Positions 1-64,000 of a stretch of 64,000 nt of DNA are shown here, piece after piece. This DNA is from an uncultured Candidatus Peribacteria bacterium (GTDB lineage: Bacteria; Patescibacteriota; Gracilibacteria; UBA1369; LOWO2-01-FULL-3). The DNA is taken from NCBI GenBank assembly GCA_964480115.1, contig CAYZOB010000049.1:23712-87711 (forward strand), written 5' to 3'. The translations under genes were made by a program, and so were the position numbers. How positions within the stretch are numbered: position 1 is the stretch's first letter; each line of letters opens with the position of its first letter. The notes under the pieces were generated by a model. It had not been told where the DNA came from, did no database searches, and saw nothing but the letters and a program-made list of their open reading frames with translations.

Positions 1-80
1 TCTTCAACCAGTTGGGATAATTTAACCATGGCGACATAAATAGCACCGGCAAGAACGTATTTTCTTGCAAGCACATGCAT
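1..80 (-). CDS. partial ORF (5' end only) running off the left edge; unidentified
   Basis: Minus-strand ATG at 78-80 is followed by 26 open codons (MHVLARKYVLAGAIYVAMVKLSQLVE) to the window edge. Too short to assign. Confidence 0.2.
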   Translation of the reverse strand, partial: MHVLARKYVLAGAIYVAMVKLSQLVE

Positions 81-151
81 GATTAAACACGCTTTGACGG
101 AATCCTACCTGTAGTTCGTATTGCAAAAGATAACGCCGCAAACGTCAAGCA

Positions 152-180
152 TTGCCGCCACGGCAATTTCATGCTATAAT
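152..180 (+). promoter_or_regulatory. sigma-70-like promoter candidate for the PrsW-like gene
   Basis: TTGCCG (152-157), 17-nt spacer, TATAAT (175-180), about 75 nt upstream of the ATG at 255. The -35 sits inside a small inverted repeat TTGCCG-cca-CGGCAA. Confidence 0.4.
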
Positions 181-254
181 ACACAAAAGGCGACCCGAAC
201 CTTAATCTCGACTCATCCGGAAAAGCTCGGCCCACCATAAAAATAAAAACAAAA

Positions 255-1172
255 ATGCCCCAAGCAGTTCAAATAATCGGTTCAATAATCCTGGCGGCCA
301 TACCTGCTGCAATTTGGGGTACCATTTTCTATCAAAAAAATCCCGAAAAGCGCAGCCTCACGGCGCTGACTTTTGTCATGGGCGCGCTGGCTGTTTTTCC
401 GATACTTATTTACAAATTCAGCTGGCAATATTTTCCTTGGATGAATGCTTTTCGTTACGCGGATTACTATAAGGACGATGTTATAGGCTTTTCACATGCC
501 ATCATCCTGCCACTTAGCATAATCATTACCTTCATGATAGTCGGAGTAATCGAGGAAACCATGAAATTCAGTTCGGTGAAAATTGTCGATGATGAGGAAA
601 TAAAAAACATTGACGACTCTATAGAGTTTTTTATCATCGCCGCCCTGGGTTTTGCCTTCACTGAAAATATTCTTTATTTCTATAATATTTGGCTCGCTGA
701 GGGCGCAGCCAACATTTTGCTGCCATTTCTCTTCCGCTCCTGTTTTTCCACTTTCGCTCATCTGCTTTTTTCCGGTTTGCTGGGTTATTATTATGGAATT
801 GCTCATTTCGCCACGCCTATCCTGCAGGAAGAATTGCGTAACAGTAACAGTTTCTGGTCCAAAATTCCGCCAAAATTACTTTTTTTTCGCCGTGAAAAAT
901 TATTCTATGAAGAGAAATTACTTGAGGGAATATTATTTGCCGTCGGACTTCACGCGCTCTTCAATATTTTCCTGGAAATGGGACTCACTTTCATGATTGT
1001 GCCTTTCCTGGTAATTGGCTATCTCACTTTGACTTACCTCCTGGATCTCAAGGAAAATCATAAAAATTACGGCAAATTGCTTTGTTATGTCCGCAACCAT
1101 CCTCATAAATCCGGCGTGTATTTCAAGAGAAATCCGGTGTGCCAGCCTGTATCTTCCGACGTAATTCACTAG
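255..1172 (+). CDS. PrsW-family intramembrane metalloprotease-like membrane protein
   Basis: Polytopic hydrophobic protein carrying the PrsW-type motif series EExxK (VIEETMKF), GFAFTENILYF, FAHLLFSG and HALFN. Confidence 0.7.
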   Translation: MPQAVQIIGSIILAAIPAAIWGTIFYQKNPEKRSLTALTFVMGALAVFPILIYKFSWQYFPWMNAFRYADYYKDDVIGFSHAIILPLSIIITFMIVGVIEETMKFSSVKIVDDEEIKNIDDSIEFFIIAALGFAFTENILYFYNIWLAEGAANILLPFLFRSCFSTFAHLLFSGLLGYYYGIAHFATPILQEELRNSNSFWSKIPPKLLFFRREKLFYEEKLLEGILFAVGLHALFNIFLEMGLTFMIVPFLVIGYLTLTYLLDLKENHKNYGKLLCYVRNHPHKSGVYFKRNPVCQPVSSDVIH

Positions 1173-1498
1173 CCGGGCCAATTATATCCGACTATCAAAA
1201 TTTCTTTAACAAAAAGTCTCAATGCTTTTTCTCACACCTTCGGCCTGCATAATGATTTAATAGAAAATGAAAAACTCGGCGCTGAAGAATGGCAGCTGTC
1301 AGTCGCGCAAAACAATGATTCGAAAAATACAGGCAAAAGGCGGTTACCCGAACTTAATTCTAATTCGGCACATTTTTCAAACAAAATCTTTGGCAAGTGC
1401 GGTGACAGATGCTCAGTCCCGGCCTGAAAGACGGTCTTGAAAAATTCCATCCTAAACTGTTGCAAAACATTTCCCGCCATGCTATCCTCCCCGTCACT

Positions 1499-4429
1499 AT
1501 GTCTCACGATAAAATAATCGTCCAGGGAGCCAGGCTGCACAATCTCAAAAATATCAATGTTGAGATCCCTAAAAATAAATTCACCGTTGTCACCGGTCTT
1601 TCCGGCTCAGGTAAATCCACGCTCGCTTTCGACACCATCTACGCCGAAGGTCAGCGCCGCTATGTGGAAAGTCTTTCCACTTACGCCCGCAACTTTCTTC
1701 AGCTCATGGAAAAGCCCGATGTGGACAACATCGAGGGCCTTTCTCCCGCTATTTCCATTGACCAAAAATCCGCGCCACGCAATCCGCGCTCTACCGTGGG
1801 TACGGTCACCGAAATTTATGATTATCTCCGTCTGCTTTTTGCGAAAATCGGTACGCCGCATTGTCCAAATTGCGGCCGTCCTATCGAACGACAGACCGCC
1901 CAGCAGATTCTCGAAGACGTTTGTTCCATGAAAGAGGGGACTAAAATTCTCATTCTTTCTCCGCTCATCAGAGATCGCAAAGGCCAGCACACCAAAGTAA
2001 TTGATAAAATAAAAAAAGAAGGCTTTGTGCGTGTGCGCGTGGATGGCGAGGTTGTTTCCGTACTGGAAGTTCCACCTATGGACGAAAATAAAAAGCACAA
2101 TATTGAGATTGTTGTAGATCGTTTGATAATCAAAGATCTTGAGAAAAAAACACAAACACTTTCCGACGGCCATGAAATAGATAGCCCAAATCCTAATCGC
2201 ACCCGTCTCGCCGATTCCATTGAAACAGCGCTAAAATTTGGTGAAGGCCTCGTAATGATTGGTGAGCATCATGAAACGAAGTCTCACAGCGAGCCTGCAA
2301 ACAAGATCTATTCCGAACATTTCGCCTGTCCCGAATGTCACATCAGTATCCCGGAAATTGCTCCCAGAAATTTTTCTTTTAATAGCCCGCACGGCGCTTG
2401 TCAGGAATGTCACGGACTCGGTACAAAGCTCGAAATCGACCCTGAATTGATTATGCCAAATCGCAACCTTACATTGGCCGAAGGAGCGATCATGCCCTGG
2501 TCTACCACCACCTCACATTTAGCCTGGTATAATCGTATTCTTGAAAGTGTGGCCCGTGCGCACAAATTTTCCATGAATGCATCAGTAAAAAAACTTTCTC
2601 CCGAAGCAATGAATATTGTACTGCATGGAGACAAGGAGCGAAAATACACTGTGGAAATCGGCAATTCCGAGCCGGATTCGGACGATGCGCCAAGCAGTGG
2701 TCATTTTACCGGTAAATATGAAACGAGCTTCGAAGGCGTAATTCCCAACTTGGAACGCCGTTTTCTGGAAACCGAATCCGACTATGTGCGTAAAAAAATC
2801 GAAGGGTACATGCGCATTCTCGAATGTCCTTCCTGCCATGGCAAACGGCTTAAGCCGGAAATTTTGGCAATAAAAATCGCCGATAGATCGATAATCGATG
2901 TGACTGAACTGTCTGTGACTAAAGCTCTTGGTTTTTTTGAAAAACTGGAACTTAGCCCGATGAAAAAAGAAATCGCCCGCCAGATTACCCAGGAAGTAGG
3001 TAATCGTCTGCGCTTTCTGGAAAATGTCGGTCTTTCTTATCTAACTTTGGACCGCACGGCGAACACGCTTTCCGGCGGTGAGGCACAACGAATTCGTCTC
3101 GCCACTCAGATTGGTTCCCGTCTTTCGGGCGTGATTTATGTTTTGGATGAACCGAGCATCGGCTTGCATCAAAATGATAATGATAAGCTAATTAAAACCC
3201 TTATCTCTTTGCGCGATCTTGGTAACACTGTAATCGTCGTGGAACATGATATTGATACCATGCTGGCTGCTGATTATATTTTGGATATTGGTCCCGGTGC
3301 CGGCAAAAACGGCGGCAATGTCGTGGCTTGTGGCACTCCTCAGGAAATCATTGAAAATCCCCAATCTCTTACCGGCAAATACCTTTCCGGCGCAGCTTCA
3401 GTGGAAATGCCCAAAAAACGTCGCAAAGGCAATGGCAAAAAACTCACTTTGATCGGCTGCACCGAACATAATCTCAAGGATGTAACTGTGGAATTTCCCC
3501 TGGGAATGTTGATCGGAGTCACCGGCGTCTCCGGCTCCGGCAAGTCTACTCTCATTAACGACATCCTCGTCAGACGTGTGTCCAAAGAAGTCTATGGTTC
3601 AAAAACTTCTCCCGGAAAGCATAAAGACCTCAAAGGAGTTGAAAATATCGATAAAATCATCAATATAGACCAGTCAGCAATTGGTCGTACTCCTCGTTCC
3701 AACCCCGCGACTTATACCGGAGTTTTCACTGATATTAGAGACATGTTTTCTCAAACTCCCGAAGCCAAACTTCGCGGCTACAAATCCGGCCGTTTCAGTT
3801 TCAATGTGAAAGGCGGCCGCTGCGAAGCCTGTGCCGGCGATGGTATCAAGAAGATTGAAATGCACTTCCTCCCGGATATTTACGTACCTTGCGAGTCCTG
3901 TAAGGGTAAAAGATACAACAACGAAGCCCTGGAAATCCGCTACAGAAACAAAAATATTCACGAAGTTCTGGAAATGACGGTGGAAGAAGCTCTCGAATTT
4001 TTCACTTCCATTCCGTCCATAAAGGTGAAGCTTCAAACCCTCCACGAAGTCGGACTCGGCTATATCCATCTTGGACAATCCGCCACTACTCTTTCCGGCG
4101 GTGAAGCCCAGCGTATCAAGCTCGCCACGGAATTATCCAAGCGTTCTACCGGCAAAACTCTTTATGTTCTGGATGAGCCGACCACCGGCTTGCACTTCGA
4201 AGACGTGAAGCGTTTGTTGAGCGTATTGCAGCAGTTGGTGGATAAGGGTAACACTGTACTCGTTATTGAGCACAATCTCGACGTAATCAAATCTGTGGAC
4301 CATATCATCGATATGGGCCCAGAAGGCGGGGACAAAGGCGGCCAAATGATCGCCAAAGGCACGCCCGAGGAGCTGATCCTGGTGAAAGAGTCTTATACGG
4401 GTGTCTGGTTGAAGAAGATGATGAGGTAG
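1499..4429 (+). CDS. uvrA: excinuclease ABC subunit A (UvrA)
   Basis: Two ABC modules (Walker [10 protein letters not shown] and GVSGSGKST; two LSGGEAQR signatures) and CxxC zinc modules. The ORF opens at 1409, but the conserved UvrA N-terminus ([19 protein letters not shown]) begins at the in-frame ATG at 1499. Confidence 0.95.
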
Positions 4430-4545
4430 CAGAGCGCTTGCGCTCAATTACGACCGATGAAGTCGCATATCTTTCGGGTTTATTTATATCAGCCGAAAAA
4501 ATTGCTTGATCCGCCTGTTTGTCAGCCCTTCTTGACTTTTGCTTC

Positions 4546-4575
4546 TTGACTTTTACCCGGTTAAAAAGCTATAAA
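4546..4575 (+). promoter_or_regulatory. promoter candidate for the 4599 gene
   Basis: TTGACT (4546-4551), 18-nt spacer, TATAAA (4570-4575). The -35 lies in a tandemly duplicated CTTCTTGACTTTT motif (4528-4554). Confidence 0.35.
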
Positions 4576-4598
4576 AAAGCCTTGAAAATAATTTCCCC

Positions 4599-5174
4599 AT
4601 GAAACTTCCCGATCAGGATACCAATTACGTTATGACCACCTTTAAACCGGGTGAGCCGGATAAAAGGACAATAAAATTTTTAGGTCCACCGCAAGCCTCT
4701 ACAAGATTTTATGGGGGGGGATTAGGATTAGACGCAATGCGTTTCAAAGTAGGGGGGACTTCAACTGTCCGAGAGATAGGAGAATTTAATCAATGGCTTC
4801 CTGAGGGAAAGCGCGAAGCCGAACGGCAATTTCTTCTCTATTATTTTAGCGAGCTTATCGACGCTGTTTCTAAACTTGATGTTCAAAAGGCCTCTGCCAT
4901 ACGTGCCGAAGAGGCAAGATTTCAAACTTTTCTGCAAAAGTATGGCCACAAAGCACTCAAACGATATGAAAATGACCTTGCTGAAGTTGAGGATTTTACA
5001 GATGTCATCCTGAGCTTGGGAATGAATCCGGTCGATTTTGGTCTTGATGCTCCTCCAATTGCCAGTGATTTCCGTTTGATTGACGGTATTTGCAAAGGCG
5101 CCGGCCTTCGAATACATAAAGTGGTTGGTTCGAATAAATCGCTCTACGTTCAGGAGAGACCGTGTTCGTTTTAG
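4599..5174 (+). CDS. hypothetical protein (191 aa) containing a G8 homopolymer
   Basis: The ORF has a balanced, helix-rich composition. The antisense ORF 4761-5255 looks like a shadow frame. No family recognised. Confidence 0.55.
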   Translation: MKLPDQDTNYVMTTFKPGEPDKRTIKFLGPPQASTRFYGGGLGLDAMRFKVGGTSTVREIGEFNQWLPEGKREAERQFLLYYFSELIDAVSKLDVQKASAIRAEEARFQTFLQKYGHKALKRYENDLAEVEDFTDVILSLGMNPVDFGLDAPPIASDFRLIDGICKGAGLRIHKVVGSNKSLYVQERPCSF

Positions 5175-5372
5175 CAACACGTGAATATTTCCCGGCAATT
5201 TCCGTAAAACGCTGGAGTAGGAGAGAGCCCATTTATGAACCACGTGGGTGAGCATATACTCACCAACATTTTATCCATTTTGTCAGCCGAAAGTGGCAAT
5301 TTTGGTTGTAGATTTTTCATGAAAAATGGCACGATCAAAGTTGCTTTCAAATAAATTTTTAAATGAAAAAAC

Positions 5373-6650
5373 ATGCAAAACCAATCAATTCAACAACTAG
5401 GTATTAACGCCGATAAGCCTCACTATTTATCGGCCACACCTCATACTCTCAGGCCCACCACCAAACTGCCAAAATCCCAATCTAGTGATCAGCAAAACTT
5501 GGCCACACCTCATACTCTCAGGCCCATCACCAAACTGCCAAAATCAAAATCTTCAGATCACTCCTGGCGCACTGTCCACCAACAATTCACTGAATACGGC
5601 CGCAATGCCAAAGAATGGCTGCGCAAGTGCATTCTCCTTCTTCCCCAGATTGAAAAGCAGCAGATTTGGCGTAAAAAGCGTTTCAAAAACCTCTACGAAT
5701 ACGCGGCAAAATTGGCAGGCATGAGCCACTATCAGGTTGATGACGCTCTTTGGATTTTGAGGAAAATAAAGGACAAGCCGGAATTAATGAAAGTCGTAGA
5801 GGAAAAAGGACTAAATGCGGTTAGGCCTATTGTTGCAATTGCTACCAAGGAAAATGAAGCCTTTTTAGCTTCAAAGGCAAAAATCATGGATAATGGCACT
5901 TTAAGAATATTTGCAGGACACCTCAAAAAGGGAGAAGTAATAACATCCGACTCGATAGATTTACGGGATATCCCGAAATTTCAATCTGTAAACTTGCAAA
6001 GTTTACCATTCGACATATGTTTTGACTCAGCATCTCAAACCAAAATACCAAAATCCACCGATCCCTTGGAACCGCAATCAGATTCAGAGCTATTAGACCA
6101 GTCCTCAGGCTCTCTGCAATCATATTCATCATCTCACATGTCGTCATTTTCATGGTCTTTACAATTGCCACCAGCGTGTCCCTCCACCCCCAAAGTCACC
6201 ATCGCCATGCAGCTCGACCTGGAAATTGCCGATCAATTGCAAAAGCTCAAAGGCCAATCAGATTGGAACGAGACCATCAGCCAACTTCTCAGATTACGCC
6301 AAGAAAAACTAGACCAGTCAAAGCCTGAAGCGGTAGAAGCTACCTCCCGCCCCATCCCCGCCGCAATCGAAAGTTACGTCCTTGCCAAAACCAATTCTAT
6401 CTGCGCCTTTCCCGGCTGCTATTAGCCCTACGATATACTTCATCATACCGACAGATTTGCCATGTATCACATTCACGATCCTGATCATATAGTGCCTCTT
6501 TGCCAAGCGCATGAAAGATTGGCTCACCTTGGCTTGATAGAAAATGAAAATCTAGAGCCTAAATACTGGAAAATCCGCACCCTGCCGGATTACGACGACC
6601 CAAAATATGAAGTAGATCAAATTGTAGAAAAATTCAGGCGGCCAGACTAG
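5373..6650 (+). pseudogene. HNH-endonuclease-signature gene interrupted by a single in-frame TAG (6423-6425)
   Basis: ORFs 5373-6425 and 6462-6650 are in the same frame. Read through the TAG gives CAFPGCY*PYDILHHTDRFAMYHIHDPDHIVPLCQAHERLAH. This is a complete C-x2-GC ... HH ... LC-x2-H-x3-H HNH pattern split by the stop. Confidence 0.65.
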
Positions 6651-6717
6651 CCATAATTACGGCGACCCAAGATATGAAATAGATCAAATTGTAGAAAAAC
6701 TCAGGCAAGCCAGATAA
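6590..6717 (+). repeat. imperfect tandem duplication (2 x 61 nt) of the 3' end of the HNH-type gene
   Basis: Segment 6590-6650 (ttacgacgacccaaaatatgaagtagatcaaattgtagaaaaattcaggcggccagactag) recurs at 6657-6717 with about 8 mismatches. Confidence 0.8.
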
Positions 6718-6897
6718 TTTCAGTATGCCAATCTGTATAATTTATCTAAAATAGTACATCCCCCGATTTGAGGCCGGTCAACTAATGTACCGACTAAAAC
6801 AGCAATAATTTCCCCCCTCCCCACCATCATTTACTTTATAGCCGTGGTTATAGGGCGGTCGAAACTAACTCGCCATACCAGTTTTTCTTTAGAATGA

Positions 6898-7208
6898 TTT
6901 AATAAAGTTTAATTAAATTTAATAAAGTTTAGTTAAATCGTGTAAAATTTAATTAAATTAAGTAAAGTATACTACTTTTGCATGATGAGGCTACCAAGTT
7001 GGCTAAAGTTTAATTAAGTATAATCAACTTGCCAAAACTATTGTAAAATTGCATAAGTTGTGTTAAGTTTTGCCCACGAAAAAATGTTCATTGAAAACAA
7101 GAAGAATATTGAAAACTGTTCTGAAAGCTGCTAGAATTTAATTAGCTTTAATAAAGTTTAATAAAATTGGCTAAACTCGCCAAAATCGATTAAACTTAAT
7201 AAAGTTTC
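6898..7208. repeat. AT-rich field of iteron-like direct repeats (core TTAATAAAGTTT)
   Basis: TTTAATAAAGTTTA occurs at 6898-6911, 6918-6931 and 7147-7160. TTAATAAAGTTT occurs at 7196-7207. Variants are CTAAAGTTTAATTAAG (about 7003-7018) and AATTTAATTAAAT (about 6947-6959). The field ends 25 nt before the HTH gene start. Confidence 0.7.
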
Positions 7209-7232
7209 TAGATTTGCCTAAAGTGCGTCAAA

Positions 7233-7673
7233 ATGATTGAAAACTTTCTGACTACAGAACAGGTTGCCAAAATTCTTCAGGTCCATCCCTTCACCATCTT
7301 GAAGTTTCTCAAGTTGGGTAAACTTCGGGGAGTGAAACTGGGTAGGGTATACCGCATCAAAGAAAGTGATGTTCAGGCCTTTCTCGACGGTCGCATGACC
7401 GGAGGGCATAAGCAAAATATCACCCCCCAGCAATCACCCCTCAATCCCGATCTTGAGCATCTGGAATCGCACAAAAGTGAGACAGAACCTCAACCTGAGT
7501 ATCATAATGAGTATCATAAGCTTTTAAATCAGCAATTCTCTAACCCTACATTATCGACTCAAGCCCACGCAAATACCCAGCATCTCTCAAAACCTCACTC
7601 GGAAACCTCTGACCCTTATACTCTAAGGCAAGATAAAAACCGGGAAGACGGACCACCACACTACATTATCTAG
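7233..7673 (+). CDS. excisionase-family (MerR-like) helix-turn-helix DNA-binding protein with a low-complexity tail
   Basis: The N-terminus LTTEQVAKILQVHPFTILKFLKLGKLRGVKLGRVYRIKESDVQAFL matches the excisionase/HTH_17 pattern. The C-terminal half is P/Q/H/S-rich. Confidence 0.65.
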   Translation: MIENFLTTEQVAKILQVHPFTILKFLKLGKLRGVKLGRVYRIKESDVQAFLDGRMTGGHKQNITPQQSPLNPDLEHLESHKSETEPQPEYHNEYHKLLNQQFSNPTLSTQAHANTQHLSKPHSETSDPYTLRQDKNREDGPPHYII

Positions 7674-7759
7674 CTCGTATGCCGCATCTGACACGATTTT
7701 CACACCTGCTGGATAAAGCAAGAAACACTTACTACCTCATCACCTCATCTTAATAAATA

Positions 7760-7930
7760 ATGATTATTCACTGCATTTCCTGTGGAAAATCAATCTCGAG
7801 CCATGGCCATTGCTGTCCCTATTGCACCTGCGAATTAAACGATCTGACCTACGAATTCAACGGCATAGAAGAAAAAGCAAATTTCAAGGAACGCATGCGC
7901 AACATGGTATTCGGATTGGTTCACAAGTAA
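7760..7930 (+). CDS. small zinc-ribbon protein (56 aa), below the ORF-track cutoff
   Basis: Hand translation gives MIIHCISCGKSISSHGHCCPYCTCELNDLTYEFNGIEEKANFKERMRNMVFGLVHK*. It has two CxxC pairs (C5/C8 and C19/C22). Confidence 0.4.
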   Translation: MIIHCISCGKSISSHGHCCPYCTCELNDLTYEFNGIEEKANFKERMRNMVFGLVHK

Positions 7931-8047
7931 AAATTCACGCCTGCCTGACGCGCGCCCTGCGCCTACCCGGGTAGTAAAGCCCTAGAAAAGCCTTTGTACC
8001 ATGTAAACCACAGAATTCCTGGCAAGCCGACCCGCGCCCCAAGACAT

Positions 8048-8180
8048 CGAAACCCGAAACCCAAAATCAGAGACCCAAAGACAGAAACCCAAAACCCGCC
8101 CCGAAACCCGAAACCCAAAACCCGCCCCAAAACCCGAAACCCAAAAGCCGCCCCGAAACCAGAGACCCGACCCGAAACCC
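8048..8180. repeat. degenerate C/A-rich tandem array built from GAAACCC / AAAACCC units
   Basis: cgaaacccgaaacccaaaa recurs at about 8048 and 8102, with degenerate copies through 8180. The complement is a series of GGG tracts spaced 3-5 nt apart. Confidence 0.85.
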
Positions 8181-8275
8181 ATCGCGCCCCTTACTCCTCA
8201 AAAAACTACTTAATAAAAAACTCCAATTGCCCGTCAGCTCAAGTGCCCACTTGAACTGAAACCTAGAAAAGCCCT

Positions 8276-8310
8276 AAAAACTCCCCGGTCTTGCCGAGGA
8301 GTTTTTGTTA
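8276..8310. terminator. bidirectional intrinsic terminator candidate
   Basis: AAAAA-CTCCCCGG-tcttg-CCGAGGAG-TTTTTGTTATT is an 8-bp stem with 1 mismatch, flanked by an A-run and a T-run. It lies between the + strand islet and the stop (8317) of the minus-strand operon. Confidence 0.6.
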
Positions 8311-8316
8311 TTCAGC

Positions 8317-9510
8317 CTATTCATCCCCACTACACTGCCGATCCAAAATTCTCTTGGAAAGCTTCAAACTATCGTTTAGAGGAGAGAAACTATTATTTAT
8401 TATCTCGAGTAAGCCATCATCGGCAATTCCCACTTGACGACCATCCAGACTGTTCAGGAATAACTCCATGCTCTGATCGGAAGCCAAACGATATAGCCCA
8501 TCAAATTCTGCTTTTAATTTGGCCGTATCCTGCTCAAATTTATAAGTGTCGTTGGCATTTTTCTTCGTCGATAAGTAATCCCTTTGGGAGAGACCACCAC
8601 CGCCGCCACCTCCACCACCGCCGCTCAGCTGCTTTTCAATAAATTTATCCGCTTCATCCAGCGCATCCTTGGGAGCCAGATCATTTACATTCACCTGCAC
8701 AATCGAGGACATATAGTCCGCAAAACTTTCATCGGTGGTAAAAAGTTCCACCGTTTTTATCGTTTTCAATTCCGTCCAAATAGAAGGACCTTTTCCGGCA
8801 GCATTGGCCGCGATCCCTTTTCCGGCTTCTTTCAGCCCCGCACCTTCACTGAAAAATTTCATGAATTCCTGCCATTTTACACCCACGCCTTCCCATGAAC
8901 TTTTTTCACAATCTATATACTGGTTTTTGCGCTCAGCATACTTATTTTCAAGATGCAGAAATAATTGATCGAAATCTTCCTGATTCAAAAAACTCCCATT
9001 TACATAGCTATCCCTCATATCGCTATATAGAACATTCCTGTCGACCATCGCCGCCTCTTTCAATAGTGCAGTTTGTGCCGCCGCCGGCAGCATTTTTTTC
9101 GAGATGATTTTCACCACATGCCTCACATAATAAATTTCCATCAATAATTTAGAATAGGCCTTTCTTAATTGGGGCACATTCTCATTGTTACAGGTCAAAA
9201 AGGCATTTCTAATCGCACTGCGTATTTTATCTTCCTGTTTTATCAGCGAATAAATATCATTGCTATGACACTGGTTTCTTACCAGCACATCATTCCACGG
9301 CTCCAGCACTCCTTCCACAAAGCCATCATTGTATATCAAACTTTTTAAAAATATCCCGAAATCAATTTCTCCTTTTGCAAAACATCTGATCACGCTCAAA
9401 TTTCCATCTTCATTATACACATTTGTGCTTTCAGCTTTGCTCACATTACTCGCCACGCTATTCAGCAAGAGCGTTAGCAATATACCAATTATGATGCTGT
9501 TTTTTTTCAT
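8317..9510 (-). CDS. exported hypothetical protein (397 aa), last gene of the giant-protein operon
   Basis: N-terminal signal peptide (MKKNSIIIGILLTLLLNSVASNVSKA), a Gly9 run and a C-terminal ...DRQCSGDE. The start overlaps the upstream stop (TAATG). Confidence 0.8.
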   Translation of the reverse strand: MKKNSIIIGILLTLLLNSVASNVSKAESTNVYNEDGNLSVIRCFAKGEIDFGIFLKSLIYNDGFVEGVLEPWNDVLVRNQCHSNDIYSLIKQEDKIRSAIRNAFLTCNNENVPQLRKAYSKLLMEIYYVRHVVKIISKKMLPAAAQTALLKEAAMVDRNVLYSDMRDSYVNGSFLNQEDFDQLFLHLENKYAERKNQYIDCEKSSWEGVGVKWQEFMKFFSEGAGLKEAGKGIAANAAGKGPSIWTELKTIKTVELFTTDESFADYMSSIVQVNVNDLAPKDALDEADKFIEKQLSGGGGGGGGGGLSQRDYLSTKKNANDTYKFEQDTAKLKAEFDGLYRLASDQSMELFLNSLDGRQVGIADDGLLEIINNSFSPLNDSLKLSKRILDRQCSGDE

Positions 9511-11363
9511 TAGTTTATGTCTGGTTTATTAAGAATTTCATCCAGAGTACCTTTGTTTATTTTCTTAAAGGTATCTTCGAAATTTTTGAATAGAGCATTC
9601 ATTTGTTTTATTTCCTGCAGTATGCTACGGGAATATACCATTCGGTTTGCCAGCTCATTACCAATCTCGTCAGACTCCACCCTTACTCCAGCCTCTGTTC
9701 CGGCAACGGCTTTCACATTGCGAATTCTATCGGCCAAATCGGATTGTCTCAATTCTCCATTGGCAATTTTTTCCTGTAATTTTAGATTAAAATTCTCAGT
9801 CAAATCCTGTCTGTCAGCGCTGTCAAAATGTAATTTATCCAACAAAGCCGGCTTATAAGTCTCGGAAAATTTATTCCATTCTTCCAATATATTCCTACCA
9901 AAAATCAGCTTATCATTCGATGGAGTGGGGATAGGATTCCAGATGGTAATAAATTGGATGTTCAATAGTGGAACGGCCACCGCCTGTTTGCATTTTGCCG
10001 ACTCCATCTCATTGCCGGTAACTTTATTTGGTATCAAAGTATGATCCAAAGTCTTTTTCAGATATTCATTTATTTTTTCCACTTCACAGAGAATGCAGCT
10101 CTCGCCCTGCATATAACCAGATAGAACTTTTTTGATAATTTTAACATCAAAGCAAACACTGGCTTTCATGGAAACGCTCTCACTGGTGTAATTTGCCGCC
10201 GCTACGCCTCCACCATCAATGAAATTTTCAACGGCTCCTCCGAGACTGTCAAATCCCTGCTCACCTATGCCGGCAAACACTCCGGGCTCATCCACGCCGG
10301 AACACCATCGTTTTTCCCATTTATCAATGGGTGCCGGAGCGATAGGTAAAGCTGGAGCGATAGCAGCTGGAGCAGTGGCGGCAGCTGGAGCAGTGGCCGT
10401 TTTATCTCCATTGCCATCACCACCATTTTCATCCACACCACCCACACCACCCCCATCACCATTGCCACTTTTCTTATCTCCGCTCTTCTTATTGCCATTT
10501 TTCGCGGCATAATCATTCAAAGCACTGGTCAATGGATCATTTGGAGCACATATGTCCTCATCCAGAACTTCCGCCGCCACTTTTTGATCTCCTCCAATAT
10601 CAATCAAGCCCTTGATACCACCAGGAGCATCAGTTTTCCCGCCGCCATCAGCACTATTTTTCTCATCGCCCAAAGGCAGGAAAGCTACGCCAAACTGATT
10701 ATCATTTGGTACGTTGGAATTTAGCAGTAAAGTTTTTTCATCCAGTGTTGGCTTAAAAGGCGAAGTATAGGCATCTTGATATAACCCACCAATTGTCACC
10801 GGAGATTTTTTCAGAAAAAGCACATCTTCAATCAATGCAAGATCATACACAAGATCAAATCCAGAATCATTCAAGTCATTATTGGCAAACATCTCCGCGG
10901 GTTTGACCTGCGTATCCAACTCGTTTTGAATTTGATAAAGCTCACTTAAATCGGCAAAATTTCTTTGCACTTTACTCATAACTTTCGCCGCATCCTCCTG
11001 GGACATTGTCGGATGTTTGGAAGAATTCAAAATCGGGGTCAAGCTGCCATTTACCACCAGTCGCGCCTGATCCACTGTCATGCCATTATTATTTGCAACT
11101 TCTTGCAGCGCACTTTTGCCGGAATCACTGGTTATTTTTTTATAAATCAGATTATATAGATTTTTGCCCTTCTTTGTAGCATCCGTAGGGCTGAAAATAC
11201 TTTTCCAGTCAAATGAGTTATTATCAATCCAGGAAACTGTGGTATTCCACCAGCCGGTATCACTTTCACCATGCGCCACCTGGTTGTTATCCACATAAAT
11301 CAATCCCGTGGATGTACCCACTCCCAGCATTAAACCTATAATGATTGGTAAGAATTTTTTCAT
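9510..11363 (-). CDS. exported hypothetical protein (617 aa) with a G/A/P-rich linker
   Basis: Signal peptide MKKFLPIIIGLMLGVGTSTG. A central low-complexity stretch (GDGGGVGGVDENGGDGNGDKTATAPAAATAPAAIAPALPIAPAP) is followed by a Cys-containing C-terminal domain. Confidence 0.8.
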   Translation of the reverse strand: MKKFLPIIIGLMLGVGTSTGLIYVDNNQVAHGESDTGWWNTTVSWIDNNSFDWKSIFSPTDATKKGKNLYNLIYKKITSDSGKSALQEVANNNGMTVDQARLVVNGSLTPILNSSKHPTMSQEDAAKVMSKVQRNFADLSELYQIQNELDTQVKPAEMFANNDLNDSGFDLVYDLALIEDVLFLKKSPVTIGGLYQDAYTSPFKPTLDEKTLLLNSNVPNDNQFGVAFLPLGDEKNSADGGGKTDAPGGIKGLIDIGGDQKVAAEVLDEDICAPNDPLTSALNDYAAKNGNKKSGDKKSGNGDGGGVGGVDENGGDGNGDKTATAPAAATAPAAIAPALPIAPAPIDKWEKRWCSGVDEPGVFAGIGEQGFDSLGGAVENFIDGGGVAAANYTSESVSMKASVCFDVKIIKKVLSGYMQGESCILCEVEKINEYLKKTLDHTLIPNKVTGNEMESAKCKQAVAVPLLNIQFITIWNPIPTPSNDKLIFGRNILEEWNKFSETYKPALLDKLHFDSADRQDLTENFNLKLQEKIANGELRQSDLADRIRNVKAVAGTEAGVRVESDEIGNELANRMVYSRSILQEIKQMNALFKNFEDTFKKINKGTLDEILNKPDIN

Positions 11364-11364
11364 A

Positions 11365-12051
11365 TTATTGACACTGACTGGTAGATGCGTCTACAAAGCG
11401 CACCGGAAATTCGGCCGCACGCAAACGTATATCTTTCAAAACTGATTTGTATTTTGTTAGCTGGTATAAAATTTCCTGGTACTTTATATGCATCGGGTAG
11501 GCCAGACGAAATTCGTTATAAGCGGAAACAGTAGCCTCCATCACGGCTTTTGCCTCCTGAGATTCTTGAATTGTAAGCTGAGCCCTTTGTTTAAGTATAG
11601 CCGAAAGTTGGCTTGCTGAAGGCATTTGACTGAAGTTGAAATCGGGATTTTTTTGCAAATAATCCAGCCTTTTCAAATAATCAGAGTACCTGCTCAGTGC
11701 TTCGATTGATAAGCAATAGCTGCTCAAATTTTGCTCCCCGCATTTTTGCAGAATGGTAGGAATATCGTCTTGGTCCAGCAGATTGTAAGGCGGCAGAAAC
11801 AGCTTTTTCTTCTCGGCATTCTGATAAAAATCCGGCTCGCTCACGAGCTCAATCAATTTTTCTATTTTTGCGTTAAAAAGATCATTCATTTCACCGTGAT
11901 AGCCACTGAAAGCCGTCAAGTAACTGCCAGCTGTTCTGAAATCTATTCTCGTTTCACCTTCGGCATAGATGGTATAGCCTCCATAGACGAACATAACAGT
12001 CAGCACGGCTGTAAAAAAAGTAACGAAAATTTGTTTCAAAAGTCTCATCAT
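11365..12051 (-). CDS. signal-anchored hypothetical protein (about 228 aa)
   Basis: The ORF extends to 12066, but the ATG at 12049-12051 forms an ATGA overlap with the upstream stop and yields MMRLLKQIFVTFFTAVLTVMFVYGG. Helical body, C-terminal ...STSQCQ. Confidence 0.7.
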   Translation of the reverse strand: MMRLLKQIFVTFFTAVLTVMFVYGGYTIYAEGETRIDFRTAGSYLTAFSGYHGEMNDLFNAKIEKLIELVSEPDFYQNAEKKKLFLPPYNLLDQDDIPTILQKCGEQNLSSYCLSIEALSRYSDYLKRLDYLQKNPDFNFSQMPSASQLSAILKQRAQLTIQESQEAKAVMEATVSAYNEFRLAYPMHIKYQEILYQLTKYKSVLKDIRLRAAEFPVRFVDASTSQCQ

Positions 12052-12647
12052 CCTGAAGTTATGCATTGTTTTAGAAAGCCCGGAAAAACATTTTTAAAAG
12101 CTGAGAAATATCCAAACATCTGTGAAATCGTCATGTTTAAATCTCTAAGTTGATTGTTTATCGCCTGATATTTTTCCAGCATTATGGTCGCGGTTTTTGT
12201 AGCGTTGGTTTGCTTTATATGATCAAATAAAAGCTTTTTTCCTGCTGAGTAATATTCTTCCAGCAGCGCGGAACATAAGCCAAAAGCGGCATTCGTGGCG
12301 GCTATGTTTGCCTGTTCACTATCAAAATTCAACCTGTCAAAAAGATTCTCAATATTAACCTTGAATTCATTGTAACGGGCTATCGCCAGATTGGTGAGCG
12401 AACTCGTACTGCTCTTATTCTGAAAAGTTTGATTCAGGAAATCCAGAAATTCTTTCAGCTCAATATCCATCAGCGGAACCAGGGTACTTTGACATTCACT
12501 GGACGGCGTATTATTCAATTTTCTCATCAATTGAGCTTTAACTTTTTCTTGAGCGCCGGCCTCGCCGGCCTCTCCGGCTGCCACCGCGACCAATGAGTGC
12601 GTCAGCAATACGCATATAACCCCGATTACAATTAAACATTTTTTCAT
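12048..12647 (-). CDS. exported hypothetical protein (199 aa)
   Basis: Signal peptide MKKCLIVIGVICVLLTHSLVAVAAG, helical body, C-terminal ...FLKQCITSG. There is a 1-nt gap to the giant gene stop. Confidence 0.75.
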   Translation of the reverse strand: MKKCLIVIGVICVLLTHSLVAVAAGEAGEAGAQEKVKAQLMRKLNNTPSSECQSTLVPLMDIELKEFLDFLNQTFQNKSSTSSLTNLAIARYNEFKVNIENLFDRLNFDSEQANIAATNAAFGLCSALLEEYYSAGKKLLFDHIKQTNATKTATIMLEKYQAINNQLRDLNMTISQMFGYFSAFKNVFPGFLKQCITSG

Positions 12648-12648
12648 T

Positions 12649-15600
12649 TTACTTGGTTATTGTTTGAATTTGCACCTCGTTACCTTTGGTGAAGATATAA
12701 GTTTTATCATTCGGTTTTATTTCATAATACTGTGGATAATACTTGGCAACAACGGGGAAAAAGACGTCTCCCGGAATTAAATCAGCTTTGTGCGTAAAGG
12801 TGGAAATACATGGACAGGCATTACATTCCGCGGGTACCAAATACAATCCCGGAACGCTCTGATTTTTACAGCTGTTCAATTTATCGTCATCCTTTTGATT
12901 GAGAGGATCACCACAATCTTCGACTTCCTTGCCATCATTTTTGCTTCCACCATCGGTATCGGGATTATATGGATCGGTGTGGTAAATATTTGTTTCCTCA
13001 TAGTTCGAAAGTCCATCCTGATCCTCGTCTATTGCATCATCAACCGGATCCAGAGGGTTTGTATGCATTGCAATCTCTTTTCCATCCTTCACTCCTCCCT
13101 GGTCGCTATCGGCATCTAAAGGATTCAAATTGTTGGTACATTCCTGCGAATTACTAAGTCCATCCTGATCCGGATCGGCTTTGGCATCGGTTATCTTATA
13201 TTTTGCCGCGCAATAATCCGTCAAGCCATCATTATTTGTATCCTGCTCGAAACAGTTATAGATGTCGAGTACCCGTTGCACCATTACCAATAATTCTCCG
13301 AAATTCATTAATTTAGCCGGATTTTTAGCCTCTTCTTCCGTGATAACAAAGTTGTTTTTTATTGGCTTACCACTTTTCAAATATGGCGTCAGATTTCTGG
13401 CGGCTTGCAAATAATCACCATACCACGGATCACCTTCTTTCAAGGAACTCATGTCGATAATCCCACGATATTCTAAAGCTTTGAGAATAATTTTTATCGC
13501 TTCGGCTCTCGTGATATTATTTTCCGGCTTGAAAGGTGATAGCCCCGAGTCATTTTTTTCTCCCTTGTAGCCATCAATAAATTGCAATAGTGTAGCTTCT
13601 TTAATATCCGGATGATAGTCACCAAGCAGCGCATTATCCGTATATCCACTACCGGAGACAAACGCTTTGTACGCTTCTTCACGTGGAATTACACAAATCA
13701 TTTTCAGCAGAACTTTTACGAAATCTTTTCTCTTTACCAGATCCTCCTGGGTGAATTTAAAGCTTGGATCAATGACATAATTTGCCGCATCGGGTCCTTT
13801 TGAAATAGCCAGCGATCCATTCAGTACACCCGCCGAAGGTTTGCGCGGACTCATCTGCGGTACATCATTTGCACCGATGATAGTCGCCGGTTTCAAAAGC
13901 GCCACATAGATTTCTCCTACAGTTTTACCGGCAAAATTAACATTTATAATCAAAGGATCATTCGCGTGGTCATTTATTTTTTGCGCTATAGTTAGCCGCT
14001 TATCAAAAATTACAACATTGCCTGAGCTATCAACAGAGGCCAGAACTTTATTTTCCGCAACATTCTTTAGCACGGCTCCACCGGGATTATCCGCGTCATT
14101 GGCCGGTAATTTTTCAAAAATAAAATCATCACTTTTATCCAAATCATCGATATTCACTCCCTTCAAATCCCCCATGTTTTCAGCCACAAAGCCAAAGTTC
14201 TGGTAAATATTTACATCACTGTTAGCATCGGCAACCATATATATAGTACCCAGAACTTGATCATTTTTATCTTTAATTTCTAAATTTGTTGGTGTATTGG
14301 GCGGGATAGCCTCATTGATAACCGCTTTGTAGCCATCTTCTATCGCACCAATATTGCCGGTCTTCGGATTAATCTCCGCCACCACTTCACCGTCGGCATT
14401 TTCCACCAAAATCATATCATCGAGGATTAAATCCCTTATAAAATATCCTCCACCGGCTTCGGTAAAGGCCTCTTTCAGCTTATCAATTCTTGGCACCAGC
14501 TTCAGCTGCCCATTAATCACTCTGGAAATATAGCGACTGCGCATTAACCAGAAAGGCAGCTCTGGAGTCTTTGGCTCCGTAGTGCCGGTCGCCTCGCCGG
14601 TAGCGGCAAAAGATTCATCAAGAGAAATAGCCGGCGCTATAACGTGAATGGTAATTTCTATACTGGAGTTTTTGCCGGAAGCATCGACCACATGCAGTAG
14701 GAATTTATGATCTCCAATGTCTCCCTCATTTTCAAAAGGGCCAATGTTAAAGTGTGAATTGGTCTTATCATTAAATGGGAAGCCATCTCCATCTTCATCA
14801 ATCAAAACAGTCACGTCGCTGCCCAGAATTTTTGGCATTGGCGTAATCTTTAATTTATCGCCCGTATTCGGATCGCTCTGACTACTTTCATATGGCATTC
14901 TTTCCAGATAATACTGCTCTATTTTACCATCAGGATCAAAAGATCCGCCGGCATCGATTTCCAGATTTTGGAAAATGGAAATTGTATATTCGGTGGAATT
15001 TATCACCGGCATCGGCGACTCGTTATCCGCGCAGGATTGAGGAGCGGCGATGACTGTATCGGAAATCAGCGATTTTTCATCATTGGAATTCACGGCGAAA
15101 ACATTGACGTAATAATTGCCATTTGGGACATTCTCGGAAATTCTTGGTGAATTTTTATCACTCAAAGCACTGACGATTACCTTGAAATTATAGGCGGCAT
15201 TTTCTATGTCATCATAAATTGATTTTCGCAGCACAATTTCATAGCTTACCGCGCCTTCGACAGGCAACCAGCTAATATCAAATTTACCCGTGCTGATAGC
15301 CGGAACTGCCAGACCATCCACGGCAATACCTCCCTTGTTTACAAAATCTCCCACCGCATTATTCGTTAAGCCTATAATCAACTCGCCTTCCGGCAATTTG
15401 AGATTGTTGGCCGGATTATAATTAGTCTTCAAATAAATATCTCCACCGGTGGAATATACAATGTCATAATCCTGATCATGATCCACGTCGCTGAAGAGAA
15501 TATTGGTTTTACCTTTCAGTTCCTTGGTGTAATTGAGCACATTTTCACTAACAGTGCCGGCGCTTACATAGAATCCTATTGGTGGCGGAGTAGGTGCATT

Positions 15601-18600
15601 TGCATTGTCTACGATATCCTGCGGCGAGAAATTAATGGCGGCGGCGATCAAATCACGTTTGCCTGATAAATCAGCATTTTCAGCAGCCTGCTTGATGGCA
15701 CTCTCAACTTCTTTGCCAAGGAAACTAAAGGCTAAAGTTTTGCCGACCTCTCCCACATTACTTCCGGTCACATCATTTGCACTCGGGTTTGCGGCAATCA
15801 AATCGACTCGCTGTGAATTATTATCAACTAAAATTTTTCCGAATTCATTGTAATCGTCTATTTCTTTCAGAACTCCATCGGTAGCTTTCAAACCTTTGGT
15901 ATAAGCGATCATCTGATCTCTTAAGGCAGCCATTTGCAACAAACCCGAAGAATTCGGCAGATTTTCATATTTAATGGCATTTTCAATTTCCGCAAGACTT
16001 CGATTCAAAAGTGGATTACTTGAGTCGATAAACTTTTGCGTGGCAACAAGATTGTAAGTATCAGGCCCCTTGTTTTTTTCCAGCTCCGCGACATATTGAT
16101 TCATTTCCACCCGGATATTTTCCATCTGGAAATTTTCCATCTGGATATTTTCAAAGCTCAAAGGCTTATCCAATTTCTTCTGCACACCATTTTGAGCCTT
16201 ATCTATTAAAGTCTGAATATACTTATTGACAATTTGGCCATATGGCAGAGAAGTATACTTATTAATGTTTCCGATAAATCCGGCCACGCCGTCATTCCAA
16301 ATTTTCGCACCCTTGTCGGCAGCCACATAGATAAAATTAGTATCAATAGTGAAGTTCAATTTACCATTAATTCTAATCTGATCCACATAGCTGTACTCAA
16401 TGGGTGGGAACTGCACACCCAGATTTTTTACAATTGGCAGTACCACTTGAACATTTGGTTGAGTCATTGTTTCAATTTCTGTCTCAAGCAATGTTTCCGG
16501 AATAAACAATTGACCATTTTTCAATAAGCACAAGATTTTGAAAATAAATTTCAAATTAGTCATGAATTTACCCACGAAATTTGGTAATGCCGGAATCTTT
16601 GGTGGCTTCGGTAAATCCGGCAATTGCGGCAAAGGTATCTGGGGCAGATCTGGTAAATTCGGCAAACTGAAATCCGGAAATTTAGGTATATCAATCTGAA
16701 AATCAAGCTTTCCACCAGTAAGGGCATCCAAATCGAAATTCAAATCCACCGGCAATACATCGGGCAGATTTATATCCGGCAAATTCGGCAAAATTATTGG
16801 CTCCGGCCTGAAAACCACATCCGGCCATATTATCGTTACGCCGGTCTTTATTTGTGAAAAATCCACTACGACATCAGGCAACTTTGGCAGGGGAATAATT
16901 GGAATATCCGGAATCACGGCAAAGAGTTGCAGCAAAAGTCCGAGCTTGCTGAAGCGATCATTCTTACATTTATCACAGGACTGCTGATACTCCGTCACCG
17001 TATCCATGATTATCTTCCACTGTTTGAAAGTGCGAATGGTATCGCGAATAGCTTTGGTCCATGATTCAACAATCTTTTGCTGACGGTTAATATAGCCGCC
17101 GGTATACTGCATTATCGCATCCAGATAACAAATAATCTGCGTCGCATATTTAGCCTCCACATTTCTCCAATGCAAAATATCTTTTGGTAAATTGGCTATT
17201 TTATCCAGGGCATCCATAAATTTTCTCACCGAATTAATCAATGTCTGCATGTCCACCGTAATCGCATCACAAAAAGTCTGGCGATTTTCATTTTTCTCAC
17301 AATCCCAAAGCTTATATTTCTGTAATTCACTTTCCATATGCTTAATCCAGGCATCAGCTTGATACTTGTATTTGGCTATTTCTTTTGGCGAAATGGCCGG
17401 AATTTTAATGATTATTTCTTTACCTTCCAGTTTTACAAATGGAAAATTACTTAGGCTGGTGGCAAAATCATTGAACCCTCTGAAGCTGAATTGTTGTGCT
17501 GCCAATTTGCTTTCCTGACCCACCCTGGAAAAATCCGGCAATACGAAATAGAAAGTGGGGAAGCGTAATAATTTTGTATATATTTCATCAATTTCACCAT
17601 CCAGCCAATTGGTGACCACGCTTGGGAATCCCGGCACTTTAACATTTACTTTTGAAGTTGCAGAAATCGGATCACGGGCATTGCCCCAGCTACCGCCGGT
17701 ATCCACGCCTTTAGCGCCACCTGCACCCTGACCGTCTATGATTGCAGCCGATTGACCGGTTTCCACATTCACCACTGCTTTACTCGCAGCTGAAATCACC
17801 CCATGAACAGCCTGCTTTACCGCCGCACACACTCCGGGTATTCCACCGGGAACTGAAAAGGCAAAACATCCGCCGACACCGTTTGGTCCTGCGCACGCTG
17901 CACCACCCAATCCTAAAGTTGTTGTGGGAGAGATGTAAAATCTGAAAAACGAATTTGTACCAATGGAAGGTGCAAATGGTAGAACATATGGAGGATAAGG
18001 CACGATACTCACCGCCGGCAATCCAGGAATAGCCCCATCCTGAGCCAATAAAGCATAATTATAGGGAATTGGCAGACAACCGCCTCCCGAGCAGCGCAAG
18101 TTTGATAAGGTATTTTCTATTCCTGTAGCTAAAGCCTCACCACTGCTTTGCGCGGTTATCAAAATATCACTCCATTTATCCGCACAGCCGTTATAGTCTT
18201 TATCTTGATTTTGGCTGGCGGCAAACTTTTTGAGCATGGCAGCCATCTCCGGTGATACCTCCCCTTTGGCACTTGCTGCGATTATCTCGCTTGGAGACGG
18301 CAACCCCAATTTTGCAAAAGTATCATCCACGGCATTGCTGGAATTATCCGCCGGAGTCGTCTCGAATTTCTCATATTTCTCTGATTCTACGGAATAAAGA
18401 TAAGTAATTATTCCATCAGGATTCACTTCCGGCCTGATCATAATATCGCCATAAAGATCGTTGTTAGATGGATCATCCTTATTCGCCGTATATTGGACGA
18501 AATTATTGCCAAGCTCGAAATGAATTTTCGGCACCAGATTCACAATCATTTTATAGCTGATAATTCTTTGTCCGCCAGCCGGCACGCTGATATTTTTAAT

Positions 18601-27109: not shown

Positions 27110-27808
27110 TCATTTCAGGCTTTCCAAACGTGCTTTTAGTAAAAATATCGTATCCGTTCGCAATTTAGCTCTTGCCCAATCCTTTTGCGGTTCGCTAAGC
27201 AGTTCACCCAGACCGTTAAGAATATTTCTGTTACTCATTTTTGCAAGTTGATCCAGGCATTTCTCCAGCAGTTTTTTCATAGACAGTTCGGCTCGCTGCT
27301 TGATAAGATCGGCATTAATTGGCCAATCTTTGTCAAGAAAAAACCACAAATCATAAATATCACGACTTGTTTTTCCAATCCGTTCATTCATTGCCATCAA
27401 CTTGTTTGCAAACATATCCTCCTGAACCATGACCAGCATCGAAACACCAAGATGATTTTTAAGTACATAATTAGAGGTAGACCCATGTTGATTTATCTCA
27501 ATCTTGATCTGTTTTTTTCCGCTCCCATATGAGAGCACGCACAAGAGATTAAACCGCTTATCCGCAATGTCTTTTATTGTTCCATATTCTTTTGCAATTT
27601 GCTCTATTCTTTTGAAAACAACATCTTTTTTTTCAGGATTAAGCAGGTCAAAATCCAGATCGACCGAAAAACGACTCAGATTATAGAATATCATGGCTGC
27701 CGTACCTCCTTTAAAGCCCAAGAAAGGGGCAATCGAAACATCAGAATAGATATCCTTCAGGATACGGAACATTTTATTTTTATGTATCGCGGTATCAAAA
27801 GCCTCCAT
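27110..27808 (-). CDS. abiEii: AbiEii/AbiGii-family nucleotidyltransferase toxin (type IV TA)
   Basis: FKGGTAAMIFYNLSRFSVDLDFDL matches the characteristic GGTAL...RFSxDLDF nucleotidyltransferase motif. Size is 232 aa. It sits 3 nt downstream of the AbiEi-like gene. Confidence 0.8.
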   Translation of the reverse strand: MEAFDTAIHKNKMFRILKDIYSDVSIAPFLGFKGGTAAMIFYNLSRFSVDLDFDLLNPEKKDVVFKRIEQIAKEYGTIKDIADKRFNLLCVLSYGSGKKQIKIEINQHGSTSNYVLKNHLGVSMLVMVQEDMFANKLMAMNERIGKTSRDIYDLWFFLDKDWPINADLIKQRAELSMKKLLEKCLDQLAKMSNRNILNGLGELLSEPQKDWARAKLRTDTIFLLKARLESLK

Positions 27809-27811
27809 GTG

Positions 27812-28423
27812 TTATGCGTTATTTTTTTGATATTCAGAAAGCAATTTCACCCTTTTTTCCATGCGCTTCTTATCATATATCGGCAAAATTTCAAACACCT
27901 TATCCCAATTCAGTGAGTTTAAATTGTCAAAATGATATTCTTTATTGATATAAATTGTGTCTAGAAATGCACGTTCCGGAGTAGCGACAGACGTTTGATC
28001 TTTAAATTCAATACCTGCATTATTTGTTAAAATTGAATCCTTCATTTTTTTGTAAGCATAAATTTGTTCACCTATTACCAATTCCCTGGTCTGATACGAA
28101 GCTAAAAATATTTGGCTGTAAAATTGAAAATTAATACCCGCTTCTATCAGCACGGTTTCAAAACTTATATATGATGGAGTCAAAATTCTGGTTGAAAGCT
28201 CTTGTTTATTATAATTTTTGTCCTTGGCATAAATCCCTCTGCGAATACGATATAGTTCACCAATTTTTACATAATAATTAATTTTACTCACTACTGATTT
28301 CTTATTATCCGAACCCCAGATGAGGCAAACATCTTTAAAAGTAAAAACCGTCTTGTCTGATCTTAGTAACTTGGAAATTGGCTTTCCTGTTTCATTCATA
28401 AGCTGAACATTAGAATAATTCAA
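27812..28423 (-). CDS. abiEi: AbiEi-family antitoxin / transcriptional regulator
   Basis: The size, its position directly upstream of abiEii, and the AbiEi_4-like segment (KIGELYRIRRGIYA) support the call. The ORF-track start at 28423 is TTG; an in-frame ATG lies at 28399. Confidence 0.65.
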   Translation of the reverse strand: MNYSNVQLMNETGKPISKLLRSDKTVFTFKDVCLIWGSDNKKSVVSKINYYVKIGELYRIRRGIYAKDKNYNKQELSTRILTPSYISFETVLIEAGINFQFYSQIFLASYQTRELVIGEQIYAYKKMKDSILTNNAGIEFKDQTSVATPERAFLDTIYINKEYHFDNLNSLNWDKVFEILPIYDKKRMEKRVKLLSEYQKNNA

Positions 28424-28530
28424 ACCTTTAGCTCACTATATGCGATTTGCACTGAATATGCAAGCAGCAGTCTTTTCATACCATGCAGGACTTAGACTAA
28501 TAATACCCATTTATGGCCATTAATGGTTCA

Positions 28531-28573
28531 AATTATTTTATATTCACAATTGACCGTCGACGGTCAATTGAAT
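28531..28573 (-). promoter_or_regulatory. 43-bp repeat copy 1: 24-bp perfect palindrome plus promoter-like hexamers, upstream of abiEi
   Basis: aattattttatattcacaattgaccgtcgacggtcaattgaat. The palindrome CAATTGACCGTCGACGGTCAATTG spans 28547-28570. On the minus strand, TTGACC in the palindrome is followed about 19 nt later by TATAAA. Confidence 0.6.
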
Positions 28574-28663
28574 CACTTCAATCTCTTCAGAGCCGGACGT
28601 CCTAAAATTGACCTCATCTGATCAATAGCTATTTGATTCATTAGCAGGATTATCAGCTTTCTC

Positions 28664-29665
28664 CTATTCCAAAAGCCTCTTAATTTCCTGTTCTAGCTCG
28701 TATTTTTTTGGTAAATACAGCTGATATTTTGAAACAAAAAGCTTGTTAGAAATACCACCAAGGGCATACTGAACAGCAATGTGTTCTTTTTCTGCTGATA
28801 AAATGATGCCAATTGGATCGTTATCATTTTTTGTATTCTCTTCGCTTTTAAAATAGTTTAAATACATATTCATTTGGCCGATATCTCCATGATCAATTTC
28901 ACCAATTTTTAAATCAATGATTACGAAACATTTCAGAATCCTATGGTAAAAAACAAGATCAGCATAAAAATGCCGATTATTAATTGTCATTCGAAATTGT
29001 CTTTGAACGAAAGTAAATCCCTTACCTAATTCCAAAATAAACATCTGTAAATTATCAATTATTTTTTGTTCCAGTTCTTTTTCGGAATATTTATAGTTTT
29101 CAGCAATTCCTAAAAATTCGAGAACATATGGCTCTCTGATGATGTCTTGTGGAATTTCTATGATTTCCCCTTGCTTAGAAAGTCTTAGAACTCCTTTCTT
29201 GTCTTTACTTAAGGCTATCCTTTCAAAAAGCATAGAATTTTTCTGTCTTTTAAGTTCACGAATTGACCACTTCTCCTTGATACACTGTTGCTCATAGAAA
29301 CTACGCGCCAGATCATAATCTACTTTTAAAAGTTCAAAATAGTGACTCCATCCCAACTGGTGAGACACTGTCTCACCAATTGGGTATTTTATATAAAAAA
29401 GGCGCATGTAGGTAAGATTGCTTTTGCTAAACCCCTTTCCGTAGCAAGATAATCCTCTTGATAGCTTATTGAGTATTTTACTGCCATATTCAGAAGTGAA
29501 TTTCCCTTTTTGTTCAAATTTCACGATCCTTTTGCCAATTTCCCAGTAAGTTTGAACTAAAATATGGTTTACAGATTTGTAAGCTTTTTTTTTACCCTCT
29601 TCAAAAATCGACCCGATATCTTGAATCAGGTATTTATAGTCTTTTTGTGAATAAAGTTTTGTCAT
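28664..29665 (-). CDS. DUF1016 / YhcG-type PDDEXK nuclease-domain protein
   Basis: The N-terminal helical region (VNHILVQTYWEIGKRIV ... WSHYFELLKV) and the C-terminal PD-(D/E)xK-like core (FYADLVFYHRILKCFVIIDLKIGEIDHGDIGQMNMYLNYF) are typical of the family. The ORF-track start at 29686 is TTG; the ATG at 29665 is preferred. Confidence 0.8.
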   Translation of the reverse strand: MTKLYSQKDYKYLIQDIGSIFEEGKKKAYKSVNHILVQTYWEIGKRIVKFEQKGKFTSEYGSKILNKLSRGLSCYGKGFSKSNLTYMRLFYIKYPIGETVSHQLGWSHYFELLKVDYDLARSFYEQQCIKEKWSIRELKRQKNSMLFERIALSKDKKGVLRLSKQGEIIEIPQDIIREPYVLEFLGIAENYKYSEKELEQKIIDNLQMFILELGKGFTFVQRQFRMTINNRHFYADLVFYHRILKCFVIIDLKIGEIDHGDIGQMNMYLNYFKSEENTKNDNDPIGIILSAEKEHIAVQYALGGISNKLFVSKYQLYLPKKYELEQEIKRLLE

Positions 29666-29762
29666 TGCAATCTGTATAGCAGACAAATCTAAAATTTTCT
29701 TAAAATAAATCTAAAATTTTTCTAAAATTCTTAAAACCCAGGCTCTCCTGCATGAAAACATG

Positions 29763-29805
29763 AATTATTTTATATTTACAATTGACCGTCGACGGTCAAT
29801 TGAAT
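29763..29805 (-). promoter_or_regulatory. 43-bp repeat copy 2 (1 mismatch), upstream of the YhcG-type nuclease gene
   Basis: aattattttatatttacaattgaccgtcgacggtcaattgaat. The identical 24-bp palindrome spans 29779-29802. Confidence 0.6.
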
Positions 29806-29904
29806 TGGAAATTCACGCCCACACAATTTCGCATATTAAGCCTAGCGTAAGCACCAAAATTAGAAGCACCCCACCCATCCCGGCAGAGATTAAATTGATC
29901 TCAC

Positions 29905-29959
29905 AAAAAAGCCCGACCTCATCCCTGCTCCGGCAACTGCCGGGTAGACTGATCGGGCT
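29905..29959 (-). terminator. intrinsic terminator candidate after the pilin gene
   Basis: The minus strand reads AGCCCGA ... (inner hairpin CCGGCAgtTGCCGG) ... TCGGGC followed by TTTTTTGTG, starting 17 nt after the pilin stop. Confidence 0.55.
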
Positions 29960-29975
29960 ATGAAAACAAAATTTA

Positions 29976-30521
29976 TTACTGCACGTTAACAAGCAAGCAA
30001 TAAGCTGGCCCATCAGCAGCAGGAACAGCTCCTGGAGTCAGGGCGGGAACCGCAGATGCTTTGACATTCTTACACCCTATATTCGCATTATCTATACTTT
30101 CAACAGCTGCAAACACTGCCGCCGTAAATTTCAGTCCTGCCGCGTATTTAACATATCCATATTGACCTGTACATGAGGGGTTGCTGCCTGTTGTCACATT
30201 AGCTGTCTTTGGATCTACCGGAAAAGTTCCACCAAAATCAGAAACGTTTGTACTAATTAAATTGCCAATAGTACCAGCTGCACCAGTAGAATCAATACAC
30301 GTAATCGTACTCACACCTCCGGGCAAACTAACTCCTGTCAATGATTTATTTAACAAAAATCCGGTAATCTTATTTACTTGAGCCACCCTTTGCGTATCCC
30401 TGGCTTTCTGAGGCGCACCAAGCAGGCTTGGCAAGAACGCCACGGCCAATACCGCGATAATAGCGATTACAATTAATAACTCGATCAGGGTGAAACCCTT
30501 TTTAGCATTCAGACTTTTCAT
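29976..30521 (-). CDS. type IV pilin (prepilin with N-terminal methylation motif)
   Basis: MKSLNAKKGFTLIELLIVIAIIAVLAVAF is a classic G/FTLIEL class III signal with a hydrophobic alpha1 helix. The globular part has four Cys. The ORF extension to 30713 has no support. Confidence 0.9.
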   Translation of the reverse strand: MKSLNAKKGFTLIELLIVIAIIAVLAVAFLPSLLGAPQKARDTQRVAQVNKITGFLLNKSLTGVSLPGGVSTITCIDSTGAAGTIGNLISTNVSDFGGTFPVDPKTANVTTGSNPSCTGQYGYVKYAAGLKFTAAVFAAVESIDNANIGCKNVKASAVPALTPGAVPAADGPAYCLLVNVQ

Positions 30522-30755
30522 AGAAAAAAATTTAAGGAAATTACTATCGACAATATTACCCCTGATCAAAAAAAAGACAAGCGATTTTAGAAATTTGTAC
30601 CACATCCTGCCATGGCTTGACACTGATATTTTGCTTCCAGATTGCCGATTTTTCCACCGGCGCCAAAAGAGTTTTTTGCAAAGGTAATGCTGAGGCATCA
30701 TGAACACGTCCAAATTTCACATTCAATGGCAAATTTGGACGCATCACAACACCAC

Positions 30756-32009
30756 CTACAAGTTCGAACTCAAACTCGTCAGCTTCATGATCGGCAGCAT
30801 CACGGCCGCCACCACCGTGCCTACGGTCATACCGATCACGATCAGGATAATAGGTTCAATAATCTTGGAAATTCCGGATACCGCCGTGTCCACTTCATCC
30901 TCGTAAAACTTGGCCACCTTCGCTGTAATCTCGTCCAGTTGCGCCGTTTTTTCACCCACATCGATCATATTCACCAGCATCGGTGGAAAAAGATCACTGC
31001 CACTCAGGTTTTCCGCCAGGGGAATACCCTGCTTGATGTCCTCAGAGGAGGATAAAAGTCTCTTTTTATAGACCTCGTTGCCGATTGAATTCGCCGTAAT
31101 TTCCAGCGTCCTTACTATCGACACATTACTATCCAATAAATTACTTAACGATCTTGCAAATCTGGCCAGATAAGCTTCTTTAAACAAATTACCGAATACC
31201 GGTAGTCTCAATTTCAAATTATCCAAAGCGTATTTTCCCATTTCGGTCTTTTTGAAAAATGAAAAGAAAATGAAAATTGCCACCACGCCCAATAAAAGCA
31301 AAAATCCATGATTGATCATAAAATTACTGATTCCCACTACGATCTTAGTCACCAAAGGTAAATCTCCTTTCGCCGCCGCAAATAATTCCGTCAACTTTGG
31401 AATTACGAAAATCATCAGGCCGCTCACTACCAAAATCAGCAAAACAAAAATTACCACCGGATACATCAGCGCGCTTTTTACCTTCGCAGTAATGGCATAA
31501 GCTTTCTCGGCATCCAGAGCCAGATTTTCCAATACTCTGCTCAGCTGTCCGGAAGCTTCGCCGGATTCCACCATGCCGATTTCCGGCTCCGTAAAAACTT
31601 TTTTGTAATCAGACATGGACACCGATAAGCTACTGCCGGACTCGATTTTTTTGGCCAAATCCACCACGACCATCTTCAGGCGCGGACTGTTTTCCATCTG
31701 CTGTGCCAGAGATTTTAGCGACATTACCATCGGAATTCCCGAATTGATCATCACCGATAAAAGATGCAAAAAAGTCGCTTTATCCTTCACTTTTACTCCC
31801 GATTGAGAGAGAAAGTAATTATTGACCTTCTTGTACCAATTCACGAGCATATTTCCGCTCACCACCCTCTCATCCAGACCGCTTTTATCCAGAATCACCG
31901 CCGCCTTTTCTTCCTGAATATTGAGCACGACATGTTCATTGGACAATTTCTGTCCATCGAGCTGAAAGGCCTCGGTCCCCATTGTGGCAAAATCTTTTTC
32001 GTTTGGCAT
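30756..32009 (-). CDS. pilC: type IV pilus platform protein PilC (GspF family)
   Basis: Two GspF-type repeats with three TM segments, about 400 aa, adjacent to the GspE-family ATPase. Confidence 0.85.
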   Translation of the reverse strand: MPNEKDFATMGTEAFQLDGQKLSNEHVVLNIQEEKAAVILDKSGLDERVVSGNMLVNWYKKVNNYFLSQSGVKVKDKATFLHLLSVMINSGIPMVMSLKSLAQQMENSPRLKMVVVDLAKKIESGSSLSVSMSDYKKVFTEPEIGMVESGEASGQLSRVLENLALDAEKAYAITAKVKSALMYPVVIFVLLILVVSGLMIFVIPKLTELFAAAKGDLPLVTKIVVGISNFMINHGFLLLLGVVAIFIFFSFFKKTEMGKYALDNLKLRLPVFGNLFKEAYLARFARSLSNLLDSNVSIVRTLEITANSIGNEVYKKRLLSSSEDIKQGIPLAENLSGSDLFPPMLVNMIDVGEKTAQLDEITAKVAKFYEDEVDTAVSGISKIIEPIILIVIGMTVGTVVAAVMLPIMKLTSLSSNL

Positions 32010-32029
32010 ATTGATTTAAAACAATTTTT

Positions 32030-33271
32030 TTAAGATTTACGCGCTACACGGTATACCTCATCCAGAGTGGTAACGCCCTGTAAAGCTTTGATAATTCCGG
32101 CTTGCTCCAGCGTCACCATGCCATTTTTCAAAGCGGCTTCTTCAATATCCAGCATGCTGGCGCTGCTGCCGACTAATTTCCTTAATTCATTATTCATCCG
32201 AAATACTTCGTACAAGCCCACGCGACCGAGATATCCCACATTGCCACATTCCACGCAGCCTACGGCTTGATAGAATTGCATTCCTGTCAATAAAGCCGGA
32301 TCTATTTCTCCCTCGGTATGCAGCCTGGACATTGCTCTCTTCACCAATTCCAAAAGTTCCGGTGAAGTTTCTACCTGTTTTTTACATTTTTCACATACTT
32401 TTCTCACCAACCTCTGAGCGATGATTAGTTCAAGCGTGGAATTTAATAAATAAGGCTCAATGCCCATGTTTATCAGACGGGTGATCGATTCCACGGCACT
32501 ATTCGTATGCAGAGTGGAGAAAACCAGATGTCCCGTAAGTGAAGCCTCAATAGCGGTATTGGCCGTTTCTTTGTCACGAATTTCTCCCACCATTATGATG
32601 TTTGGATCCTGACGTAGCGCCGTCCTCATGCCGGAAGCAAAATCATAATTAATGTCGTGATGAACCTGGCTTTGATTCAGTCCGTCCAGCTGGATTTCCA
32701 CCGGATCCTCAATTGTAAGAATATTTACATCCATCGTATTTAATCTGGTCAGGCAGGAATACAGTGTAGTCGTCTTACCTGAACCTGTCGGACCGGTATT
32801 GATGAGAATTCCATTTGGAGATTTCATCGCCGCTTCCAGATTTCTCAAGGAAGCGCCGGAAATTCCCAATTCCATCAAATCCGGAATTTTTCTGGATTTA
32901 TCCTGAATACGCATAACAATCTTTTCCCCATTTACCGTAGGCAATGTGGAGACACGCAGATCCATCCCGCGACCATCCTTCGTCGTCACATCCGCTCTAC
33001 CGTCTTGTGGTAATCTTTGTTCATCAATCTTTAAATTCGACATGATTTTCAATCTCGAAACCACCGCCGGATGCAGATTTGTGGGATATTCAACGATTTT
33101 TCGCAAAACACCATCCACGCGATAACGGATTCTCACATAGTGCTGCAAGGGTTCAATATGAATATCACTTGAACGCAGATCCAAAGCATAGCTGATAGCG
33201 ACGAGTACCATTTGCGGAATATTCGCGGCCAGAATGCTGTCCTCCAGTTGTTTTTGTTTTTCTTCGTTCAT
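32030..33271 (-). CDS. pilB: type IV pilus assembly ATPase (GspE/PilB family)
   Basis: Walker A GPTGSGKTT, Asp box and His box. The tetracysteine motif (CEKCKK ... CVECGNVGY) is typical of PilB/GspE rather than PilT. The N-terminal region is short. Confidence 0.85.
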   Translation of the reverse strand: MNEEKQKQLEDSILAANIPQMVLVAISYALDLRSSDIHIEPLQHYVRIRYRVDGVLRKIVEYPTNLHPAVVSRLKIMSNLKIDEQRLPQDGRADVTTKDGRGMDLRVSTLPTVNGEKIVMRIQDKSRKIPDLMELGISGASLRNLEAAMKSPNGILINTGPTGSGKTTTLYSCLTRLNTMDVNILTIEDPVEIQLDGLNQSQVHHDINYDFASGMRTALRQDPNIIMVGEIRDKETANTAIEASLTGHLVFSTLHTNSAVESITRLINMGIEPYLLNSTLELIIAQRLVRKVCEKCKKQVETSPELLELVKRAMSRLHTEGEIDPALLTGMQFYQAVGCVECGNVGYLGRVGLYEVFRMNNELRKLVGSSASMLDIEEAALKNGMVTLEQAGIIKALQGVTTLDEVYRVARKS

Positions 33272-33889
33272 TTATTTTTGAAAATAAGCGTTTATCTGCA
33301 CCGAGAAACTGATGATGTCTGAAGCACCCTCCCCATCACTGTTATTCTGAAAATTTAATCTTACCGAAGACATATCCATCAGGCGCACATTGTCTTTCAG
33401 GCTTCCGGAACTCTCCACCATGTGCATGAATTTAGTGAAATTTTCTTTGGAACTGCGAATACTCATTCTCAAAGGTAAAATTGCATATGTTTCAGCCTGA
33501 ATTGGCGTCTGGTAGTCAATATTGGCGATTTCAAAAGGATTGCTTTTTGTGGAAAGCTGTACTTCGTAAGCATCAATTTGTCTTGTAAGATTAGTGTAGT
33601 CATCCGTTGCCGGAAAAATTACTTTAAGTTTTTGCTCAACTTCTTTATTTAATTGGTTGGCGGCGAGTTTCTTATCCTCAAGTTCGATTTTTTCTTTGCT
33701 CACATCTCTGCGCAAATCAGCAATAAAGGCTTTGTTCTGAGCCACACCCTGAATAGCCATCCGGTATTGATTCCATTTGTTAAATATGTAAAAACCCGCA
33801 GACAAAAGCAAAATAAGACATAGCACCGCATAGATACGCACATGCAATTTCTGTAATCTTTCCTCTTCCTGATAATTGTGATCTGCCAT
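33272..33889 (-). CDS. PilO-like bitopic pilus-alignment protein (putative)
   Basis: The architecture is a short cytoplasmic N-terminus, one TM, a coiled coil and then an alpha/beta C-domain. It abuts pilB with a 0-nt gap. Confidence 0.45.
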   Translation of the reverse strand: MADHNYQEEERLQKLHVRIYAVLCLILLLSAGFYIFNKWNQYRMAIQGVAQNKAFIADLRRDVSKEKIELEDKKLAANQLNKEVEQKLKVIFPATDDYTNLTRQIDAYEVQLSTKSNPFEIANIDYQTPIQAETYAILPLRMSIRSSKENFTKFMHMVESSGSLKDNVRLMDMSSVRLNFQNNSDGEGASDIISFSVQINAYFQK

Positions 33890-33891
33890 TT

Positions 33892-35154
33892 TTATGGTGT
33901 TTTAGGTAAGTTCGGATTATTTTTGAGATCCAAAGCCAGGCGCAAAGTGGCCAAATAACCTTCTTCAATCGAACCGGATTTACTGAAGGAGCGCATTTCT
34001 CCATTGGCAAATACCTTCGATTGATTTAGTTCCTCTATGAGATTGGCAATCATCGTAAAATTGGTAGGATCCAGACTCTTCGTTTCCCCCGCTATCGAAA
34101 TTTTCCCGGTGGAGCTGTCGAAGTCATAACTGTTGTATCTGATTCCACCAACGGAATTATAAAAATTTTCATTGAAATTCTTATCTACCGCTGCTGTCCT
34201 CAAATCAATTTCTTTGATCACATCCGACCATTTTATCCTTTTAGCTTTAATCGCCTGCATTGCTGTAGCGTCATTCACGGTCAGCGCATTGATTTTATTG
34301 ATTGATTTGTACAAATCTTCATCTTTCAAAGCATCAAAGTCCGTTTGAATCAGTAAATTTTTCAATTCCGCATTATTTATCAGCTTTAAAGTCTGCTGAT
34401 AATTCCGCAAATCCCTTTTTGTTGATTCCGCGGTGCCTTTTGATAAATTTTGTAATTTATCATTAATCAGAGCTCTCAATTTTTCCTCATAGAGTGTCTG
34501 TAATTGAGAATCCGTGGCGAAATTTTTATCAACCAGAAAAGTCGTAAAATTCTTTGAAATTTTATCTCTGGCAGCCAGAAAAGGCTCTTTTAAACCGCTT
34601 CTTATCTCAACCATAGCTTCCACCGCATTCCGCTTTTCCTCATCTGGAATAGTGGTACTGATTGAATTTTCATATTCCCTGATAAATTGATCACTGTCGT
34701 AGCTGAATTTATCCAGAGCAATTTTGATTTCCTGGATAAGTTCGAAATTCAAATCTGTCTGTAGCGCAATAATTTCAGCATTGGTAGAGGCCAGATCGGC
34801 CGAAACATTCGGTAGCTTGAATTTAGCGGTAATAAAGTCGAATTTATTTGTAAATTGTGAGGTGAAAAAGGCCAGAGCCAGGAGACTCACACAAATTAGA
34901 GCTCCAAAAAGTATCTTGAGTACTACCAAGCGAATACTTTTAGCCGGTCCCATGGCTTCCAGCAGGGACATGTCTAATTCCGGCGCTTCACCAAGAATAG
35001 CCTTTTCTTTTTCACCGGTTTCCAGCGCAACGATGTTTTTTAACAGATCAGATCCCATCGGCCTGGCAGCCATTGGATCCATTGCCGTCGCCGGGGCGGA
35101 GTTACGCAGGGAGTCTGCGGCCGGATTACTTATTGGCATAGCTTGATCAGACAT
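33892..35154 (-). CDS. bitopic membrane protein, possible PilN/PilM-substitute of the pilus operon
   Basis: About 85-aa cytoplasmic N-terminus, TM (IRLVVLKILFGALICVSLLALAFF) and a long helical ectodomain. It is the first gene of the pilus operon. No actin-like PilM motifs were seen. Confidence 0.35.
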   Translation of the reverse strand: MSDQAMPISNPAADSLRNSAPATAMDPMAARPMGSDLLKNIVALETGEKEKAILGEAPELDMSLLEAMGPAKSIRLVVLKILFGALICVSLLALAFFTSQFTNKFDFITAKFKLPNVSADLASTNAEIIALQTDLNFELIQEIKIALDKFSYDSDQFIREYENSISTTIPDEEKRNAVEAMVEIRSGLKEPFLAARDKISKNFTTFLVDKNFATDSQLQTLYEEKLRALINDKLQNLSKGTAESTKRDLRNYQQTLKLINNAELKNLLIQTDFDALKDEDLYKSINKINALTVNDATAMQAIKAKRIKWSDVIKEIDLRTAAVDKNFNENFYNSVGGIRYNSYDFDSSTGKISIAGETKSLDPTNFTMIANLIEELNQSKVFANGEMRSFSKSGSIEEGYLATLRLALDLKNNPNLPKTP

Positions 35155-35176
35155 ATTTGTGTTTTTATATCTGATT

Positions 35177-35205
35177 AGTATACCAAATTTTGACTGTTTA
35201 GTAAA
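35177..35205 (-). promoter_or_regulatory. promoter candidate for the pilus operon
   Basis: The minus strand reads TTTACT, 17-nt spacer, (TGg)TATACT with an extended -10, about 22 nt before the ATG at 35154. Coordinates are +/-2 nt. Confidence 0.5.
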
Positions 35206-35216
35206 TGCTCAGGCTC

Positions 35217-35246
35217 AAAAAAAGACACCCCCTGAGATCAGAGAGT
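35217..35246 (-). terminator. intrinsic terminator after rplL
   Basis: The minus strand reads CACTCTCTGAtcTCAGGGGGTG (10-bp stem including 2 G-U pairs) followed by TCTTTTTTT. Coordinates are +/-2 nt. Confidence 0.7.
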
Positions 35247-35268
35247 GCCTTTTAAGATATTTCTTGCA

Positions 35269-35673
35269 TTATTTCAATTCAACCGTAGCTCCAGCTTCTT
35301 CCAGTTTTTTCTTCCATTCCTCAGCCTGAGCCTTGTCCAGACCTTCCTTAAGTGGCTTTGGAGCTCCATCAACCATGGCTTTAGCCTCAACAAGTCCAAG
35401 ACCTGTTAATTCACGAACCACCTTGATCACGGCAATTTTTTGACCTCCGCCACCGGCTAGAATTACGGTCTTTTTACCGCTATCTTCTTCAGCCGGAGCA
35501 GCAGCTCCTCCCGCAGGCGCGCCCATCATTACAGGAGCAGCGGCGGAAACACCAAACTTGTCTTCCAAAGCCTTAACCAAGGAAGCTAGTTCAAGTACCG
35601 GTAGTTTTTCTACTAATTCTAGAATTTTTTCAGCATCTTTGCTGAGTTCTGCTGTCTTTGCTTCATCTGACAT
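35269..35673 (-). CDS. rplL: 50S ribosomal protein L7/L12
   Basis: Ala/Gly-rich hinge and a conserved C-terminal domain ending ...[11 protein letters not shown]. Confidence 0.97.
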
Positions 35674-35703
35674 AATTTTTTAGGTTAAATAATTGATAAT
35701 TTT

Positions 35704-36231
35704 TTAAGCTGTTTTTTTGTCCTTAATCGCACCCAGTACGCGAACGAATCCACCAATAGTATTTTGTAATACATCATGGAATCCTTGAATTGGGTATTTG
35801 ACCAAGTACACGAATTTGCCGAGTAATTCTTTCTTGCTTGGCAATGTTGCTAAATGCTTGGTTTCAGCAATAGTTAAAACTTTTCCCCCAAAAAGTGCAC
35901 CGCGCAATTTCAGATTTTCATGTTTTTTGGAGAATTGATGAATTATCCTGGCTGCGGCTACCTCATCTTCCATACTGAAAGCGGCGCCTACAGGCCCCTG
36001 AATAATCTCATCCGGAATTTCCGCGTAACCCGAATCCTTAGCGGCGATCTTCATCAGAGTTTTCTTTGCAATGTCGAATTTGACGCCTTCCAGACGCATC
36101 AGTTTGCGTAAAGCGTCCAAATCTTTCACCGATACACCTTGATAATCTGCAAAAACCACGGATTTGGCAGCCTGCATTTTTTCCGTAAGCTTCTTCAGGA
36201 TTTCTCCCTTTTGTGCTTTTGTGAATGGCAT
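35704..36231 (-). CDS. rplJ: 50S ribosomal protein L10
   Basis: The position upstream of rplL, the size (175 aa) and an L10-type N-terminal region (VVFADYQGVSVKDLDALRKLMR) support the call. Confidence 0.9.
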   Translation of the reverse strand: MPFTKAQKGEILKKLTEKMQAAKSVVFADYQGVSVKDLDALRKLMRLEGVKFDIAKKTLMKIAAKDSGYAEIPDEIIQGPVGAAFSMEDEVAAARIIHQFSKKHENLKLRGALFGGKVLTIAETKHLATLPSKKELLGKFVYLVKYPIQGFHDVLQNTIGGFVRVLGAIKDKKTA

Positions 36232-36557
36232 ATTTTTTAGCTTATATTATTGAACTTTCTTTTCCGATGAGATTTCTTTCGACCCTTAAATAAAAAATCC
36301 CGATTATCACATAGACAATCGAGAATTATAGTTTGAGAACTAAATTAACTCTTTTGTCTCGGCAGGTCTTCTGTCCGACGAAATGTCGAACCGCCTACTG
36401 TCTATGACCGGCACATTCTAGCAGAGAGCCAATGGAAGTCAAACATTTGTAAAGCTGCGAAAATGTATTTGCCTCTGCCAATCTCTGAGGCAATACTTTT
36501 TTGGACATGATCGGTAATTCATGTGCGTTTGGATCACCCAGCCGTTATAATGTTTTC

Positions 36558-37460
36558 ATGATTGTCACTAAGTTGCGCGCATTTCTGAAAAAAGCCAAAA
36601 AACCTCTAATTGTCATTCTCGGACCTACGGCTTCAGGCAAGACTGCTCTTTCGCTCGAACTCGCGAAAAAATTCAAAGGCGAAATAATTTCTACCGATTC
36701 CCGCCAGATATATAGGGAAATGGAAATTAGCACCGATGCCATTCTTTCTGAACAACAGGAGGGAATTCCTCATCATTTGCTCGGCATTACTACTCCTGAT
36801 AAGACTATTACCGTGGCCGGATTCACCGATCTGGCTCTTGGAAAAATTAAAGAAATTTATGTCCGCAAACATGTTCCGATACTGGTTGGCGGCACAGGCC
36901 TGTATATCAGCGCCATCATTGATGCCTACAATATACCCCGCATTCCACCGGACGAAAGGCTTCGCGCCGGGCTTTATAAGGAAGCCGAAAAGAAGGGCAA
37001 AACATTTCTCCACGAAAAATTAGCCAAACTTGATCCCCAAGCCGCGGCAAAAATTCATCCCAATAATTTACGCTACGTCATCAGGGCTTTGGAGATAAAT
37101 ATGTCCACCGGCAAAAACAAAAAAGATCTTAAAAGAAAATCACCATTCAATACTTTCCTCATAGGGATGAGCTGGCCGCGCGCCACCCTATATGAACGAG
37201 TAAATCTTCGTGTGGATCTGCAACTCAAGAGGGGACTGATTGAGGAGGTGACAAAACTTCTGAAAAAGGGCTATGACGAAAATTCTCCCGCCATGTCCTC
37301 CCTTGGCGTGAAGGAAATTATCCCTTTCATAAGAGGAAAAATGACTCTCGACGAGTGCGTGGAAATTCTCAAAAAAAACACCCGCAATTACGCAAAACGA
37401 CAAATGACATGGTTCAAGAGATATGTTAAGGTCAACTGGCTGGAAATGAATAACAAATAA
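36558..37460 (+). CDS. miaA: tRNA dimethylallyltransferase MiaA
   Basis: P-loop GPTASGKTALS, then DSRQIYREMEISTD and HHLLGI motifs. The ORF opens at TTG 36501; the ATG at 36558 gives the canonical N-terminus. Confidence 0.9.
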   Translation: MIVTKLRAFLKKAKKPLIVILGPTASGKTALSLELAKKFKGEIISTDSRQIYREMEISTDAILSEQQEGIPHHLLGITTPDKTITVAGFTDLALGKIKEIYVRKHVPILVGGTGLYISAIIDAYNIPRIPPDERLRAGLYKEAEKKGKTFLHEKLAKLDPQAAAKIHPNNLRYVIRALEINMSTGKNKKDLKRKSPFNTFLIGMSWPRATLYERVNLRVDLQLKRGLIEEVTKLLKKGYDENSPAMSSLGVKEIIPFIRGKMTLDECVEILKKNTRNYAKRQMTWFKRYVKVNWLEMNNK

Positions 37461-37466
37461 GGACAA

Positions 37467-37883
37467 ATGGCTGGAAAACTCACTTTCGAAGATCTCTGCA
37501 AACTCGCCGAAAAACTTCGCTCAAAAACCGGTTGTCCCTGGGATCGCAATCAGACTATCGTTACCATGCTGAAGTGCATTAAAGATGAGACGGAAGAAGT
37601 TTGTCAGGCCATTGAAAAAGGTGATCACGAAAATCTCTGTGAAGAATTGGGAGATGTGCTTTTTCAAATTGCCATGATTGCTCAAATTGCCAGGGAGGAA
37701 AAGTATTTCGACATTGATCAGGTATTGAAAGGTATCGATCATAAAATTCGTTCGCGTCACACCTGGGTTTTTGGCAGGGATAAGGCGAAAACTCCCGCAG
37801 AAGCTATTGCCATGTGGAATAAGAATAAAGAGTTGGAAAAGGCACGGAAAAAAGCCACGCAAAAATTGATAATTGACAATTGA
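37467..37883 (+). CDS. mazG: MazG-family nucleoside triphosphate pyrophosphohydrolase
   Basis: CPWDRNQT ... EEVCQAIEKGD ... EELGDVLFQI are MazG EExxE/ExxD motifs. Confidence 0.85.
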   Translation: MAGKLTFEDLCKLAEKLRSKTGCPWDRNQTIVTMLKCIKDETEEVCQAIEKGDHENLCEELGDVLFQIAMIAQIAREEKYFDIDQVLKGIDHKIRSRHTWVFGRDKAKTPAEAIAMWNKNKELEKARKKATQKLIIDN

Positions 37884-37884
37884 C

Positions 37885-39549
37885 ATGTCTGTCTTAGGCA
37901 AAAAATGGGTTATAAAAAACCACGACGTTCAAAAAACCGTCTTTGAAAGACTGTTGGAAAATCGTGGACTGAACGATCTTAGGGAAATCACTGAATTTCA
38001 TGATCCTTTTCTTTTCACCGAAATGAAAAAAGCCATTGAAAGAATTGATTTGGCGATTAAAAAACAGCAAAGGGTAATTGTTTTTGGCGACTACGATGTT
38101 GATGGTATCAGTGGCACCGCAATTCTCGTTCGCATTCTGAAGAAAATAAAGGCAAATGTCTCTTATCGCCTGCCAAATCGCCTCAATGATGGCTACGGAT
38201 TATCCATGAAATTCATTGATGAATTTGTGGAAAAAAAGATTGATCTGGTAATAACCAATGATTGCGGAATTTCTTGCCGTAATGAAGTTGCCAAAGCCAA
38301 GGAGCATGGAATTGACATTATTATTACCGATCATCACACCATTCCGGAATTTAAGCCTGAAGCCTTTGCCATTTTGCATCCGAAATTGCCCGATTCGAAT
38401 TATCCTTTCAAGGAATTAACCGGAGCCGGTGTAGCTCTGAAATTGGCTCATGGACTTATTAAAACTTATCTGCCGGAGTCTGAGCAGGATGATTATCTGG
38501 ATTCTCTGCTGGATTTGGCCACGCTTGGCACTATTGCCGATTTGGGCTCATTGAGAGATGAAAACAGATTGATTGTCAGTAAAGGTCTGACAGCACTTTC
38601 CAATACCAAGTGGGTCGGACTGAAAAAAATCAAGGAATTGGCCAGCTTGAAAGAAGGCACTAAAATGAGTGCGATTAATATCGGTTTTCAGCTGGCACCT
38701 CGCATAAACGCAGCTGGTCGTATTGGTGATCCATATACCGCGCTTTCGCTGCTTTTACAGGAAGAAGAAAGTGAAAAAGTCGAGCAACTTGGTGCTAAAC
38801 TTGAGTCTTTGAATAAAGAGCGACAAGGCATGACCGAGCAGGCCATGAAAGAGGCTGAACAAATTTTGTTGGCGCAAGAAAAAATGCCGCATATTTTGAT
38901 TGCCCATAGCGTAAATTGGCATGTGGGGATATTGGGTTTGGTGGCGGGGAAATTGGCCGAAAAATATGGTAGACCGGCTATCATCATGCAGGATTTTGGT
39001 GATACGCTTGTAGCTTCGGCTCGCAGTCCGCAATATTTTAATATTGTTGAGGCTTTGACTGAAACCAAGTCGCACTTAATGAGTTTTGGTGGTCATGCCC
39101 AGGCTGCCGGCTTTAATATTGCCAGGGATAAATTGACGAAATTCACTGAGGAAATTTCAAAAGTTGCAGCCAACACCTTACAAAATACAGAGCTCAAAAC
39201 AATTTTAGAGATAGACTGCCAGCTTTCAGGCGAAGAAATAGATCTCCAGCTGCTGGAAAAAATTGAAGATTTACAGCCTTTTGGTGTTGATAATCGCAAG
39301 CCAACTTTTGTGATGAAGGATCTTGAACCTTGTTTTATTAATACAATTGGTAAGGATGGTAGTCATGTTAAATTCACGGTAAAAAATGGTGAAAAAAAAT
39401 TTCCGGTTATCGCTTTTCGTATGGGCCAGTTTATTAAGGAATTAAGACAACATCGCAAAATAGATTTGGTTTTCCAGCTCGAATTGCACACTTGGAACGA
39501 TCGTGAATTTATTCAGCTTCAAGCCCTGGATTTCAAACCTGTTATTTAA
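37885..39549 (+). CDS. recJ: single-stranded-DNA-specific exonuclease RecJ
   Basis: DHH motifs (VFGDYDVDGISG, NDCG, DHH) and a DHHA1 motif (GGHAQAAG). The ATG at 37885 lies directly after the mazG stop. Confidence 0.9.
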   Translation: MSVLGKKWVIKNHDVQKTVFERLLENRGLNDLREITEFHDPFLFTEMKKAIERIDLAIKKQQRVIVFGDYDVDGISGTAILVRILKKIKANVSYRLPNRLNDGYGLSMKFIDEFVEKKIDLVITNDCGISCRNEVAKAKEHGIDIIITDHHTIPEFKPEAFAILHPKLPDSNYPFKELTGAGVALKLAHGLIKTYLPESEQDDYLDSLLDLATLGTIADLGSLRDENRLIVSKGLTALSNTKWVGLKKIKELASLKEGTKMSAINIGFQLAPRINAAGRIGDPYTALSLLLQEEESEKVEQLGAKLESLNKERQGMTEQAMKEAEQILLAQEKMPHILIAHSVNWHVGILGLVAGKLAEKYGRPAIIMQDFGDTLVASARSPQYFNIVEALTETKSHLMSFGGHAQAAGFNIARDKLTKFTEEISKVAANTLQNTELKTILEIDCQLSGEEIDLQLLEKIEDLQPFGVDNRKPTFVMKDLEPCFINTIGKDGSHVKFTVKNGEKKFPVIAFRMGQFIKELRQHRKIDLVFQLELHTWNDREFIQLQALDFKPVI

Positions 39550-39661
39550 ACTGGAAATTTCCCCGTGCTATTGATACAATAAATCCCTTTTTGAAGATGC
39601 TCTACGTCTTGACATAAACCCGAAAATGTTTTAAAATATATAGATACATTTCTAAAACTAA

Positions 39662-40993
39662 ATGCAAAACGCCAATCAAAAAAACATCATAGAACTGATT
39701 AAGAGGAGTAATAAAATTCTTGTTTTGCCATCTTCTCCTCCTGATGGAGACTCTCTGGGCTCAGCGGCTGCGCTATATATGGCATTAAGGAAATTGAATA
39801 AGGAAGTAACGGTGATCTGTGCCGACCCGGTTCCCGATGTTTATGATTTTTTGCCAAATATGAAAGTTGTAGGCAGTAAATTGGTCTCATCCAACGATTT
39901 TATCATCACCATAGATTGCAAAAAGATTAAAGTTGATAAGATTAAAAGTGACATTGAAGATGATAAAGTTAATATTATTATCAGTCCCAGGCAAGACGGA
40001 CATTTTTCGGAAGAGGATATCAGTTTCAATAAAGGAGAAATTTCTTATGACTTGATTATTACCGTTGATACTGCCGAATTACAACAGCTCCGTGGCATTT
40101 ACGAAAATAATATACAAATGTTCCACCAGATACCTGTTATTAATATTGATCACCATATTTCCAATACTCATTTTGGCAAGATAAATCATGTGGACATCAT
40201 GTCTTCTTCAACCACCGAACTACTTTGTCCTCTATTGGAAGAATTGGCTAAAGACACGGGAATCGATTTGATTGATGAAGATATTGCCACCCTGCTTTTG
40301 ACTGGAATTATTACCGATACCGGCAGTTTCCAAAATGCCAACACCACGCCAAAGTCCTTTGATGTTGCCTCGGAATTAATTGCTTACGGTGCTCGCCAAC
40401 AGGAAATTATCCAGTATATCTATAAGACAAAACAGCTAAGTCAGCTAAAGCTCTGGGGTAGGGTATTGTCCAAAATTCAAACAGACGAGCAGCACCATAT
40501 CGTCTGGTCGGTAGTCAGTCAGCAGGATTTTCGTGATACCGGCAGCAGTGAAGATGAAACAGGAGACATTATTGATGAATTAATGACTAACGCTCCCGGA
40601 GCTGAAGTTATACTTTTGATTAAAGAAAAAAAAGACAGTTTAATCTCCGGCAGCATTCGCACCACCAGCGCCAGTATAGACGCTGCTGCCATCGCCGAAA
40701 AATTTGGTGGTGGCGGGCATACTCAGGCAGCTGGATTTAGTCTCAAAAATATAGCTCTCAGAGACGCCGAATATCAAATAATCAACGCCGTGAAAGAATT
40801 TCAAGCTAAGCGCCACAATTTTCCGGAGCAAAAGTTGGCAGTAGAACCTGCGACAGTAGCAATAACCAAGCCGGTTGAAGAGCTGAAAAAAGTGGAGACA
40901 CCAAAGCCTGAGCCGATATCCCCTAAACTAAATTTCAAAACTCCAACCGGAACAGTCACGCCATCTGAAATTTCCTATAAATTCGAAGATTAA
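39662..40993 (+). CDS. DHH/DHHA1 phosphoesterase (NrnA-like oligoribonuclease / pAp phosphatase) with a C-terminal extension
   Basis: Motifs DGDSLGSAAAL, DHHISN, TGIITDTGSF and GGGGHTQAAG. An extra tail of about 90 aa is P/E/K-rich. Confidence 0.8.
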   Translation: MQNANQKNIIELIKRSNKILVLPSSPPDGDSLGSAAALYMALRKLNKEVTVICADPVPDVYDFLPNMKVVGSKLVSSNDFIITIDCKKIKVDKIKSDIEDDKVNIIISPRQDGHFSEEDISFNKGEISYDLIITVDTAELQQLRGIYENNIQMFHQIPVINIDHHISNTHFGKINHVDIMSSSTTELLCPLLEELAKDTGIDLIDEDIATLLLTGIITDTGSFQNANTTPKSFDVASELIAYGARQQEIIQYIYKTKQLSQLKLWGRVLSKIQTDEQHHIVWSVVSQQDFRDTGSSEDETGDIIDELMTNAPGAEVILLIKEKKDSLISGSIRTTSASIDAAAIAEKFGGGGHTQAAGFSLKNIALRDAEYQIINAVKEFQAKRHNFPEQKLAVEPATVAITKPVEELKKVETPKPEPISPKLNFKTPTGTVTPSEISYKFED

Positions 40994-41229
40994 TTTGAAG
41001 GTGGAGGAGCCGTAGGAGCCGTTATGTTTGGCGCACTATTTGGTGTAGGCAAACCGTCACCAGGACTCAGTTTGATAGCTCCGTCACCGATTCCCAGATC
41101 AGCCACGGAATTATCACCGGCCTTAATAAAAGAAAAAATTAAAGAAGCCACAGCTATTGCGCCTACGATTAGAGCCGCAATCACCGCAGGGAAATATTTT
41201 CGTTCTTCACCTTTTACGTATTCCGGCAT
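40990..41229 (-). CDS. small single-pass membrane protein (79 aa)
   Basis: One TM (FPAVIAALIVGAIAVASLIF) and a Pro-rich tail. It is co-directional with, and 10 nt downstream of, the SLH gene. Confidence 0.4.
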   Translation of the reverse strand: MPEYVKGEERKYFPAVIAALIVGAIAVASLIFSFIKAGDNSVADLGIGDGAIKLSPGDGLPTPNSAPNITAPTAPPPSN

Positions 41230-41239
41230 AGTTTTTGAA

Positions 41240-42553
41240 TTAAAAAGCTGTAGTTTTGCCCTCTCTGGTATCCAAAATCACATCATCCGTTCTTTCATAC
41301 TTAAAGGTATAATTAACTTTTTTGCTGTAGTAATAATCCACCGGACCATTGCCCGCGCCTATAGCGTCGGTTTGAACAATCAGTTTTTCCGGTAAAGCAT
41401 TTAGAGATTCCATGCCTTTGTTTTTCACCAGTACCGTTGCCATTATTTTATTTAACAACTCAGCATAATCTTCAATATTTACAGCTGAATTCCTATATGC
41501 AAGAGTATCGAGCATAGCTTTGATTATTTTCTTCAACTGCGATTTTAATATTCCCTCACCATACTGCGTATAGACAATCAGCACCTGATTATTTTGCATA
41601 TAAACATACCAGTCGGTCATGTGTTCAGTTTCACGCATTACCTCATAAGCACTCAATTCCCCCACTTTGAATTTTCTATATTGACCACCCTGGAAAGCGT
41701 TTTTAATATTCGTAAAATACTGATCTGCAATCATGTTTCCGGCATTTGGATCGACAGCCACTGTGATTACTCCGGTATTTGGATAAATTCTACCTGCTGC
41801 AAATTGAGAATATTGTTTATCCGGCTTCAGAAATACCACTTGGCTCTTATCTTCAATGACTTTCCAGCTTTTATCCTCATATTTCATTGAAAAAGGAAAA
41901 AGACTACTATTGTAAATTTTCCAATTCGTTGCCAAGGGAAAAGGCTGCTCATTTTTTTCTTTTACAATCATCAGCCGATATACCAGTTCGGCGAAAGCTC
42001 CCCTGGTCATTGCCTGATCCGGATGTATTGCACCATAATCATCGGCAAGAATAAGATTATAATCACGACCATATTGCATATGTGGTGCGTGCCACACGGC
42101 TTTTCCCACATCTGTAAAAACATCCTCGGTAACTTTTGCCGGCAATTTAACTTTTGCCGCCAATAACATAATTTTCATTGTTTCAGCCAGATTTACCGGA
42201 TCACCTGGTTTAAAAGTACCATCTTTATAACCTCCGATAATTCCAGCCGCTTTCCCCCCCATCACAAAATTAAAAAACCAATCGGATTTTTTCACATCAG
42301 GAAAAAGCATTTCGTATTTTCCATCATTTTTTACACTTAGGGCAACTGAAACAATTTTTACCGCCTCCGCTCTATTTACCAATTTTTCCGGCCCGAAAGT
42401 GCCATCATCATAACCCTTGATCACATTCTTCCCCGCCAAATAATCAATAGCCTGGTAGTTCTTATGATCCTGTGCCACATCGGGAAAAGAAGCCGCCGCA
42501 ACATTGATTGAAAGAGCAAAAAAGAATAACGGAATCAAATATATTTTTTTCAT
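41240..42553 (-). CDS. S-layer-homology (SLH) domain protein
   Basis: Signal peptide from the ATG at 42553 (MKKIYLIPLFFFALSINVAAA). Three SLH-like repeats follow (FPDV..W..A..YL....I.GY.DGTF.P....NRAE). Confidence 0.75.
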   Translation of the reverse strand: MKKIYLIPLFFFALSINVAAASFPDVAQDHKNYQAIDYLAGKNVIKGYDDGTFGPEKLVNRAEAVKIVSVALSVKNDGKYEMLFPDVKKSDWFFNFVMGGKAAGIIGGYKDGTFKPGDPVNLAETMKIMLLAAKVKLPAKVTEDVFTDVGKAVWHAPHMQYGRDYNLILADDYGAIHPDQAMTRGAFAELVYRLMIVKEKNEQPFPLATNWKIYNSSLFPFSMKYEDKSWKVIEDKSQVVFLKPDKQYSQFAAGRIYPNTGVITVAVDPNAGNMIADQYFTNIKNAFQGGQYRKFKVGELSAYEVMRETEHMTDWYVYMQNNQVLIVYTQYGEGILKSQLKKIIKAMLDTLAYRNSAVNIEDYAELLNKIMATVLVKNKGMESLNALPEKLIVQTDAIGAGNGPVDYYYSKKVNYTFKYERTDDVILDTREGKTTAF

Positions 42554-42642
42554 AGGCAACACAAATATATCACTAAGATTGCTTGTGCTCAAGCGAGCCT
42601 GCCCGGCAGCAGTCCTACGCGGTCGAAGTGCAAACCGGCAAG

Positions 42643-43995
42643 TTAGGAATACAACAATTCCCCCGGCGTATATCTATCCAAATTTTTCTCACCAATAAGT
42701 TTTACCAGCCTCTCTACGACTTTTTCCATTTTCACCGTTTCTTGCACGCCTTTTTGCATATTACGAATAATGGCATTGCCTTCCCTTACTTCGGTAAGAC
42801 CAATTAAAACCGTATAAGGAACTTTAAATTTATCGGCAATTCTAAGCTGAATATTTATAGAACCTTTACCTAAAGCTCCCATAGTCTTAATTCCCGCTTC
42901 ACGTAATTTCTCAATTAACGGTAAACATTTTCTTTTGGCTTCATTGCCAAGTTGCGCTACAAATACATGCAAATAATCCTTCGATGGGACGCGAATTTTT
43001 TCACGCTTCATGCTGGCAATAATTCTTTCCACTCCCGCTGCCATACCTACCGCCGGAGTCGGCTGCCCGCCCATCAATTCAATCAGCCCATCATATCTTC
43101 CACCACCGCCGATGGCATTTTGAGAGGCTTCACCTTTTTCCATTTCCACGAATTCAAAAACAGTCTTGGCATAATAATCCAAACCTCTGACAAGTTTCGG
43201 ATTTTCTTCATATTTAATCTGCATTTCATCAAGATAACCTTTTAGTTCGGCATGAAAATCCAAGGATTCTTTATCCAAATAATCTTTCATCAAAGGCGCC
43301 AGTTGAGCCAAAATCTTGCAGTCTTCCTGCTTGCAATCCAGAAGCCTCATCGGATTACTGGAAAGTCTATATCTACAATCCTCGCAAAGCGATCGCTCTT
43401 TACCCGTGTAATAATCTTGTAAGACCTGCACATATTTTTTACGCGCCTCCGCCGTACCTATTGTATTGATCTGTAATTTTAGAACCTTATCTACACCCAG
43501 ATCCTGATATATTTTATAGGCCAATTGAATAATCTGCGCGTCCAAAGCGGCATCTGTTTCACCAATTATTTCAAAACCAAATTGCCAAAATTGGCGATAA
43601 CGTCCTTTCTGTGGGCGATCATATCTGAAATGCGGCTCAAAATAGTACAGCATCAGTGGCTGAGGCAATTGATTCATATTATTTTGAATATAACTGCGTA
43701 CGACTCCAGCCGTTCCCTCAGGTTTCAAAGTAAGACTTCGCCCCTTTCTATCCTGAAAAGTATACATTTCCTTGGAAACTATATCCGAAGTGTCGCCAAT
43801 ACTTCTTTTAAAAACTTCCGTGAATTCAAATATCGGTGTGCTGATACGCCTAAAACCCGCTTGTCTGGCTCGATGTCTCACAACTTTTTTCATGAAAGTA
43901 TGATATTCATGATCCATCGGCAAAATATCATGCACTCCCTTCGGCGTTTGAAATGGAGGCTTCTGCACTATAACTTCATCGGATTCTTCAGCCAT
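42643..43995 (-). CDS. hisS: histidine--tRNA ligase
   Basis: Class II motifs and HisRS-specific patterns (GVHDILP, FRYDRPQKGRYRQFWQFG, GGGRYDGL). Confidence 0.95.
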   Translation of the reverse strand: MAEESDEVIVQKPPFQTPKGVHDILPMDHEYHTFMKKVVRHRARQAGFRRISTPIFEFTEVFKRSIGDTSDIVSKEMYTFQDRKGRSLTLKPEGTAGVVRSYIQNNMNQLPQPLMLYYFEPHFRYDRPQKGRYRQFWQFGFEIIGETDAALDAQIIQLAYKIYQDLGVDKVLKLQINTIGTAEARKKYVQVLQDYYTGKERSLCEDCRYRLSSNPMRLLDCKQEDCKILAQLAPLMKDYLDKESLDFHAELKGYLDEMQIKYEENPKLVRGLDYYAKTVFEFVEMEKGEASQNAIGGGGRYDGLIELMGGQPTPAVGMAAGVERIIASMKREKIRVPSKDYLHVFVAQLGNEAKRKCLPLIEKLREAGIKTMGALGKGSINIQLRIADKFKVPYTVLIGLTEVREGNAIIRNMQKGVQETVKMEKVVERLVKLIGEKNLDRYTPGELLYS

Positions 43996-44086
43996 GATTT
44001 GGTAAAATTAAGAAATTAGTCGAACACGCTAACTGACACACTACCATGTATTACAGCTATTTCAAGGTAAATGTGTCGGGGAAAAT

Positions 44087-45160
44087 TCACCAAATATCAA
44101 AAGAAGTCGTGGGAATGATGTTTGTCTTTGGCTTAAAATTCTTTGGATTTGCTTTATACAAATAATAGCCAGCCGCCGCTATCATCGCCGCATTGTCGGT
44201 ACAATATGTGAAAGATCTTGGATGGCGAAAAGTAACTGGATTTTTCTTTTCCTCAACATATTTCTTCAATTTTTTTCCAATAACTTCTCTTAGTCTCAAA
44301 TTTGCCGAAACTCCTCCTGCCAAATGCACTTCTTTCACCTCAGGAAATTTCTTTAAAGCCATTATCAGCTTGTCTGCCAAAACTTCCACCACGGCTTCCT
44401 GAAAACTTGCGGCCAAATCGGCCTTGAATAGCAATAAGTTCCCGCCCGCTTCGCCGGTAGCGGAATTTTTCTTCACCACATCCAGTACCGCCGTTTTCAA
44501 ACCGGAAAAACTAAAATCCAGGCTGCCTTTTTCCAAATATGATCTTGGCAATTTAAATTTCTCCATATCTCCATTTAAAGCAATTTTAGCAATCGCCGGT
44601 CCTCCCGGATATCCCAGACCCAGAATTCTGGCTACTTTATCAAAGGCCTCTCCCGCCGCATCATCACGAGTTTCACCAAGCACTTCGAATTCATGATGAT
44701 TCTTCATTAAAATTAATTCATTGTGCCCACCGGAAACAGTCAAAATCAAAATAGGGAACTGCGGTTCGCCACTATTCTCATCTTTACCCTCCCCATAGAG
44801 CCAATTCGAATAAATATGCCCCACTATATGTTGTACCGGAATTAATGGCTTAGACATAACATAAGAAATCACACTCGCCGTTTCCGTTCCGATAATCAAA
44901 GAGCTTATCAGTCCCGGCCCACGCGTAATTGCCAAAGCCTCAATATCATCCCACCCACACCCAGCCACACTCATGCATTCTTCCAAAACCGGAACCATTT
45001 TTAGCACATGCTCCCTCGCCGCCACTTCCGGCACCACACCGCCGGTTTTAGCGTGTAGATCAATTTGCGACGCAATCACATTTGCCAAAACTTTGCGTCC
45101 ATCCTCTACGATCGCCGCTGCTGTCTCATCACAAGATGTCTCAATGGCCAGGATTTTCAT
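44087..45160 (-). CDS. tsaD: tRNA N6-adenosine threonylcarbamoyltransferase TsaD
   Basis: MKILAIETSCDETAAAIV ..., HIVGHIY and SGGH are Kae1/TsaD family motifs. Confidence 0.93.
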   Translation of the reverse strand: MKILAIETSCDETAAAIVEDGRKVLANVIASQIDLHAKTGGVVPEVAAREHVLKMVPVLEECMSVAGCGWDDIEALAITRGPGLISSLIIGTETASVISYVMSKPLIPVQHIVGHIYSNWLYGEGKDENSGEPQFPILILTVSGGHNELILMKNHHEFEVLGETRDDAAGEAFDKVARILGLGYPGGPAIAKIALNGDMEKFKLPRSYLEKGSLDFSFSGLKTAVLDVVKKNSATGEAGGNLLLFKADLAASFQEAVVEVLADKLIMALKKFPEVKEVHLAGGVSANLRLREVIGKKLKKYVEEKKNPVTFRHPRSFTYCTDNAAMIAAAGYYLYKANPKNFKPKTNIIPTTSFDIW

Positions 45161-45217
45161 GTGGGCATTCTACCAGAGCGCTTGCGCTCAAGCCAAATTT
45201 CCGGATATATTTATCTC

Positions 45218-46564
45218 GTGAAATCCACCTCCCTCGAAATCATTGAAGATCTGAAAAAAGCCGGCTACGAAGCTTACTGGGCAGGTGGCTGCGTGAGAGA
45301 TATGTTGCTGGGAATTCAGCCCAAGGATTTTGATATTGTCACCTCTGCCAAACCCGAGGAAATAGAAAAAATTCTTGAACATACCATTCCCATCGGCAAA
45401 AAATTCGGTGTAATATTGGCGATAAAAAATGGCCACCATTTTGAAATTGCCACCTTCCGCTCCGACGCCGGCTACAGCGATGGACGTCGCCCCGATGCGG
45501 TGGAATTCACTAATGCTAAAGAAGATGCCCTGCGTCGCGATTTCACCATTAATGCGATGTTTTTCGATCCTTCTACCAATAAAATCTTCGATTACGTTGA
45601 TGGACAGATAGACCTTCGTGATCGCCTGATCCGTTTCATAGGCAATCCGGAAGAGCGCATAAAAGAGGATCATTTACGCATTCTGCGCGCAGTCCGTTTC
45701 AAAAATGCCTTTGATTTTCAATATCATCCGGACACTTATCAGGCAATCAAAAAACATGTTCACTTGATTGAAAACATTTCCAGGGAAAGAATCGCTGATG
45801 AGCTGAATAAGATGATAATGAGCCAAAATCCCGGCCAGGGCTTTGAAGAGCTATTTGAAATCGGCGCTCTGGAAATTCTCATTCCGGAACTTTGCAAATT
45901 GAAAGGCCTCGCCCAGCCGCTAATGTATCATCAGGAAGGAGATGTATGGGATCACTCACTCAAAGCCTTGAATAGTCTCACCGATGAGGCATCCGACCCG
46001 GATCCGCTTCCGGCTAATCCTGCTTCGCTCACATTAAAGTGGGCGACACTGTTTCATGATATAGGTAAATACGAAACTTTTTCCCAGGATCAGAAAAGAA
46101 TCCGTTATGATCACCACGCCGAAGTAGGTTCCGAAATTGCCAAAACAATTCTCACGCGCCTCAATTTTCCCAAAAAGATGATTGATCGTGTCTTTTGGCT
46201 TATTCGCCATCATATGATGATAGTTCCCCTGATAGAAATGCCCGATGGTCGTCGCCGTCATTGGTTTCTCGAACCAGGATTTGAAGAATTATTGGAACTT
46301 AACCGCGCCGATACCGTAGGCACCAAGCCTCTTGATCTGGAGCTTTATTTAAAATTAAAAAAACTTTATCGTCACGAAATCGCCAAGCTGAAGCAAATGC
46401 CTGTAAATCTTCTTACCGGTGAAGAAATAATGAATATTTGTAAACTGCCCGAAGGAGAAAAAGTAGGAGAAATAATTAAAGAGCTTCGCGAAAAACAACT
46501 TTCACACGAGCTGAAAACCAAAGCCGAGGCTAAGAAATTTCTTCAGTCTAGAGCAATTTCTTAG
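45218..46564 (+). CDS. cca: CCA-adding enzyme / tRNA nucleotidyltransferase with HD domain
   Basis: AGGCVRDMLLG, DFDIVT, RRDFTINA and a C-terminal HD (FHDIGK). The track ORF from 45065 overlaps tsaD and has no ATG. The in-frame GTG at 45218 is the first plausible start. Confidence 0.85.
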   Translation: MKSTSLEIIEDLKKAGYEAYWAGGCVRDMLLGIQPKDFDIVTSAKPEEIEKILEHTIPIGKKFGVILAIKNGHHFEIATFRSDAGYSDGRRPDAVEFTNAKEDALRRDFTINAMFFDPSTNKIFDYVDGQIDLRDRLIRFIGNPEERIKEDHLRILRAVRFKNAFDFQYHPDTYQAIKKHVHLIENISRERIADELNKMIMSQNPGQGFEELFEIGALEILIPELCKLKGLAQPLMYHQEGDVWDHSLKALNSLTDEASDPDPLPANPASLTLKWATLFHDIGKYETFSQDQKRIRYDHHAEVGSEIAKTILTRLNFPKKMIDRVFWLIRHHMMIVPLIEMPDGRRRHWFLEPGFEELLELNRADTVGTKPLDLELYLKLKKLYRHEIAKLKQMPVNLLTGEEIMNICKLPEGEKVGEIIKELREKQLSHELKTKAEAKKFLQSRAIS

Positions 46565-47660
46565 ACCGCAACATTTTCATAAAACTAATCTTCATCATCA
46601 TAATTCCTCCAACTCCTGTCAGGAAGAATACCATATTTATGGCCCAGCCAAGATAAGGAATAAGCCCGATCAAATAATAAGCCAGCATCGCTAAAGATAT
46701 CACTCCAAATAATTTTGCTTTGCTATAATTTTTATAATCAAAGAAATATTTAGCCAGCCACGCTGCAGCATAGACCTTTGAAAAAAGGCATATGATTAGC
46801 AAAGCTGCCAGACAAACTATTGCCAGCGGTATACCCACAATGCTCATCAGCAAAAACATCATGGCTGCCACCGTACCAACTATGGTAGCAAGCCCGATTC
46901 CAAAGGATTTCAGCACGGAATTTTTCATCTCATCAGCCACTGTTACCAGGGTCTTTGGCGCTAACAGAACAATTAGCAGTAGGAATATCAGCGACGAGGC
47001 AAAACTAAATAATTTTTTGAACCAATTACCCTGATGCTCAATTTTCGTGAACTTTACAGTTCCCGCAACAACTCCATTTGGAATCTTTGCTGCCAATTTT
47101 GAAGAATAATCCAGATTACCCAAGATTTTTGCCGTAGGAGCCATGTCAATTTTGTCAGTACTGAGCTCGACATTTTTCCCAACATTTCCATTGAAAATCG
47201 TTAAATCCGTCGCACCCTTCAAGCTTCCTTTCACTGCTCCATTAAGTCTTAAAACACCAGCCGTGATCATCAAGTCGCCATTAATCAAAGCGTTTTTCCC
47301 CACATCCACTTCTCCACCAACAGCCAGCAAATCCTCGCCGACTTTACCATATACGGATACTTCACCACCGAATAGACGAATATCTCCAGCAACGTCACCA
47401 ATCACGGTGACTTTGCCTCCAGCCACCACTAAATCCTGCCCCACATCACCATTTATAATTAATGTCCCGCCAGCCACGTACAAATCAGCCGTCACGTCAG
47501 CATCTATGCTGCCATTTCCCGCAATTACATAAGCATCAGACATGATTTTGTCCGGAACCAGAATATTCTCGGCAATTTTAATACTCGCAGCCTGAGACAG
47601 AGGAACGGCAAAAACGCTTATTGCCAAGGCAATAGTAAGAGAAGCAAGGATTTTTTTCAT
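46548..47660 (-). CDS. membrane protein with bactofilin-like (polymer-forming) beta-helix repeats
   Basis: Signal peptide, then repeated G-x-V-x-GD turns (INGDVGQDLVVAGGKVTVIGDVAGDIRLFGGEVSVYGKVGEDL...), then about 4 C-terminal TM helices. Confidence 0.6.
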   Translation of the reverse strand: MKKILASLTIALAISVFAVPLSQAASIKIAENILVPDKIMSDAYVIAGNGSIDADVTADLYVAGGTLIINGDVGQDLVVAGGKVTVIGDVAGDIRLFGGEVSVYGKVGEDLLAVGGEVDVGKNALINGDLMITAGVLRLNGAVKGSLKGATDLTIFNGNVGKNVELSTDKIDMAPTAKILGNLDYSSKLAAKIPNGVVAGTVKFTKIEHQGNWFKKLFSFASSLIFLLLIVLLAPKTLVTVADEMKNSVLKSFGIGLATIVGTVAAMMFLLMSIVGIPLAIVCLAALLIICLFSKVYAAAWLAKYFFDYKNYSKAKLFGVISLAMLAYYLIGLIPYLGWAINMVFFLTGVGGIMMMKISFMKMLRSKKLL

Positions 47661-47714
47661 GGAATTTAGAGGTTAAATACGATGGTAATTCCCACGCATA
47701 ATAACAAAAATTTT

Positions 47715-49160
47715 TCAGCGCGTGAAGTGACAAACACATTCAATATGGAAGGTATGCGGAAACATATCTACCGGCTGAACGGCTCTCACCTGATAGCCAT
47801 ATTCTTTTAACCAGCCCGCATCTCGTGCCAAAGTCGCCGGATTGCAGGAAACATAGATGATTTCCTTGGCGCCAAAATCATTTATTTTTTGAACAATTTT
47901 TTCAGTGAGTCCGGCGCGTGGAGGATCTACCACGATCAAACTCGGCCTTTCTCTGACATTTTTCAAAACTTTGCCCACATCTCCGGTAAAAAAATCTATA
48001 TTGAAAATTTTATTTTTGCGCGCATTTTCTCTGGCCGATTGCACCGCCTGTTCATTCAGCTCTATCCCCAAAACCTGCTCTACATGTTTTGCTAAAAACA
48101 AACCGATTGTTCCGGTTCCGCAGAAAAGATCGAAAATCATTTTATGGCTCTGCTGTAAAGCAAATTTTAGCACTTGGCTATACAGAATTTCCGCCTGCAA
48201 AGTATTCACCTGGAAAAAGGCCTGAGGAAGAATGTCGAACATCAGTGTATCACTATTTGTCAGCAACATTTTTTCGGTAATATATGATTGACCATGGAAA
48301 AGTTTTTCTTTGATTTGCTTTGGTGCACCGCCGCGATTAATTATTTTTGACCAATAAATAGAGGTTATTTTTTTATTGCTGCCGCCTGGAGTTGCCTCAC
48401 TCTTTACCTCCAAAATTTTCTCCACCATTTCCTCAAAATCTTTTTCAAAATTTTCGGGAATATTTTCGGAAGTTGTAATATTAATCATTACCTCGCCGGT
48501 TCTTCGCGCCTCTCTTATAAATAATGCCTTCAGTAAGCCCTCATTCTTCATCACATGAGACGGTTTCCAGTTTTTACTTATTGCAAAATCACGAATGAAA
48601 TTAACCAAATTAGCCGAAAATTCCGACTGCAAATGACATTCCTTCAAGTCCAAAATATCAAACCTCCTTTCCGGCAAATGCATGCCCAATGCAAATTGCA
48701 TATTCTGATCATAGCCAAAAGAAAATTCCATTTTGTTACGATAGTAGTAATGGTCTGCCGAGCCCAGAATTTCCTCCACCGGAGGATTATAAATTTTGCC
48801 AATTCTTTCAAACGCATCTATTATCTGCTGTTTTTTTAAATCCAATTGTTTTTCGTAGGGCATAAATTGGAGCTGGCAGCCACCACAAACGCCGAAATAT
48901 TTGCACCGCGCTTTTACTCTGTCTGGAGAAGGCGTGATTACTTCGACCAATTTTGCTTCACAGAAATTACTTTTTATTTTAGTAAAAGCTGCTTTCACAA
49001 TATCGCCGGGCATTGTTTTTTCTACGAAAACCGTAAGGCCTGCCCGTCCTACGTCTACCCGGTGCCGTGAGGCATGGTCTTCATATTTACCAATTCCGGC
49101 TCCCCCAAAGGCTAAAGTGGTAATGGAAATTTCTACAATCTGCCCCTTTTTCAGTTGCAT
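47715..49160 (-). CDS. rlmD: 23S rRNA (uracil-5-)-methyltransferase RlmD/RumA family
   Basis: TRAM-like N-terminus, Fe-S Cys cluster (C..FGVCGGCQLQ), SAM fold (DLFCGTGTIG) and DPPRAG. Confidence 0.88.
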   Translation of the reverse strand: MQLKKGQIVEISITTLAFGGAGIGKYEDHASRHRVDVGRAGLTVFVEKTMPGDIVKAAFTKIKSNFCEAKLVEVITPSPDRVKARCKYFGVCGGCQLQFMPYEKQLDLKKQQIIDAFERIGKIYNPPVEEILGSADHYYYRNKMEFSFGYDQNMQFALGMHLPERRFDILDLKECHLQSEFSANLVNFIRDFAISKNWKPSHVMKNEGLLKALFIREARRTGEVMINITTSENIPENFEKDFEEMVEKILEVKSEATPGGSNKKITSIYWSKIINRGGAPKQIKEKLFHGQSYITEKMLLTNSDTLMFDILPQAFFQVNTLQAEILYSQVLKFALQQSHKMIFDLFCGTGTIGLFLAKHVEQVLGIELNEQAVQSARENARKNKIFNIDFFTGDVGKVLKNVRERPSLIVVDPPRAGLTEKIVQKINDFGAKEIIYVSCNPATLARDAGWLKEYGYQVRAVQPVDMFPHTFHIECVCHFTR

Positions 49161-49266
49161 AATAATGCTCTTACAATTCGGTGGGTTTGCATCACCGGGA
49201 GAATTTTTAGCACGCTAAAGTCACGTTGGCAAGAATTAAATCGAACACCACCCTGACTTTTTGAAA

Positions 49267-50088
49267 TTAGAGGTCTACACGTTCCCGGGAACGGATTTGT
49301 TCTTCTGTATCTTTTACTTTATTCGCAGCCAAACTGACAACTTCTTCACCAACACTACCCGCTTCTACCTCCCCCTCCGGCAATTTTTTCATATCAAAAT
49401 ACCCGGCTTTATCTTCTTTGACGGCATAATCCAATTCCGGAAATACCTCTTTGAAAAACCCGAAAGCTTCCTCTTTTTCCGTGTCGGTTCCAAGTCCGGA
49501 CATATAATTTTTATCATATCTCTGGTAAATTTTTTCAAATTTCCCCTTATAGTAAAGCTCATATATTTTCTCCGTACCGGCCTTTACGTCACCATTTTTA
49601 TCAAATCGTCTGGCGAATTCTCCGAAATTTTCTACCGCCTTTTCGTAAACATGTTCAGCTCCATCATTACCAAAAAATAAATGTACAAAGCCCTCTACAA
49701 CAGCTTCATTCGTGATTTTTTTGTTTTTATGAGCTAATTCATGAGCAATTACATGAGCTAATCTCAGCGCCGGATGCATCAACATCACTGGGTCAATATA
49801 AGTACCCTTTTCTGTAGATTCACCCACCATGTTCCCGTGAAACTGCCTAAATTGAATGTCATTCAAATCTATTTTCAGAGTTTTGCCAAAATTTTCTTTA
49901 ACCAATTTCAGGGCTTCCTGAAGATTTGCGTAAGCCTTTTCCGGATTCAACTCCTGACCGGCCAAATCTACCTTCTTATTTTTACTCCCCAACCCTTTTG
50001 GTTTTAATGCTTTCAAGGCATTTTTAGCGGTTATTGTATTTACCGCGTCAACAATATGACTACCATCCGGTCCGGCTTCATTATTCAT
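49267..50088 (-). CDS. hypothetical protein with HExxH zinc-metalloprotease-like motif
   Basis: AHVIAHELAHKNKK is followed by EGFVHLFFG. No signal peptide. Confidence 0.5.
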   Translation of the reverse strand: MNNEAGPDGSHIVDAVNTITAKNALKALKPKGLGSKNKKVDLAGQELNPEKAYANLQEALKLVKENFGKTLKIDLNDIQFRQFHGNMVGESTEKGTYIDPVMLMHPALRLAHVIAHELAHKNKKITNEAVVEGFVHLFFGNDGAEHVYEKAVENFGEFARRFDKNGDVKAGTEKIYELYYKGKFEKIYQRYDKNYMSGLGTDTEKEEAFGFFKEVFPELDYAVKEDKAGYFDMKKLPEGEVEAGSVGEEVVSLAANKVKDTEEQIRSRERVDL

Positions 50089-50220
50089 ATTTTATTTTTA
50101 ATCAGATAATTATATCACGAAACTCGGATTCAATAAAGCAATTGCAGGAGTTATGGCAATTTTACAGATCAAGGAGTGCGCCCGGGCGCACTCTTCCGTT
50201 AAAGCCAAAATTCATTATTT

Positions 50221-52332
50221 CTACCCTCCGAAATTCTCCTTGAAAAACCACTTGATGACATTCCAGTCATCATTCATCGGCAATAGAGTATAGACATGAT
50301 TTTCGCCCTGACAGCCCGGATCGGGCTTAGAGGCTATTACAGCGGCTTCAACTAATTTATCACAATCTTCCTGGGTTATATATGGTGGCACATATAGTAC
50401 GTTACTTGAAGACATGACATTGTTGGAAACAATCTTGTAGTTCTGATATCTGAAGTAATACGCCAGCGCTTCTTCCAGCGTAATATCCGTCTCCGTTTTA
50501 GAAAGCACTGTTTTAGCAATCTGATAAATTGTATCCGCGTCTCCAAAGCCGAAATTTCTGGCCTTATCCTGCAAAGCTTCCAGAATTTTTTGCTGTCTTT
50601 CAGCTCTGGCAAAATCCGAAGAAGTATGGCGACTGCGAGCTAATCTCAAGGCCTGCACTCCACTCAAATGATAATCACCCGGTGCATAATGCAAAGTACC
50701 TTCCTTGCCATCATCCACCACGCGATATGTCGGATCAATGACCGCATCATCCAAATGCACATCAACTCCACCAATTAAATCAAATACCTCAATAAAGGCA
50801 TACATATCTATTTTTATGTATTTATCCAGACGATAACCGGTAATTTCACTCAGCACTTTTTTTAATTCCGGCATGGTATACAGCACCGCAAAGGCATTAA
50901 TTTTTCGCCCATTATAAAAAAGATCTCGCGGAATGCTGATCATTCTTATTTCTTTTTTTCCATCATTGATATGGACAAAAATCATTGTATCAACCAAACC
51001 TGAATTGGAACCTGAGATCAAAATGTTGAAATCATCTTTCTCACTAAAAGAGGCTTTACCATAATTCGGAATCTGCTTGGGGATCGCTAAAGTTTTTTTT
51101 TTATCCTCCGCCTGAAAGTAGAGAAGGTTTTGCGGATTCGTGCCATTAGGCTCCACTATATTTACCACTCCGGTCGCTTTTTCTATCACTATGGAATTGA
51201 GGACTTTTCCGTTACCATCAAGAATGTCGTAAAAAACTCTGCTACCGTTACCATCTGTCCTCGGCTGCTCCGAAATTTTCAATCCAACCTGATTCAAGAG
51301 TAGTTTAAAACCCTTATCATTTAACATATTTTGCATATCCCTCAGAGCTACGTCGGCCTTTTTCTCAATAAAAGTTTTTGTATCTAATTTTTCCAGGAAT
51401 GGTGGCAAGGCTGTAGCGATATCGGTAACCGTTAAAGCTACTTTTTTGTCGTTTTTATCCACCAAAGACATTTCCAGAGTTTTACTGTCCAGCACGATTT
51501 CTCCAATCAACTCATCGGTTTTATTATAGACCGAATAGGTTATTTTTAGATCTCTATCGATAAATTTATCATCCATTTTTAAAGCTAATTTTGTCACCAC
51601 ATCTCTTGTTGTTTTTGAATTTATAGCAATGCTTATCTCGTTTTGCTTTGCGCGTAAATTTTCAGCCCGCTCTATTAATTGTTTCTTTTGATTTTGCAAA
51701 AAATCGGTAGCCCCGGCTTCAAACTTCTGGAAATTTTCATACTTGCCCTCCTGCTTAGAAAGCGCATTTTTTAGGTAAAATTTACCGTCATCCTTCGATA
51801 GATAATAGGTAATCAGACTGCCGCTTTTTGCATCAACAATTTCCAGCGAAACACCGCTCGCCGTGTCATTTATTTTTGACAGACTTAAATTCTGGCCGGT
51901 CAAGAAAATCTTGAAATTTTCAGATTTTGCCAATTCGTTTAAATAGCCGGTATAAGCAGCCACCTTAGCCTCGCGCAGCCGCTGATTGCCAACATAATTT
52001 ACATAATTAAATAGAGCCAATTGCAGAGCATTCGTATTTACATCGGGATCTTCCACCTCTTTTTCAATTTCAAAACCTGCATAGCTGGATTTTGGCATTC
52101 TCAAAAAATTCCGCACCTCATTAAGATCATTGCCAATTTTGCCATAAAATTCCTTCACCTCTCCAATTTCCCGAATCAATGAACTGTCATTATTTTGTGA
52201 AGTCGAAAAAGTTCTAACAGCTCTTTGAGTCTGGATGAATTGAGCAAGTACCATTATCAAAATGGCTAATACGAGCATATTTCTAAGTGCAAAAAGCTTT
52301 TTCAGCTTATTCTTCAAGTTTTCTTTGGTCAT
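50221..52332 (-). CDS. LytR-CpsA-Psr (LCP) family cell-envelope transferase with a long N-terminal ectodomain
   Basis: The C-terminal region (LVDTMIFVHIN...IRMISIPRDL...LRLARSRH) matches the LCP core. There is one N-terminal TM. The ATG at 52332 is preferred over the ORF start at 52377. Confidence 0.8.
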   Translation of the reverse strand: MTKENLKNKLKKLFALRNMLVLAILIMVLAQFIQTQRAVRTFSTSQNNDSSLIREIGEVKEFYGKIGNDLNEVRNFLRMPKSSYAGFEIEKEVEDPDVNTNALQLALFNYVNYVGNQRLREAKVAAYTGYLNELAKSENFKIFLTGQNLSLSKINDTASGVSLEIVDAKSGSLITYYLSKDDGKFYLKNALSKQEGKYENFQKFEAGATDFLQNQKKQLIERAENLRAKQNEISIAINSKTTRDVVTKLALKMDDKFIDRDLKITYSVYNKTDELIGEIVLDSKTLEMSLVDKNDKKVALTVTDIATALPPFLEKLDTKTFIEKKADVALRDMQNMLNDKGFKLLLNQVGLKISEQPRTDGNGSRVFYDILDGNGKVLNSIVIEKATGVVNIVEPNGTNPQNLLYFQAEDKKKTLAIPKQIPNYGKASFSEKDDFNILISGSNSGLVDTMIFVHINDGKKEIRMISIPRDLFYNGRKINAFAVLYTMPELKKVLSEITGYRLDKYIKIDMYAFIEVFDLIGGVDVHLDDAVIDPTYRVVDDGKEGTLHYAPGDYHLSGVQALRLARSRHTSSDFARAERQQKILEALQDKARNFGFGDADTIYQIAKTVLSKTETDITLEEALAYYFRYQNYKIVSNNVMSSSNVLYVPPYITQEDCDKLVEAAVIASKPDPGCQGENHVYTLLPMNDDWNVIKWFFKENFGG

Positions 52333-52443
52333 ATTTTTGAGGTGTGAGCCAACCCATACTATTTTAAAACACCCCACCTGGCAAATGAAAGTCCTTGCAA
52401 TTTGTGAAAGGCTTGGTTAAATTTGTGTGGCACTTATTCAGAT

Positions 52444-52518
52444 GCGGGTGTCGTATAATGGCTATTACTATAGCCTTCCAAGCTGTAGATAGGGGTTCGA
52501 TTCCCCTCACCCGCTCCA
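52444..52518 (+). tRNA. tRNA-Gly (anticodon UCC), CCA encoded
   Basis: Hand-folded cloverleaf. Acceptor stem GCGGGTG/CACCCGC, anticodon stem ATAGC/GCTGT with loop CT-TCC-AA, T arm AGGGG-TTCGATT-CCCCT, discriminator T, then CCA. Confidence 0.9.
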
Positions 52519-52539
52519 GATATTTTTAACCCCAACTCT

Positions 52540-53154
52540 ATGTCATTTTTAGACAATCTCGACTGGCGCAATGCCGAAAAGAATTTCGATCCTTCCAGGA
52601 AAATTTCCGACGGAGATCTTTCCAAAATTATTCATGCCATAAAAATGGCTCCCAGCTCATTTGGAATGCAGCCCTACCACATTTACATAATAAGTGATCA
52701 GGCTACCAAGCTAAAACTAAAGGAGAAAGGATATAGTCAGCAGCAATATGAGGATTCTTCCCATACTCTGGTTTTCTGCGGACGCAATGATCTTACCGAT
52801 AGAGTAAACAAATATTTTGAAATGGCTACCGGCGGCGACGCGGAAAAACGCAAATCCATGGTGGATTACGAAAACATGATGCAAGGATTCGCCAAAAGTA
52901 AAAATCCCGATGATGGCATGATTTGGGCTTACAAACAAGCTTACATTGCCCTTGGCTTCGGTTTGGCTGCTTGTGCCGAACTCAAAATTGATTCCTGTCC
53001 GATGGAAGGTTTCGATCCGGCCGGCTTTGGTGAAATTCTAAATTTGCCTGCAAACATGAAAGCTGTGGCTACATTATCGATTGGCTATAGAAAAGATGTT
53101 CCTCATATGAACAAGGTTCGTTTCTCCGATGAAGATTTATTCACCAGAATTTAA
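52540..53154 (+). CDS. nitroreductase-family (FMN) oxidoreductase
   Basis: RRNAEKNFD-like start (WRNAEKNFD), PSSFGMQPY and a C-terminal CPMEGF motif. Confidence 0.8.
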   Translation: MSFLDNLDWRNAEKNFDPSRKISDGDLSKIIHAIKMAPSSFGMQPYHIYIISDQATKLKLKEKGYSQQQYEDSSHTLVFCGRNDLTDRVNKYFEMATGGDAEKRKSMVDYENMMQGFAKSKNPDDGMIWAYKQAYIALGFGLAACAELKIDSCPMEGFDPAGFGEILNLPANMKAVATLSIGYRKDVPHMNKVRFSDEDLFTRI

Positions 53155-53954
53155 TCTTTTCGGCGACCTGTCACGAATCCCGCAAATGACTCCATGTCAC
53201 TATCGATGTGCATGCGTCCTATTTCATATTGGCTCAAAGAAGGGGAGTGATATTGGGTATGTTTTACAGTGGTGGCTGTCAGATAGCCCAATTTAGGCAA
53301 TGCGTCTATTGTTAATTGGGAATAAGAACCGCCGGGATAAGCCAAATGCTTCACGGTAATTCCCAGTTTTTTCTCCAATACAGCCTTGCTTTTTCTTAAT
53401 TCCAGCTCGGTTTGTGCCTCATTTGAAATACCCAGACTGGGATGATGAACAGTATGAGACCCTATATCCATGCCATCTTTTACCATTTCTTTCAGCATCT
53501 CCCAGGTCACATAACTTTCTCCTTCAATTGAATTGGTAATAACATAAAAAGTTGCGTTAAAACCATATTTTTTCAATACCGGAAAAGCGTTGGTATATTG
53601 ATCCCGATCCCCATCATCAAAAGTCAAAACCACAGGCCTGGGCGGTAAAAGCTCCTCTTCATAAACACCCCGATAAAACCTATCCAGCGAAATTACATTA
53701 TAGTTATTCACCTTCAGCCAAGCCATTTGTTGTTCAAAAATATCCGGCGAAACATAATACGGACTATTCCGAATTTTTGGCGCCACATGATGGTACATGA
53801 GTATGGGAGCATAAATCAGACCTTCTTTGTAAATTGGATCTGCCGGTAAATTCGTGTCGGTCAGAGCCTGAGGCTGCTGCGTAACGCCAATCGTATAAGT
53901 AATCGCCCCCACCAAAATGGGAATAATCAATTTGTACAAACCCAAGTAGCTCAT
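53151..53954 (-). CDS. polysaccharide deacetylase (NodB homology domain)
   Basis: LTFDDGDRD, FNATFYV and GSHTVHHPSL motifs. N-terminal TM. Confidence 0.85.
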   Translation of the reverse strand: MSYLGLYKLIIPILVGAITYTIGVTQQPQALTDTNLPADPIYKEGLIYAPILMYHHVAPKIRNSPYYVSPDIFEQQMAWLKVNNYNVISLDRFYRGVYEEELLPPRPVVLTFDDGDRDQYTNAFPVLKKYGFNATFYVITNSIEGESYVTWEMLKEMVKDGMDIGSHTVHHPSLGISNEAQTELELRKSKAVLEKKLGITVKHLAYPGGSYSQLTIDALPKLGYLTATTVKHTQYHSPSLSQYEIGRMHIDSDMESFAGFVTGRRKD

Positions 53955-54011
53955 GTATCAATTATTCATAGTTGAAATCTAAAAGCAAATTTTCCACTTA
54001 ACCATACCATT

Positions 54012-54725
54012 ATGAGAACGACAATTATTATTATCCTGATTGGCGGTCTGTGGCTTCTCTCGATTTCCGTAGCTAATGAAAATGAGGAAATTATTATGCC
54101 GGACATCGACCGGGCTATAGTCATTGCCCCGACTAATGAATCAAAAGTGCCACCTAATACGGTATTGCTTGATGTGCCCTTCACCTCACAGGCTCCCTTC
54201 GCCAACTGGAGCATGCCTTACCAGGAGGCTTGCGAGGAAGCCGCATTGATAATGGCCAGGGCATATCTGGAAAATCACAATTTAAATCCTGAATCAATGG
54301 ATAAACAGATTTTGGCAATGGTTGAATGGGAAAAACTTAACAAATATCCCATTGATTTAGACATAAAAGAAGTAGCGGAAATTGCCAAGTCCCTGTACAA
54401 CTTCAAAAGTGAAATTTATTACGACCGGGACGTAAGTATCGAAAACATCAAAAAAATTCTCGCTCTCGGCCATCCCATAATTATTCCCGCCGCCGGACAG
54501 TTGCTTGGCAATCCTAATTTCACCGGCGCCGGTCCCGCATATCATATGCTGGTGATTGTCGGCTACGACGAAAATAATTTCATTACCAATGATCCAGGCA
54601 CACGCCACGGCAAAAATTACAGATACTCCTACGGTACTCTTCTGAATGCCATTCACGACTGGAATGGCTCAAAAAACACAATTAAAAAAGGTCGTAAAGC
54701 CATGTTGATTCTAACCTCCACCTAA
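54012..54725 (+). CDS. C39-like peptidase domain protein (exported)
   Basis: N-terminal TM or signal. FTSQAPFANWSMPYQEACEEAALIMA contains the catalytic-Cys-like context of Peptidase_C39_2. A downstream HMLVIVGYD supplies His. Confidence 0.6.
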   Translation: MRTTIIIILIGGLWLLSISVANENEEIIMPDIDRAIVIAPTNESKVPPNTVLLDVPFTSQAPFANWSMPYQEACEEAALIMARAYLENHNLNPESMDKQILAMVEWEKLNKYPIDLDIKEVAEIAKSLYNFKSEIYYDRDVSIENIKKILALGHPIIIPAAGQLLGNPNFTGAGPAYHMLVIVGYDENNFITNDPGTRHGKNYRYSYGTLLNAIHDWNGSKNTIKKGRKAMLILTST

Positions 54726-56132
54726 TTATTCAAAATCAATTTCTATTTCCTCTCCATATTTTGGCACATAGACATCTTTGTAGCCATTATCATGAAGGGC
54801 AATTGTAAAAGCCTCGAGCTGGGTTTGCTCACCGTGCACGAGGAAAATACGCTTCAAACCTTCTACACGCCCAATATAATCCAACAAGTCACTTCTATCC
54901 GCATGAGCAGAGAAAGCGTCCATAACATACACGCTGGCTTTCACTCTTTTTGGTTCACCGAAAATATTCACCGTTTTGAATCCGTCAACCAATTTTCTAC
55001 CCAAAGTGTCTGCAGCTTGATAGCCCACAATTAAAACTGTATTTCTGGGATTTTCAATGTTATTGCGCAAATGGTGAAGTACCCTGCCATGCTCACACAT
55101 TCCCGAAGCGGCAATTATAATCATCGGTCCGGTCTTGGTGTTGAGAGTTTTGGATTCTTCAGAATCACGCACGTATTTCAAATTACCAAAACCAAAAGGA
55201 TTTTCCCCATGTTCAATAAATTCATTGTAAATCTTTTTATCAAAACACTCCGCATGAGCCCGAAAAACTTCCGTTACATTACCGGAAAGTGGGCTGTCTA
55301 CATAAACCGGAATCTCAGGAATTTTCTCTTTTTTTCGCAAAATATTCAAATAATAAACAATTTCCTGTGCTCTTTCCAAAGCAAACGATGGAATAATCAA
55401 TTTACCACCTTTTTTACACACTTCATTCACCACCGTAGCCAAATCATCTTCCACCGAATCAATATTGGCATGCAGACGATTACCGTAGGTACATTCACTT
55501 ATCAAAATATCGGCAGGAGGAATCGGCTGCGGATCGCGCAAAATCGGCAATCCTCTTCTGCCCAAATCTCCGGTAAAACAGAGACGCAAATATTTTTTCT
55601 TTTTCTTGTCATAAAAAATCATGTGCACAAGAGCCGAGCCTAAAATATGACCGGCATCATAGAATGAAGCCACCACGCCCTCGTCCACCACGAAACTTTG
55701 TTCATAACCAACTCCTCGAAAAAGCTTCAAGGTATCTTCCGCATCCTCCAGACCATACAAAGCCTCAGGCACTTCCCCTTTTGCTATTTTTCTATGCTTT
55801 TTCAGCCATTCCACTTCACGTTCCTGGATCATTGCGCTATCGGCCAGCATGTAATTACACAAATCGCGCGTGGCATGCGTACAATATATTGGCCCTTTAT
55901 ATCCATTCTTCACCAAAATCGGCAAATCACCGCTATGATCCATGTGCGCATGTGAAAGAATCACCACGTCGACTTCTTTCGGATCAAACTTTAAATGACG
56001 ATTTTTTTCGTCACATTCTTTACGTCTGCCCTGGAATAAACCACAATCAAGAAGAATTTGGCGGCCATTAAAAGTGATCAAATGCTTGGATCCTGTCACT
56101 TCTCCTGCCGCACCTGCAAATTTTATTTTCAT
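54726..56132 (-). CDS. MBL-fold beta-CASP ribonuclease/hydrolase
   Basis: HAHMDHSG (HxHxDH), a beta-CASP insertion and a C-terminal FSAHAD / VHGE motif series. Confidence 0.85.
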   Translation of the reverse strand: MKIKFAGAAGEVTGSKHLITFNGRQILLDCGLFQGRRKECDEKNRHLKFDPKEVDVVILSHAHMDHSGDLPILVKNGYKGPIYCTHATRDLCNYMLADSAMIQEREVEWLKKHRKIAKGEVPEALYGLEDAEDTLKLFRGVGYEQSFVVDEGVVASFYDAGHILGSALVHMIFYDKKKKKYLRLCFTGDLGRRGLPILRDPQPIPPADILISECTYGNRLHANIDSVEDDLATVVNEVCKKGGKLIIPSFALERAQEIVYYLNILRKKEKIPEIPVYVDSPLSGNVTEVFRAHAECFDKKIYNEFIEHGENPFGFGNLKYVRDSEESKTLNTKTGPMIIIAASGMCEHGRVLHHLRNNIENPRNTVLIVGYQAADTLGRKLVDGFKTVNIFGEPKRVKASVYVMDAFSAHADRSDLLDYIGRVEGLKRIFLVHGEQTQLEAFTIALHDNGYKDVYVPKYGEEIEIDFE

Positions 56133-56166
56133 GGAAAATGTTATTTTGCCTGATTATAGCAGCTTG

Positions 56167-57321
56167 TCAGGGAATTTCAATCACCCCGTTTTTTATTTGC
56201 TCCTGGAGCTTTTCACCATAATTACCGTAGCCAATAAACTTTGGAATCCATTTCGCCCGCTCTTCCTCTGTCATCATTCTGGATTGAGATTTTTCACTTT
56301 TCATTGGGAAAAGATAGAATTTGGTACGTAAATTTTCGCCTTCATGATCAAGAACCAAACCGACCGCCAATTCTTCCTGCGTATCTCCCGACCAGTATTG
56401 ATCAAAAACAAAATTTCCCAGAGAATATAAAATCAGCTTTCCATTATAGACTTCAAAATTTTGCACCACATGTGGGTGATGGCCGATTATCAGATCCGCT
56501 CCGGCATCTATAAAGGCGCGCGCCGGCTCAATTTGTAACTCATAATTTGCCTTATGTTGATATTCGATACCCCAATGGATTGAAACGATCAGGTAATTCA
56601 CATTTTTGCGTACCGATTTTATAAGTTCAAGAGCAGCTTCCAGATCGAGCTTGCGAATTGCACTATGCAGACAAATAAAAGCATAATTTTCTCTTCCGAC
56701 GGTGCCATAATGTACACTGTTTGAGTCAGCTTCATTTGCATTACCACACCAGCCGAGATCATTTTTTTCTAAGGTTTTAATGGTGTTTTCGCGACCTGTT
56801 TGACCTTGATCCTGCGCATGATTATTGGCAATAGAAAGCAGTGTGAAGCCATAATTTTTCAAAAGTGCTCCAATGTCTTCATTAAAAGAGAACATCATTG
56901 AAGTTCCGCCTTTTTTACCCTGCCCATCGATAGGACCTTCTAAATTTCCAAACACCACGTTTGCATCCTCCGTGAATAATCCGGCCGGATTTGGAATTTT
57001 TTCGAAAGGATAATTTAGACCATTTTCATCCATCAATACGCGTACATATCGCCCCAACATTACATCCCCAAAAGCCATGATTGAAAGGCTCTTGGGTTTT
57101 TGGACAAGATTCATAGCGGCATTTTTACCGGCAGACAGGCGGGAATGTGATTTGGCCATAGCGGGTAGACTTGAACTATTCTGACTGTCGGCGGCCTTGC
57201 CATTTTCTCGATTCACTACCACATATTTCACCACATCGACAAAAGTCACTTCCTTAATATGGACTTTATAAAGAATGACTGTTGCCGCTATTACTCCAAG
57301 CAAAAGCGTCCATTTGGACAT
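56167..57321 (-). CDS. CapA-family metallophosphatase-like envelope protein
   Basis: N-terminal TM. MAFGDVMLGR, ANNHAQD and GHHPHV motifs are typical of CapA/PgsA-like proteins. Confidence 0.8.
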   Translation of the reverse strand: MSKWTLLLGVIAATVILYKVHIKEVTFVDVVKYVVVNRENGKAADSQNSSSLPAMAKSHSRLSAGKNAAMNLVQKPKSLSIMAFGDVMLGRYVRVLMDENGLNYPFEKIPNPAGLFTEDANVVFGNLEGPIDGQGKKGGTSMMFSFNEDIGALLKNYGFTLLSIANNHAQDQGQTGRENTIKTLEKNDLGWCGNANEADSNSVHYGTVGRENYAFICLHSAIRKLDLEAALELIKSVRKNVNYLIVSIHWGIEYQHKANYELQIEPARAFIDAGADLIIGHHPHVVQNFEVYNGKLILYSLGNFVFDQYWSGDTQEELAVGLVLDHEGENLRTKFYLFPMKSEKSQSRMMTEEERAKWIPKFIGYGNYGEKLQEQIKNGVIEIP

Positions 57322-57325
57322 AGGC

Positions 57326-57583
57326 TTAATTTAGAAGTTTTCCCAGCTCGTTAGTCGCATCCAGAGCCTTCAAGTCGTCAAAAGTGCCAATATGATGACC
57401 ATTAATAAAAATCTGCGGAGTATCTTTTCTATCACCCGGGGTTTTAGCTTCCATTTCCGCCAGTGTGCTGGGATCGGAATCAATGAGCTTTTCATCAAAT
57501 GCCACCCCTTTCTTTTTTAAAAATTCTTTGCACTGCTGAGAGAACGGACAATAAGTTTTTGTATAAATTACGACTTCTGCCAT
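57326..57583 (-). CDS. glutaredoxin-family protein
   Basis: VVIYTKTYCPFSQQCKEFL ... PQIFINGHHIGTFDDL. The active site reads CPFS, so it is possibly monothiol. The ATG at 57583 is preferred. Confidence 0.8.
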   Translation of the reverse strand: MAEVVIYTKTYCPFSQQCKEFLKKKGVAFDEKLIDSDPSTLAEMEAKTPGDRKDTPQIFINGHHIGTFDDLKALDATNELGKLLN

Positions 57584-57677
57584 AAAAATTATCAATTATG
57601 AATTATAAACGATCAATTTAGCAAATTCACATTATCAACAGTCCGATCATAATTGTTAATTAAAAATTGTAAATTGT

Positions 57678-58181
57678 TCATACATTATGATACTCCTTTC
57701 CTTTTAGAATTGAAACCCCTCGATAAATCTGTTCCAACAGAAAAAGCCGAATCATTTGATGGGTAAAAGTCATTTTGGATAAGGCTATTTTACTCGAATT
57801 TACCCTTACTTCTAGCAATTTTTTCACTGCCTCTGACAATCCGTAAGGTCCACCAATTACAAAATTCATCGTCTGTCCCATATCTGCAAATTTTCCCAGG
57901 AATCCGGCAAATTCCATGGAAGTCATCTCTTTGCCATTTTCATCCAGCAAAACGACGGCTTCTTGACTCGAGTTTTTTTTAAAATTCTCAATAGTTTTTA
58001 AAATTTCTTTGCCCTCGGCTTCTATAGCCTTTTCCTTTATAAAAGTTTTTGCGACCGCAACTTCTTGCAAAGTAATAAATTCCATATTTACAAACGGTTT
58101 GAGTCGTCTAACAAACTCTTCCATCCCTTCAAGGACATAGTCATCTTTTGTTTTGCCGATTTGAATAATGCGGATTTTCAT
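57678..58181 (-). CDS. rlmH: 23S rRNA (pseudouridine1915-N3)-methyltransferase RlmH
   Basis: MKIRIIQIGKTKD start. SPOUT C-terminus (FVIGGPYGLS ... LSKMTFTHQM.R..LLEQIYR). Confidence 0.88.
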   Translation of the reverse strand: MKIRIIQIGKTKDDYVLEGMEEFVRRLKPFVNMEFITLQEVAVAKTFIKEKAIEAEGKEILKTIENFKKNSSQEAVVLLDENGKEMTSMEFAGFLGKFADMGQTMNFVIGGPYGLSEAVKKLLEVRVNSSKIALSKMTFTHQMIRLFLLEQIYRGVSILKGKEYHNV

Positions 58182-58356
58182 ATGGCCATTGTAGGTGGAA
58201 TTAATAAATCGGCAAGGAGATAGAAAAATTCGTACAGTATTTTCCAATTTTTATGCCAAATTGCTCTGATCTTCTATCCATAATCCCATCTGCCAAAAAT
58301 ACAGCTTGTAAAAATTCCGCCTTACTTTGATAATTAGCCAGATAAAAACTCACTTC

Positions 58357-58869
58357 ATGCACGATAAAATTGAGATCTACACTGATGGAAGCTGCCTGGG
58401 AAATCCCGGACCGGGAGGCTGGGGCGTGCTCATTGTAAACCCGGAGAACTTACCAAGAAAATCAATAAGCTCAACAAAATCGAATTTCAAGGAATCAAAG
58501 AGTTCAGCTGCTACTGACATTAGCTTCTCCGGCTGCGAGCCTCACTCCACCAATAATCGCATGGAAATGATGGCAATAATAAAAGCCCTGGAATGGCTTC
58601 GTGAAAATCTCAACAAAGGCCAACTTGCCAGCATGAGAATAACGATTTACAGCGATTCCAATCTCCTCATGGGCACTCTAAATCAAGGCTGGAAGCGCAA
58701 AGCCAATACCGACCTCTGGGCGCAGATTGATAAACTTCGCGCCTGGCTCAATATCGAGTGGGTTTGGGTAAAAGCTCACGCCACCAACAAGAAAAATAAT
58801 CAGGTGGATAAGCTGGCTTTAGCGGCAGCCACGAAAGCTAAAAATGCTTTACCTAAAGAGGATTATTGA
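58357..58869 (+). CDS. rnhA: ribonuclease HI (with an internal insertion)
   Basis: IEIYTDGSCLGNPGPGGWG, TNNRMEMMA, YSDS and a C-terminal N..VD motif give the DEDD catalytic pattern. An S/K-rich insertion of about 25 aa follows strand 2. Confidence 0.88.
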   Translation: MHDKIEIYTDGSCLGNPGPGGWGVLIVNPENLPRKSISSTKSNFKESKSSAATDISFSGCEPHSTNNRMEMMAIIKALEWLRENLNKGQLASMRITIYSDSNLLMGTLNQGWKRKANTDLWAQIDKLRAWLNIEWVWVKAHATNKKNNQVDKLALAAATKAKNALPKEDY

Positions 58870-58989
58870 AACAAAGCTCTTTAGCCACCGGTCCGATGCC
58901 TTCATGAAATCACATTCCAGGGAACGCGATTTCAGCGACTAGACAAATCAATGAAAGATAAGCTAATATAACAACCTTTAAATAATTTT

Positions 58990-59742
58990 ATGTCCAAATT
59001 ATCATTGGTTCCCGGTGGCAAAGTTGATTTAGAATCATTAAGTGAAACAGAAAGAGCAGTCCAAAGAGTCATGGACACAATTAGTCAAATTGCTAACGGG
59101 GTTGATAGCATGGGAAGGAGGGGGCTAGCCTTGTCCACCGAATCATTCCCATGCAAGGATTTTGATATTGAAGGGGTAAAAGACCGACTTAAAGATGAAT
59201 GTGTAGTCTATGGAGTTGTTGAAAATGATGGTAGAGGCAATCTAGCTACAACAATTCAACCTGAAAGTTTTAAAAAATTTCGAGCTGCCAAGCCCACTGC
59301 CAAAGCAATACAATTCGATCTGCAAATTTTAATAAAAAAAACTTTTTCTAGAGCAGGAGAATCTGCCAGCTGGGATTTTATCTGTTCAGGAGTTAATGAT
59401 GTGCCACCTTTTTTGTATCAAATTGTGCCAGGAGATGAAGTTTATTATTTCTATTCACCGGATTTGAAAGACCATAATCCTTATCTCGGCAAGAGATTTT
59501 ATGAAATTGAAGAGGAATTGGCAGCAATACATGGTCCCAACTCCGAAGTAGTCAAAAATATTCAGCAAGTAGTTGAATTATATCACAGCCTTCTTTATGT
59601 GAAGCTCGCTCCGAAAGCGAATTCCATTGCAATTAACCGTCTAAGAGAATTAATTCTAAAAGTGGGTGATGCGGCCAGAGCAATCATTAAAGATTTTGAC
59701 AGAGATGCTCACGACAATGAGGGCTGGGAAACGATTGATTAA
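58990..59742 (+). CDS. hypothetical cytoplasmic protein (250 aa)
   Basis: Clean ORF with normal composition. No family recognised. Confidence 0.5.
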   Translation: MSKLSLVPGGKVDLESLSETERAVQRVMDTISQIANGVDSMGRRGLALSTESFPCKDFDIEGVKDRLKDECVVYGVVENDGRGNLATTIQPESFKKFRAAKPTAKAIQFDLQILIKKTFSRAGESASWDFICSGVNDVPPFLYQIVPGDEVYYFYSPDLKDHNPYLGKRFYEIEEELAAIHGPNSEVVKNIQQVVELYHSLLYVKLAPKANSIAINRLRELILKVGDAARAIIKDFDRDAHDNEGWETID

Positions 59743-59869
59743 AACAACACATTTCCAGTTACCACATAACACCTTCCGCCTGCCTGCCTGTCCGGCTAGG
59801 CGGTAACGGAATTTAGTTTTGATATGCTCAATGCAGTAATTCCGGAACAAAACGCAGTTCTGGAACGTC

Positions 59870-60178
59870 CTAGCCCAACTTCGCCTTAATCTTTTCCTTG
59901 GCCTGAAAGCCCACACTTGTGTCTACCACTTTTCCATCTTTAAAGAACAGCAAAGTAGGAATACTCTGAACGCTATATTTTTCAGCGGTTTTTGGCGCCT
60001 GATCCACATCAACTTTTCCAATTTTCCATTTTCCCTCATATTCCCCAGCCAGCCCGTCAATGATAGGCCCCATCATTTTGCAGGGTCCGCACCATTCGGC
60101 AAAAAAATCCACCAGTACGGGAATATCTGATTTCAAAACCTCTTTTTCGAAATTTTCATCTGTGAATACTTGATGCAT
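59870..60178 (-). CDS. trxA: thioredoxin
   Basis: WCGPC active site in the canonical context (VDFFAEWCGPCKMMGP). Confidence 0.95.
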   Translation of the reverse strand: MHQVFTDENFEKEVLKSDIPVLVDFFAEWCGPCKMMGPIIDGLAGEYEGKWKIGKVDVDQAPKTAEKYSVQSIPTLLFFKDGKVVDTSVGFQAKEKIKAKLG

Positions 60179-60218
60179 ATGTTTAATATTAAATTATAAT
60201 CTAGGCTCACACTTTAAC

Positions 60219-61490
60219 TCAAACCGCCGCATTTTTCAAAACTTCTTTTACCTGATTGATCCATTCGTCGGGATCAGCGGCATTGGCAAGACCTACATAG
60301 GATTTACGCAAAATTCTTAAATATGGAAGTTTGCGAATGGCATATTGATAGGGTGAGTGACGAAGTTCGCGTTTATCTTTAAAACAAGGATCTTTCACGA
60401 AACGCAAATTCACCAACGCCTGATCTATTTCCATGATTTTATCCTCCAGTTTATCTGCCGGCGCACCCTGCTCCATAATAATTTTGTAAAAATAAGTTTC
60501 GTGTCTATCCGGCTTATTCTTAGCAGCTCCAGCCGTTTGACCACTTTGTTGCCATCTTGGCAGAATACAAAAAGCCACCGTGTTCTGAGCCGGAATGGCA
60601 TACATCACCCAGCGGATAAAATTATTTTTCACCGCATCATCCCGCGCAATGCCATAAAAAACATTGTAATCATCCACCATGTCTCGCAAAAAGCCCATCT
60701 TCTTTTTCAAAATTTCATCCTGGAAAATAAATTCTTCCACTTCTTTCGCCAATTCCTTATCCATTTTTTGTAAATCCTTCAAGCACACCGCTTTGCCGGC
60801 CTTCATCTTATAAGCGAGTTTCAGTAGAGTGCTTGCGTGAAATTGCATGAAAGCCTGTTTCAAAACATCGTTCACGATTGTTTCATACATACCCCCCAGT
60901 AATGCATCCATTTTTTCCTGAAAAAACTCAAAATCATTGCCCAGCTGTGAAAAAATAATTGTCGTGCCGTCATCCATCACCACTTTCAAAGTATATTCAT
61001 CTTCATCAAATTCGTAAAAATTCACAAAATTAAAATGCATACTGAATGCATCTTGTTTTGGAGGAATAACCAGCAAACTTCCCTCATACAAGCGTAATTT
61101 ACCTGTGCCTTTATTAATGGGTTTGCCGAATTTACTGACTTGCTGGAAAGCACCATCAAACTCCGCTTTCAATTTTCCGGCCTTCATGAATAGTGCATCC
61201 ATCAGGAATTCATTGCGTGATTTATAAATATCCACTACCAGCTGATCAAAAAGCGTCGCCGCCTCGGATAGTGTATACTTCTCCTTCATGAAGGTAATAA
61301 AAAACAGCTTATCATCACGGAAATAGAATTCCTTAATCTCGGAAAAATTTATCAGCTCACCCTTGTCTCCGGCTCCCTTTCCTTTGAGGCGAAAACCCTT
61401 ACTGTAAATTACCACTTCGCCTTCTTTATCGAGAATTATTCTATTCGCAAAATTACTTTTTTGATAACGCAGATTATAGGAAACTTCCAT
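60219..61490 (-). CDS. hypothetical cytoplasmic protein (423 aa)
   Basis: Clean ORF. No family recognised. No TM or signal. Confidence 0.5.
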   Translation of the reverse strand: MEVSYNLRYQKSNFANRIILDKEGEVVIYSKGFRLKGKGAGDKGELINFSEIKEFYFRDDKLFFITFMKEKYTLSEAATLFDQLVVDIYKSRNEFLMDALFMKAGKLKAEFDGAFQQVSKFGKPINKGTGKLRLYEGSLLVIPPKQDAFSMHFNFVNFYEFDEDEYTLKVVMDDGTTIIFSQLGNDFEFFQEKMDALLGGMYETIVNDVLKQAFMQFHASTLLKLAYKMKAGKAVCLKDLQKMDKELAKEVEEFIFQDEILKKKMGFLRDMVDDYNVFYGIARDDAVKNNFIRWVMYAIPAQNTVAFCILPRWQQSGQTAGAAKNKPDRHETYFYKIIMEQGAPADKLEDKIMEIDQALVNLRFVKDPCFKDKRELRHSPYQYAIRKLPYLRILRKSYVGLANAADPDEWINQVKEVLKNAAV

Positions 61491-61671
61491 AGAAAAATTA
61501 CTTATTTAAGACTTAGCCTCGCATGCCCTGGAAGATTATAATTATTAATGAAAAAAACTCATGCCCTTTGTGCTTTGAACGGGACGAAACCAACTCTAGC
61601 TTTAAAGATTCGCTTTGTAAAGTGAAATTATCAATTATTGGCTTGGCAATGCTTGTTGGTATAGCCAAAAA

Positions 61672-64000
61672 ATGCTAAGTTCACAGCATATGAAAGCACT
61701 AAAACAAAACGCTTTTTATCTGGGATTTTCACTTCCTGCGCTCGTAATTATTTTATTCGGTCTGCTTGTTGTTAGCAATAGTAGCAACCATATTCAGACT
61801 ATCCGCGACGACCGGGTAATTACTATCCGGTCACATTTTTTTGCCTCTGTAACGAGTATTCCCGCTACTTTCAAAACCATGGATTTTTTTATTTCCGAGG
61901 TGAAAACCGCTGATTTTGAATTTACGGCAGTAGGCGGAGCTTGGGATGAAATTTCACCTGAAGGTACTAATGTTCAGGTACAGGCAAAATTCAAGATTCA
62001 TGGAACCTGGACGGACTGGCTTGATCTCGAAGAAGAGGAAGACAAGCTGGAGGCAGGAAAAAAATATGCGATGGCTCTTACCAATCCGGCCACCGCTTTA
62101 CAGTACAAATATATTATGTACGGAGACGGCAGTAAAGTACCTTTGATAAAAAATTCCGCATGGACTTTCCTCAGAACCGGTGAAAATATCTACGAAAAAA
62201 AGCCTGCAACCCGCTATGTCGCAGACATAACCGATTTGAAAAGTTTAATGCAAAGTACCAGCGATCCTGAAGTAATCAGCCGATCTTCCTGGGGTGCGAA
62301 TGAATCCTATCGCTATCTCGCCGACAATAATTCCGAGCCTCAGCTTATTCATCTCGATCCTGATTTCTATGATAAATATGCCAACGAATTGCAGTATTCC
62401 CGTGTCGTGGATACCGATGACAATGGTAACAAGTACAAATGGCCGCTGCAATATCCCGATAAAGTTGAGAAAATAGTGATTCATCACACCGCAGGCGTTG
62501 CCAACCTCGATAATCCCAAACAAGCCATACGCGATATCTATTACTACCACGCGGTAACTCGTGGTTGGGGCGACATAGGTTATAATTATATTGTTGATCA
62601 GCAGGGCAATATTTATGAGGGGCGCTATGGCGGCGAAGGAGTGATTGGCGCGCATGCCGGAGCGGGAAATCATGGTTCGATCGGCATTTCTTTTTTAGGC
62701 AACTTTACCCAGAATGATGTGCCGCAGGAAGCAATTGTCAAAACGGGTAAATTTATTTACAAAAAAAGCAAAATTCATGGCATCGATTCTCAGGGTGAAT
62801 CGGAGTTTCGTGGCAAAATCATGGCCAATCTTATTGGGCATCGTGACATTATGAGCACGGATTGTCCTGGACAATTTCTCTACGATAAAATTCCCATGCT
62901 CAAAATTTTGGCCAGCCAAAATTTCAATCTCAAGGCAAAATTTGTAAAAGACTATGATTATCAGGATAGTTCGGAAATTTTTTATTTGGAATTGAAACCG
63001 AATGAAGAGCGCGATTTAACGGTCAAGTTGCAAAACATCGGCAAAAACTCCTGGAATAATAAAACCTATCTGCGCATGCAGGATAGTGGGGATTTTACCG
63101 GCGTGATTTCTTTTCCGGGACGCAGGGGATATGACCTTGCCCTGATGCAGGAAAGCTCGGTGAATTCCGGTGATATGGGTACTTTTAAATTCAAAGTCAA
63201 AGCCGAGAAAAAACCGAAAACGGTTTATCTCAATTTTTCTCCGCGCATGAATGGTACGGAAATTCCCGATGACAAAATAATTATTCCAATAAGTATAGAA
63301 CAGCCGGTATACAAATATGAATTGGTCAGCACCAAATTTCCGGAAAAACTCATGAAACTCGGCGAAGTTTTCACCGGCTCAATTACTTTGAGAAATAAAG
63401 GCAATATAGCTTGGGATAATAGCGGCGAAGGCAAAATTTTTTTAAAAGGAAACAGCTTTGGCATTATAGCTGATTTGCAGGAGAATAGTGTGACTCCTGA
63501 CAAAAACGGTACATTTAATTTTACTTATACCGCCAAGCAAAACACCGGTTATTACAAGGAAATTTTCACGCCGCTAATGGAAGGTGCCACTTGGATTTCC
63601 AAGCAGGAAGTTTCTTTTGAAACGATTATTTATGAACGCGAATACGATTCCGAACTTTTATCAAAATCTGTCACCAAGAACTGGGAACAGGGCGCGAGCT
63701 ATAATCTCGCTATCAGCCTACGGAATATTGGTATGAATAGCTGGACTCAGGAAAATCTCAAAACTGCCTTTGCCAGGAGTAGTGATCTCACGATCGGTAA
63801 TTTAAAAATTTTTCCATCGAACGTAAGCCCCGGAGAAATTGGTACGATTACTTTCACTGCGAAGGTGGCTAAAGACGCCGTCGGTGAGAAGGGAGTGCTT
63901 TTGGTTACACCAAAAATGAATAGCGAAAAATTTGTTCAGAAACCACTGTATTTTTATTATAAAATTAGAGATAAGCAGCTTCAGACCAGCACCGAAAGCT
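61672..64000 (+). CDS. N-acetylmuramoyl-L-alanine amidase (Amidase_2/PGRP domain) with C-terminal Ig-like repeats; 3' end outside the window
   Basis: Absent from the ORF track because no stop is reached. Hand translation is open from ATG 61672 (alternative ATG 61690) to 64000. It has an N-terminal TM. The amidase core is KIVIHHTAGV...GWGDIGYNYIVDQQGNIYEGR...GAHAGAGNHGSIGISFLGNF...HRDIMSTDCPG. At least three repeats with an L.L.N.G...W pattern follow. Confidence 0.85.
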   Translation, partial: MLSSQHMKALKQNAFYLGFSLPALVIILFGLLVVSNSSNHIQTIRDDRVITIRSHFFASVTSIPATFKTMDFFISEVKTADFEFTAVGGAWDEISPEGTNVQVQAKFKIHGTWTDWLDLEEEEDKLEAGKKYAMALTNPATALQYKYIMYGDGSKVPLIKNSAWTFLRTGENIYEKKPATRYVADITDLKSLMQSTSDPEVISRSSWGANESYRYLADNNSEPQLIHLDPDFYDKYANELQYSRVVDTDDNGNKYKWPLQYPDKVEKIVIHHTAGVANLDNPKQAIRDIYYYHAVTRGWGDIGYNYIVDQQGNIYEGRYGGEGVIGAHAGAGNHGSIGISFLGNFTQNDVPQEAIVKTGKFIYKKSKIHGIDSQGESEFRGKIMANLIGHRDIMSTDCPGQFLYDKIPMLKILASQNFNLKAKFVKDYDYQDSSEIFYLELKPNEERDLTVKLQNIGKNSWNNKTYLRMQDSGDFTGVISFPGRRGYDLALMQESSVNSGDMGTFKFKVKAEKKPKTVYLNFSPRMNGTEIPDDKIIIPISIEQPVYKYELVSTKFPEKLMKLGEVFTGSITLRNKGNIAWDNSGEGKIFLKGNSFGIIADLQENSVTPDKNGTFNFTYTAKQNTGYYKEIFTPLMEGATWISKQEVSFETIIYEREYDSELLSKSVTKNWEQGASYNLAISLRNIGMNSWTQENLKTAFARSSDLTIGNLKIFPSNVSPGEIGTITFTAKVAKDAVGEKGVLLVTPKMNSEKFVQKPLYFYYKIRDKQLQTSTES

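Follow-up and report, generated by a model that had tools for sequence, protein, structure and literature searches.

We analyzed a stretch of 64,000 nucleotides from an uncultured Candidatus Peribacteria bacterium, referred to below as the window. Five genes are packed tightly on its minus strand and, according to the list of open reading frames (ORFs), encode proteins of 4784, 199, 228 or 233, 617, and 397 amino acids (Table 1). We call the first of these the giant protein and the other four p199, p233, p617, and p397. Reading the junctions directly gave spacings of +1, –4, +1, and –1 nt in gene order. The giant and p199 genes are separated by one nucleotide at 12648 (TAA-a-ATG), the p199 and p233 genes overlap in an ATGA at 12051–12048, one nucleotide at 11364 (TAA-t-ATG) lies between p233 and p617, and the p617 and p397 genes share a TAATG at 9512–9508. 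This is the same co-directional packing, with the same overlaps and gaps, from which an earlier reading of the DNA (the original prediction) had proposed an operon. Because of the ATGA overlap, p233 probably starts at the ATG at 12051, which is the sixth codon of its ORF and leads to a protein of 228 residues; this length agrees with the homologs.

The original prediction also had the operon bracketed by two hairpins. The downstream hairpin was found again, with A5 and U5 on its flanks and with none of 200 shuffled sequences folding equally well. The upstream hairpin is weak and most likely terminates the AbiEii toxin gene that ends at 27110, which places it outside the operon. A generic scan for promoters and terminators gave no enrichment over shuffles, so that transcript boundaries depend solely on the two hairpins and the packing of the genes. 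Judged by this layout, the five genes appear to form one operon and would be co-transcribed.

Table 1. Positions of genes, protein regions, and hairpins in the window
Feature	Position	Strand	Description
Hairpin closing the operon	8276..8310	.	Bidirectional, intrinsic-terminator-like; fold –19.2 kcal/mol, z = –4.0
p397	8317..9510	-	Predicted exported; conserved C43, C81, C107, C201, C393
p617	9510..11363	-	Predicted exported; six conserved cysteines in C-terminal part, SCILCEVEKI motif
p233	11365..12051 (ORF 11365-12066)	-	Predicted exported, helical; conserved C109, C118, C232
p199	12048..12647	-	Predicted exported, helical; conserved C52, C125, C195; p233 paralog
Giant gene	12649..27003	-	ORF of 4784 aa, TTG start at 27003; multidomain surface protein
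TSP3 (calcium-binding) repeats, aa ~4590-4700	12904..13236	-	TSP3_bac 24.3-24.7 bits
SLH-like wall-binding region, aa ~4420-4515	13459..13746	-	Weak: 17 bits against a cut-off of 20.8
Conserved core, aa 2935-3600 (~670 aa)	16204..18201	-	Conservation profile
FG-GAP/VCBS repeats, aa 2477-2540	19384..19575	-	Segment Pfam scan
Ig-like repeats (Invasin_D3, Big_1, GH2_C5-type), aa ~1662-1855	21439..22020	-	Segment Pfam scan
Hairpin after island	27062-27096		–14.1 kcal/mol, z = –1.3; 20/200 shuffles as good (weak)
Inserted island between pilin and giant genes	27110..29686	-	Pfam
AbiEii toxin gene	27110-27808	-	Island, Pfam
AbiEi antitoxin gene	27812-28423	-	Island, Pfam
YhcG/DUF1016 PD-(D/E)XK nuclease gene	28664-29686	-	Island, Pfam
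Type IVa prepilin gene	29976..30521	-	N_methyl Pfam match; MKSLNAKKG/FTLIELLIV
PilC gene	30756-32009	-	Pfam T2SSF/T2SSE/PilO matches in cluster 30756..35154
PilB-type ATPase gene	32030-33271	-	Pilus assembly cluster, Pfam
PilO gene	33272-33889	-	Pilus assembly cluster, Pfam
PilN-position protein	33892-35154	-	420 aa, bitopic; position in pilus cluster
Separate SLH protein	41240-42592		450 aa

The giant protein and its four exported partners

The public record starts the giant protein one codon later than our ORF, at GTG 27000, which results in 4783 residues (P0083). Its orthologs carry classical Sec signal peptides with AxA sites, and its hydrophobic segments are limited to the N-terminus and a marginal one at residues 3352–3372. 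Pfam scans of segments detected Ig-like repeats (Invasin_D3, 40.9 bits with a cut-off of 33; Glyco_hydro2_C5, 35.9 bits with a cut-off of 32) and FG-GAP repeats (FG-GAP_3, 43.3 bits with a cut-off of 26.9; FG-GAP, 39.7 bits with a cut-off of 22.1). The SLH and TSP3 matches of the window protein itself are below or at the Pfam cut-offs. Among 50 orthologous C-termini, 41 have an SLH match (best E 7.2e-16), and the weak copy in the window aligns with these; TSP3_bac occurs in 35 of the 50 (best E 4.5e-80). By way of these 41 orthologs, the giant protein can be classed as a putative SLH-anchored surface protein (PF00395). The TSP3 repeats are followed by a Cys-rich C-terminal domain (CxxCPC), and the C-terminal cysteines are invariant. 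We also looked for features of sortase anchoring at the C-terminus (...KGNEVQIQTITK) and found neither an LPXTG motif nor a terminal hydrophobic segment. Taken together, the Sec signal, the Ig-like and FG-GAP repeats, and the C-terminal SLH and TSP3 regions agree with the original prediction of an envelope protein. A gingipain-like (C25) domain suggested by the N-terminal motif GDIPLP...PYTDF...WHG had no supporting Pfam match and is not claimed here. In keeping with wall anchoring, the window also encodes an LCP-family ligase besides the separate SLH protein.

To describe conservation, we used identity to the window protein. In C-terminal fragments from 51 related genomes the last 2,400 residues had a mean identity of ~40–60%, and averaged over 51 species identity was ~0.4–0.6 across residues 2400–3550. 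Residues 2400–2650, which hold the FG-GAP repeats, are very conserved (~0.5 identity averaged over the 51 species). Conservation in the C-terminal half peaks in two stretches, of which the core is one. Invariant cysteines, some of them in a CxxC motif, and an LPDLP stretch rich in proline mark the core, and the Pfam scan found no domain in it. An exhaustive search found the core in 395 clusters at 50% identity, nearly all of 3000–6000 residues. An AlphaFold2 model of the core reached a pLDDT of 77 and a pTM of 0.53, and Foldseek searches with this model returned no PDB match (best E 4.9) and no BFVD match (best E 0.6). The fold predicted for the core is one with no detectable structural neighbor. 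The giant protein had been described as a mosaic. Our comparison points instead to a single-copy ortholog that is conserved along most of its length, and the identity profile and the 395 giant-sized clusters argue for a conserved machine rather than a variable adhesin.

All four partners have an N-terminal signal. Nearly all members (69–76 homologs per family) have one hydrophobic stretch at the N-terminus with a small-x-small site behind it, and a later TM-like segment occurs in just 1 of the 289 sequences of the four families. This pattern is what would be expected from the earlier proposal that the four downstream products are exported. Conserved cysteines, invariant or nearly so, number 3, 3, 6, and 5 in p199, p233, p617, and p397, and a cysteine lies near the C-terminus in three of the four. 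p617 consists of a conserved helical N-terminal part, a variable middle rich in Gly, Ser, and Pro, and a conserved C-terminal part; its 74 homologs found are all unnamed and without Pfam domains. Comparison of the p199 and p233 families with hhalign gave a probability of 93% and an E of 2.8e-7 over 142 columns, which shows that the two are distant paralogs.

We searched Pfam and NCBIfam with single sequences and with 52–60 members per family, and found no consistent match for any of the four partners. PDB profile searches gave scattered weak matches (best E ~0.001–0.002), none of which was credible. The AlphaFold2 model of p617, built with 52 homologs, was poor (pLDDT 53), and Foldseek with this model returned noise and no structural match. 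The partners are thus still assignable to no named family, as first proposed, and confident matches to export, S-layer, or pilus families, which had been listed as evidence that would count against the prediction, were not among the results. Descent of the partners from the giant protein itself, or from the pilin, PilO, or PilN-like proteins of the lineage, was rejected after negative results with hhalign and hmmsearch.

Conservation and genomic neighborhood

Equal gene order and tight junctions recur in ~80 species-level genomes. The full order of giant, p199, p233, p617, and p397 was present in 60 of 87 related loci, and in the remaining loci the incomplete order is accounted for by contig ends, frameshifts, or masked bases. 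All four partner families accompany the giant gene in every locus, and median junction gaps among relatives are +4, +1, +2, and –1 nt (64–78 genomes). Loss of gene order in relatives had been set beforehand as a possible refutation of the five-gene unit; the order holds wherever the contigs allow. The cassette occurs in essentially all Peregrinibacteria genomes that were examined, and by this distribution it appears to be part of the core gene set of the class Peregrinibacteria/Peribacteria (CPR). The source is a small-genome CPR bacterium (Peregrinibacteria), which matches the earlier suggestion of a small-genome episymbiont type. In one locus (L087) p617 and p397 seemed to be fused, which would suggest that they interact. 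This fusion is an artifact, since it runs across a stretch of masked N.

The chromosomal position of the cassette is fixed, with L10/L12 and pilus genes on one side and HTH_17 and UvrA on the other. The L10/L12 genes, which lie outside the pilus genes, are conserved in relatives. Downstream, HTH_17 and UvrA are each kept in 47 of 48 loci and PrsW in 45 of 48. A search of 2.9 million viral contigs for relatives of p617 found none. With this result and the fixed position, we rejected the idea that the cassette is cargo of a prophage or mobile element.

In relatives the block runs from PilN-like through PilO, PilB, PilC, and pilin to the giant gene and then the four partners. The pilin gene is upstream of the giant gene and on the same strand in 58 of 62 loci, and of the 30 loci that have at least 6.5 kb of upstream sequence, 28 contain both PilB and PilC. 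In one locus (L131) the pilin and giant genes are still adjacent and no PilB or PilC gene lies within 9 kb. The window itself has pilin, PilB, and PilC genes on the same strand as the cassette, and this co-location is conserved in relatives. At the level of the locus the cassette therefore belongs to a type IV pilus gene cluster, with the caveat that unrelated genes on both flanks keep their synteny equally well. The GC content dips to 0.336 at 28001–30000, compared with ~0.42 elsewhere. Relatives lack the island at this position, and their pilin gene abuts the giant gene. From this comparison, the cassette appears to be the distal part of a conserved pilus-giant-partner block that is split in the window by a toxin-antitoxin/nuclease island. 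The cassette is not demonstrably self-contained, as the original prediction had it, since relatives place it directly behind the pilin and the PilN-like, PilO, PilB, and PilC genes. Because the island and a hairpin part the giant gene from the pilin gene in the window, co-transcription with the pilus genes is not required.

A proposed wall-anchored complex for host contact

We propose, with a probability of about 0.55, that the five genes encode a Sec-exported, SLH-anchored extracellular assembly for host contact that probably works with the adjacent pilus. The tight or overlapping junctions would couple translation, so that synthesis of the giant protein goes along with that of the four partners, and all five products would exit the cytoplasm by Sec with ordinary signal peptides. 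The C-terminal SLH region would tether the giant protein to wall polymers, the calcium-binding TSP3 repeats and the FG-GAP repeats would stiffen it, and the Ig-like domains, the FG-GAP region, and the large conserved N-terminal region would project outward. The partners, which are small, mostly helical, and carry cysteines, would stay associated with the giant protein, either as its stoichiometric subunits or to assist in assembly; they are probably stabilized by disulfides and probably dock on the invariant 670-residue core. The assembly would then serve contact with a host or prey cell jointly with the type IV pilus encoded upstream, where the pilus would reach and pull and the giant complex would form the close-range bond. 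We infer complex formation and disulfide linkage of the five products, as well as the wall polymer bound by SLH, the attachment role, and the cooperation with the pilus. The attachment role is suggested only by the Ig-like and FG-GAP domain types, which are present also in non-adhesive wall proteins.

In Saccharibacteria, a sequence of pili first and close-range surface adhesins after has been proposed (PMC11623550). Giant surface proteins have been described in Vampirococcus (PMC8080830) and large extracellular cysteine-rich proteins in Peribacter (PMC4736985), and giant surface proteins in related CPR bacteria have been tied to host attachment, by inference only (PMC8080830, PMC4736985). Because the four partners resemble no known protein family, the cassette is probably a lineage-specific host-attachment apparatus.

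A possible but doubtful alternative is that the pilus itself deploys the giant protein and the partners as filament cargo or as a tip complex, which would make the locus a ten-gene apparatus. Sec-exported non-pilins would then load on the pilus tip or be pushed through the wall and S-layer by the growing filament. Precedents for this are PilY1 with minor pilins and TcpF and CofJ with type IVb pili, and PilY1 uses a beta-propeller. This alternative gains from the giant gene being the first after the pilin gene on the same strand in 58 of 62 loci, from the pilin-giant pair retained in L131, and from the FG-GAP repeats (beta-propeller-type), which are the most conserved recognizable domain of the giant protein. 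The Saccharibacteria protein PilX2 also has a beta-propeller and no prepilin signal (PMC11623550), and Omnitrophota giant genes come after T2SS-like loci (bioRxiv 10.1101/2023.11.21.568195). However, the class III prepilin motif was found in 0 of 289 accessory sequences compared with 43 of 45 pilins, and Pfam gave no N_methyl match in the giant protein or the partners. With the AxA Sec signals of the giant orthologs, this led us to reject the giant protein and the partners as pilins or minor pilins. The Pfam matches reported for the giant protein (E up to 1) include no PilY1, TcpF, or CofJ family, and hhalign comparison of the partners with the PilN-like, PilO, and pilin families of the lineage was negative. 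SLH anchoring is better suited to a wall-resident than to a mobile protein and speaks against transport of the giant protein along the pilus, and the window tolerates an island and a hairpin between the pilin and giant genes. Because the flanking housekeeping synteny (L10/L12, UvrA) is equally frozen, a functional link to the pilus is not proven and the adjacency may be frozen synteny only.

That same core-gene block of frozen synteny would also suit a housekeeping wall or S-layer scaffold, such as an anchoring, spacing, or division lattice, with no role in host contact and no tie to the pilus. The giant protein is single-copy, class-wide, strongly conserved, and not fast-evolving, it bears SLH and calcium-binding repeats, and, low-complexity linkers aside, it lacks hypervariable regions such as host-recognition adhesins typically have. 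We consider a scaffold unlikely, however, given that the conventional 450-residue SLH protein is a more ordinary S-layer candidate, that 4,784 residues with Ig-like and FG-GAP modules are atypical for a lattice-forming S-layer subunit, and that published work on CPR bacteria ties giant surface proteins to host attachment, even if by inference. The original prediction had also mentioned a contact-dependent system. Read as delivery of a toxin or polymorphic effector, with the small genes encoding chaperones or immunity proteins, this fits the general layout only: small genes come after the gene for a giant exported protein, and the organism presumably lives on other cells. We regard it as very improbable. 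Pfam and NCBIfam scans found no Rhs/YD, haemagglutinin-repeat, toxin, or immunity domain, and the C-terminus with SLH, TSP3, and CxxCPC is conserved rather than polymorphic. The small proteins are predicted to be exported rather than cytoplasmic and have one-to-one orthologs in ~80 species, and the scan of window ORFs revealed neither two-partner-secretion nor T1SS genes nearby.

Beyond the wall-anchored complex that we favor, a more tentative idea is that the locus represents an undescribed, Peregrinibacteria-specific extension of a type IV filament. This would be a wall-embedded, disulfide-stabilized extracellular apparatus built on a fold without known relatives, which the pilus threads through or deploys in order to seize and hold host cells. 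We do not expect this to be correct, but if it were, the apparatus would be a monoderm/CPR counterpart of the T2SS-linked Omnitrophota giant proteins, and the combination of a type IV filament and a giant protein would have evolved more than once as a module for predation or episymbiosis.

Significance and comparison with known systems

In one survey, the uncultured Peregrinibacteria ranked among the bacterial phyla richest in proteins of more than 5,000 residues, none of which was given a functional category (PMC11573180). Here, what was an orphan giant protein becomes part of a defined class-wide system of five genes with coupled junctions, all products of which are predicted to be exported, and a fixed position behind the pilin gene defines its locus. 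New are the four protein families and the 670-residue core, whose predicted fold has no structural neighbor. These provide targets for cryo-ET of enrichment cultures, metaproteomics, and AlphaFold-Multimer docking.

Among known systems, the giant protein resembles SLH-anchored S-layer-associated proteins of monoderms in having an N-terminal Sec signal and an SLH region for non-covalent attachment to the wall. It differs in that its SLH region is near the C-terminus of 4,784 residues, with TSP3 repeats and a Cys-rich domain behind it, and in having four obligate partners without a family and a predicted core fold without a detectable relative. Giant surface proteins are co-encoded with proteins for their export, anchoring, or function in Flavobacterium sprCDBF, Salmonella SiiE, and Pseudomonas LapA. 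These depend on a T9SS or T1SS and an outer membrane, whereas export here would be by Sec and anchoring by SLH. The window ORFs scanned included no genes for T9SS components or for a T1SS transporter, membrane fusion protein, or outer membrane factor, and in Pfam scans the giant protein had no RTX repeats; it has an N-terminal Sec signal, unlike the LapA/SiiE type.

A possible likeness is with TcpF of Vibrio cholerae and CofJ of ETEC, which carry Sec signals, have their genes in the distal part of a pilus operon, and need the pilus for deployment. Both are small soluble proteins of diderms that have type IVb pili. The pilin of the window, with its short leader and GFTLIE, is type IVa-like, and no sequence relation to TcpF or CofJ was detected in Pfam scans. 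PilY1 and PilX2 are similar to the products described here in that they are not pilins, are exported in the manner of Sec substrates, and have their genes within a type IV pilus locus. PilX2 has a beta-propeller with a proposed role in binding (PMC11623550). A beta-propeller and a binding role are also features of PilY1, and the giant protein has FG-GAP repeats of the beta-propeller type. However, Neisseria_PilC/T4P_PilY1 gave no match in the giant protein, either whole (E up to 0.1) or in segments (E up to 1); the beta-propeller-type matches there were generic FG-GAP repeats only. The giant protein is ~4–5 times longer and appears to be SLH-anchored, and PilY1 works with minor pilins in the systems studied, whereas the four partners here are without a prepilin motif.

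Some giant proteins of Omnitrophota exceed 30,000 residues, far above the giant protein described here. The Omnitrophota giants are described as having numerous transmembrane regions together with a divergent SecA DEAD domain, and a secretin (GspD) is among the genes of their loci (bioRxiv 10.1101/2023.11.21.568195). By contrast, the protein here has a cleavable signal peptide only, and no secretin is present; Pfam gave no SecA/DEAD match in the giant protein, whose hydrophobic segments are the N-terminal signal and one marginal stretch. A four-gene set of partners is not described for the Omnitrophota loci. The likeness is one of layout. In Omnitrophota a T2SS/T4P-like locus, which contains class III signal peptide genes, comes ahead of the giant genes, and adhesion-type domains have been inferred for the giant proteins (bioRxiv 10.1101/2023.11.21.568195). 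As in the block described here, a type IV filament machine (GspE/GspF-like) and small genes lie directly upstream of the giant gene (West-Roberts et al.), and this layout is kept throughout a lineage of ultrasmall bacteria that presumably depend on hosts. From this parallel we hypothesize that, in ultrasmall host-dependent bacteria, giant surface proteins may act as a unit with type IV filament machines.

Cassette organization and conservation

The original prediction of five consecutive minus-strand genes with tight junctions was borne out by the ORF list and by direct reading of the junctions. The gene for a 4784-aa giant protein and that for the partner p199 are separated by a 1-nt gap at 12648 (TAA a ATG), p199 and p233 share an ATGA overlap (12051-12048), a 1-nt gap at 11364 separates p233 from p617, and p617 and p397 overlap at TAATG (9512-9508). 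Given the ATGA overlap, translation of p233 probably begins at the sixth codon of its ORF to yield 228 aa, which is the length seen in relatives. The public-collection record of the giant protein (P0083), from an NCBI contig of 89.8 kb, is unnamed and lists 4783 aa. The cassette had also been described as bracketed by two hairpins. The downstream one is indeed strong, but the upstream one is weak and, because it is located after the AbiEii stop, we read it as the terminator of that gene. A generic promoter and terminator scan gave no enrichment over shuffles.

Features of the window (coordinates in nt; entries for the cassette genes are from the ORF list)
Feature	Position	Strand	Remarks
Two Pfam-less ORFs	4599-6425	+	191 and 350 aa; between HTH_17 and UvrA genes
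HTH_17 small gene	7233-7673	+	excisionase/MerR-type; convergent to cassette end
Hairpin 3' of p397 gene	8276-8310		-19.2 kcal/mol, z = -4.0; 0/200 shuffles fold equally well; A5 and U5 flanks
p397 gene	8317-9510	-	397 aa
p617 gene	9510-11363	-	617 aa
p233 gene	11365-12066	-	233 aa
p199 gene	12048-12647	-	199 aa
Giant gene	12649-27003	-	4784 aa; TTG start
Hairpin 5' of giant gene	27062-27096		z = -1.3; behind AbiEii toxin gene stop
YhcG/DUF1016 nuclease and AbiEi/AbiEii pair	27110-29686		between pilin and giant genes
Type IVa prepilin gene	29976-30521	-	canonical; MKSLNAKKG/FTLIELLIV
PilC gene	30756-32009	-	
PilB-type ATPase gene	32030-33271	-	
PilO gene	33272-33889	-	
420-aa bitopic protein gene	33892-35154	-	PilN position
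450-aa protein	41240-42592	-	strong SLH domains, E 1.7e-27
370-aa protein	46548-47660	-	sub-threshold bactofilin match, 24 bits vs cut-off 27.9
LCP-family ligase	50221-52377		near 450-aa SLH protein
Polysaccharide deacetylase	53151-53954		near 450-aa SLH protein
PGA_cap protein	56167-57321		near 450-aa SLH protein

Every cassette product had homologues in MAGs labelled Candidatus Peregrinibacteria, Peribacteria or Gracilibacteria, and the 74 homologues found with p617 were all unnamed and Pfam-less. Six loci inspected for distant homologues, with identities as low as 30%, each contained the same five genes in the same order. For a locus survey, one genome per species was scanned, which gave 80 loci. 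Iterated profile searches on locus ORFs recovered the complete order giant, p199, p233, p617, p397 for 60 of the 87 loci; every locus lacking it is explained by a contig end, a frameshift or masked bases. Median junction gaps in 64-78 genomes were +4, +1, +2, and -1 nt, where choosing the start codon closest to the upstream stop biases the values toward small gaps. No relative of p617 was found in 2.9 million viral contigs. Two cassette contigs (L053 and L054) are assigned to Nitrospirae/Nitrospirota MAGs, probably through contamination during binning, because every other match is Peregrinibacteria-like.

The giant protein and its four partners

Orthologues of the giant protein have ordinary N-terminal signal peptides with AxA sites, and no further clear hydrophobic segment is present beyond the N-terminus of the window protein. 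A segment Pfam scan of this protein detected Ig-like Invasin_D3, Big_1, and GH2_C5 domains (aa ~1662-1855) and FG-GAP repeats (aa 2477-2540) above cut-off, as well as weak DUF11 and PDZ-like signals, TSP3_bac at aa 4661-4681, and a weak SLH match. Of 50 orthologous C-termini scanned, 41 have SLH, with a best E of 7e-16, and 35 have TSP3_bac, with a best E of 4.5e-80. From this recurrence of SLH, the giant is predicted to be wall-tethered close to its C-terminus. The Ig-like repeats are separated from the conserved N-terminal region by a long low-complexity stretch (aa ~1340-1600; window 22200-22990) that is enriched in Gly, Ser, Asp, Asn, and Ala and has GAGA, NGNGNG, and SGGGSGG runs.

The giant had been called a mosaic, which it is not: the protein from aa 2400 to the end can be aligned throughout with C-terminal fragments of 51 related genomes, with a mean identity to the window protein of 0.4-0.6 over aa 2400-2600 and 2950-3550. 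No Pfam family matches the core (aa 2935-3600). By exhaustive HMMER search it occurs in 395 clusters (50% identity), nearly all with lengths of 3000-6000 aa and with the core in the same relative place. An AlphaFold2 model from a 70-row alignment was usable (pLDDT 77, pTM 0.53), and Foldseek found nothing like it in PDB (best E 4.9) or BFVD (best E 0.6). A few proteins of only 600-1100 aa, encoded on long contigs, align with the core alone, namely P0224 (617 aa, from a 76-kb JGI contig), P0215, and P0210; they could come from genes that are split or frameshifted, or represent the core as a stand-alone protein.

The idea that the four partners are exported and assignable to no named family was upheld. 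Members of each family (69-76 per family) have one hydrophobic stretch, at the N-terminus, with a small-x-small site behind it, and a later TM-like segment occurs in 1 of 289 sequences, which points to Sec export or, at minimum, N-terminal anchoring outside the cell. The prepilin motif is found in none of these 289 sequences versus 43 of 45 pilins of the same loci. The four window proteins gave no Pfam or NCBIfam match, scans of 52-60 members per family showed no recurring domain family, and the family profiles had no credible match to PDB sequences. The p617 AlphaFold2 model was poor (pLDDT 53) and returned only noise in Foldseek. Sequence comparison showed no relationship of the partners to the giant protein or to the PilN-like, PilO, and pilin families of the lineage. 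The p199 and p233 families matched each other with hhalign (probability 93%, E 2.8e-7, 142 columns) and the iterated p199 profile also pulled in the p233 family; judged from these profiles, the two are distant paralogues. Cysteines are conserved in p199 (C52, C125, C195), p233 (C109, C118, C232), p397 (C43, C81, C107, C201, C393), and p617 (C272, C354, C404, C423, C426, C458). The count is odd in three of the four, with one cysteine no more than 5 residues from the C-terminus, and this would fit intermolecular disulfides. Gly-rich linkers resembling the giant's low-complexity stretch occur in p617 and p397, including poly-G at p397 aa ~297-306.

Neighbouring genes

The original prediction did not include the pilus genes, which lie upstream of the giant gene on the same strand and are themselves preceded on that strand by the genes for L7/L12 and then L10. 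The 420-aa protein heading the pilus module has no Pfam match; its single transmembrane helix gives way to long helical regions. The cluster shows no gene for an actin-like PilM. The pilin and giant genes of relatives are directly adjacent. When metagenomes were scanned with the giant N-terminal region and the window's upstream proteins were compared by tblastn, the pilin gene was upstream of the giant gene in 58 of 62 non-identical loci, and PilB and PilC were present in 28 of the 30 loci whose upstream sequence extends 6.5 kb or more. At one locus (L131), pilin and giant genes are adjacent though PilB and PilC are absent within 9 kb.

The nuclease and AbiEi/AbiEii insertion of the window lies in a low-GC stretch (0.336 vs ~0.42), and PIN- or RelE-like toxin genes fill the pilin-giant gap in other loci. 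By eye, with no domain scan, the gap of locus L137 (~2243-4674) has three ORFs with PIN/VapC-like N-termini; that of L154 (~2140-2415) has, also by eye, a small RelE/YafQ-like ORF. Because toxin or defence genes occupy the gap of several loci, it looks like an insertion hot spot for such genes. Since these insertions are tolerated, the giant gene is evidently able to work without read-through from the pilin gene.

On the other side, 3' of p397, 47 of the 48 related loci compared carry HTH_17, the same number UvrA, and 45 PrsW. The HTH_17 gene is a candidate local regulator, or could reflect frozen synteny, like UvrA. The two ORFs beyond it look like another strain-specific insertion, because the 350-aa ORF is present in just 3 of the 48 loci. 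Other window genes are housekeeping (ribosomal proteins L10 and L7/L12, HisRS, TsaD, RecJ, UvrA, MiaA) or wall-related (an SLH protein, an LCP ligase, a polysaccharide deacetylase). The 450-aa SLH protein is a candidate for a more conventional S-layer or wall protein, and the nearby LCP ligase, PGA_cap, and deacetylase genes suggest a wall-polymer system to which SLH domains could attach.

Possible role and relation to known systems

We favor, at a probability of roughly 0.55, a cassette encoding a Sec-exported, SLH-anchored extracellular complex that would contact host or prey cells at close range. The giant would act with four dedicated subunits or assembly factors, stabilised by calcium and disulfides, and probably in cooperation with the neighbouring pilus. 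The downstream neighbours (HTH_17, UvrA, PrsW) are conserved equally with the pilus side, and so are L10 and L12 before the pilus genes; the whole region is frozen in the class and therefore adjacency alone is no proof of a functional tie. The common strand, the pilin gene as immediate neighbour, the pilin-giant pair retained at L131, and independent precedents in Omnitrophota and Saccharibacteria favor such a tie. These points could also suit a pilus machine that deploys the giant and its partners directly, which we consider unlikely: the giant's SLH anchoring, its lack of a prepilin or PilY1 feature, and the tolerated insertion between pilin and giant genes argue against a tip or cargo role. 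A purely structural envelope scaffold, which wall tethering would allow, seems rather improbable. A toxin-delivery system, for which no supporting feature was found, is very improbable.

Large extracellular proteins in Peribacter (PMC4736985) and an excess of proteins >5,000 aa in Peregrinibacteria (PMC11573180) have been noted without functional assignment, and our full-text searches turned up no description of the cassette or its pilus-locus link. As a comparison, giant genes of Omnitrophota similarly lie, in general, behind a T2SS/T4P-like locus that has class III signal peptide genes (bioRxiv 10.1101/2023.11.21.568195). In Saccharibacteria, pili have been proposed to make first contact with close-range adhesins acting later, and the pilus locus includes a non-pilin beta-propeller protein (PMC11623550). 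A giant surface protein with accessory genes beside a type IV filament machine is an already known category; what is new is the set of four partner families, the fold of the core, and the fixed arrangement of ten genes.

Follow-up and report, generated by a model that had tools for sequence, protein, structure and literature searches.

A giant, probably wall-anchored modular surface protein encoded beside type IV pilus genes in Candidatus Peribacteria

Among the closest described counterparts of the protein analysed here are the giant proteins of Vampirococcus lugosii (Absconditabacteria), which range from 1392 to 4163 aa, carry DUF11, integrin and fibronectin domains and have been interpreted as host-attachment fibres (PMC8080830). 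An attachment role has also been ascribed to large extracellular Peribacteria proteins (PMC4736985), and VCBS-repeat proteins have been detected in Gracilibacteria proteomes (PMC11452946). The Vampirococcus and Gracilibacteria papers (PMC8080830, PMC11452946) give no domain map and no analysis of a central module, a gene cassette or synteny.

We analysed a window of 64,000 nucleotides from an uncultured Candidatus Peribacteria bacterium, in which one uninterrupted reading frame on the minus strand (12649-27003; 4784 codons) forms a gene of ~14.4 kb with a product of 4784 aa (Table 1). This giant gene is real, and its product is predicted to be secreted and fastened to the cell wall close to the C-terminus. 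In the alignment, 65 full-length relatives (3000-6000 aa) are collinear with the query from end to end, a module layout beyond chance. Each of the motifs quoted in an initial annotation, made by eye, was found where it had been placed in the product, and most of its domain map held, except for a "C25-like" and an "FN3-like" label that lack solid support. That map assigned no domain to ~60% of the protein: familiar adhesin-type modules make up about one third, and the other two thirds or so consist of conserved orphan modules with no family or fold match, which had been overlooked (including a central one of 940 residues) together with a C-terminal CNxCPC domain.

Table 1. Features of the giant protein and of the flanking genes (positions in the window; aa, residues of the giant protein).
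Feature	Residues (aa)	Window position	Strand	Basis
Type IV pilus genes (pilin, PilC, PilB, PilO-like, 420-aa protein)		29976..35154	-	upstream
Sec-type signal peptide	1-36	26896..27003	-	basic n-region and hydrophobic core
N-terminal alpha/beta domain, family-specific	68-264	26212..26802	-	AF2 and conservation
Helical and beta-rich head subdomains	265-430 and 431-545	25369..26211	-	AF2
PDZ-like domain with insertions	~546-700	24904..25368	-	Pfam sub-threshold, AF2/Foldseek
Orphan region B	701-1280	23164..24903	-	conservation
Low-complexity linkers and short conserved stretch between		22039..23181	-	composition
About four Ig-like domains (Big_1 / invasin D3 / GH2_C5-type)	1660-2105	20689..22026	-	Pfam and PDB
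Orphan region before propeller blades	2106-2469	19597..20688	-	conservation
FG-GAP/VCBS blades with three DxNxDG calcium loops	2470-2612	19168..19596	-	Pfam and PDB
DUF11-type beta-sandwich	~2725-2840	18484..18831	-	Pfam/TIGRFAM in relatives
Central orphan module (940 residues)	2920-3860	15424..18246	-	conservation and AF2
FN3-like beta module	3892-3990	15034..15330	-	by-eye pattern, weak
PKD-like domain split by acidic insert with DEDGDG loop	4000-4120	14644..15006	-	PDB profile
Orphan region	4121-4404	13792..14643	-	conservation
Triple SLH wall-binding domain	4405-4590	13234..13791	-	Pfam and PDB profile
Bacterial TSP3-type calcium-binding repeats	4591-4710	12874..13233	-	Pfam and loops
C-terminal 74-residue domain with invariant C-N-x-C-P-C		12652..12873	-	conservation
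Four co-directional, tightly packed exported-protein genes (199, 233, 617, 397 aa)		8317..12647	-	downstream

The predicted attachment to the wall lies in the C-terminal part, where a segment described as SLH-like proved to be a full triple SLH domain. The query segment itself remains below the family cut-off (PF00395, 17.1 bits vs 20.8, match at aa 4491-4503), but SLH is recovered at E<=0.01 in 62 of the 66 aligned relatives (best 5.3e-16) and the family profile (positions 15-194) aligns to residues 8-171 of the P. alvei SpaA trimer (6cwc) across all three repeats with E=1.7e-5. The family consensus for repeats 1-3 reads RAE, RAE and TRxE; the query carries VKRKDF, ITRAEA and MNFGEL, with the TRAE motif intact in repeat 2 and degenerate in repeats 1 and 3, and R4425, E4501 and E4558 are invariant. 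The genome also encodes a CsaB-type pyruvyl transferase (PF04230, 148.9 bits, G000:C2:14786-15673) and 38 SLH repeats spread over ~18 proteins (~17 besides the giant protein). Behind the SLH domain, the proposed thrombospondin-type-3-like repeats are supported by TSP3_bac (PF18884) matches in 44 of 66 relatives (best 2.9e-34) and by three D-x-[DN]-x-DG loops of the D-x-D-x-DGLS type (aa 4588, 4610 and 4659), the query segment being just under the cut-off (24.7 bits vs 25). In the domain that ends the protein, G4719, C4727, C4730, P4731, C4732 and D4746 are invariant in 66 sequences; it has no Pfam or PDB match and occurs in one copy in the genome.

Between head and anchor, the adhesin-type modules are of several kinds. 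The invasin-type Ig-like repeats recognised by eye are borne out above cut-off: the segment alone scores 43.3 bits for Invasin_D3 (cut-off 33) and 35.3 bits for GH2_C5 (cut-off 32), both of which match 50/50 relatives, Big_1 matches 40/50 (PF02369 and PF09134, Big_1/invasin D3), and the profile finds, with E down to 7.5e-10, the Ig-like domains of chain 4e9l ("attaching and effacing protein") and of enzymes of the GH2 family. The same holds for three FG-GAP/VCBS loops, with FG-GAP_3 (PF13517, 43.5 bits, cut-off 26.9) and FG-GAP (PF01839, 39.7 bits, cut-off 22.1) both above cut-off on the query and found in 59/59 and 58/59 relatives, respectively; the profile matches the integrin alpha-6 propeller (E=3.5e-10) and the DxNxDG loops lie at aa 2477, 2527 and 2582 (nt 19243-19575). 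Only three propeller blades are recognisable, and the orphan region in front of them may contain degenerate ones: it has no Pfam or PDB match, an identity of 0.28-0.54 at an occupancy of at least 0.87, and a strongly conserved GDNKHMLLFAAGNSVG motif. A DUF11-like repeat is supported through the relatives (45/59 at the same position, best 1.7e-8), the query itself being below cut-off (TIGR01451, 20.7 vs 24, match at aa 2736-2777; PF01345, 18.9 vs 24.6).

The remaining parts of the stalk are less familiar. Region B holds residues invariant in 45 sequences (C762, C774, C836, a W, a K-H and a Y) and one DNDGD calcium-type loop; it has no PDB sequence relative, and no Pfam family was found in the query or in the precomputed lists for 66 relatives. 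Composition counts agree with the acidic/Gly linkers reported before (aa 1275-1310, acidic/Gly, and aa 1400-1530, rich in Gly, Ala, Ser, Asp and Asn with 38 Gly, 19 Ala and 15 Ser among 131 residues); these are followed by a Lys/Glu-rich linker (aa 1530-1655), and the linkers have the lowest occupancy (0.45-0.57) and identity (0.08-0.20) of the whole-protein alignment. TSP3 repeats occur somewhere in the stretch aligned to aa 1600-2450 in 21/50 relatives. The FN3-like module is a weak assignment: its segment matched no family in the query and Pfam fn3 (PF00041) was reached in only 5/71 relatives at E<0.01 (best 0.003). The PKD-like segment, with SFDPDGKI at ~aa 4022, stands at the level of a weak assignment; the family profile matches ColH PKD (4u6t) at E=0.0043, an insert dividing the alignment into two collinear pieces, and Pfam PKD and PKD_4 (PF00801 / PF18911) each match 1/71 relatives. 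The following orphan region (identity ~0.40-0.44, occupancy at least 0.93) has no consistent Pfam family among 71 relatives (FecR in 4/71).

Altogether, we favour, with some confidence, a Sec-exported giant surface protein that is held to the wall by its C-terminal part only and forms, together with the pilus and the partner proteins, a cell-contact or attachment structure. The signal peptide would be removed from the N-terminus and, as in its family, the triple SLH domain would bind a pyruvylated secondary cell-wall polymer, in whose synthesis the CsaB-type enzyme would take part. Next to it, the calcium-binding TSP3 repeats would make up the base together with the small end domain that bears the Cys motif; from there a long stalk, composed of PKD-, FN3-, DUF11-, FG-GAP- and Ig-type modules, flexible linkers and several large family-specific modules, would hold the alpha/beta, helical and PDZ-like head out from the cell, in a presumed fibre orientation. 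The giant protein, the pilus and the four partners would then most likely act jointly in the attachment of small, probably host-dependent cells. Since no family or fold matches some two thirds of the protein, the highly conserved central module among them, its real activity could differ from adhesion.

Type IV pilus genes, identified by Pfam N_methyl, T2SSF, T2SSE and PilO, are followed by the giant gene and then by four secreted partner genes, and this block order is conserved. In two of the three distant relatives fetched (34% and 36% identity), the giant gene comes immediately after the pilus block; the contig of the third begins at the giant gene. All three keep the four partners (d1-d4), HTH and UvrA downstream, and almost all related loci that extend far enough downstream have the same four genes in the same order behind the giant gene. 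Their products have N-terminal signal or anchor segments and no Pfam family. Of 301 genomes of the Peregrinibacteria-Gracilibacteria-Absconditabacteria class, 216 carry the central module, TGA-recoded lineages included, and none of ~283 sampled genomes outside the class does. Strong conservation, a single copy and fixed synteny suit a machine part better than a host-specific adhesin, and an alternative, which we regard as unlikely, is that the protein is a scaffold or collar that spans the wall and S-layer and, with its four partners, guides or holds the type IV pilus on its way across the thick envelope, the central module being an oligomerising core. This would fit its fixed place between pilin genes and conserved partners in distant lineages, its class-wide single-copy occurrence with the central module as the most conserved part, the predicted helices of up to 73 residues (which could bundle) and PDZ-fold matches that include the type II secretion proteins EpsC and PulC; Omnitrophota giant genes likewise follow T2SS/pilus-like loci (bioRxiv 10.1101/2023.11.21.568195). 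However, synteny is not interaction, and a defence islet parts the pilus genes from the giant gene in the Candidatus Peribacteria genome, so that co-transcription is not needed here. Moreover, arrays of Ig, FG-GAP, DUF11 and PKD modules with linkers typify extended fibres, not compact collars.

The head raises the question of an enzymatic activity. Its AF2 model has a mean pLDDT of 85.2, with 90-96 in the alpha/beta domain, where strands alternate with helices, and mostly 76-90 in the helical and beta-rich subdomains, which matched no known family (Cys494 of the latter is invariant only in a 23-sequence set). The alpha/beta domain has no Pfam or PDB sequence match and no stand-alone relatives, being restricted to the giant family. 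Its motifs VVLVGDIPLPV, FPYTDF and PEIWHGVI (aa 165-225) had suggested a C25-like arrangement, and it does resemble C25 and clan CD in the order of short motifs (a strand ending in GD, I-P, aromatic-D, PE-x-W-x-G) and in its alpha/beta sandwich. It differs from them in lacking a Pfam match and a His/Cys pair, and the fold similarity is not significant: the best caspase match in Foldseek is 6ppm (E=0.078, prob 0.75, TM 0.40 on target), flavodoxin-like folds score about as well, and the weak matches to caspase-6, caspase-8 and the caspase-like domain of Raptor all have E >0.05. Peptidase_C25 gave no match in the query at E<=1 and none in 23 relatives at E<=0.1; it was not found in a genome profile search either, in which the positive control also gave no match. 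C25 membership was rejected on the missing Pfam match and conserved Cys/His pair. Among 95 N-terminal sequences G165, G170, P175, P189, D192, F193, K244, D266, Y282 and R296 are invariant and E219, D243, N245 and H246 are conserved in at least 90% (H246, in the helix motif FDKNH, in ~90%); no Cys or His is invariant. The initial annotation had seen no obvious catalytic His/Cys.

The PDZ-like domain that follows is indicated at fold level only and falls short in sequence profiles. It contains LQKGDVIVKVNGQDI (aa 603-617); on the query, Pfam PDZ, PDZ_2 and PDZ_6 reach E 0.005-0.02, below threshold (PF00595, PF13180 and PF17820, 17.7/15.9/14.9 bits vs cut-offs of 23.2/27/27), and they match 15/23, 12/23 and 11/23 relatives at E<=0.1 (best relative E=4.6e-4). 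Its top PDB profile matches are all PDZ domains of HtrA, DegQ or site-2 proteases, and Foldseek places the AF2 model near HtrA, EpsC and PulC (prob 0.94/0.87/0.47, target TM 0.46-0.56, E 0.07-0.5), with the HtrA PDZ 7l71 at prob 0.94 and TM 0.50 on target and 2i6v at 0.87 and 0.56. The polar cluster of the head (D192, E219, D243, K244, N245, H246, D266, R296) would also suit an enzyme, and a head that is an active, tethered hydrolase, clan-CD-like peptidase or other, attacking the envelope of a host or prey would agree with this conservation, with the confidently modelled sandwich and its weak caspase and Raptor matches, and with the adjacent PDZ-like domain, as in HtrA-type proteases; West-Roberts et al. 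have connected giant proteins with the digestion of prey cell walls (bioRxiv 10.1101/2023.11.21.568195). We nevertheless hold this to be quite improbable, as no Pfam peptidase family was found in the query or in 23 relatives, the alpha/beta domain of the 95 sequences has no conserved Cys, the His of PEIWHG is replaced by Gly in several relatives, every Foldseek E exceeds 0.05, and the domain is confined to the giant family.

The central module is the most conserved part of the family, with identities up to 0.66. A beta part rich in Cys, Gly and Pro is accompanied by long helical hairpins (aa 3206-3344), a hydrophobic helix, a proline tract with LPxLPD and a tail of helices. Ten of its Cys residues are conserved, of which eight are invariant and the other two reach at least 90%. 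Its AF2 model (pLDDT 67.9) has helices of up to 73 residues; a PDB sequence search gave nothing beyond coiled-coil noise, and no fold match was found in PDB (best E 3.1) or in the viral-fold BFVD (best E 0.5). We see a slim chance that the five-gene cassette and the pilus genes constitute an undescribed, class-specific cell-contact organelle, whose working part would be the central module and not the adhesin-type domains, oligomerising or inserting into the partner envelope. In this way it could open a route for taking material from hosts. On this reading the module would combine a hydrophobic beta part rich in disulfides with helical hairpins of 70 residues and the LPxLPD proline tract.

That the favoured surface protein would be anchored at one end only is suggested by its N-terminus. 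The initial annotation placed a signal or transmembrane segment there and asked whether both ends are tethered or the protein is processed. Only two windows are strongly hydrophobic, aa 5-39 (Kyte-Doolittle peak 1.95) and aa 3351-3373, the second being short and broken by proline. In the relatives, a conserved small-x-small site (P-V-A-x-A) sits in the same alignment column directly behind a hydrophobic core of 15-20 residues. A small-x-small site after a hydrophobic segment is the usual mark of signal peptidase I cleavage. In the query the hydrophobic stretch is interrupted by Asn-Glu and the first such site is SVSA, after which the signal peptide is probably cut. The segment is supported as an export signal, and a cleavable AxA signal peptide would leave one C-terminal wall anchor, which most simply resolves the two-tether puzzle, probably a non-problem given the P-V-A-x-A column. 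The length of the hydrophobic stretch, its Asn-Glu break and an SVSA less canonical than the sites of the relatives would suit an uncleaved signal anchor, with membrane and wall tethers and a protein looping through the envelope; we consider this very unlikely in view of the classic sites in the relatives, directly behind the core, and of aa 40-67, which are variable and predicted to be disordered, as a mature N-terminus would be. Anchoring at that end only is also known for many scaffoldins and surface enzymes that carry SLH domains at the C-terminus. Finally, a chimeric assembly product, raised at the outset, has nothing in its favour (the source is a 77-contig metagenome-type assembly) and is practically ruled out by the collinear alignment, with identical module order throughout 65 independent full-length relatives from many studies, by the central module lying in frames of comparable length in 179 species-level genomes, and by the even base composition along the gene.

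Peregrinibacteria and their relatives have genomes of ~1-1.5 Mb, of which ~1% is spent on the giant gene. The class-wide retention of this gene, its four partners and its pilus-side position points to a central role in the way these uncultured, probably host-dependent cells encounter others. The map separates ordinary parts (wall anchor, calcium repeats, Ig/FG-GAP stalk) from the orphan head, region B and central module, and the orphan modules become clear targets for structure determination, tomography and assays of binding. On the present evidence, the protein does not amount to a new principle of biology.

Compared with known systems, the protein resembles SLH surface proteins (P. alvei SpaA, 6cwc; enzymes with C-terminal SLH domains; anchoring scaffoldins) in its three tandem SLH repeats, the CsaB-type gene and the many SLH proteins of the genome and, judged from sequence, would display its passenger outside the wall as SLH-anchored proteins of monoderm bacteria do. 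It departs from them in a giant passenger of ~4400 residues, mostly without known family, in the TSP3 repeats and Cys-motif domain placed after the SLH domain and in the degenerate TRAE motifs of repeats 1 and 3. With RTX adhesins (LapA, SiiE, MpIBP) and intimin/invasin it shares length, Ig-like arrays, calcium repeats and the logic of head, stalk and anchor. Unlike RTX adhesins, it uses a Sec signal peptide and not a C-terminal RTX secretion signal (RTX is not among its Pfam matches at E<=1), and in contrast to giant adhesins it has few true tandem repeats, most of its mass being unique conserved modules, and an SLH wall anchor instead of an outer-membrane plug or beta-barrel. PilY1 / PilC-type pilus adhesins offer a parallel in the gene beside pilin genes, the calcium-binding propeller element and the N-terminal alpha/beta domain; the giant protein, however, is 4x larger, has its own Sec signal and SLH anchor and gives no Pfam PilY1/PilC match. 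The Omnitrophota giants (bioRxiv 10.1101/2023.11.21.568195) are similar in that a surface giant lies directly behind genes for a GspE/GspF-type ATPase, platform and pilin and a cell-contact role has been proposed, but they belong to an unrelated, diderm phylum, are much larger and have other domains, and no sequence relationship was seen. A further likeness is to the giants of Vampirococcus and Gracilibacteria, of the same class, with FG-GAP/VCBS and DUF11 modules and the same reading as attachment fibres; since the central module also occurs in TGA-recoded lineages, some of the published Absconditabacteria/Gracilibacteria giants may be true orthologues of the Peribacteria protein.

The giant gene is a single open frame of 4784 codons on the minus strand (window positions 12649-27003), even in base composition throughout, in a source genome of 1.44 Mb (77 contigs, completeness rating 100%). 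A whole-length search returned 65 relatives with lengths of 3000-6000 residues. Their records belong throughout to Candidatus Peregrinibacteria, Peribacteria, Gracilibacteria or 'Patescibacteria group', and the names they carry are 'VCBS repeat-containing', 'FG-GAP-like repeat-containing', 'DUF11 domain-containing' or hypothetical, nothing else. In a MAFFT alignment, these relatives were collinear along the entire query (occupancy mostly >0.8 outside the linkers), which rules out a chimeric assembly. Residues were numbered from nucleotide positions as aa = (27003 - nt)/3 + 1. Known module types account for roughly 30% of the protein and linkers for ~6%, the remainder being conserved orphan sequence. 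In a subgroup of relatives (loci L006, L007, L009, L016, L024 and others), the giant proteins are ~800-900 residues shorter (3880-4130 aa) and the central module begins ~2500 residues from the N-terminus vs 3230, showing that the N-terminal half is in part dispensable.

Features of the giant protein and its upstream flank (window positions unless given as residues)
Feature	Position	Strand	Basis or location
Signal or membrane segment	26900-26970	(-)	hydrophobic window aa 5-39
Conserved orphan stretches	aa 2106-2469 and aa 4121-4404	(-)	alignment conservation
Three FG-GAP calcium loops	19243-19575	(-)	motif positions
C-terminal domain, 74 residues, invariant C-N-x-C-P-C	12652-12873 (aa 4711-4784)	(-)	conservation
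AbiE toxin-antitoxin pair and YhcG/DUF1016 nuclease	27110-29686		between pilin gene and giant gene

Only two windows of the protein are strongly hydrophobic, aa 5-39 and aa 3351-3373. The first bears out the signal or membrane segment of the initial annotation: the N-termini of the relatives combine a basic start, a hydrophobic core of 15-20 residues and, at one shared alignment column, a P-V-A-x-A site, where the query reads M-P-S-V-S-A. This segment is thus best read as a probable cleavable Sec signal peptide. A further membrane span, at aa 3351-3373, was rejected from the hydropathy scan and the AF2 model, because the hydrophobic core is only ~12 residues long and runs into an Asp/Pro-rich stretch, and because a span here would leave the SLH domain on the cytoplasmic side. 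The candidate partner helix (aa 3476-3496) carries four lysines and has a mean hydropathy of ~1.0, summed by hand over these residues.

At the other end of the protein, the SLH-like segment scores weakly in the query alone (17.1 bits vs a cut-off of 20.8) but emerges clearly from the family: 62/66 relatives match (best 5.3e-16), and the family profile extends over the SLH domain of Paenibacillus alvei SpaA, with all three of its repeats (E=1.7e-5). The TRAE-type motif is found in all three repeats of the family consensus and is intact only in the second repeat of the query, as ITRAEA. The source genome also carries one gene for a CsaB-type pyruvyl transferase (148.9 bits, contig C2) and genes for about 17 SLH proteins beyond the giant protein; from this gene content, SLH anchoring would therefore plainly be in use in the organism. 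One further SLH protein lies in the window itself, a 450-aa ORF at 41240-42592 (-) with SLH repeats at ~42182-42490 (G000:C49:65893-66201), adjoining a second 450-aa ORF at 42643-43995. Large passengers with C-terminal SLH anchoring are well known among monoderm bacteria, and therefore the concern that the giant protein would be tethered at both ends calls for no special processing. The proposed thrombospondin-type-3-like (TSP3) repeats near the C-terminus are likewise supported at the level of the family, with 24.7 bits in the query vs a cut-off of 25 and matches in 44/66 relatives (best 2.9e-34). No other copy of the terminal Cys-motif domain was found in the source genome; it is conceivable that its cysteines form intermolecular disulfides or a shared metal site with the partner proteins.

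The head was analysed on an alignment of 95 N-terminal sequences from genome and metagenome loci and on an AlphaFold model of aa 40-700 (mean pLDDT 85.2, and 90-96 across aa 68-264), in which alternating strands and helices give way to a helical subdomain, then to a beta-rich part and lastly to a small C-terminal domain. The initial annotation had likened the N-terminus to C25 peptidases. An alpha/beta, vaguely caspase-like arrangement is a fair description, but membership in C25 or any other peptidase family is not supported. Pfam gave no family for the alpha/beta part in the query (E<=1) or in 23 relatives (E<=0.1), a profile search against all PDB sequences found no match there, and Foldseek of the head model against the PDB returned nothing at E<=0.001. 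Its weak matches included caspase-6 (E=0.078, probability 0.75, TM 0.40 on target), caspase-8 and Raptor, and flavodoxin-like and arginase-like sandwiches scored about as well as the caspases. A genome-wide search for PF01364 found no match, as did the control genomes, so that this result carries no weight. Ten residues are invariant in all 95 sequences (G165, G170, P175, P189, D192, F193, K244, D266, Y282, R296); none is a cysteine, and His246 is ~90% conserved, so that the Cys/His dyad that had already seemed missing by eye is absent across the family. With its dense polar conservation, the head may have an enzymatic or ligand-binding role. When the head alone was used as a query, among proteins of 256-814 residues, only contig-end fragments of the same giant-protein family turned up, and no stand-alone, nameable relative.

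A PDZ-like segment had also been proposed. Pfam PDZ, PDZ_2 and PDZ_6 all fall below threshold in the query and match 11, 12 or 15 of 23 relatives at E<=0.1, depending on the family. The leading PDB profile matches are all PDZ domains of HtrA, DegQ or site-2 protease (E 0.014-0.9), and the best interpretable Foldseek matches of the model are the PDZ domains of HtrA (probability 0.94, TM 0.50) and EpsC (0.87, TM 0.56), and PulC. We therefore keep the term PDZ-like for evidence that points consistently to this fold yet stays sub-threshold and is not proof.

Most of the stalk modules read by eye were recovered. The Ig-like segment alone scores above the cut-offs of Invasin_D3 and GH2_C5, both of which match in 50/50 relatives, and its profile finds Ig-like domains in GH2 enzymes of solved structure and in chain 4e9l, whose deposited name is 'attaching and effacing protein'. 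The FG-GAP/VCBS-like loops are likewise above cut-off, with matches in 59/59 relatives and to integrin alpha-6 (E=3.5e-10), and the DUF11-like repeat, slightly under cut-off in the query, is matched at the same position in 45/59 relatives. The PKD-like segment stands on a family-profile alignment to the ColH PKD domain (E=0.0043), a weak match in two collinear pieces flanking an acidic insert. The FN3-like module stays weak: the query matches nothing and only 5/71 relatives match at E<0.01. The acidic/Gly linkers were confirmed by composition and are the least conserved parts of the whole protein. The aligned stretch of aa 1600-2450, which overlaps the last linker, holds TSP3 repeats in 21/50 relatives (best E 1.8e-26); unlike these, the query has no bacterial TSP3 repeats there. 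If the relatives' repeats sit at the start of the stretch, the Gly/Ala/Ser/Asn linkers of the query (window 22039-22806) could represent a calcium-repeat array that has degenerated or been replaced.

Among the orphan parts, region B (aa 701-1280) has three invariant cysteines and no sequence relatives among PDB structures. A nearly invariant GDNKHMLLFAAGNSVG(D/E)S motif and its neighbours lie in aa 2106-2469 (window 19597-20688), just ahead of the recognisable FG-GAP blades; this stretch could be a domain of its own or belong to the same propeller as degenerate blades. Conservation in the family peaks in the central module (aa 2920-3860), with eight invariant cysteines and two more at least 90% conserved in 75 sequences. 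AlphaFold modelled this module with moderate confidence (pLDDT 67.9): its beta part is compact, three long helices cover aa 3206-3344, and the model also contains a short hydrophobic helix, a proline tract (LPxLPD) that is unstructured, and more helices. A profile search found no PDB sequence relatives, and the fold search no match in the PDB (best E=3.1) or in predicted viral structures (best E=0.5). Kinship with viral fusion proteins was dismissed, the profile matches to haemagglutinin HA2 and spike HR1 heptad repeats (E 0.004-0.3) being long-helix composition noise.

The central module is present in 179 species-level genomes and in 216/301 sampled genomes of the class (the Peregrinibacteria-Gracilibacteria-Absconditabacteria lineage), and absent from ~283 sampled Patescibacteria outside it. 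Some families of the class mostly lack it (f13, 1/42; f22, 0/11; f25, 0/8), and in several families the matches contain 1-14 in-frame TGA codons (genomes G243, G238, G196, G041 and others), consistent with orthologues from Gracilibacteria or Absconditabacteria that recode TGA (code 25). The gene order is also conserved. The four partner proteins (199, 233, 617 and 397 aa) all carry export signals, match no Pfam family and, in almost all related loci with downstream room, are encoded in the same order right behind the giant gene. Three distant relatives (29-36% identity) were fetched with their flanks. In those at 34% and 36%, the order runs miaA, L10/L12, pilus assembly genes, PilB, PilC, one to four pilins, giant gene, four partners, HTH gene and UvrA; in the 29% relative, whose contig starts at the giant gene, this order is preserved on the downstream side. 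The window follows it too, save for the AbiE pair and YhcG nuclease. This islet has the look of an insertion into a gene order that is fixed elsewhere, because a pilin or NUDIX gene directly precedes the giant gene in the distant relatives.

The simplest fitting model runs in four steps. The protein would be exported by Sec and its signal peptide removed; the C-terminal SLH trimer would bind pyruvylated wall polymer non-covalently; calcium would stiffen the base; and the conserved head would be held outward by a long stalk, built from beta modules, linkers and modules specific to the family. We infer a cell-contact fibre acting with the pilus and the four partners from the domain types, the synteny and the way in which giant surface proteins have been read in the literature, namely those of the related Vampirococcus (PMC8080830), of Peribacteria (PMC4736985) and of Gracilibacteria proteomes (PMC11452946). 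The main rival reading makes the giant protein a structural component of the pilus apparatus; its strong conservation and fixed gene order agree with this no less well than with a classical adhesin. An enzymatically active head, for which the dense polar conservation leaves room and no catalytic pair was found, is still conceivable.

An enrichment in huge, uncharacterised proteins has been noted for Peregrinibacteria (PMC11573180). In the literature searched, neither this family nor its central module or cassette (the giant gene with its four partners) was described. As a giant, SLH-anchored, adhesin-like surface protein, it belongs to a known kind; what is new here is that two thirds of it is orphan sequence, that it is conserved class-wide and that its synteny is linked to the pilus.

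Follow-up and report, generated by a model that had tools for sequence, protein, structure and literature searches.

A class-wide conserved module in a giant surface protein of Candidatus Peribacteria: a possible folded α-helix/polyproline rod

Results

The window analyzed here is a stretch of 64,000 nucleotides from an uncultured Candidatus Peribacteria bacterium, and positions 12649 to 27003 of its minus strand are occupied by a giant open reading frame encoding 4784 amino acids. The encoded protein has a signal-like segment at its N-terminus and carries Ig-like, FG-GAP and DUF11 domains upstream, and a TSP3 repeat downstream, of the region described below; in many homologues an SLH domain (PF00395) is annotated as well. 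The three segments singled out by the original prediction, namely a hydrophobic stretch, a helical segment with paired cysteines and a proline-leucine tract, are all present where it had placed them, enclosed within this reading frame (residues ~2965-3476), and they form a single module of ~620 amino acids (residues 2955-3575). Searches of the whole giant protein against Pfam and NCBIfam returned known domains only at residues 1665-1855, 2477-2540 and 2736-2777, leaving residues 2955-3575 uncovered, and the FG-GAP/VCBS, DUF11 and Big/Invasin repeats that feature in the database names of homologues do not cover the module in either collection.

Downstream of the giant gene, four tightly packed genes (8317 to 12647, minus strand) encode exported proteins of 199, 233, 617 and 397 amino acids without a known family. 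Synteny between these accessory genes and the giant gene holds across the order and, for three of the four, extends to two further families. Upstream lies a type IV pilus block (29976 to 35154, minus strand) containing a T2SSE-family ATPase (PilB/PilT-like), a T2SSF-family protein (PilC-like), a prepilin-type gene and two unscanned genes (420 and 205 amino acids). Throughout the order this block lies next to the giant gene, which is not the case in five genomes from other families of the class, and a class-wide functional link between the giant protein and type IV pili was rejected on these grounds.

The composition of the three segments is far from chance. The first (residues 2970-3062, RCSGGGC...GVCAAV) is, as a 93-residue window, the richest in glycine, proline and cysteine of the entire protein (36.6%, versus 13.5% protein-wide) and the poorest in charged residues (3.2% versus 24%); the core described as hydrophobic in the original prediction is so in relative terms only. 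The second contains LWDCEKNENRQTFCD (residues 3232-3246) and YQQSCDKCKNDRF (residues 3339-3351), and the third is a Leu-Pro ladder at residues 3403-3476. Proline in the third segment reaches 21.9% over a 114-residue window, the highest in the protein (5.0% overall), with a Pro-Pro spacing of three residues occurring 13 times (shuffle p = 5e-05) and L, I, V or F preceding 20 of the 25 prolines.

The whole conserved module, which was the unit of alignment A2 and of the first AlphaFold model, lies at 16279 to 18141 on the minus strand, as do all of its parts. It opens with a Gly/Pro/Cys-rich, low-charge domain (residues 2965-3065; 17809 to 18111) that is predicted to form β-strands at a pLDDT of ~80 and contains five near-invariant cysteines (2971, 2976, 3037, 3046 and 3059) and the motifs C-x4-C-LPIPxN and FRxYxSPTxT. 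A poorly conserved Gly/Ser/Ala-rich linker (residues 3066-3123; 17635 to 17808), predicted to be disordered (pLDDT <50), leads into an α/β subdomain (residues 3124-3205, PGFPSVxTNWLD...IKIPAIS; 17389 to 17634) that has indel hot spots at 3164 and 3173 and marks the start of the core that is recovered class-wide at E ~1e-100. A helical rod follows (16966 to 17388; pLDDT 85-96). It comprises H1 (3206-3233), then a loop in which a disulfide pair is optional (C3235/C3245), then H2 (3239-3270) and H3 (3272-3343), and it ends in C3343-x-x-C3346. Residues 3347-3402 (16798 to 16965), comprising a short hydrophobic helix (LGLLLQLFAV), the motif IPxPPIIPLPKxPD and a β-hairpin, are the peak of sequence conservation for the whole giant protein. 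Next come proline tract 1 (residues 3403-3420; 16744 to 16797), which is built of [LI]-P-x triplets and is 16-18 residues long in most homologues, a variable loop that is mostly deleted in homologues (residues 3421-3440; 16684 to 16743), and the amphipathic, period-3 proline tract 2 (residues 3441-3474, LPxLPDLPxLPLPxLPDLPxPPKIPxLP; 16582 to 16683), 29-39 residues long across the class. The module closes with an amphipathic, Lys-faced helix, H4 (residues 3475-3496; 16516 to 16581), in which Cys3492 is 99% conserved, and an α/β part (residues 3497-3575, IPE...TEIETLTQP; 16279 to 16515) with invariant E3503 and T3514.

The class of ultrasmall CPR bacteria to which this organism belongs comprises the Peregrinibacteria/Peribacteria together with TGA-recoded lineages of the Gracilibacteria/Absconditabacteria kind, and its characterized members are obligate episymbionts or predators. 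We found the module in 63 of 64 sampled genomes of the same order, with one match each, and in 291 of 401 genomes of the class, but in none of 376 other genomes of the phylum. In the TGA-recoded lineages it resides in orthologous reading frames of 4120 and 4182 amino acids that retain the Gly/Pro/Cys domain. The giant protein is orthologous across the class. Mean identity is 59% over residues 3301-3400, compared with 9-55% in those parts of the protein that lie beyond the module, so that the comparison with related genomes that had been proposed as a check identifies the segment as the conserved core and not as variable filler. H3 is 72 residues long in all 83 class-wide sequences and H4 is 22 residues long in 82 of them; indels are restricted to loops. 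The alignment has too little depth for direct-coupling analysis, and its columns for the key Pro, Leu and Cys residues do not vary. A stand-alone version of the module was also considered and rejected, since short database hits are few and mostly labeled partial or located on contigs of ~2-3 kb. One such hit, examined individually, begins at a contig end, and others may stem from gene calls broken at TGA codons in recoded lineages.

No match over the module was obtained with Pfam and NCBIfam on the whole giant protein or with Pfam on 51 module sequences, and PHROGs matched neither the module nor any of the four accessory proteins. Sequence-profile searches of the PDB with alignments A2 and A3 returned generic helical bundles only, at E >=0.04. 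Foldseek found nothing below E = 0.19 with the first model (pLDDT 65.6) against the PDB and BFVD or with the better model (79.9) against the PDB, the best E values against the PDB with the two models being 0.76 and 3.0, and our search of the literature found no description of the module. The statement of the original prediction that no adhesin domain is recognizable here was borne out in every one of these database searches.

Discussion

In our interpretation, to which we assign a probability of roughly one half, the module is a folded, extracellular α-helix/polyproline rod at the conserved heart of a giant surface protein, and not a transmembrane segment. When AlphaFold was run on 83 diverse sequences, the resulting model had a pLDDT of 79.9 and a pTM of 0.65, with helices at 85-96 and proline tracts at 63-85, so that it depicts a single coherent unit and not a series of independent domains; as modeled, the fold looks like a rod shape not seen before. 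The helices have an amphipathic periodicity of 100-105 degrees, and the proline tracts follow a strict hydrophobic-Pro-polar period of 3. H3, at 72 residues, measures ~108 Å, and tract 2 (median 32 residues, range 29-39), if extended at 3.1 Å per residue, would span ~99-105 Å and so appears to match it, just as tract 1 (16-18 residues, ~50-56 Å) appears to match H1 and H2 (43-48 Å). This length match, together with the period-3 amphipathicity, is the basis for proposing that the tracts adopt a polyproline-II (PPII) conformation and pack against the helices, their Leu/Pro faces turned inward. Counting against the rod are the hydrophobicity periodicity of the tracts, which peaks at 130-135 degrees and not exactly at 120, the absence of antigen I/II and other α/PPII structures from the Foldseek matches, and the low model confidence of the short hydrophobic helix 3353-3362 (pLDDT ~57-67), which would also fit a segment that is mobile or becomes buried only in a complex.

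In the proposed arrangement, a disulfide-stapled Gly/Pro-rich β-domain, a floppy linker and the α/β subdomain would precede the helical rod. After the CxxC the chain would return by way of the short hydrophobic helix, the β-hairpin and the two amphipathic [Leu/Ile]-Pro-x tracts, and end in the Lys-faced amphipathic helix bearing its near-invariant cysteine. The outcome would be a stiff α/PPII rod of fixed length, connecting the distal adhesive half of the protein (Ig-like, FG-GAP and DUF11 domains) with the proximal half (TSP3 here, SLH in many homologues). Highly conserved hydrophobic surfaces would be buried within the module or at an assembly interface, candidates for which are self-association and docking of the co-operonic exported proteins. 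Functionally, the module could be a stiff rod or hub of a surface fiber, and it may serve as a site of assembly or of thiol linkage.

It is not obvious how a purely structural role would account for the 99% conservation of the CxxC and a third cysteine, and an alternative reading places the functional centre of the module here: the CxxC that caps the 72-residue helix and Cys3492 on the amphipathic helix would jointly act as a thiol switch, a covalent docking site or a metal site. Disulfide formation and exchange would lock and free the helix or capture accessory proteins through their C-terminal cysteines, or the site would bind metal. We consider this unlikely, and it could coexist with the rod model. 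Eleven cysteines of the module are conserved in 92-100% of 119 homologues. Among the 83 class-wide sequences, C3343, C3346 and C3492 are each cysteine in 82, which makes their number odd; the loop pair C3235/C3245, by contrast, occurs as two or none. C3292 is 88% conserved and is replaced by Asp or Glu in 6 of 10 cases, but in the model it lies 51 residues from C3343 on one straight helix, and the two cannot therefore share a common site. In three of the four accessory proteins (d1, d2 and d4), 93-95% of orthologues retain a cysteine within the last few positions, 2-5 residues from the C-terminus, and d1 and d2 each contain three conserved cysteines, again an odd number; however, homologues of the accessory genes were not detected beside the giant gene in the recoded lineages, and the other single conserved cysteines of the giant protein (C3991, C4437 and C4584) are equally possible partners. 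Pfam and NCBIfam gave no match to thioredoxin, DsbA or zinc-ribbon families. A thioredoxin-like reading of the CxxC was itself rejected, as the searches turned up no fold of this kind and the motif closes a long helix at its C-terminal end, whereas thioredoxin-fold oxidoreductases carry it at a helix N-terminus. Thioester and isopeptide domains (TED, CnaB-type) were likewise not detected by Pfam. The covalent crosslink offered as an alternative in the original prediction may nevertheless persist in altered form, as the CxxC-Cys3492 trio and the C-terminal cysteines of the accessory proteins.

The original prediction had also raised insertion into, fusion with or pore formation in a membrane. 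On this reading, the Cys-bounded Gly/Ala/Pro-rich hydrophobic loops would be internal fusion loops, and the long helices and proline tether a spring, that insert into the host cell membrane during episymbiotic or predatory attachment. Consistent with this, no other window of the protein carries as little charge as segment one, and the module is extremely conserved in a lineage that includes characterized predators and for which giant surface proteins have been put forward as mediators of host contact (PMC8080830). The low model confidence of helix 3353-3362 points the same way. Furthermore, among the five segments of the giant protein nearest to membrane competence, the N-terminal signal segment ranks first (Hessa ΔG +3.5 kcal/mol) and the other four are all located in the module, although none of them reaches competence. 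A membrane helix requires at least ~19 residues with a predicted insertion free energy near or below 0, and every candidate segment of the module has a summed Hessa ΔG between +6.2 and +7.5 kcal/mol. The two Kyte-Doolittle peaks, residues 3354-3372 and 3476-3494, contain three Pro and one Asp, and four Lys, respectively, and both are more charged in distant homologues. Segment one is instead predicted to be a folded β-domain, the module sits mid-chain and distant from the N-terminal end, and Foldseek gave no match at E <0.1 to pore-forming toxins (α-PFT or β-PFT), class I-III fusion proteins or other viral or cellular fusogens in the PDB or BFVD. Taken together, these results speak against the membrane proposal, and we regard a host-membrane-active element as improbable.

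A further idea is a redox-triggered spring, in which a labile CxxC-Cys3492 disulfide would hold the Lys-faced helix and the proline tether on the 108-Å helix. Thiol exchange at host contact would set both free, along with the Cys-bounded hydrophobic loops rich in Gly and Pro, and the released elements would then engage the host envelope or covalently capture accessory proteins. We view this as a highly speculative scenario that is very unlikely to be correct; if true, it would be a bacterial analogue of viral fusion machines triggered by disulfide isomerization, and a key element of host attack in the class. Finally, a hairpin anchor in which 3354-3372 and 3476-3494 span the cytoplasmic membrane, with the proline tract as a cytoplasmic loop and the flanks outside, is formally compatible with extracellular flanks and with the family-mean Kyte-Doolittle values of both segments (1.57-1.65, 19-residue window), but we give it almost no credence given an apolar run of only ~12 uninterrupted residues before P-D-P-P, four Lys at about one per turn in the second segment, Hessa ΔG values of +6.2 and +7.1 kcal/mol, Arg, Lys, Glu and Asp inside both segments of distant homologues, and an AlphaFold helix at 3475-3496 of pLDDT ~80-85 within a single-unit model. 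A transmembrane reading of the module was rejected on the Hessa energies and the charges in homologous segments.

The available literature on the class speaks only of "large, Cys-rich extracellular proteins" (PMC4736985, PMC8080830, PMC11573180). What is added here is that a single giant protein has orthologues in most of the class, with one match per genome in the order, and that the part of it under the strongest constraint is a module of ~620 amino acids that is non-repetitive and has no relative detected in Pfam, the PDB or BFVD. Residues 3124-3575 offer a defined, expressible target for structural and biochemical work, and the module provides both a lineage marker and a concrete site for testing how these cells build or use surface fibers.

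Several known systems invite comparison with the proposed rod. Like giant fibrillar and RTX-type adhesins and the large extracellular Cys-rich proteins of CPR bacteria (Anantharaman 2016, PMC4736985; Moreira 2021, PMC8080830), the giant protein belongs to a size range of 4-6 thousand residues, has a signal peptide and a proposed role in host attachment, and combines Ig-like, FG-GAP and DUF11 arrays, a TSP3 calcium repeat and, in many homologues, an SLH wall anchor. Those proteins are described as variable repeat arrays, whereas here a non-repetitive core of ~620 amino acids without a known domain is the most conserved part of a protein that is orthologous across the whole class. The proline tracts share an extended form, PPII propensity and a location in envelope proteins with proline-rich spacers, such as the Pro-Glu/Pro-Lys region of TonB and the wall-spanning regions of Gram-positive proteins, but these spacers are charged, poorly conserved and variable in length, while the tracts are hydrophobic-faced [LI]-P-x repeats that are near-invariant and, for tract 2, confined to 29-39 residues.

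Gammaretroviral and deltaretroviral class I fusion subunits are triggered by thiol isomerization through a CXXC / CX6CC system. At the level of concept, the module resembles them in its Gly/Ala-rich hydrophobic loops, long helices and conserved CxxC with an extra cysteine; there is, however, no detectable likeness in sequence or structure and no transmembrane anchor or membrane-competent peptide, and the protein is bacterial and ~4800 residues long.

The closest parallel in design is with antigen I/II (SpaP/SspB) of oral streptococci, the stalk of which is reportedly an α-helical A-region wrapped by a polyproline-II P-region. No Pfam domain of antigen I/II (Strep_SA_rep, the GbpC V-region or the C-terminal AgI/II domain) was found in the whole protein or in 51 module sequences, and Foldseek against the PDB with both models returned neither antigen I/II nor other α/PPII structures. 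The module lacks the Ala-rich 82-residue repeats, the V domain between the arms, the isopeptide C-domains and the LPXTG of antigen I/II, and differs further in having a three-helix rod with disulfides and a CxxC cap that is embedded mid-chain. In both cases, however, a long α-helix is followed on one chain by period-3 proline-rich tracts of matching extended length, forming what here would be a stiff stalk in a large surface protein of Gram-positive type. By this analogy the two would share the same design principle, and the α/PPII rod, if real, would represent an independent second example of such a stalk.

The module and its composition

The giant open reading frame occupies window positions 12649-27003 on the minus strand (4784 codons), and positions 16580-18120 correspond to residues ~2961-3474. 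All three segments singled out in the original prediction lie within this one translated minus-strand frame: segment 1 (RCSGGGC...GVCAAV) at residues 2970-3062, the Cys-bearing helical segment 2 (LWDCEKNENRQTFCD at 3232-3246 and YQQSCDKCKNDRF at 3339-3351), and segment 3, a leucine-proline ladder, at residues 3403-3476. We refer to residues 2955-3575 as the module. The composition of segments 1 and 3 is the extreme of the whole giant protein. A 93-aa stretch at segment 1 holds the maximum of Gly+Pro+Cys (36.6% versus 13.5% for the whole protein) and the minimum of charged residues (3.2% versus 24%), and a 114-aa stretch at segment 3 holds the maximum of proline (21.9% versus 5.0%). Within segment 3, 20 of the 25 prolines are preceded by L, I, V or F, and prolines recur at a spacing of 3 in 13 instances (shuffle p = 5e-05). 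A 97-codon plus-strand ORF (16234-16527) lies entirely within the coding region of the module; it has no support as a gene, and the strand opposite it is strongly constrained at the protein level.

Conservation and distribution

Residues 2930-3500, used as the query in a word-indexed search, matched 242 proteins from Peregrinibacteria, Peribacteria and 'Gracilibacteria' metagenome genomes, with 31-74% identity over ~99% of the query; nearly all of those listed are 3600-5900 aa long, the remainder being shorter and in part partial records. At E <= 1e-3, an exhaustive profile search returned 538 cluster representatives. Among the 150 listed, most are proteins of several thousand residues, and the shorter ones look like fragments, the one inspected beginning at a contig end. 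In whole-genome searches the module matched once in its own genome, once in each of 63 of 64 genomes of the same order, in 291 of 401 genomes of the class, and in 0 of 376 genomes sampled from the rest of the phylum; three families of the class are without it or nearly so (3/64, 0/12 and 0/8 genomes). Source records label three homologues as Nitrospirota, Pseudomonadota and Taylorbacteria (locus L005, proteins P0090 and P0136), and since the module is otherwise strictly class-restricted, these are probably mis-binned contigs.

Comparison with 119 homologues places the conservation peak of the whole giant protein in the module, where residues 3301-3400 average 59% identity and 11 cysteines are kept in 92-100% of homologues. 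Comparison with related genomes had been proposed as the way to recognize a conserved core, and by that measure the module is one. Elsewhere in the protein, conservation also peaks at residues 101-300 (window 26100-26700; an N-terminal domain without a family match, 47-49% mean identity) and at residues 2401-2600 (window 19200-19800; the FG-GAP region, 52-55%). A C-terminal motif, ECNxCPC (residues 4727-4732; window 12808-12825), is kept in 93% of homologues, and lone conserved cysteines occur at 3991, 4437 and 4584 (96-98%).

Recoding of TGA as glycine (table 25) is known in Gracilibacteria and Absconditabacteria. In many class members the module match contains 1-23 in-frame TGA codons, and these represent such recoding. 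Translation of two recoded genomes with code 25 yields orthologous ORFs of 4120 and 4182 aa (G417:C1:835653-848012 and G736:C1:90460-103005; loci L120, L123, L125 and L126), both with the Gly/Pro/Cys domain (GCGFGGGxC ... FRLYxTPTxTG ... AACFG ... GGNC). These ORFs form under table 25 only; a gene caller run with table 11 would break them up, a possible source of some of the 'short' database matches.

Predicted structure and known families

A first AlphaFold model, built from 51 order-level sequences (pLDDT 65.6, pTM 0.43), shows segment 1 as a small β-domain (pLDDT ~80) and residues 3071-3127 as a disordered linker. After the addition of 44 divergent sequences, including 22 translated with code 25, and with the target cut to residues 3118-3575, a second model reached pLDDT 79.9 and pTM 0.65. 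Here an α/β subdomain (3128-3203) is followed by helices H1 (3206-3233), H2 (3239-3270) and H3 (3272-3343), all at pLDDT 85-96, a short helix (3353-3362, pLDDT ~57-67) and a β-hairpin (3377-3402). Proline tracts 1 (3403-3420) and 2 (3441-3474) are devoid of regular secondary structure (pLDDT 63-85), and the model closes with helices at 3475-3496 and 3503-3514 and a small α/β end.

Pfam and NCBIfam annotate only the flanks of the module (Ig-like, 1665-1855; FG-GAP, 2477-2540; DUF11, 2736-2777; TSP3, 4661). Pfam gave no meaningful match for any of the 51 module sequences, PHROGs gave none, and PDB sequence-profile searches retrieved only generic helical bundles at E 0.04 or worse. Foldseek found no match in PDB with either model (best E = 0.76 and 3.0) or in BFVD (best E = 0.19). 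The view that these segments resemble no recognized adhesin domain therefore holds across all of these resources, and the predicted fold is new within reach of the PDB and BFVD libraries. Published work reports 'large, Cys-rich extracellular proteins' for Peribacteria (PMC4736985), finds Peregrinibacteria enriched in huge uncharacterized proteins (PMC11573180) and describes giant surface proteins of the predator Vampirococcus (PMC8080830), and the module is described in none of these three papers. The module is real, strongly conserved, unannotated and of novel predicted fold, and the protein that carries it, a giant CPR surface fibre, is of a known kind.

Across 83 sequences, down to 25% identity, H3 is exactly 72 residues long in 83 of 83 and the 3475-3496 helix 22 residues in 82, with indels confined to a few loops. 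The 3344-3402 stretch measures 57-62 residues, tract 1 mostly 16-18, and tract 2 29-39 (median 32). The helices are amphipathic (period 100-105 degrees), and the tracts repeat hydrophobic-Pro-polar with period 3. If tract 2 adopts polyproline II (PPII) geometry, it would span ~99-105 Å against a calculated ~108 Å for H3, and tract 1 ~50-56 Å against 43-48 Å for H1 and H2; this agreement is consistent with PPII strands laid along the helices. In one divergent family (loci L078 and L079, genomes G147 and G214), the H1-H2 loop carries a ~200-250-aa Glu/Lys/Ala-rich insertion of coiled-coil-like appearance; several cysteines are missing there, but H3 retains its 72 residues and the proline tracts persist.

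We favor, with a probability of about one half, a folded extracellular core in which α-helix and polyproline make up a stiff rod or hub of constant length within a surface fibre. PPII strands would pack along the helices, and the highly conserved hydrophobic faces would be hidden within the molecule or at an assembly interface.

Gene order and cysteines

Throughout the order, genes for two conserved proteins (420 and 205 aa), a T2SSE-family ATPase (PilB/PilT-like), a T2SSF-family protein (PilC-like) and a prepilin-type protein precede the giant gene, and those for four exported accessory proteins (here at 8317-12647) follow it, an arrangement kept in essentially every same-order locus with sufficient flank (loci L001-L067). 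Here the type IV pilus block and inserted genes occupy 27110-35154; in this window the pilin gene and the giant gene are separated by an AbiEii/AbiEi pair together with a gene for a YhcG nuclease (27110-29686). Beyond the order the giant gene no longer adjoins the pilus block: in five genomes from other families of the class, PilC-like genes are 11-460 kb distant or encoded on the other strand. In two other families, homologues of accessory genes 1-3 are still downstream of the giant gene.

In 93-95% of orthologues, accessory proteins 1, 2 and 4 (199, 233 and 397 aa) have a cysteine that lies 2-5 residues before the C-terminus (PGFLxxC(I/L)T, STSQCQ and DRQC), proteins 1 and 2 have exactly three conserved cysteines each, and a CxxC (C423/C426) is conserved in the 617-aa protein. 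This pattern suggests intermolecular disulfides in a complex. Within the module, the H1-H2 loop has either two cysteines or lacks them altogether, which makes a local disulfide likely there. C3292 is 88% conserved, with mostly Asp or Glu as substitutes, and 82 of 83 sequences have Cys at each of the positions 3343, 3346 and 3492. On this CxxC (C3343/C3346) and C3492 one could build a thiol switch, a covalent-docking site or a metal centre; such a centre, with any redox function, would be compatible with the rod, and we consider it unlikely. The covalent-crosslink idea of the original prediction survives in this hypothetical thiol-based form and in no other.

Membrane propensity

Kyte-Doolittle analysis of the giant protein flags, besides an N-terminal signal-like segment, only residues 3351-3373, and the family mean additionally raises 3476-3494. 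On the Hessa biological scale, all candidate segments are strongly unfavourable (+6.2, +6.9, +7.1 and +7.5 kcal/mol; N-terminal segment, +3.5 kcal/mol), and the module has no membrane-competent segment. The apolar run LGLLLQLFAV spans only ~12 residues before IPDxPIIPLPKLPD, residues 3476-3494 carry four Lys on one helical face, and distant homologues place Arg, Lys, Glu and Asp inside both hydrophobic segments. The proposal of a membrane-interacting element is weakened accordingly: spontaneous insertion is unlikely, and a host-membrane-active element is distinctly improbable. A transmembrane hairpin is scarcely credible, and a transmembrane role is rejected because of these energies and sequence details and because a single pass would leave the FN3-like and TSP3 portion, together with the SLH domains that homologues carry, on the cytoplasmic side.

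Comparison with known systems

The proposed rod invites comparison with the antigen I/II family. Neither the domain searches nor the fold comparisons link the module to that family, so it is not a member; the likeness would be to the working principle of the antigen I/II stalk, a stiff rod of α-helix and polyproline.
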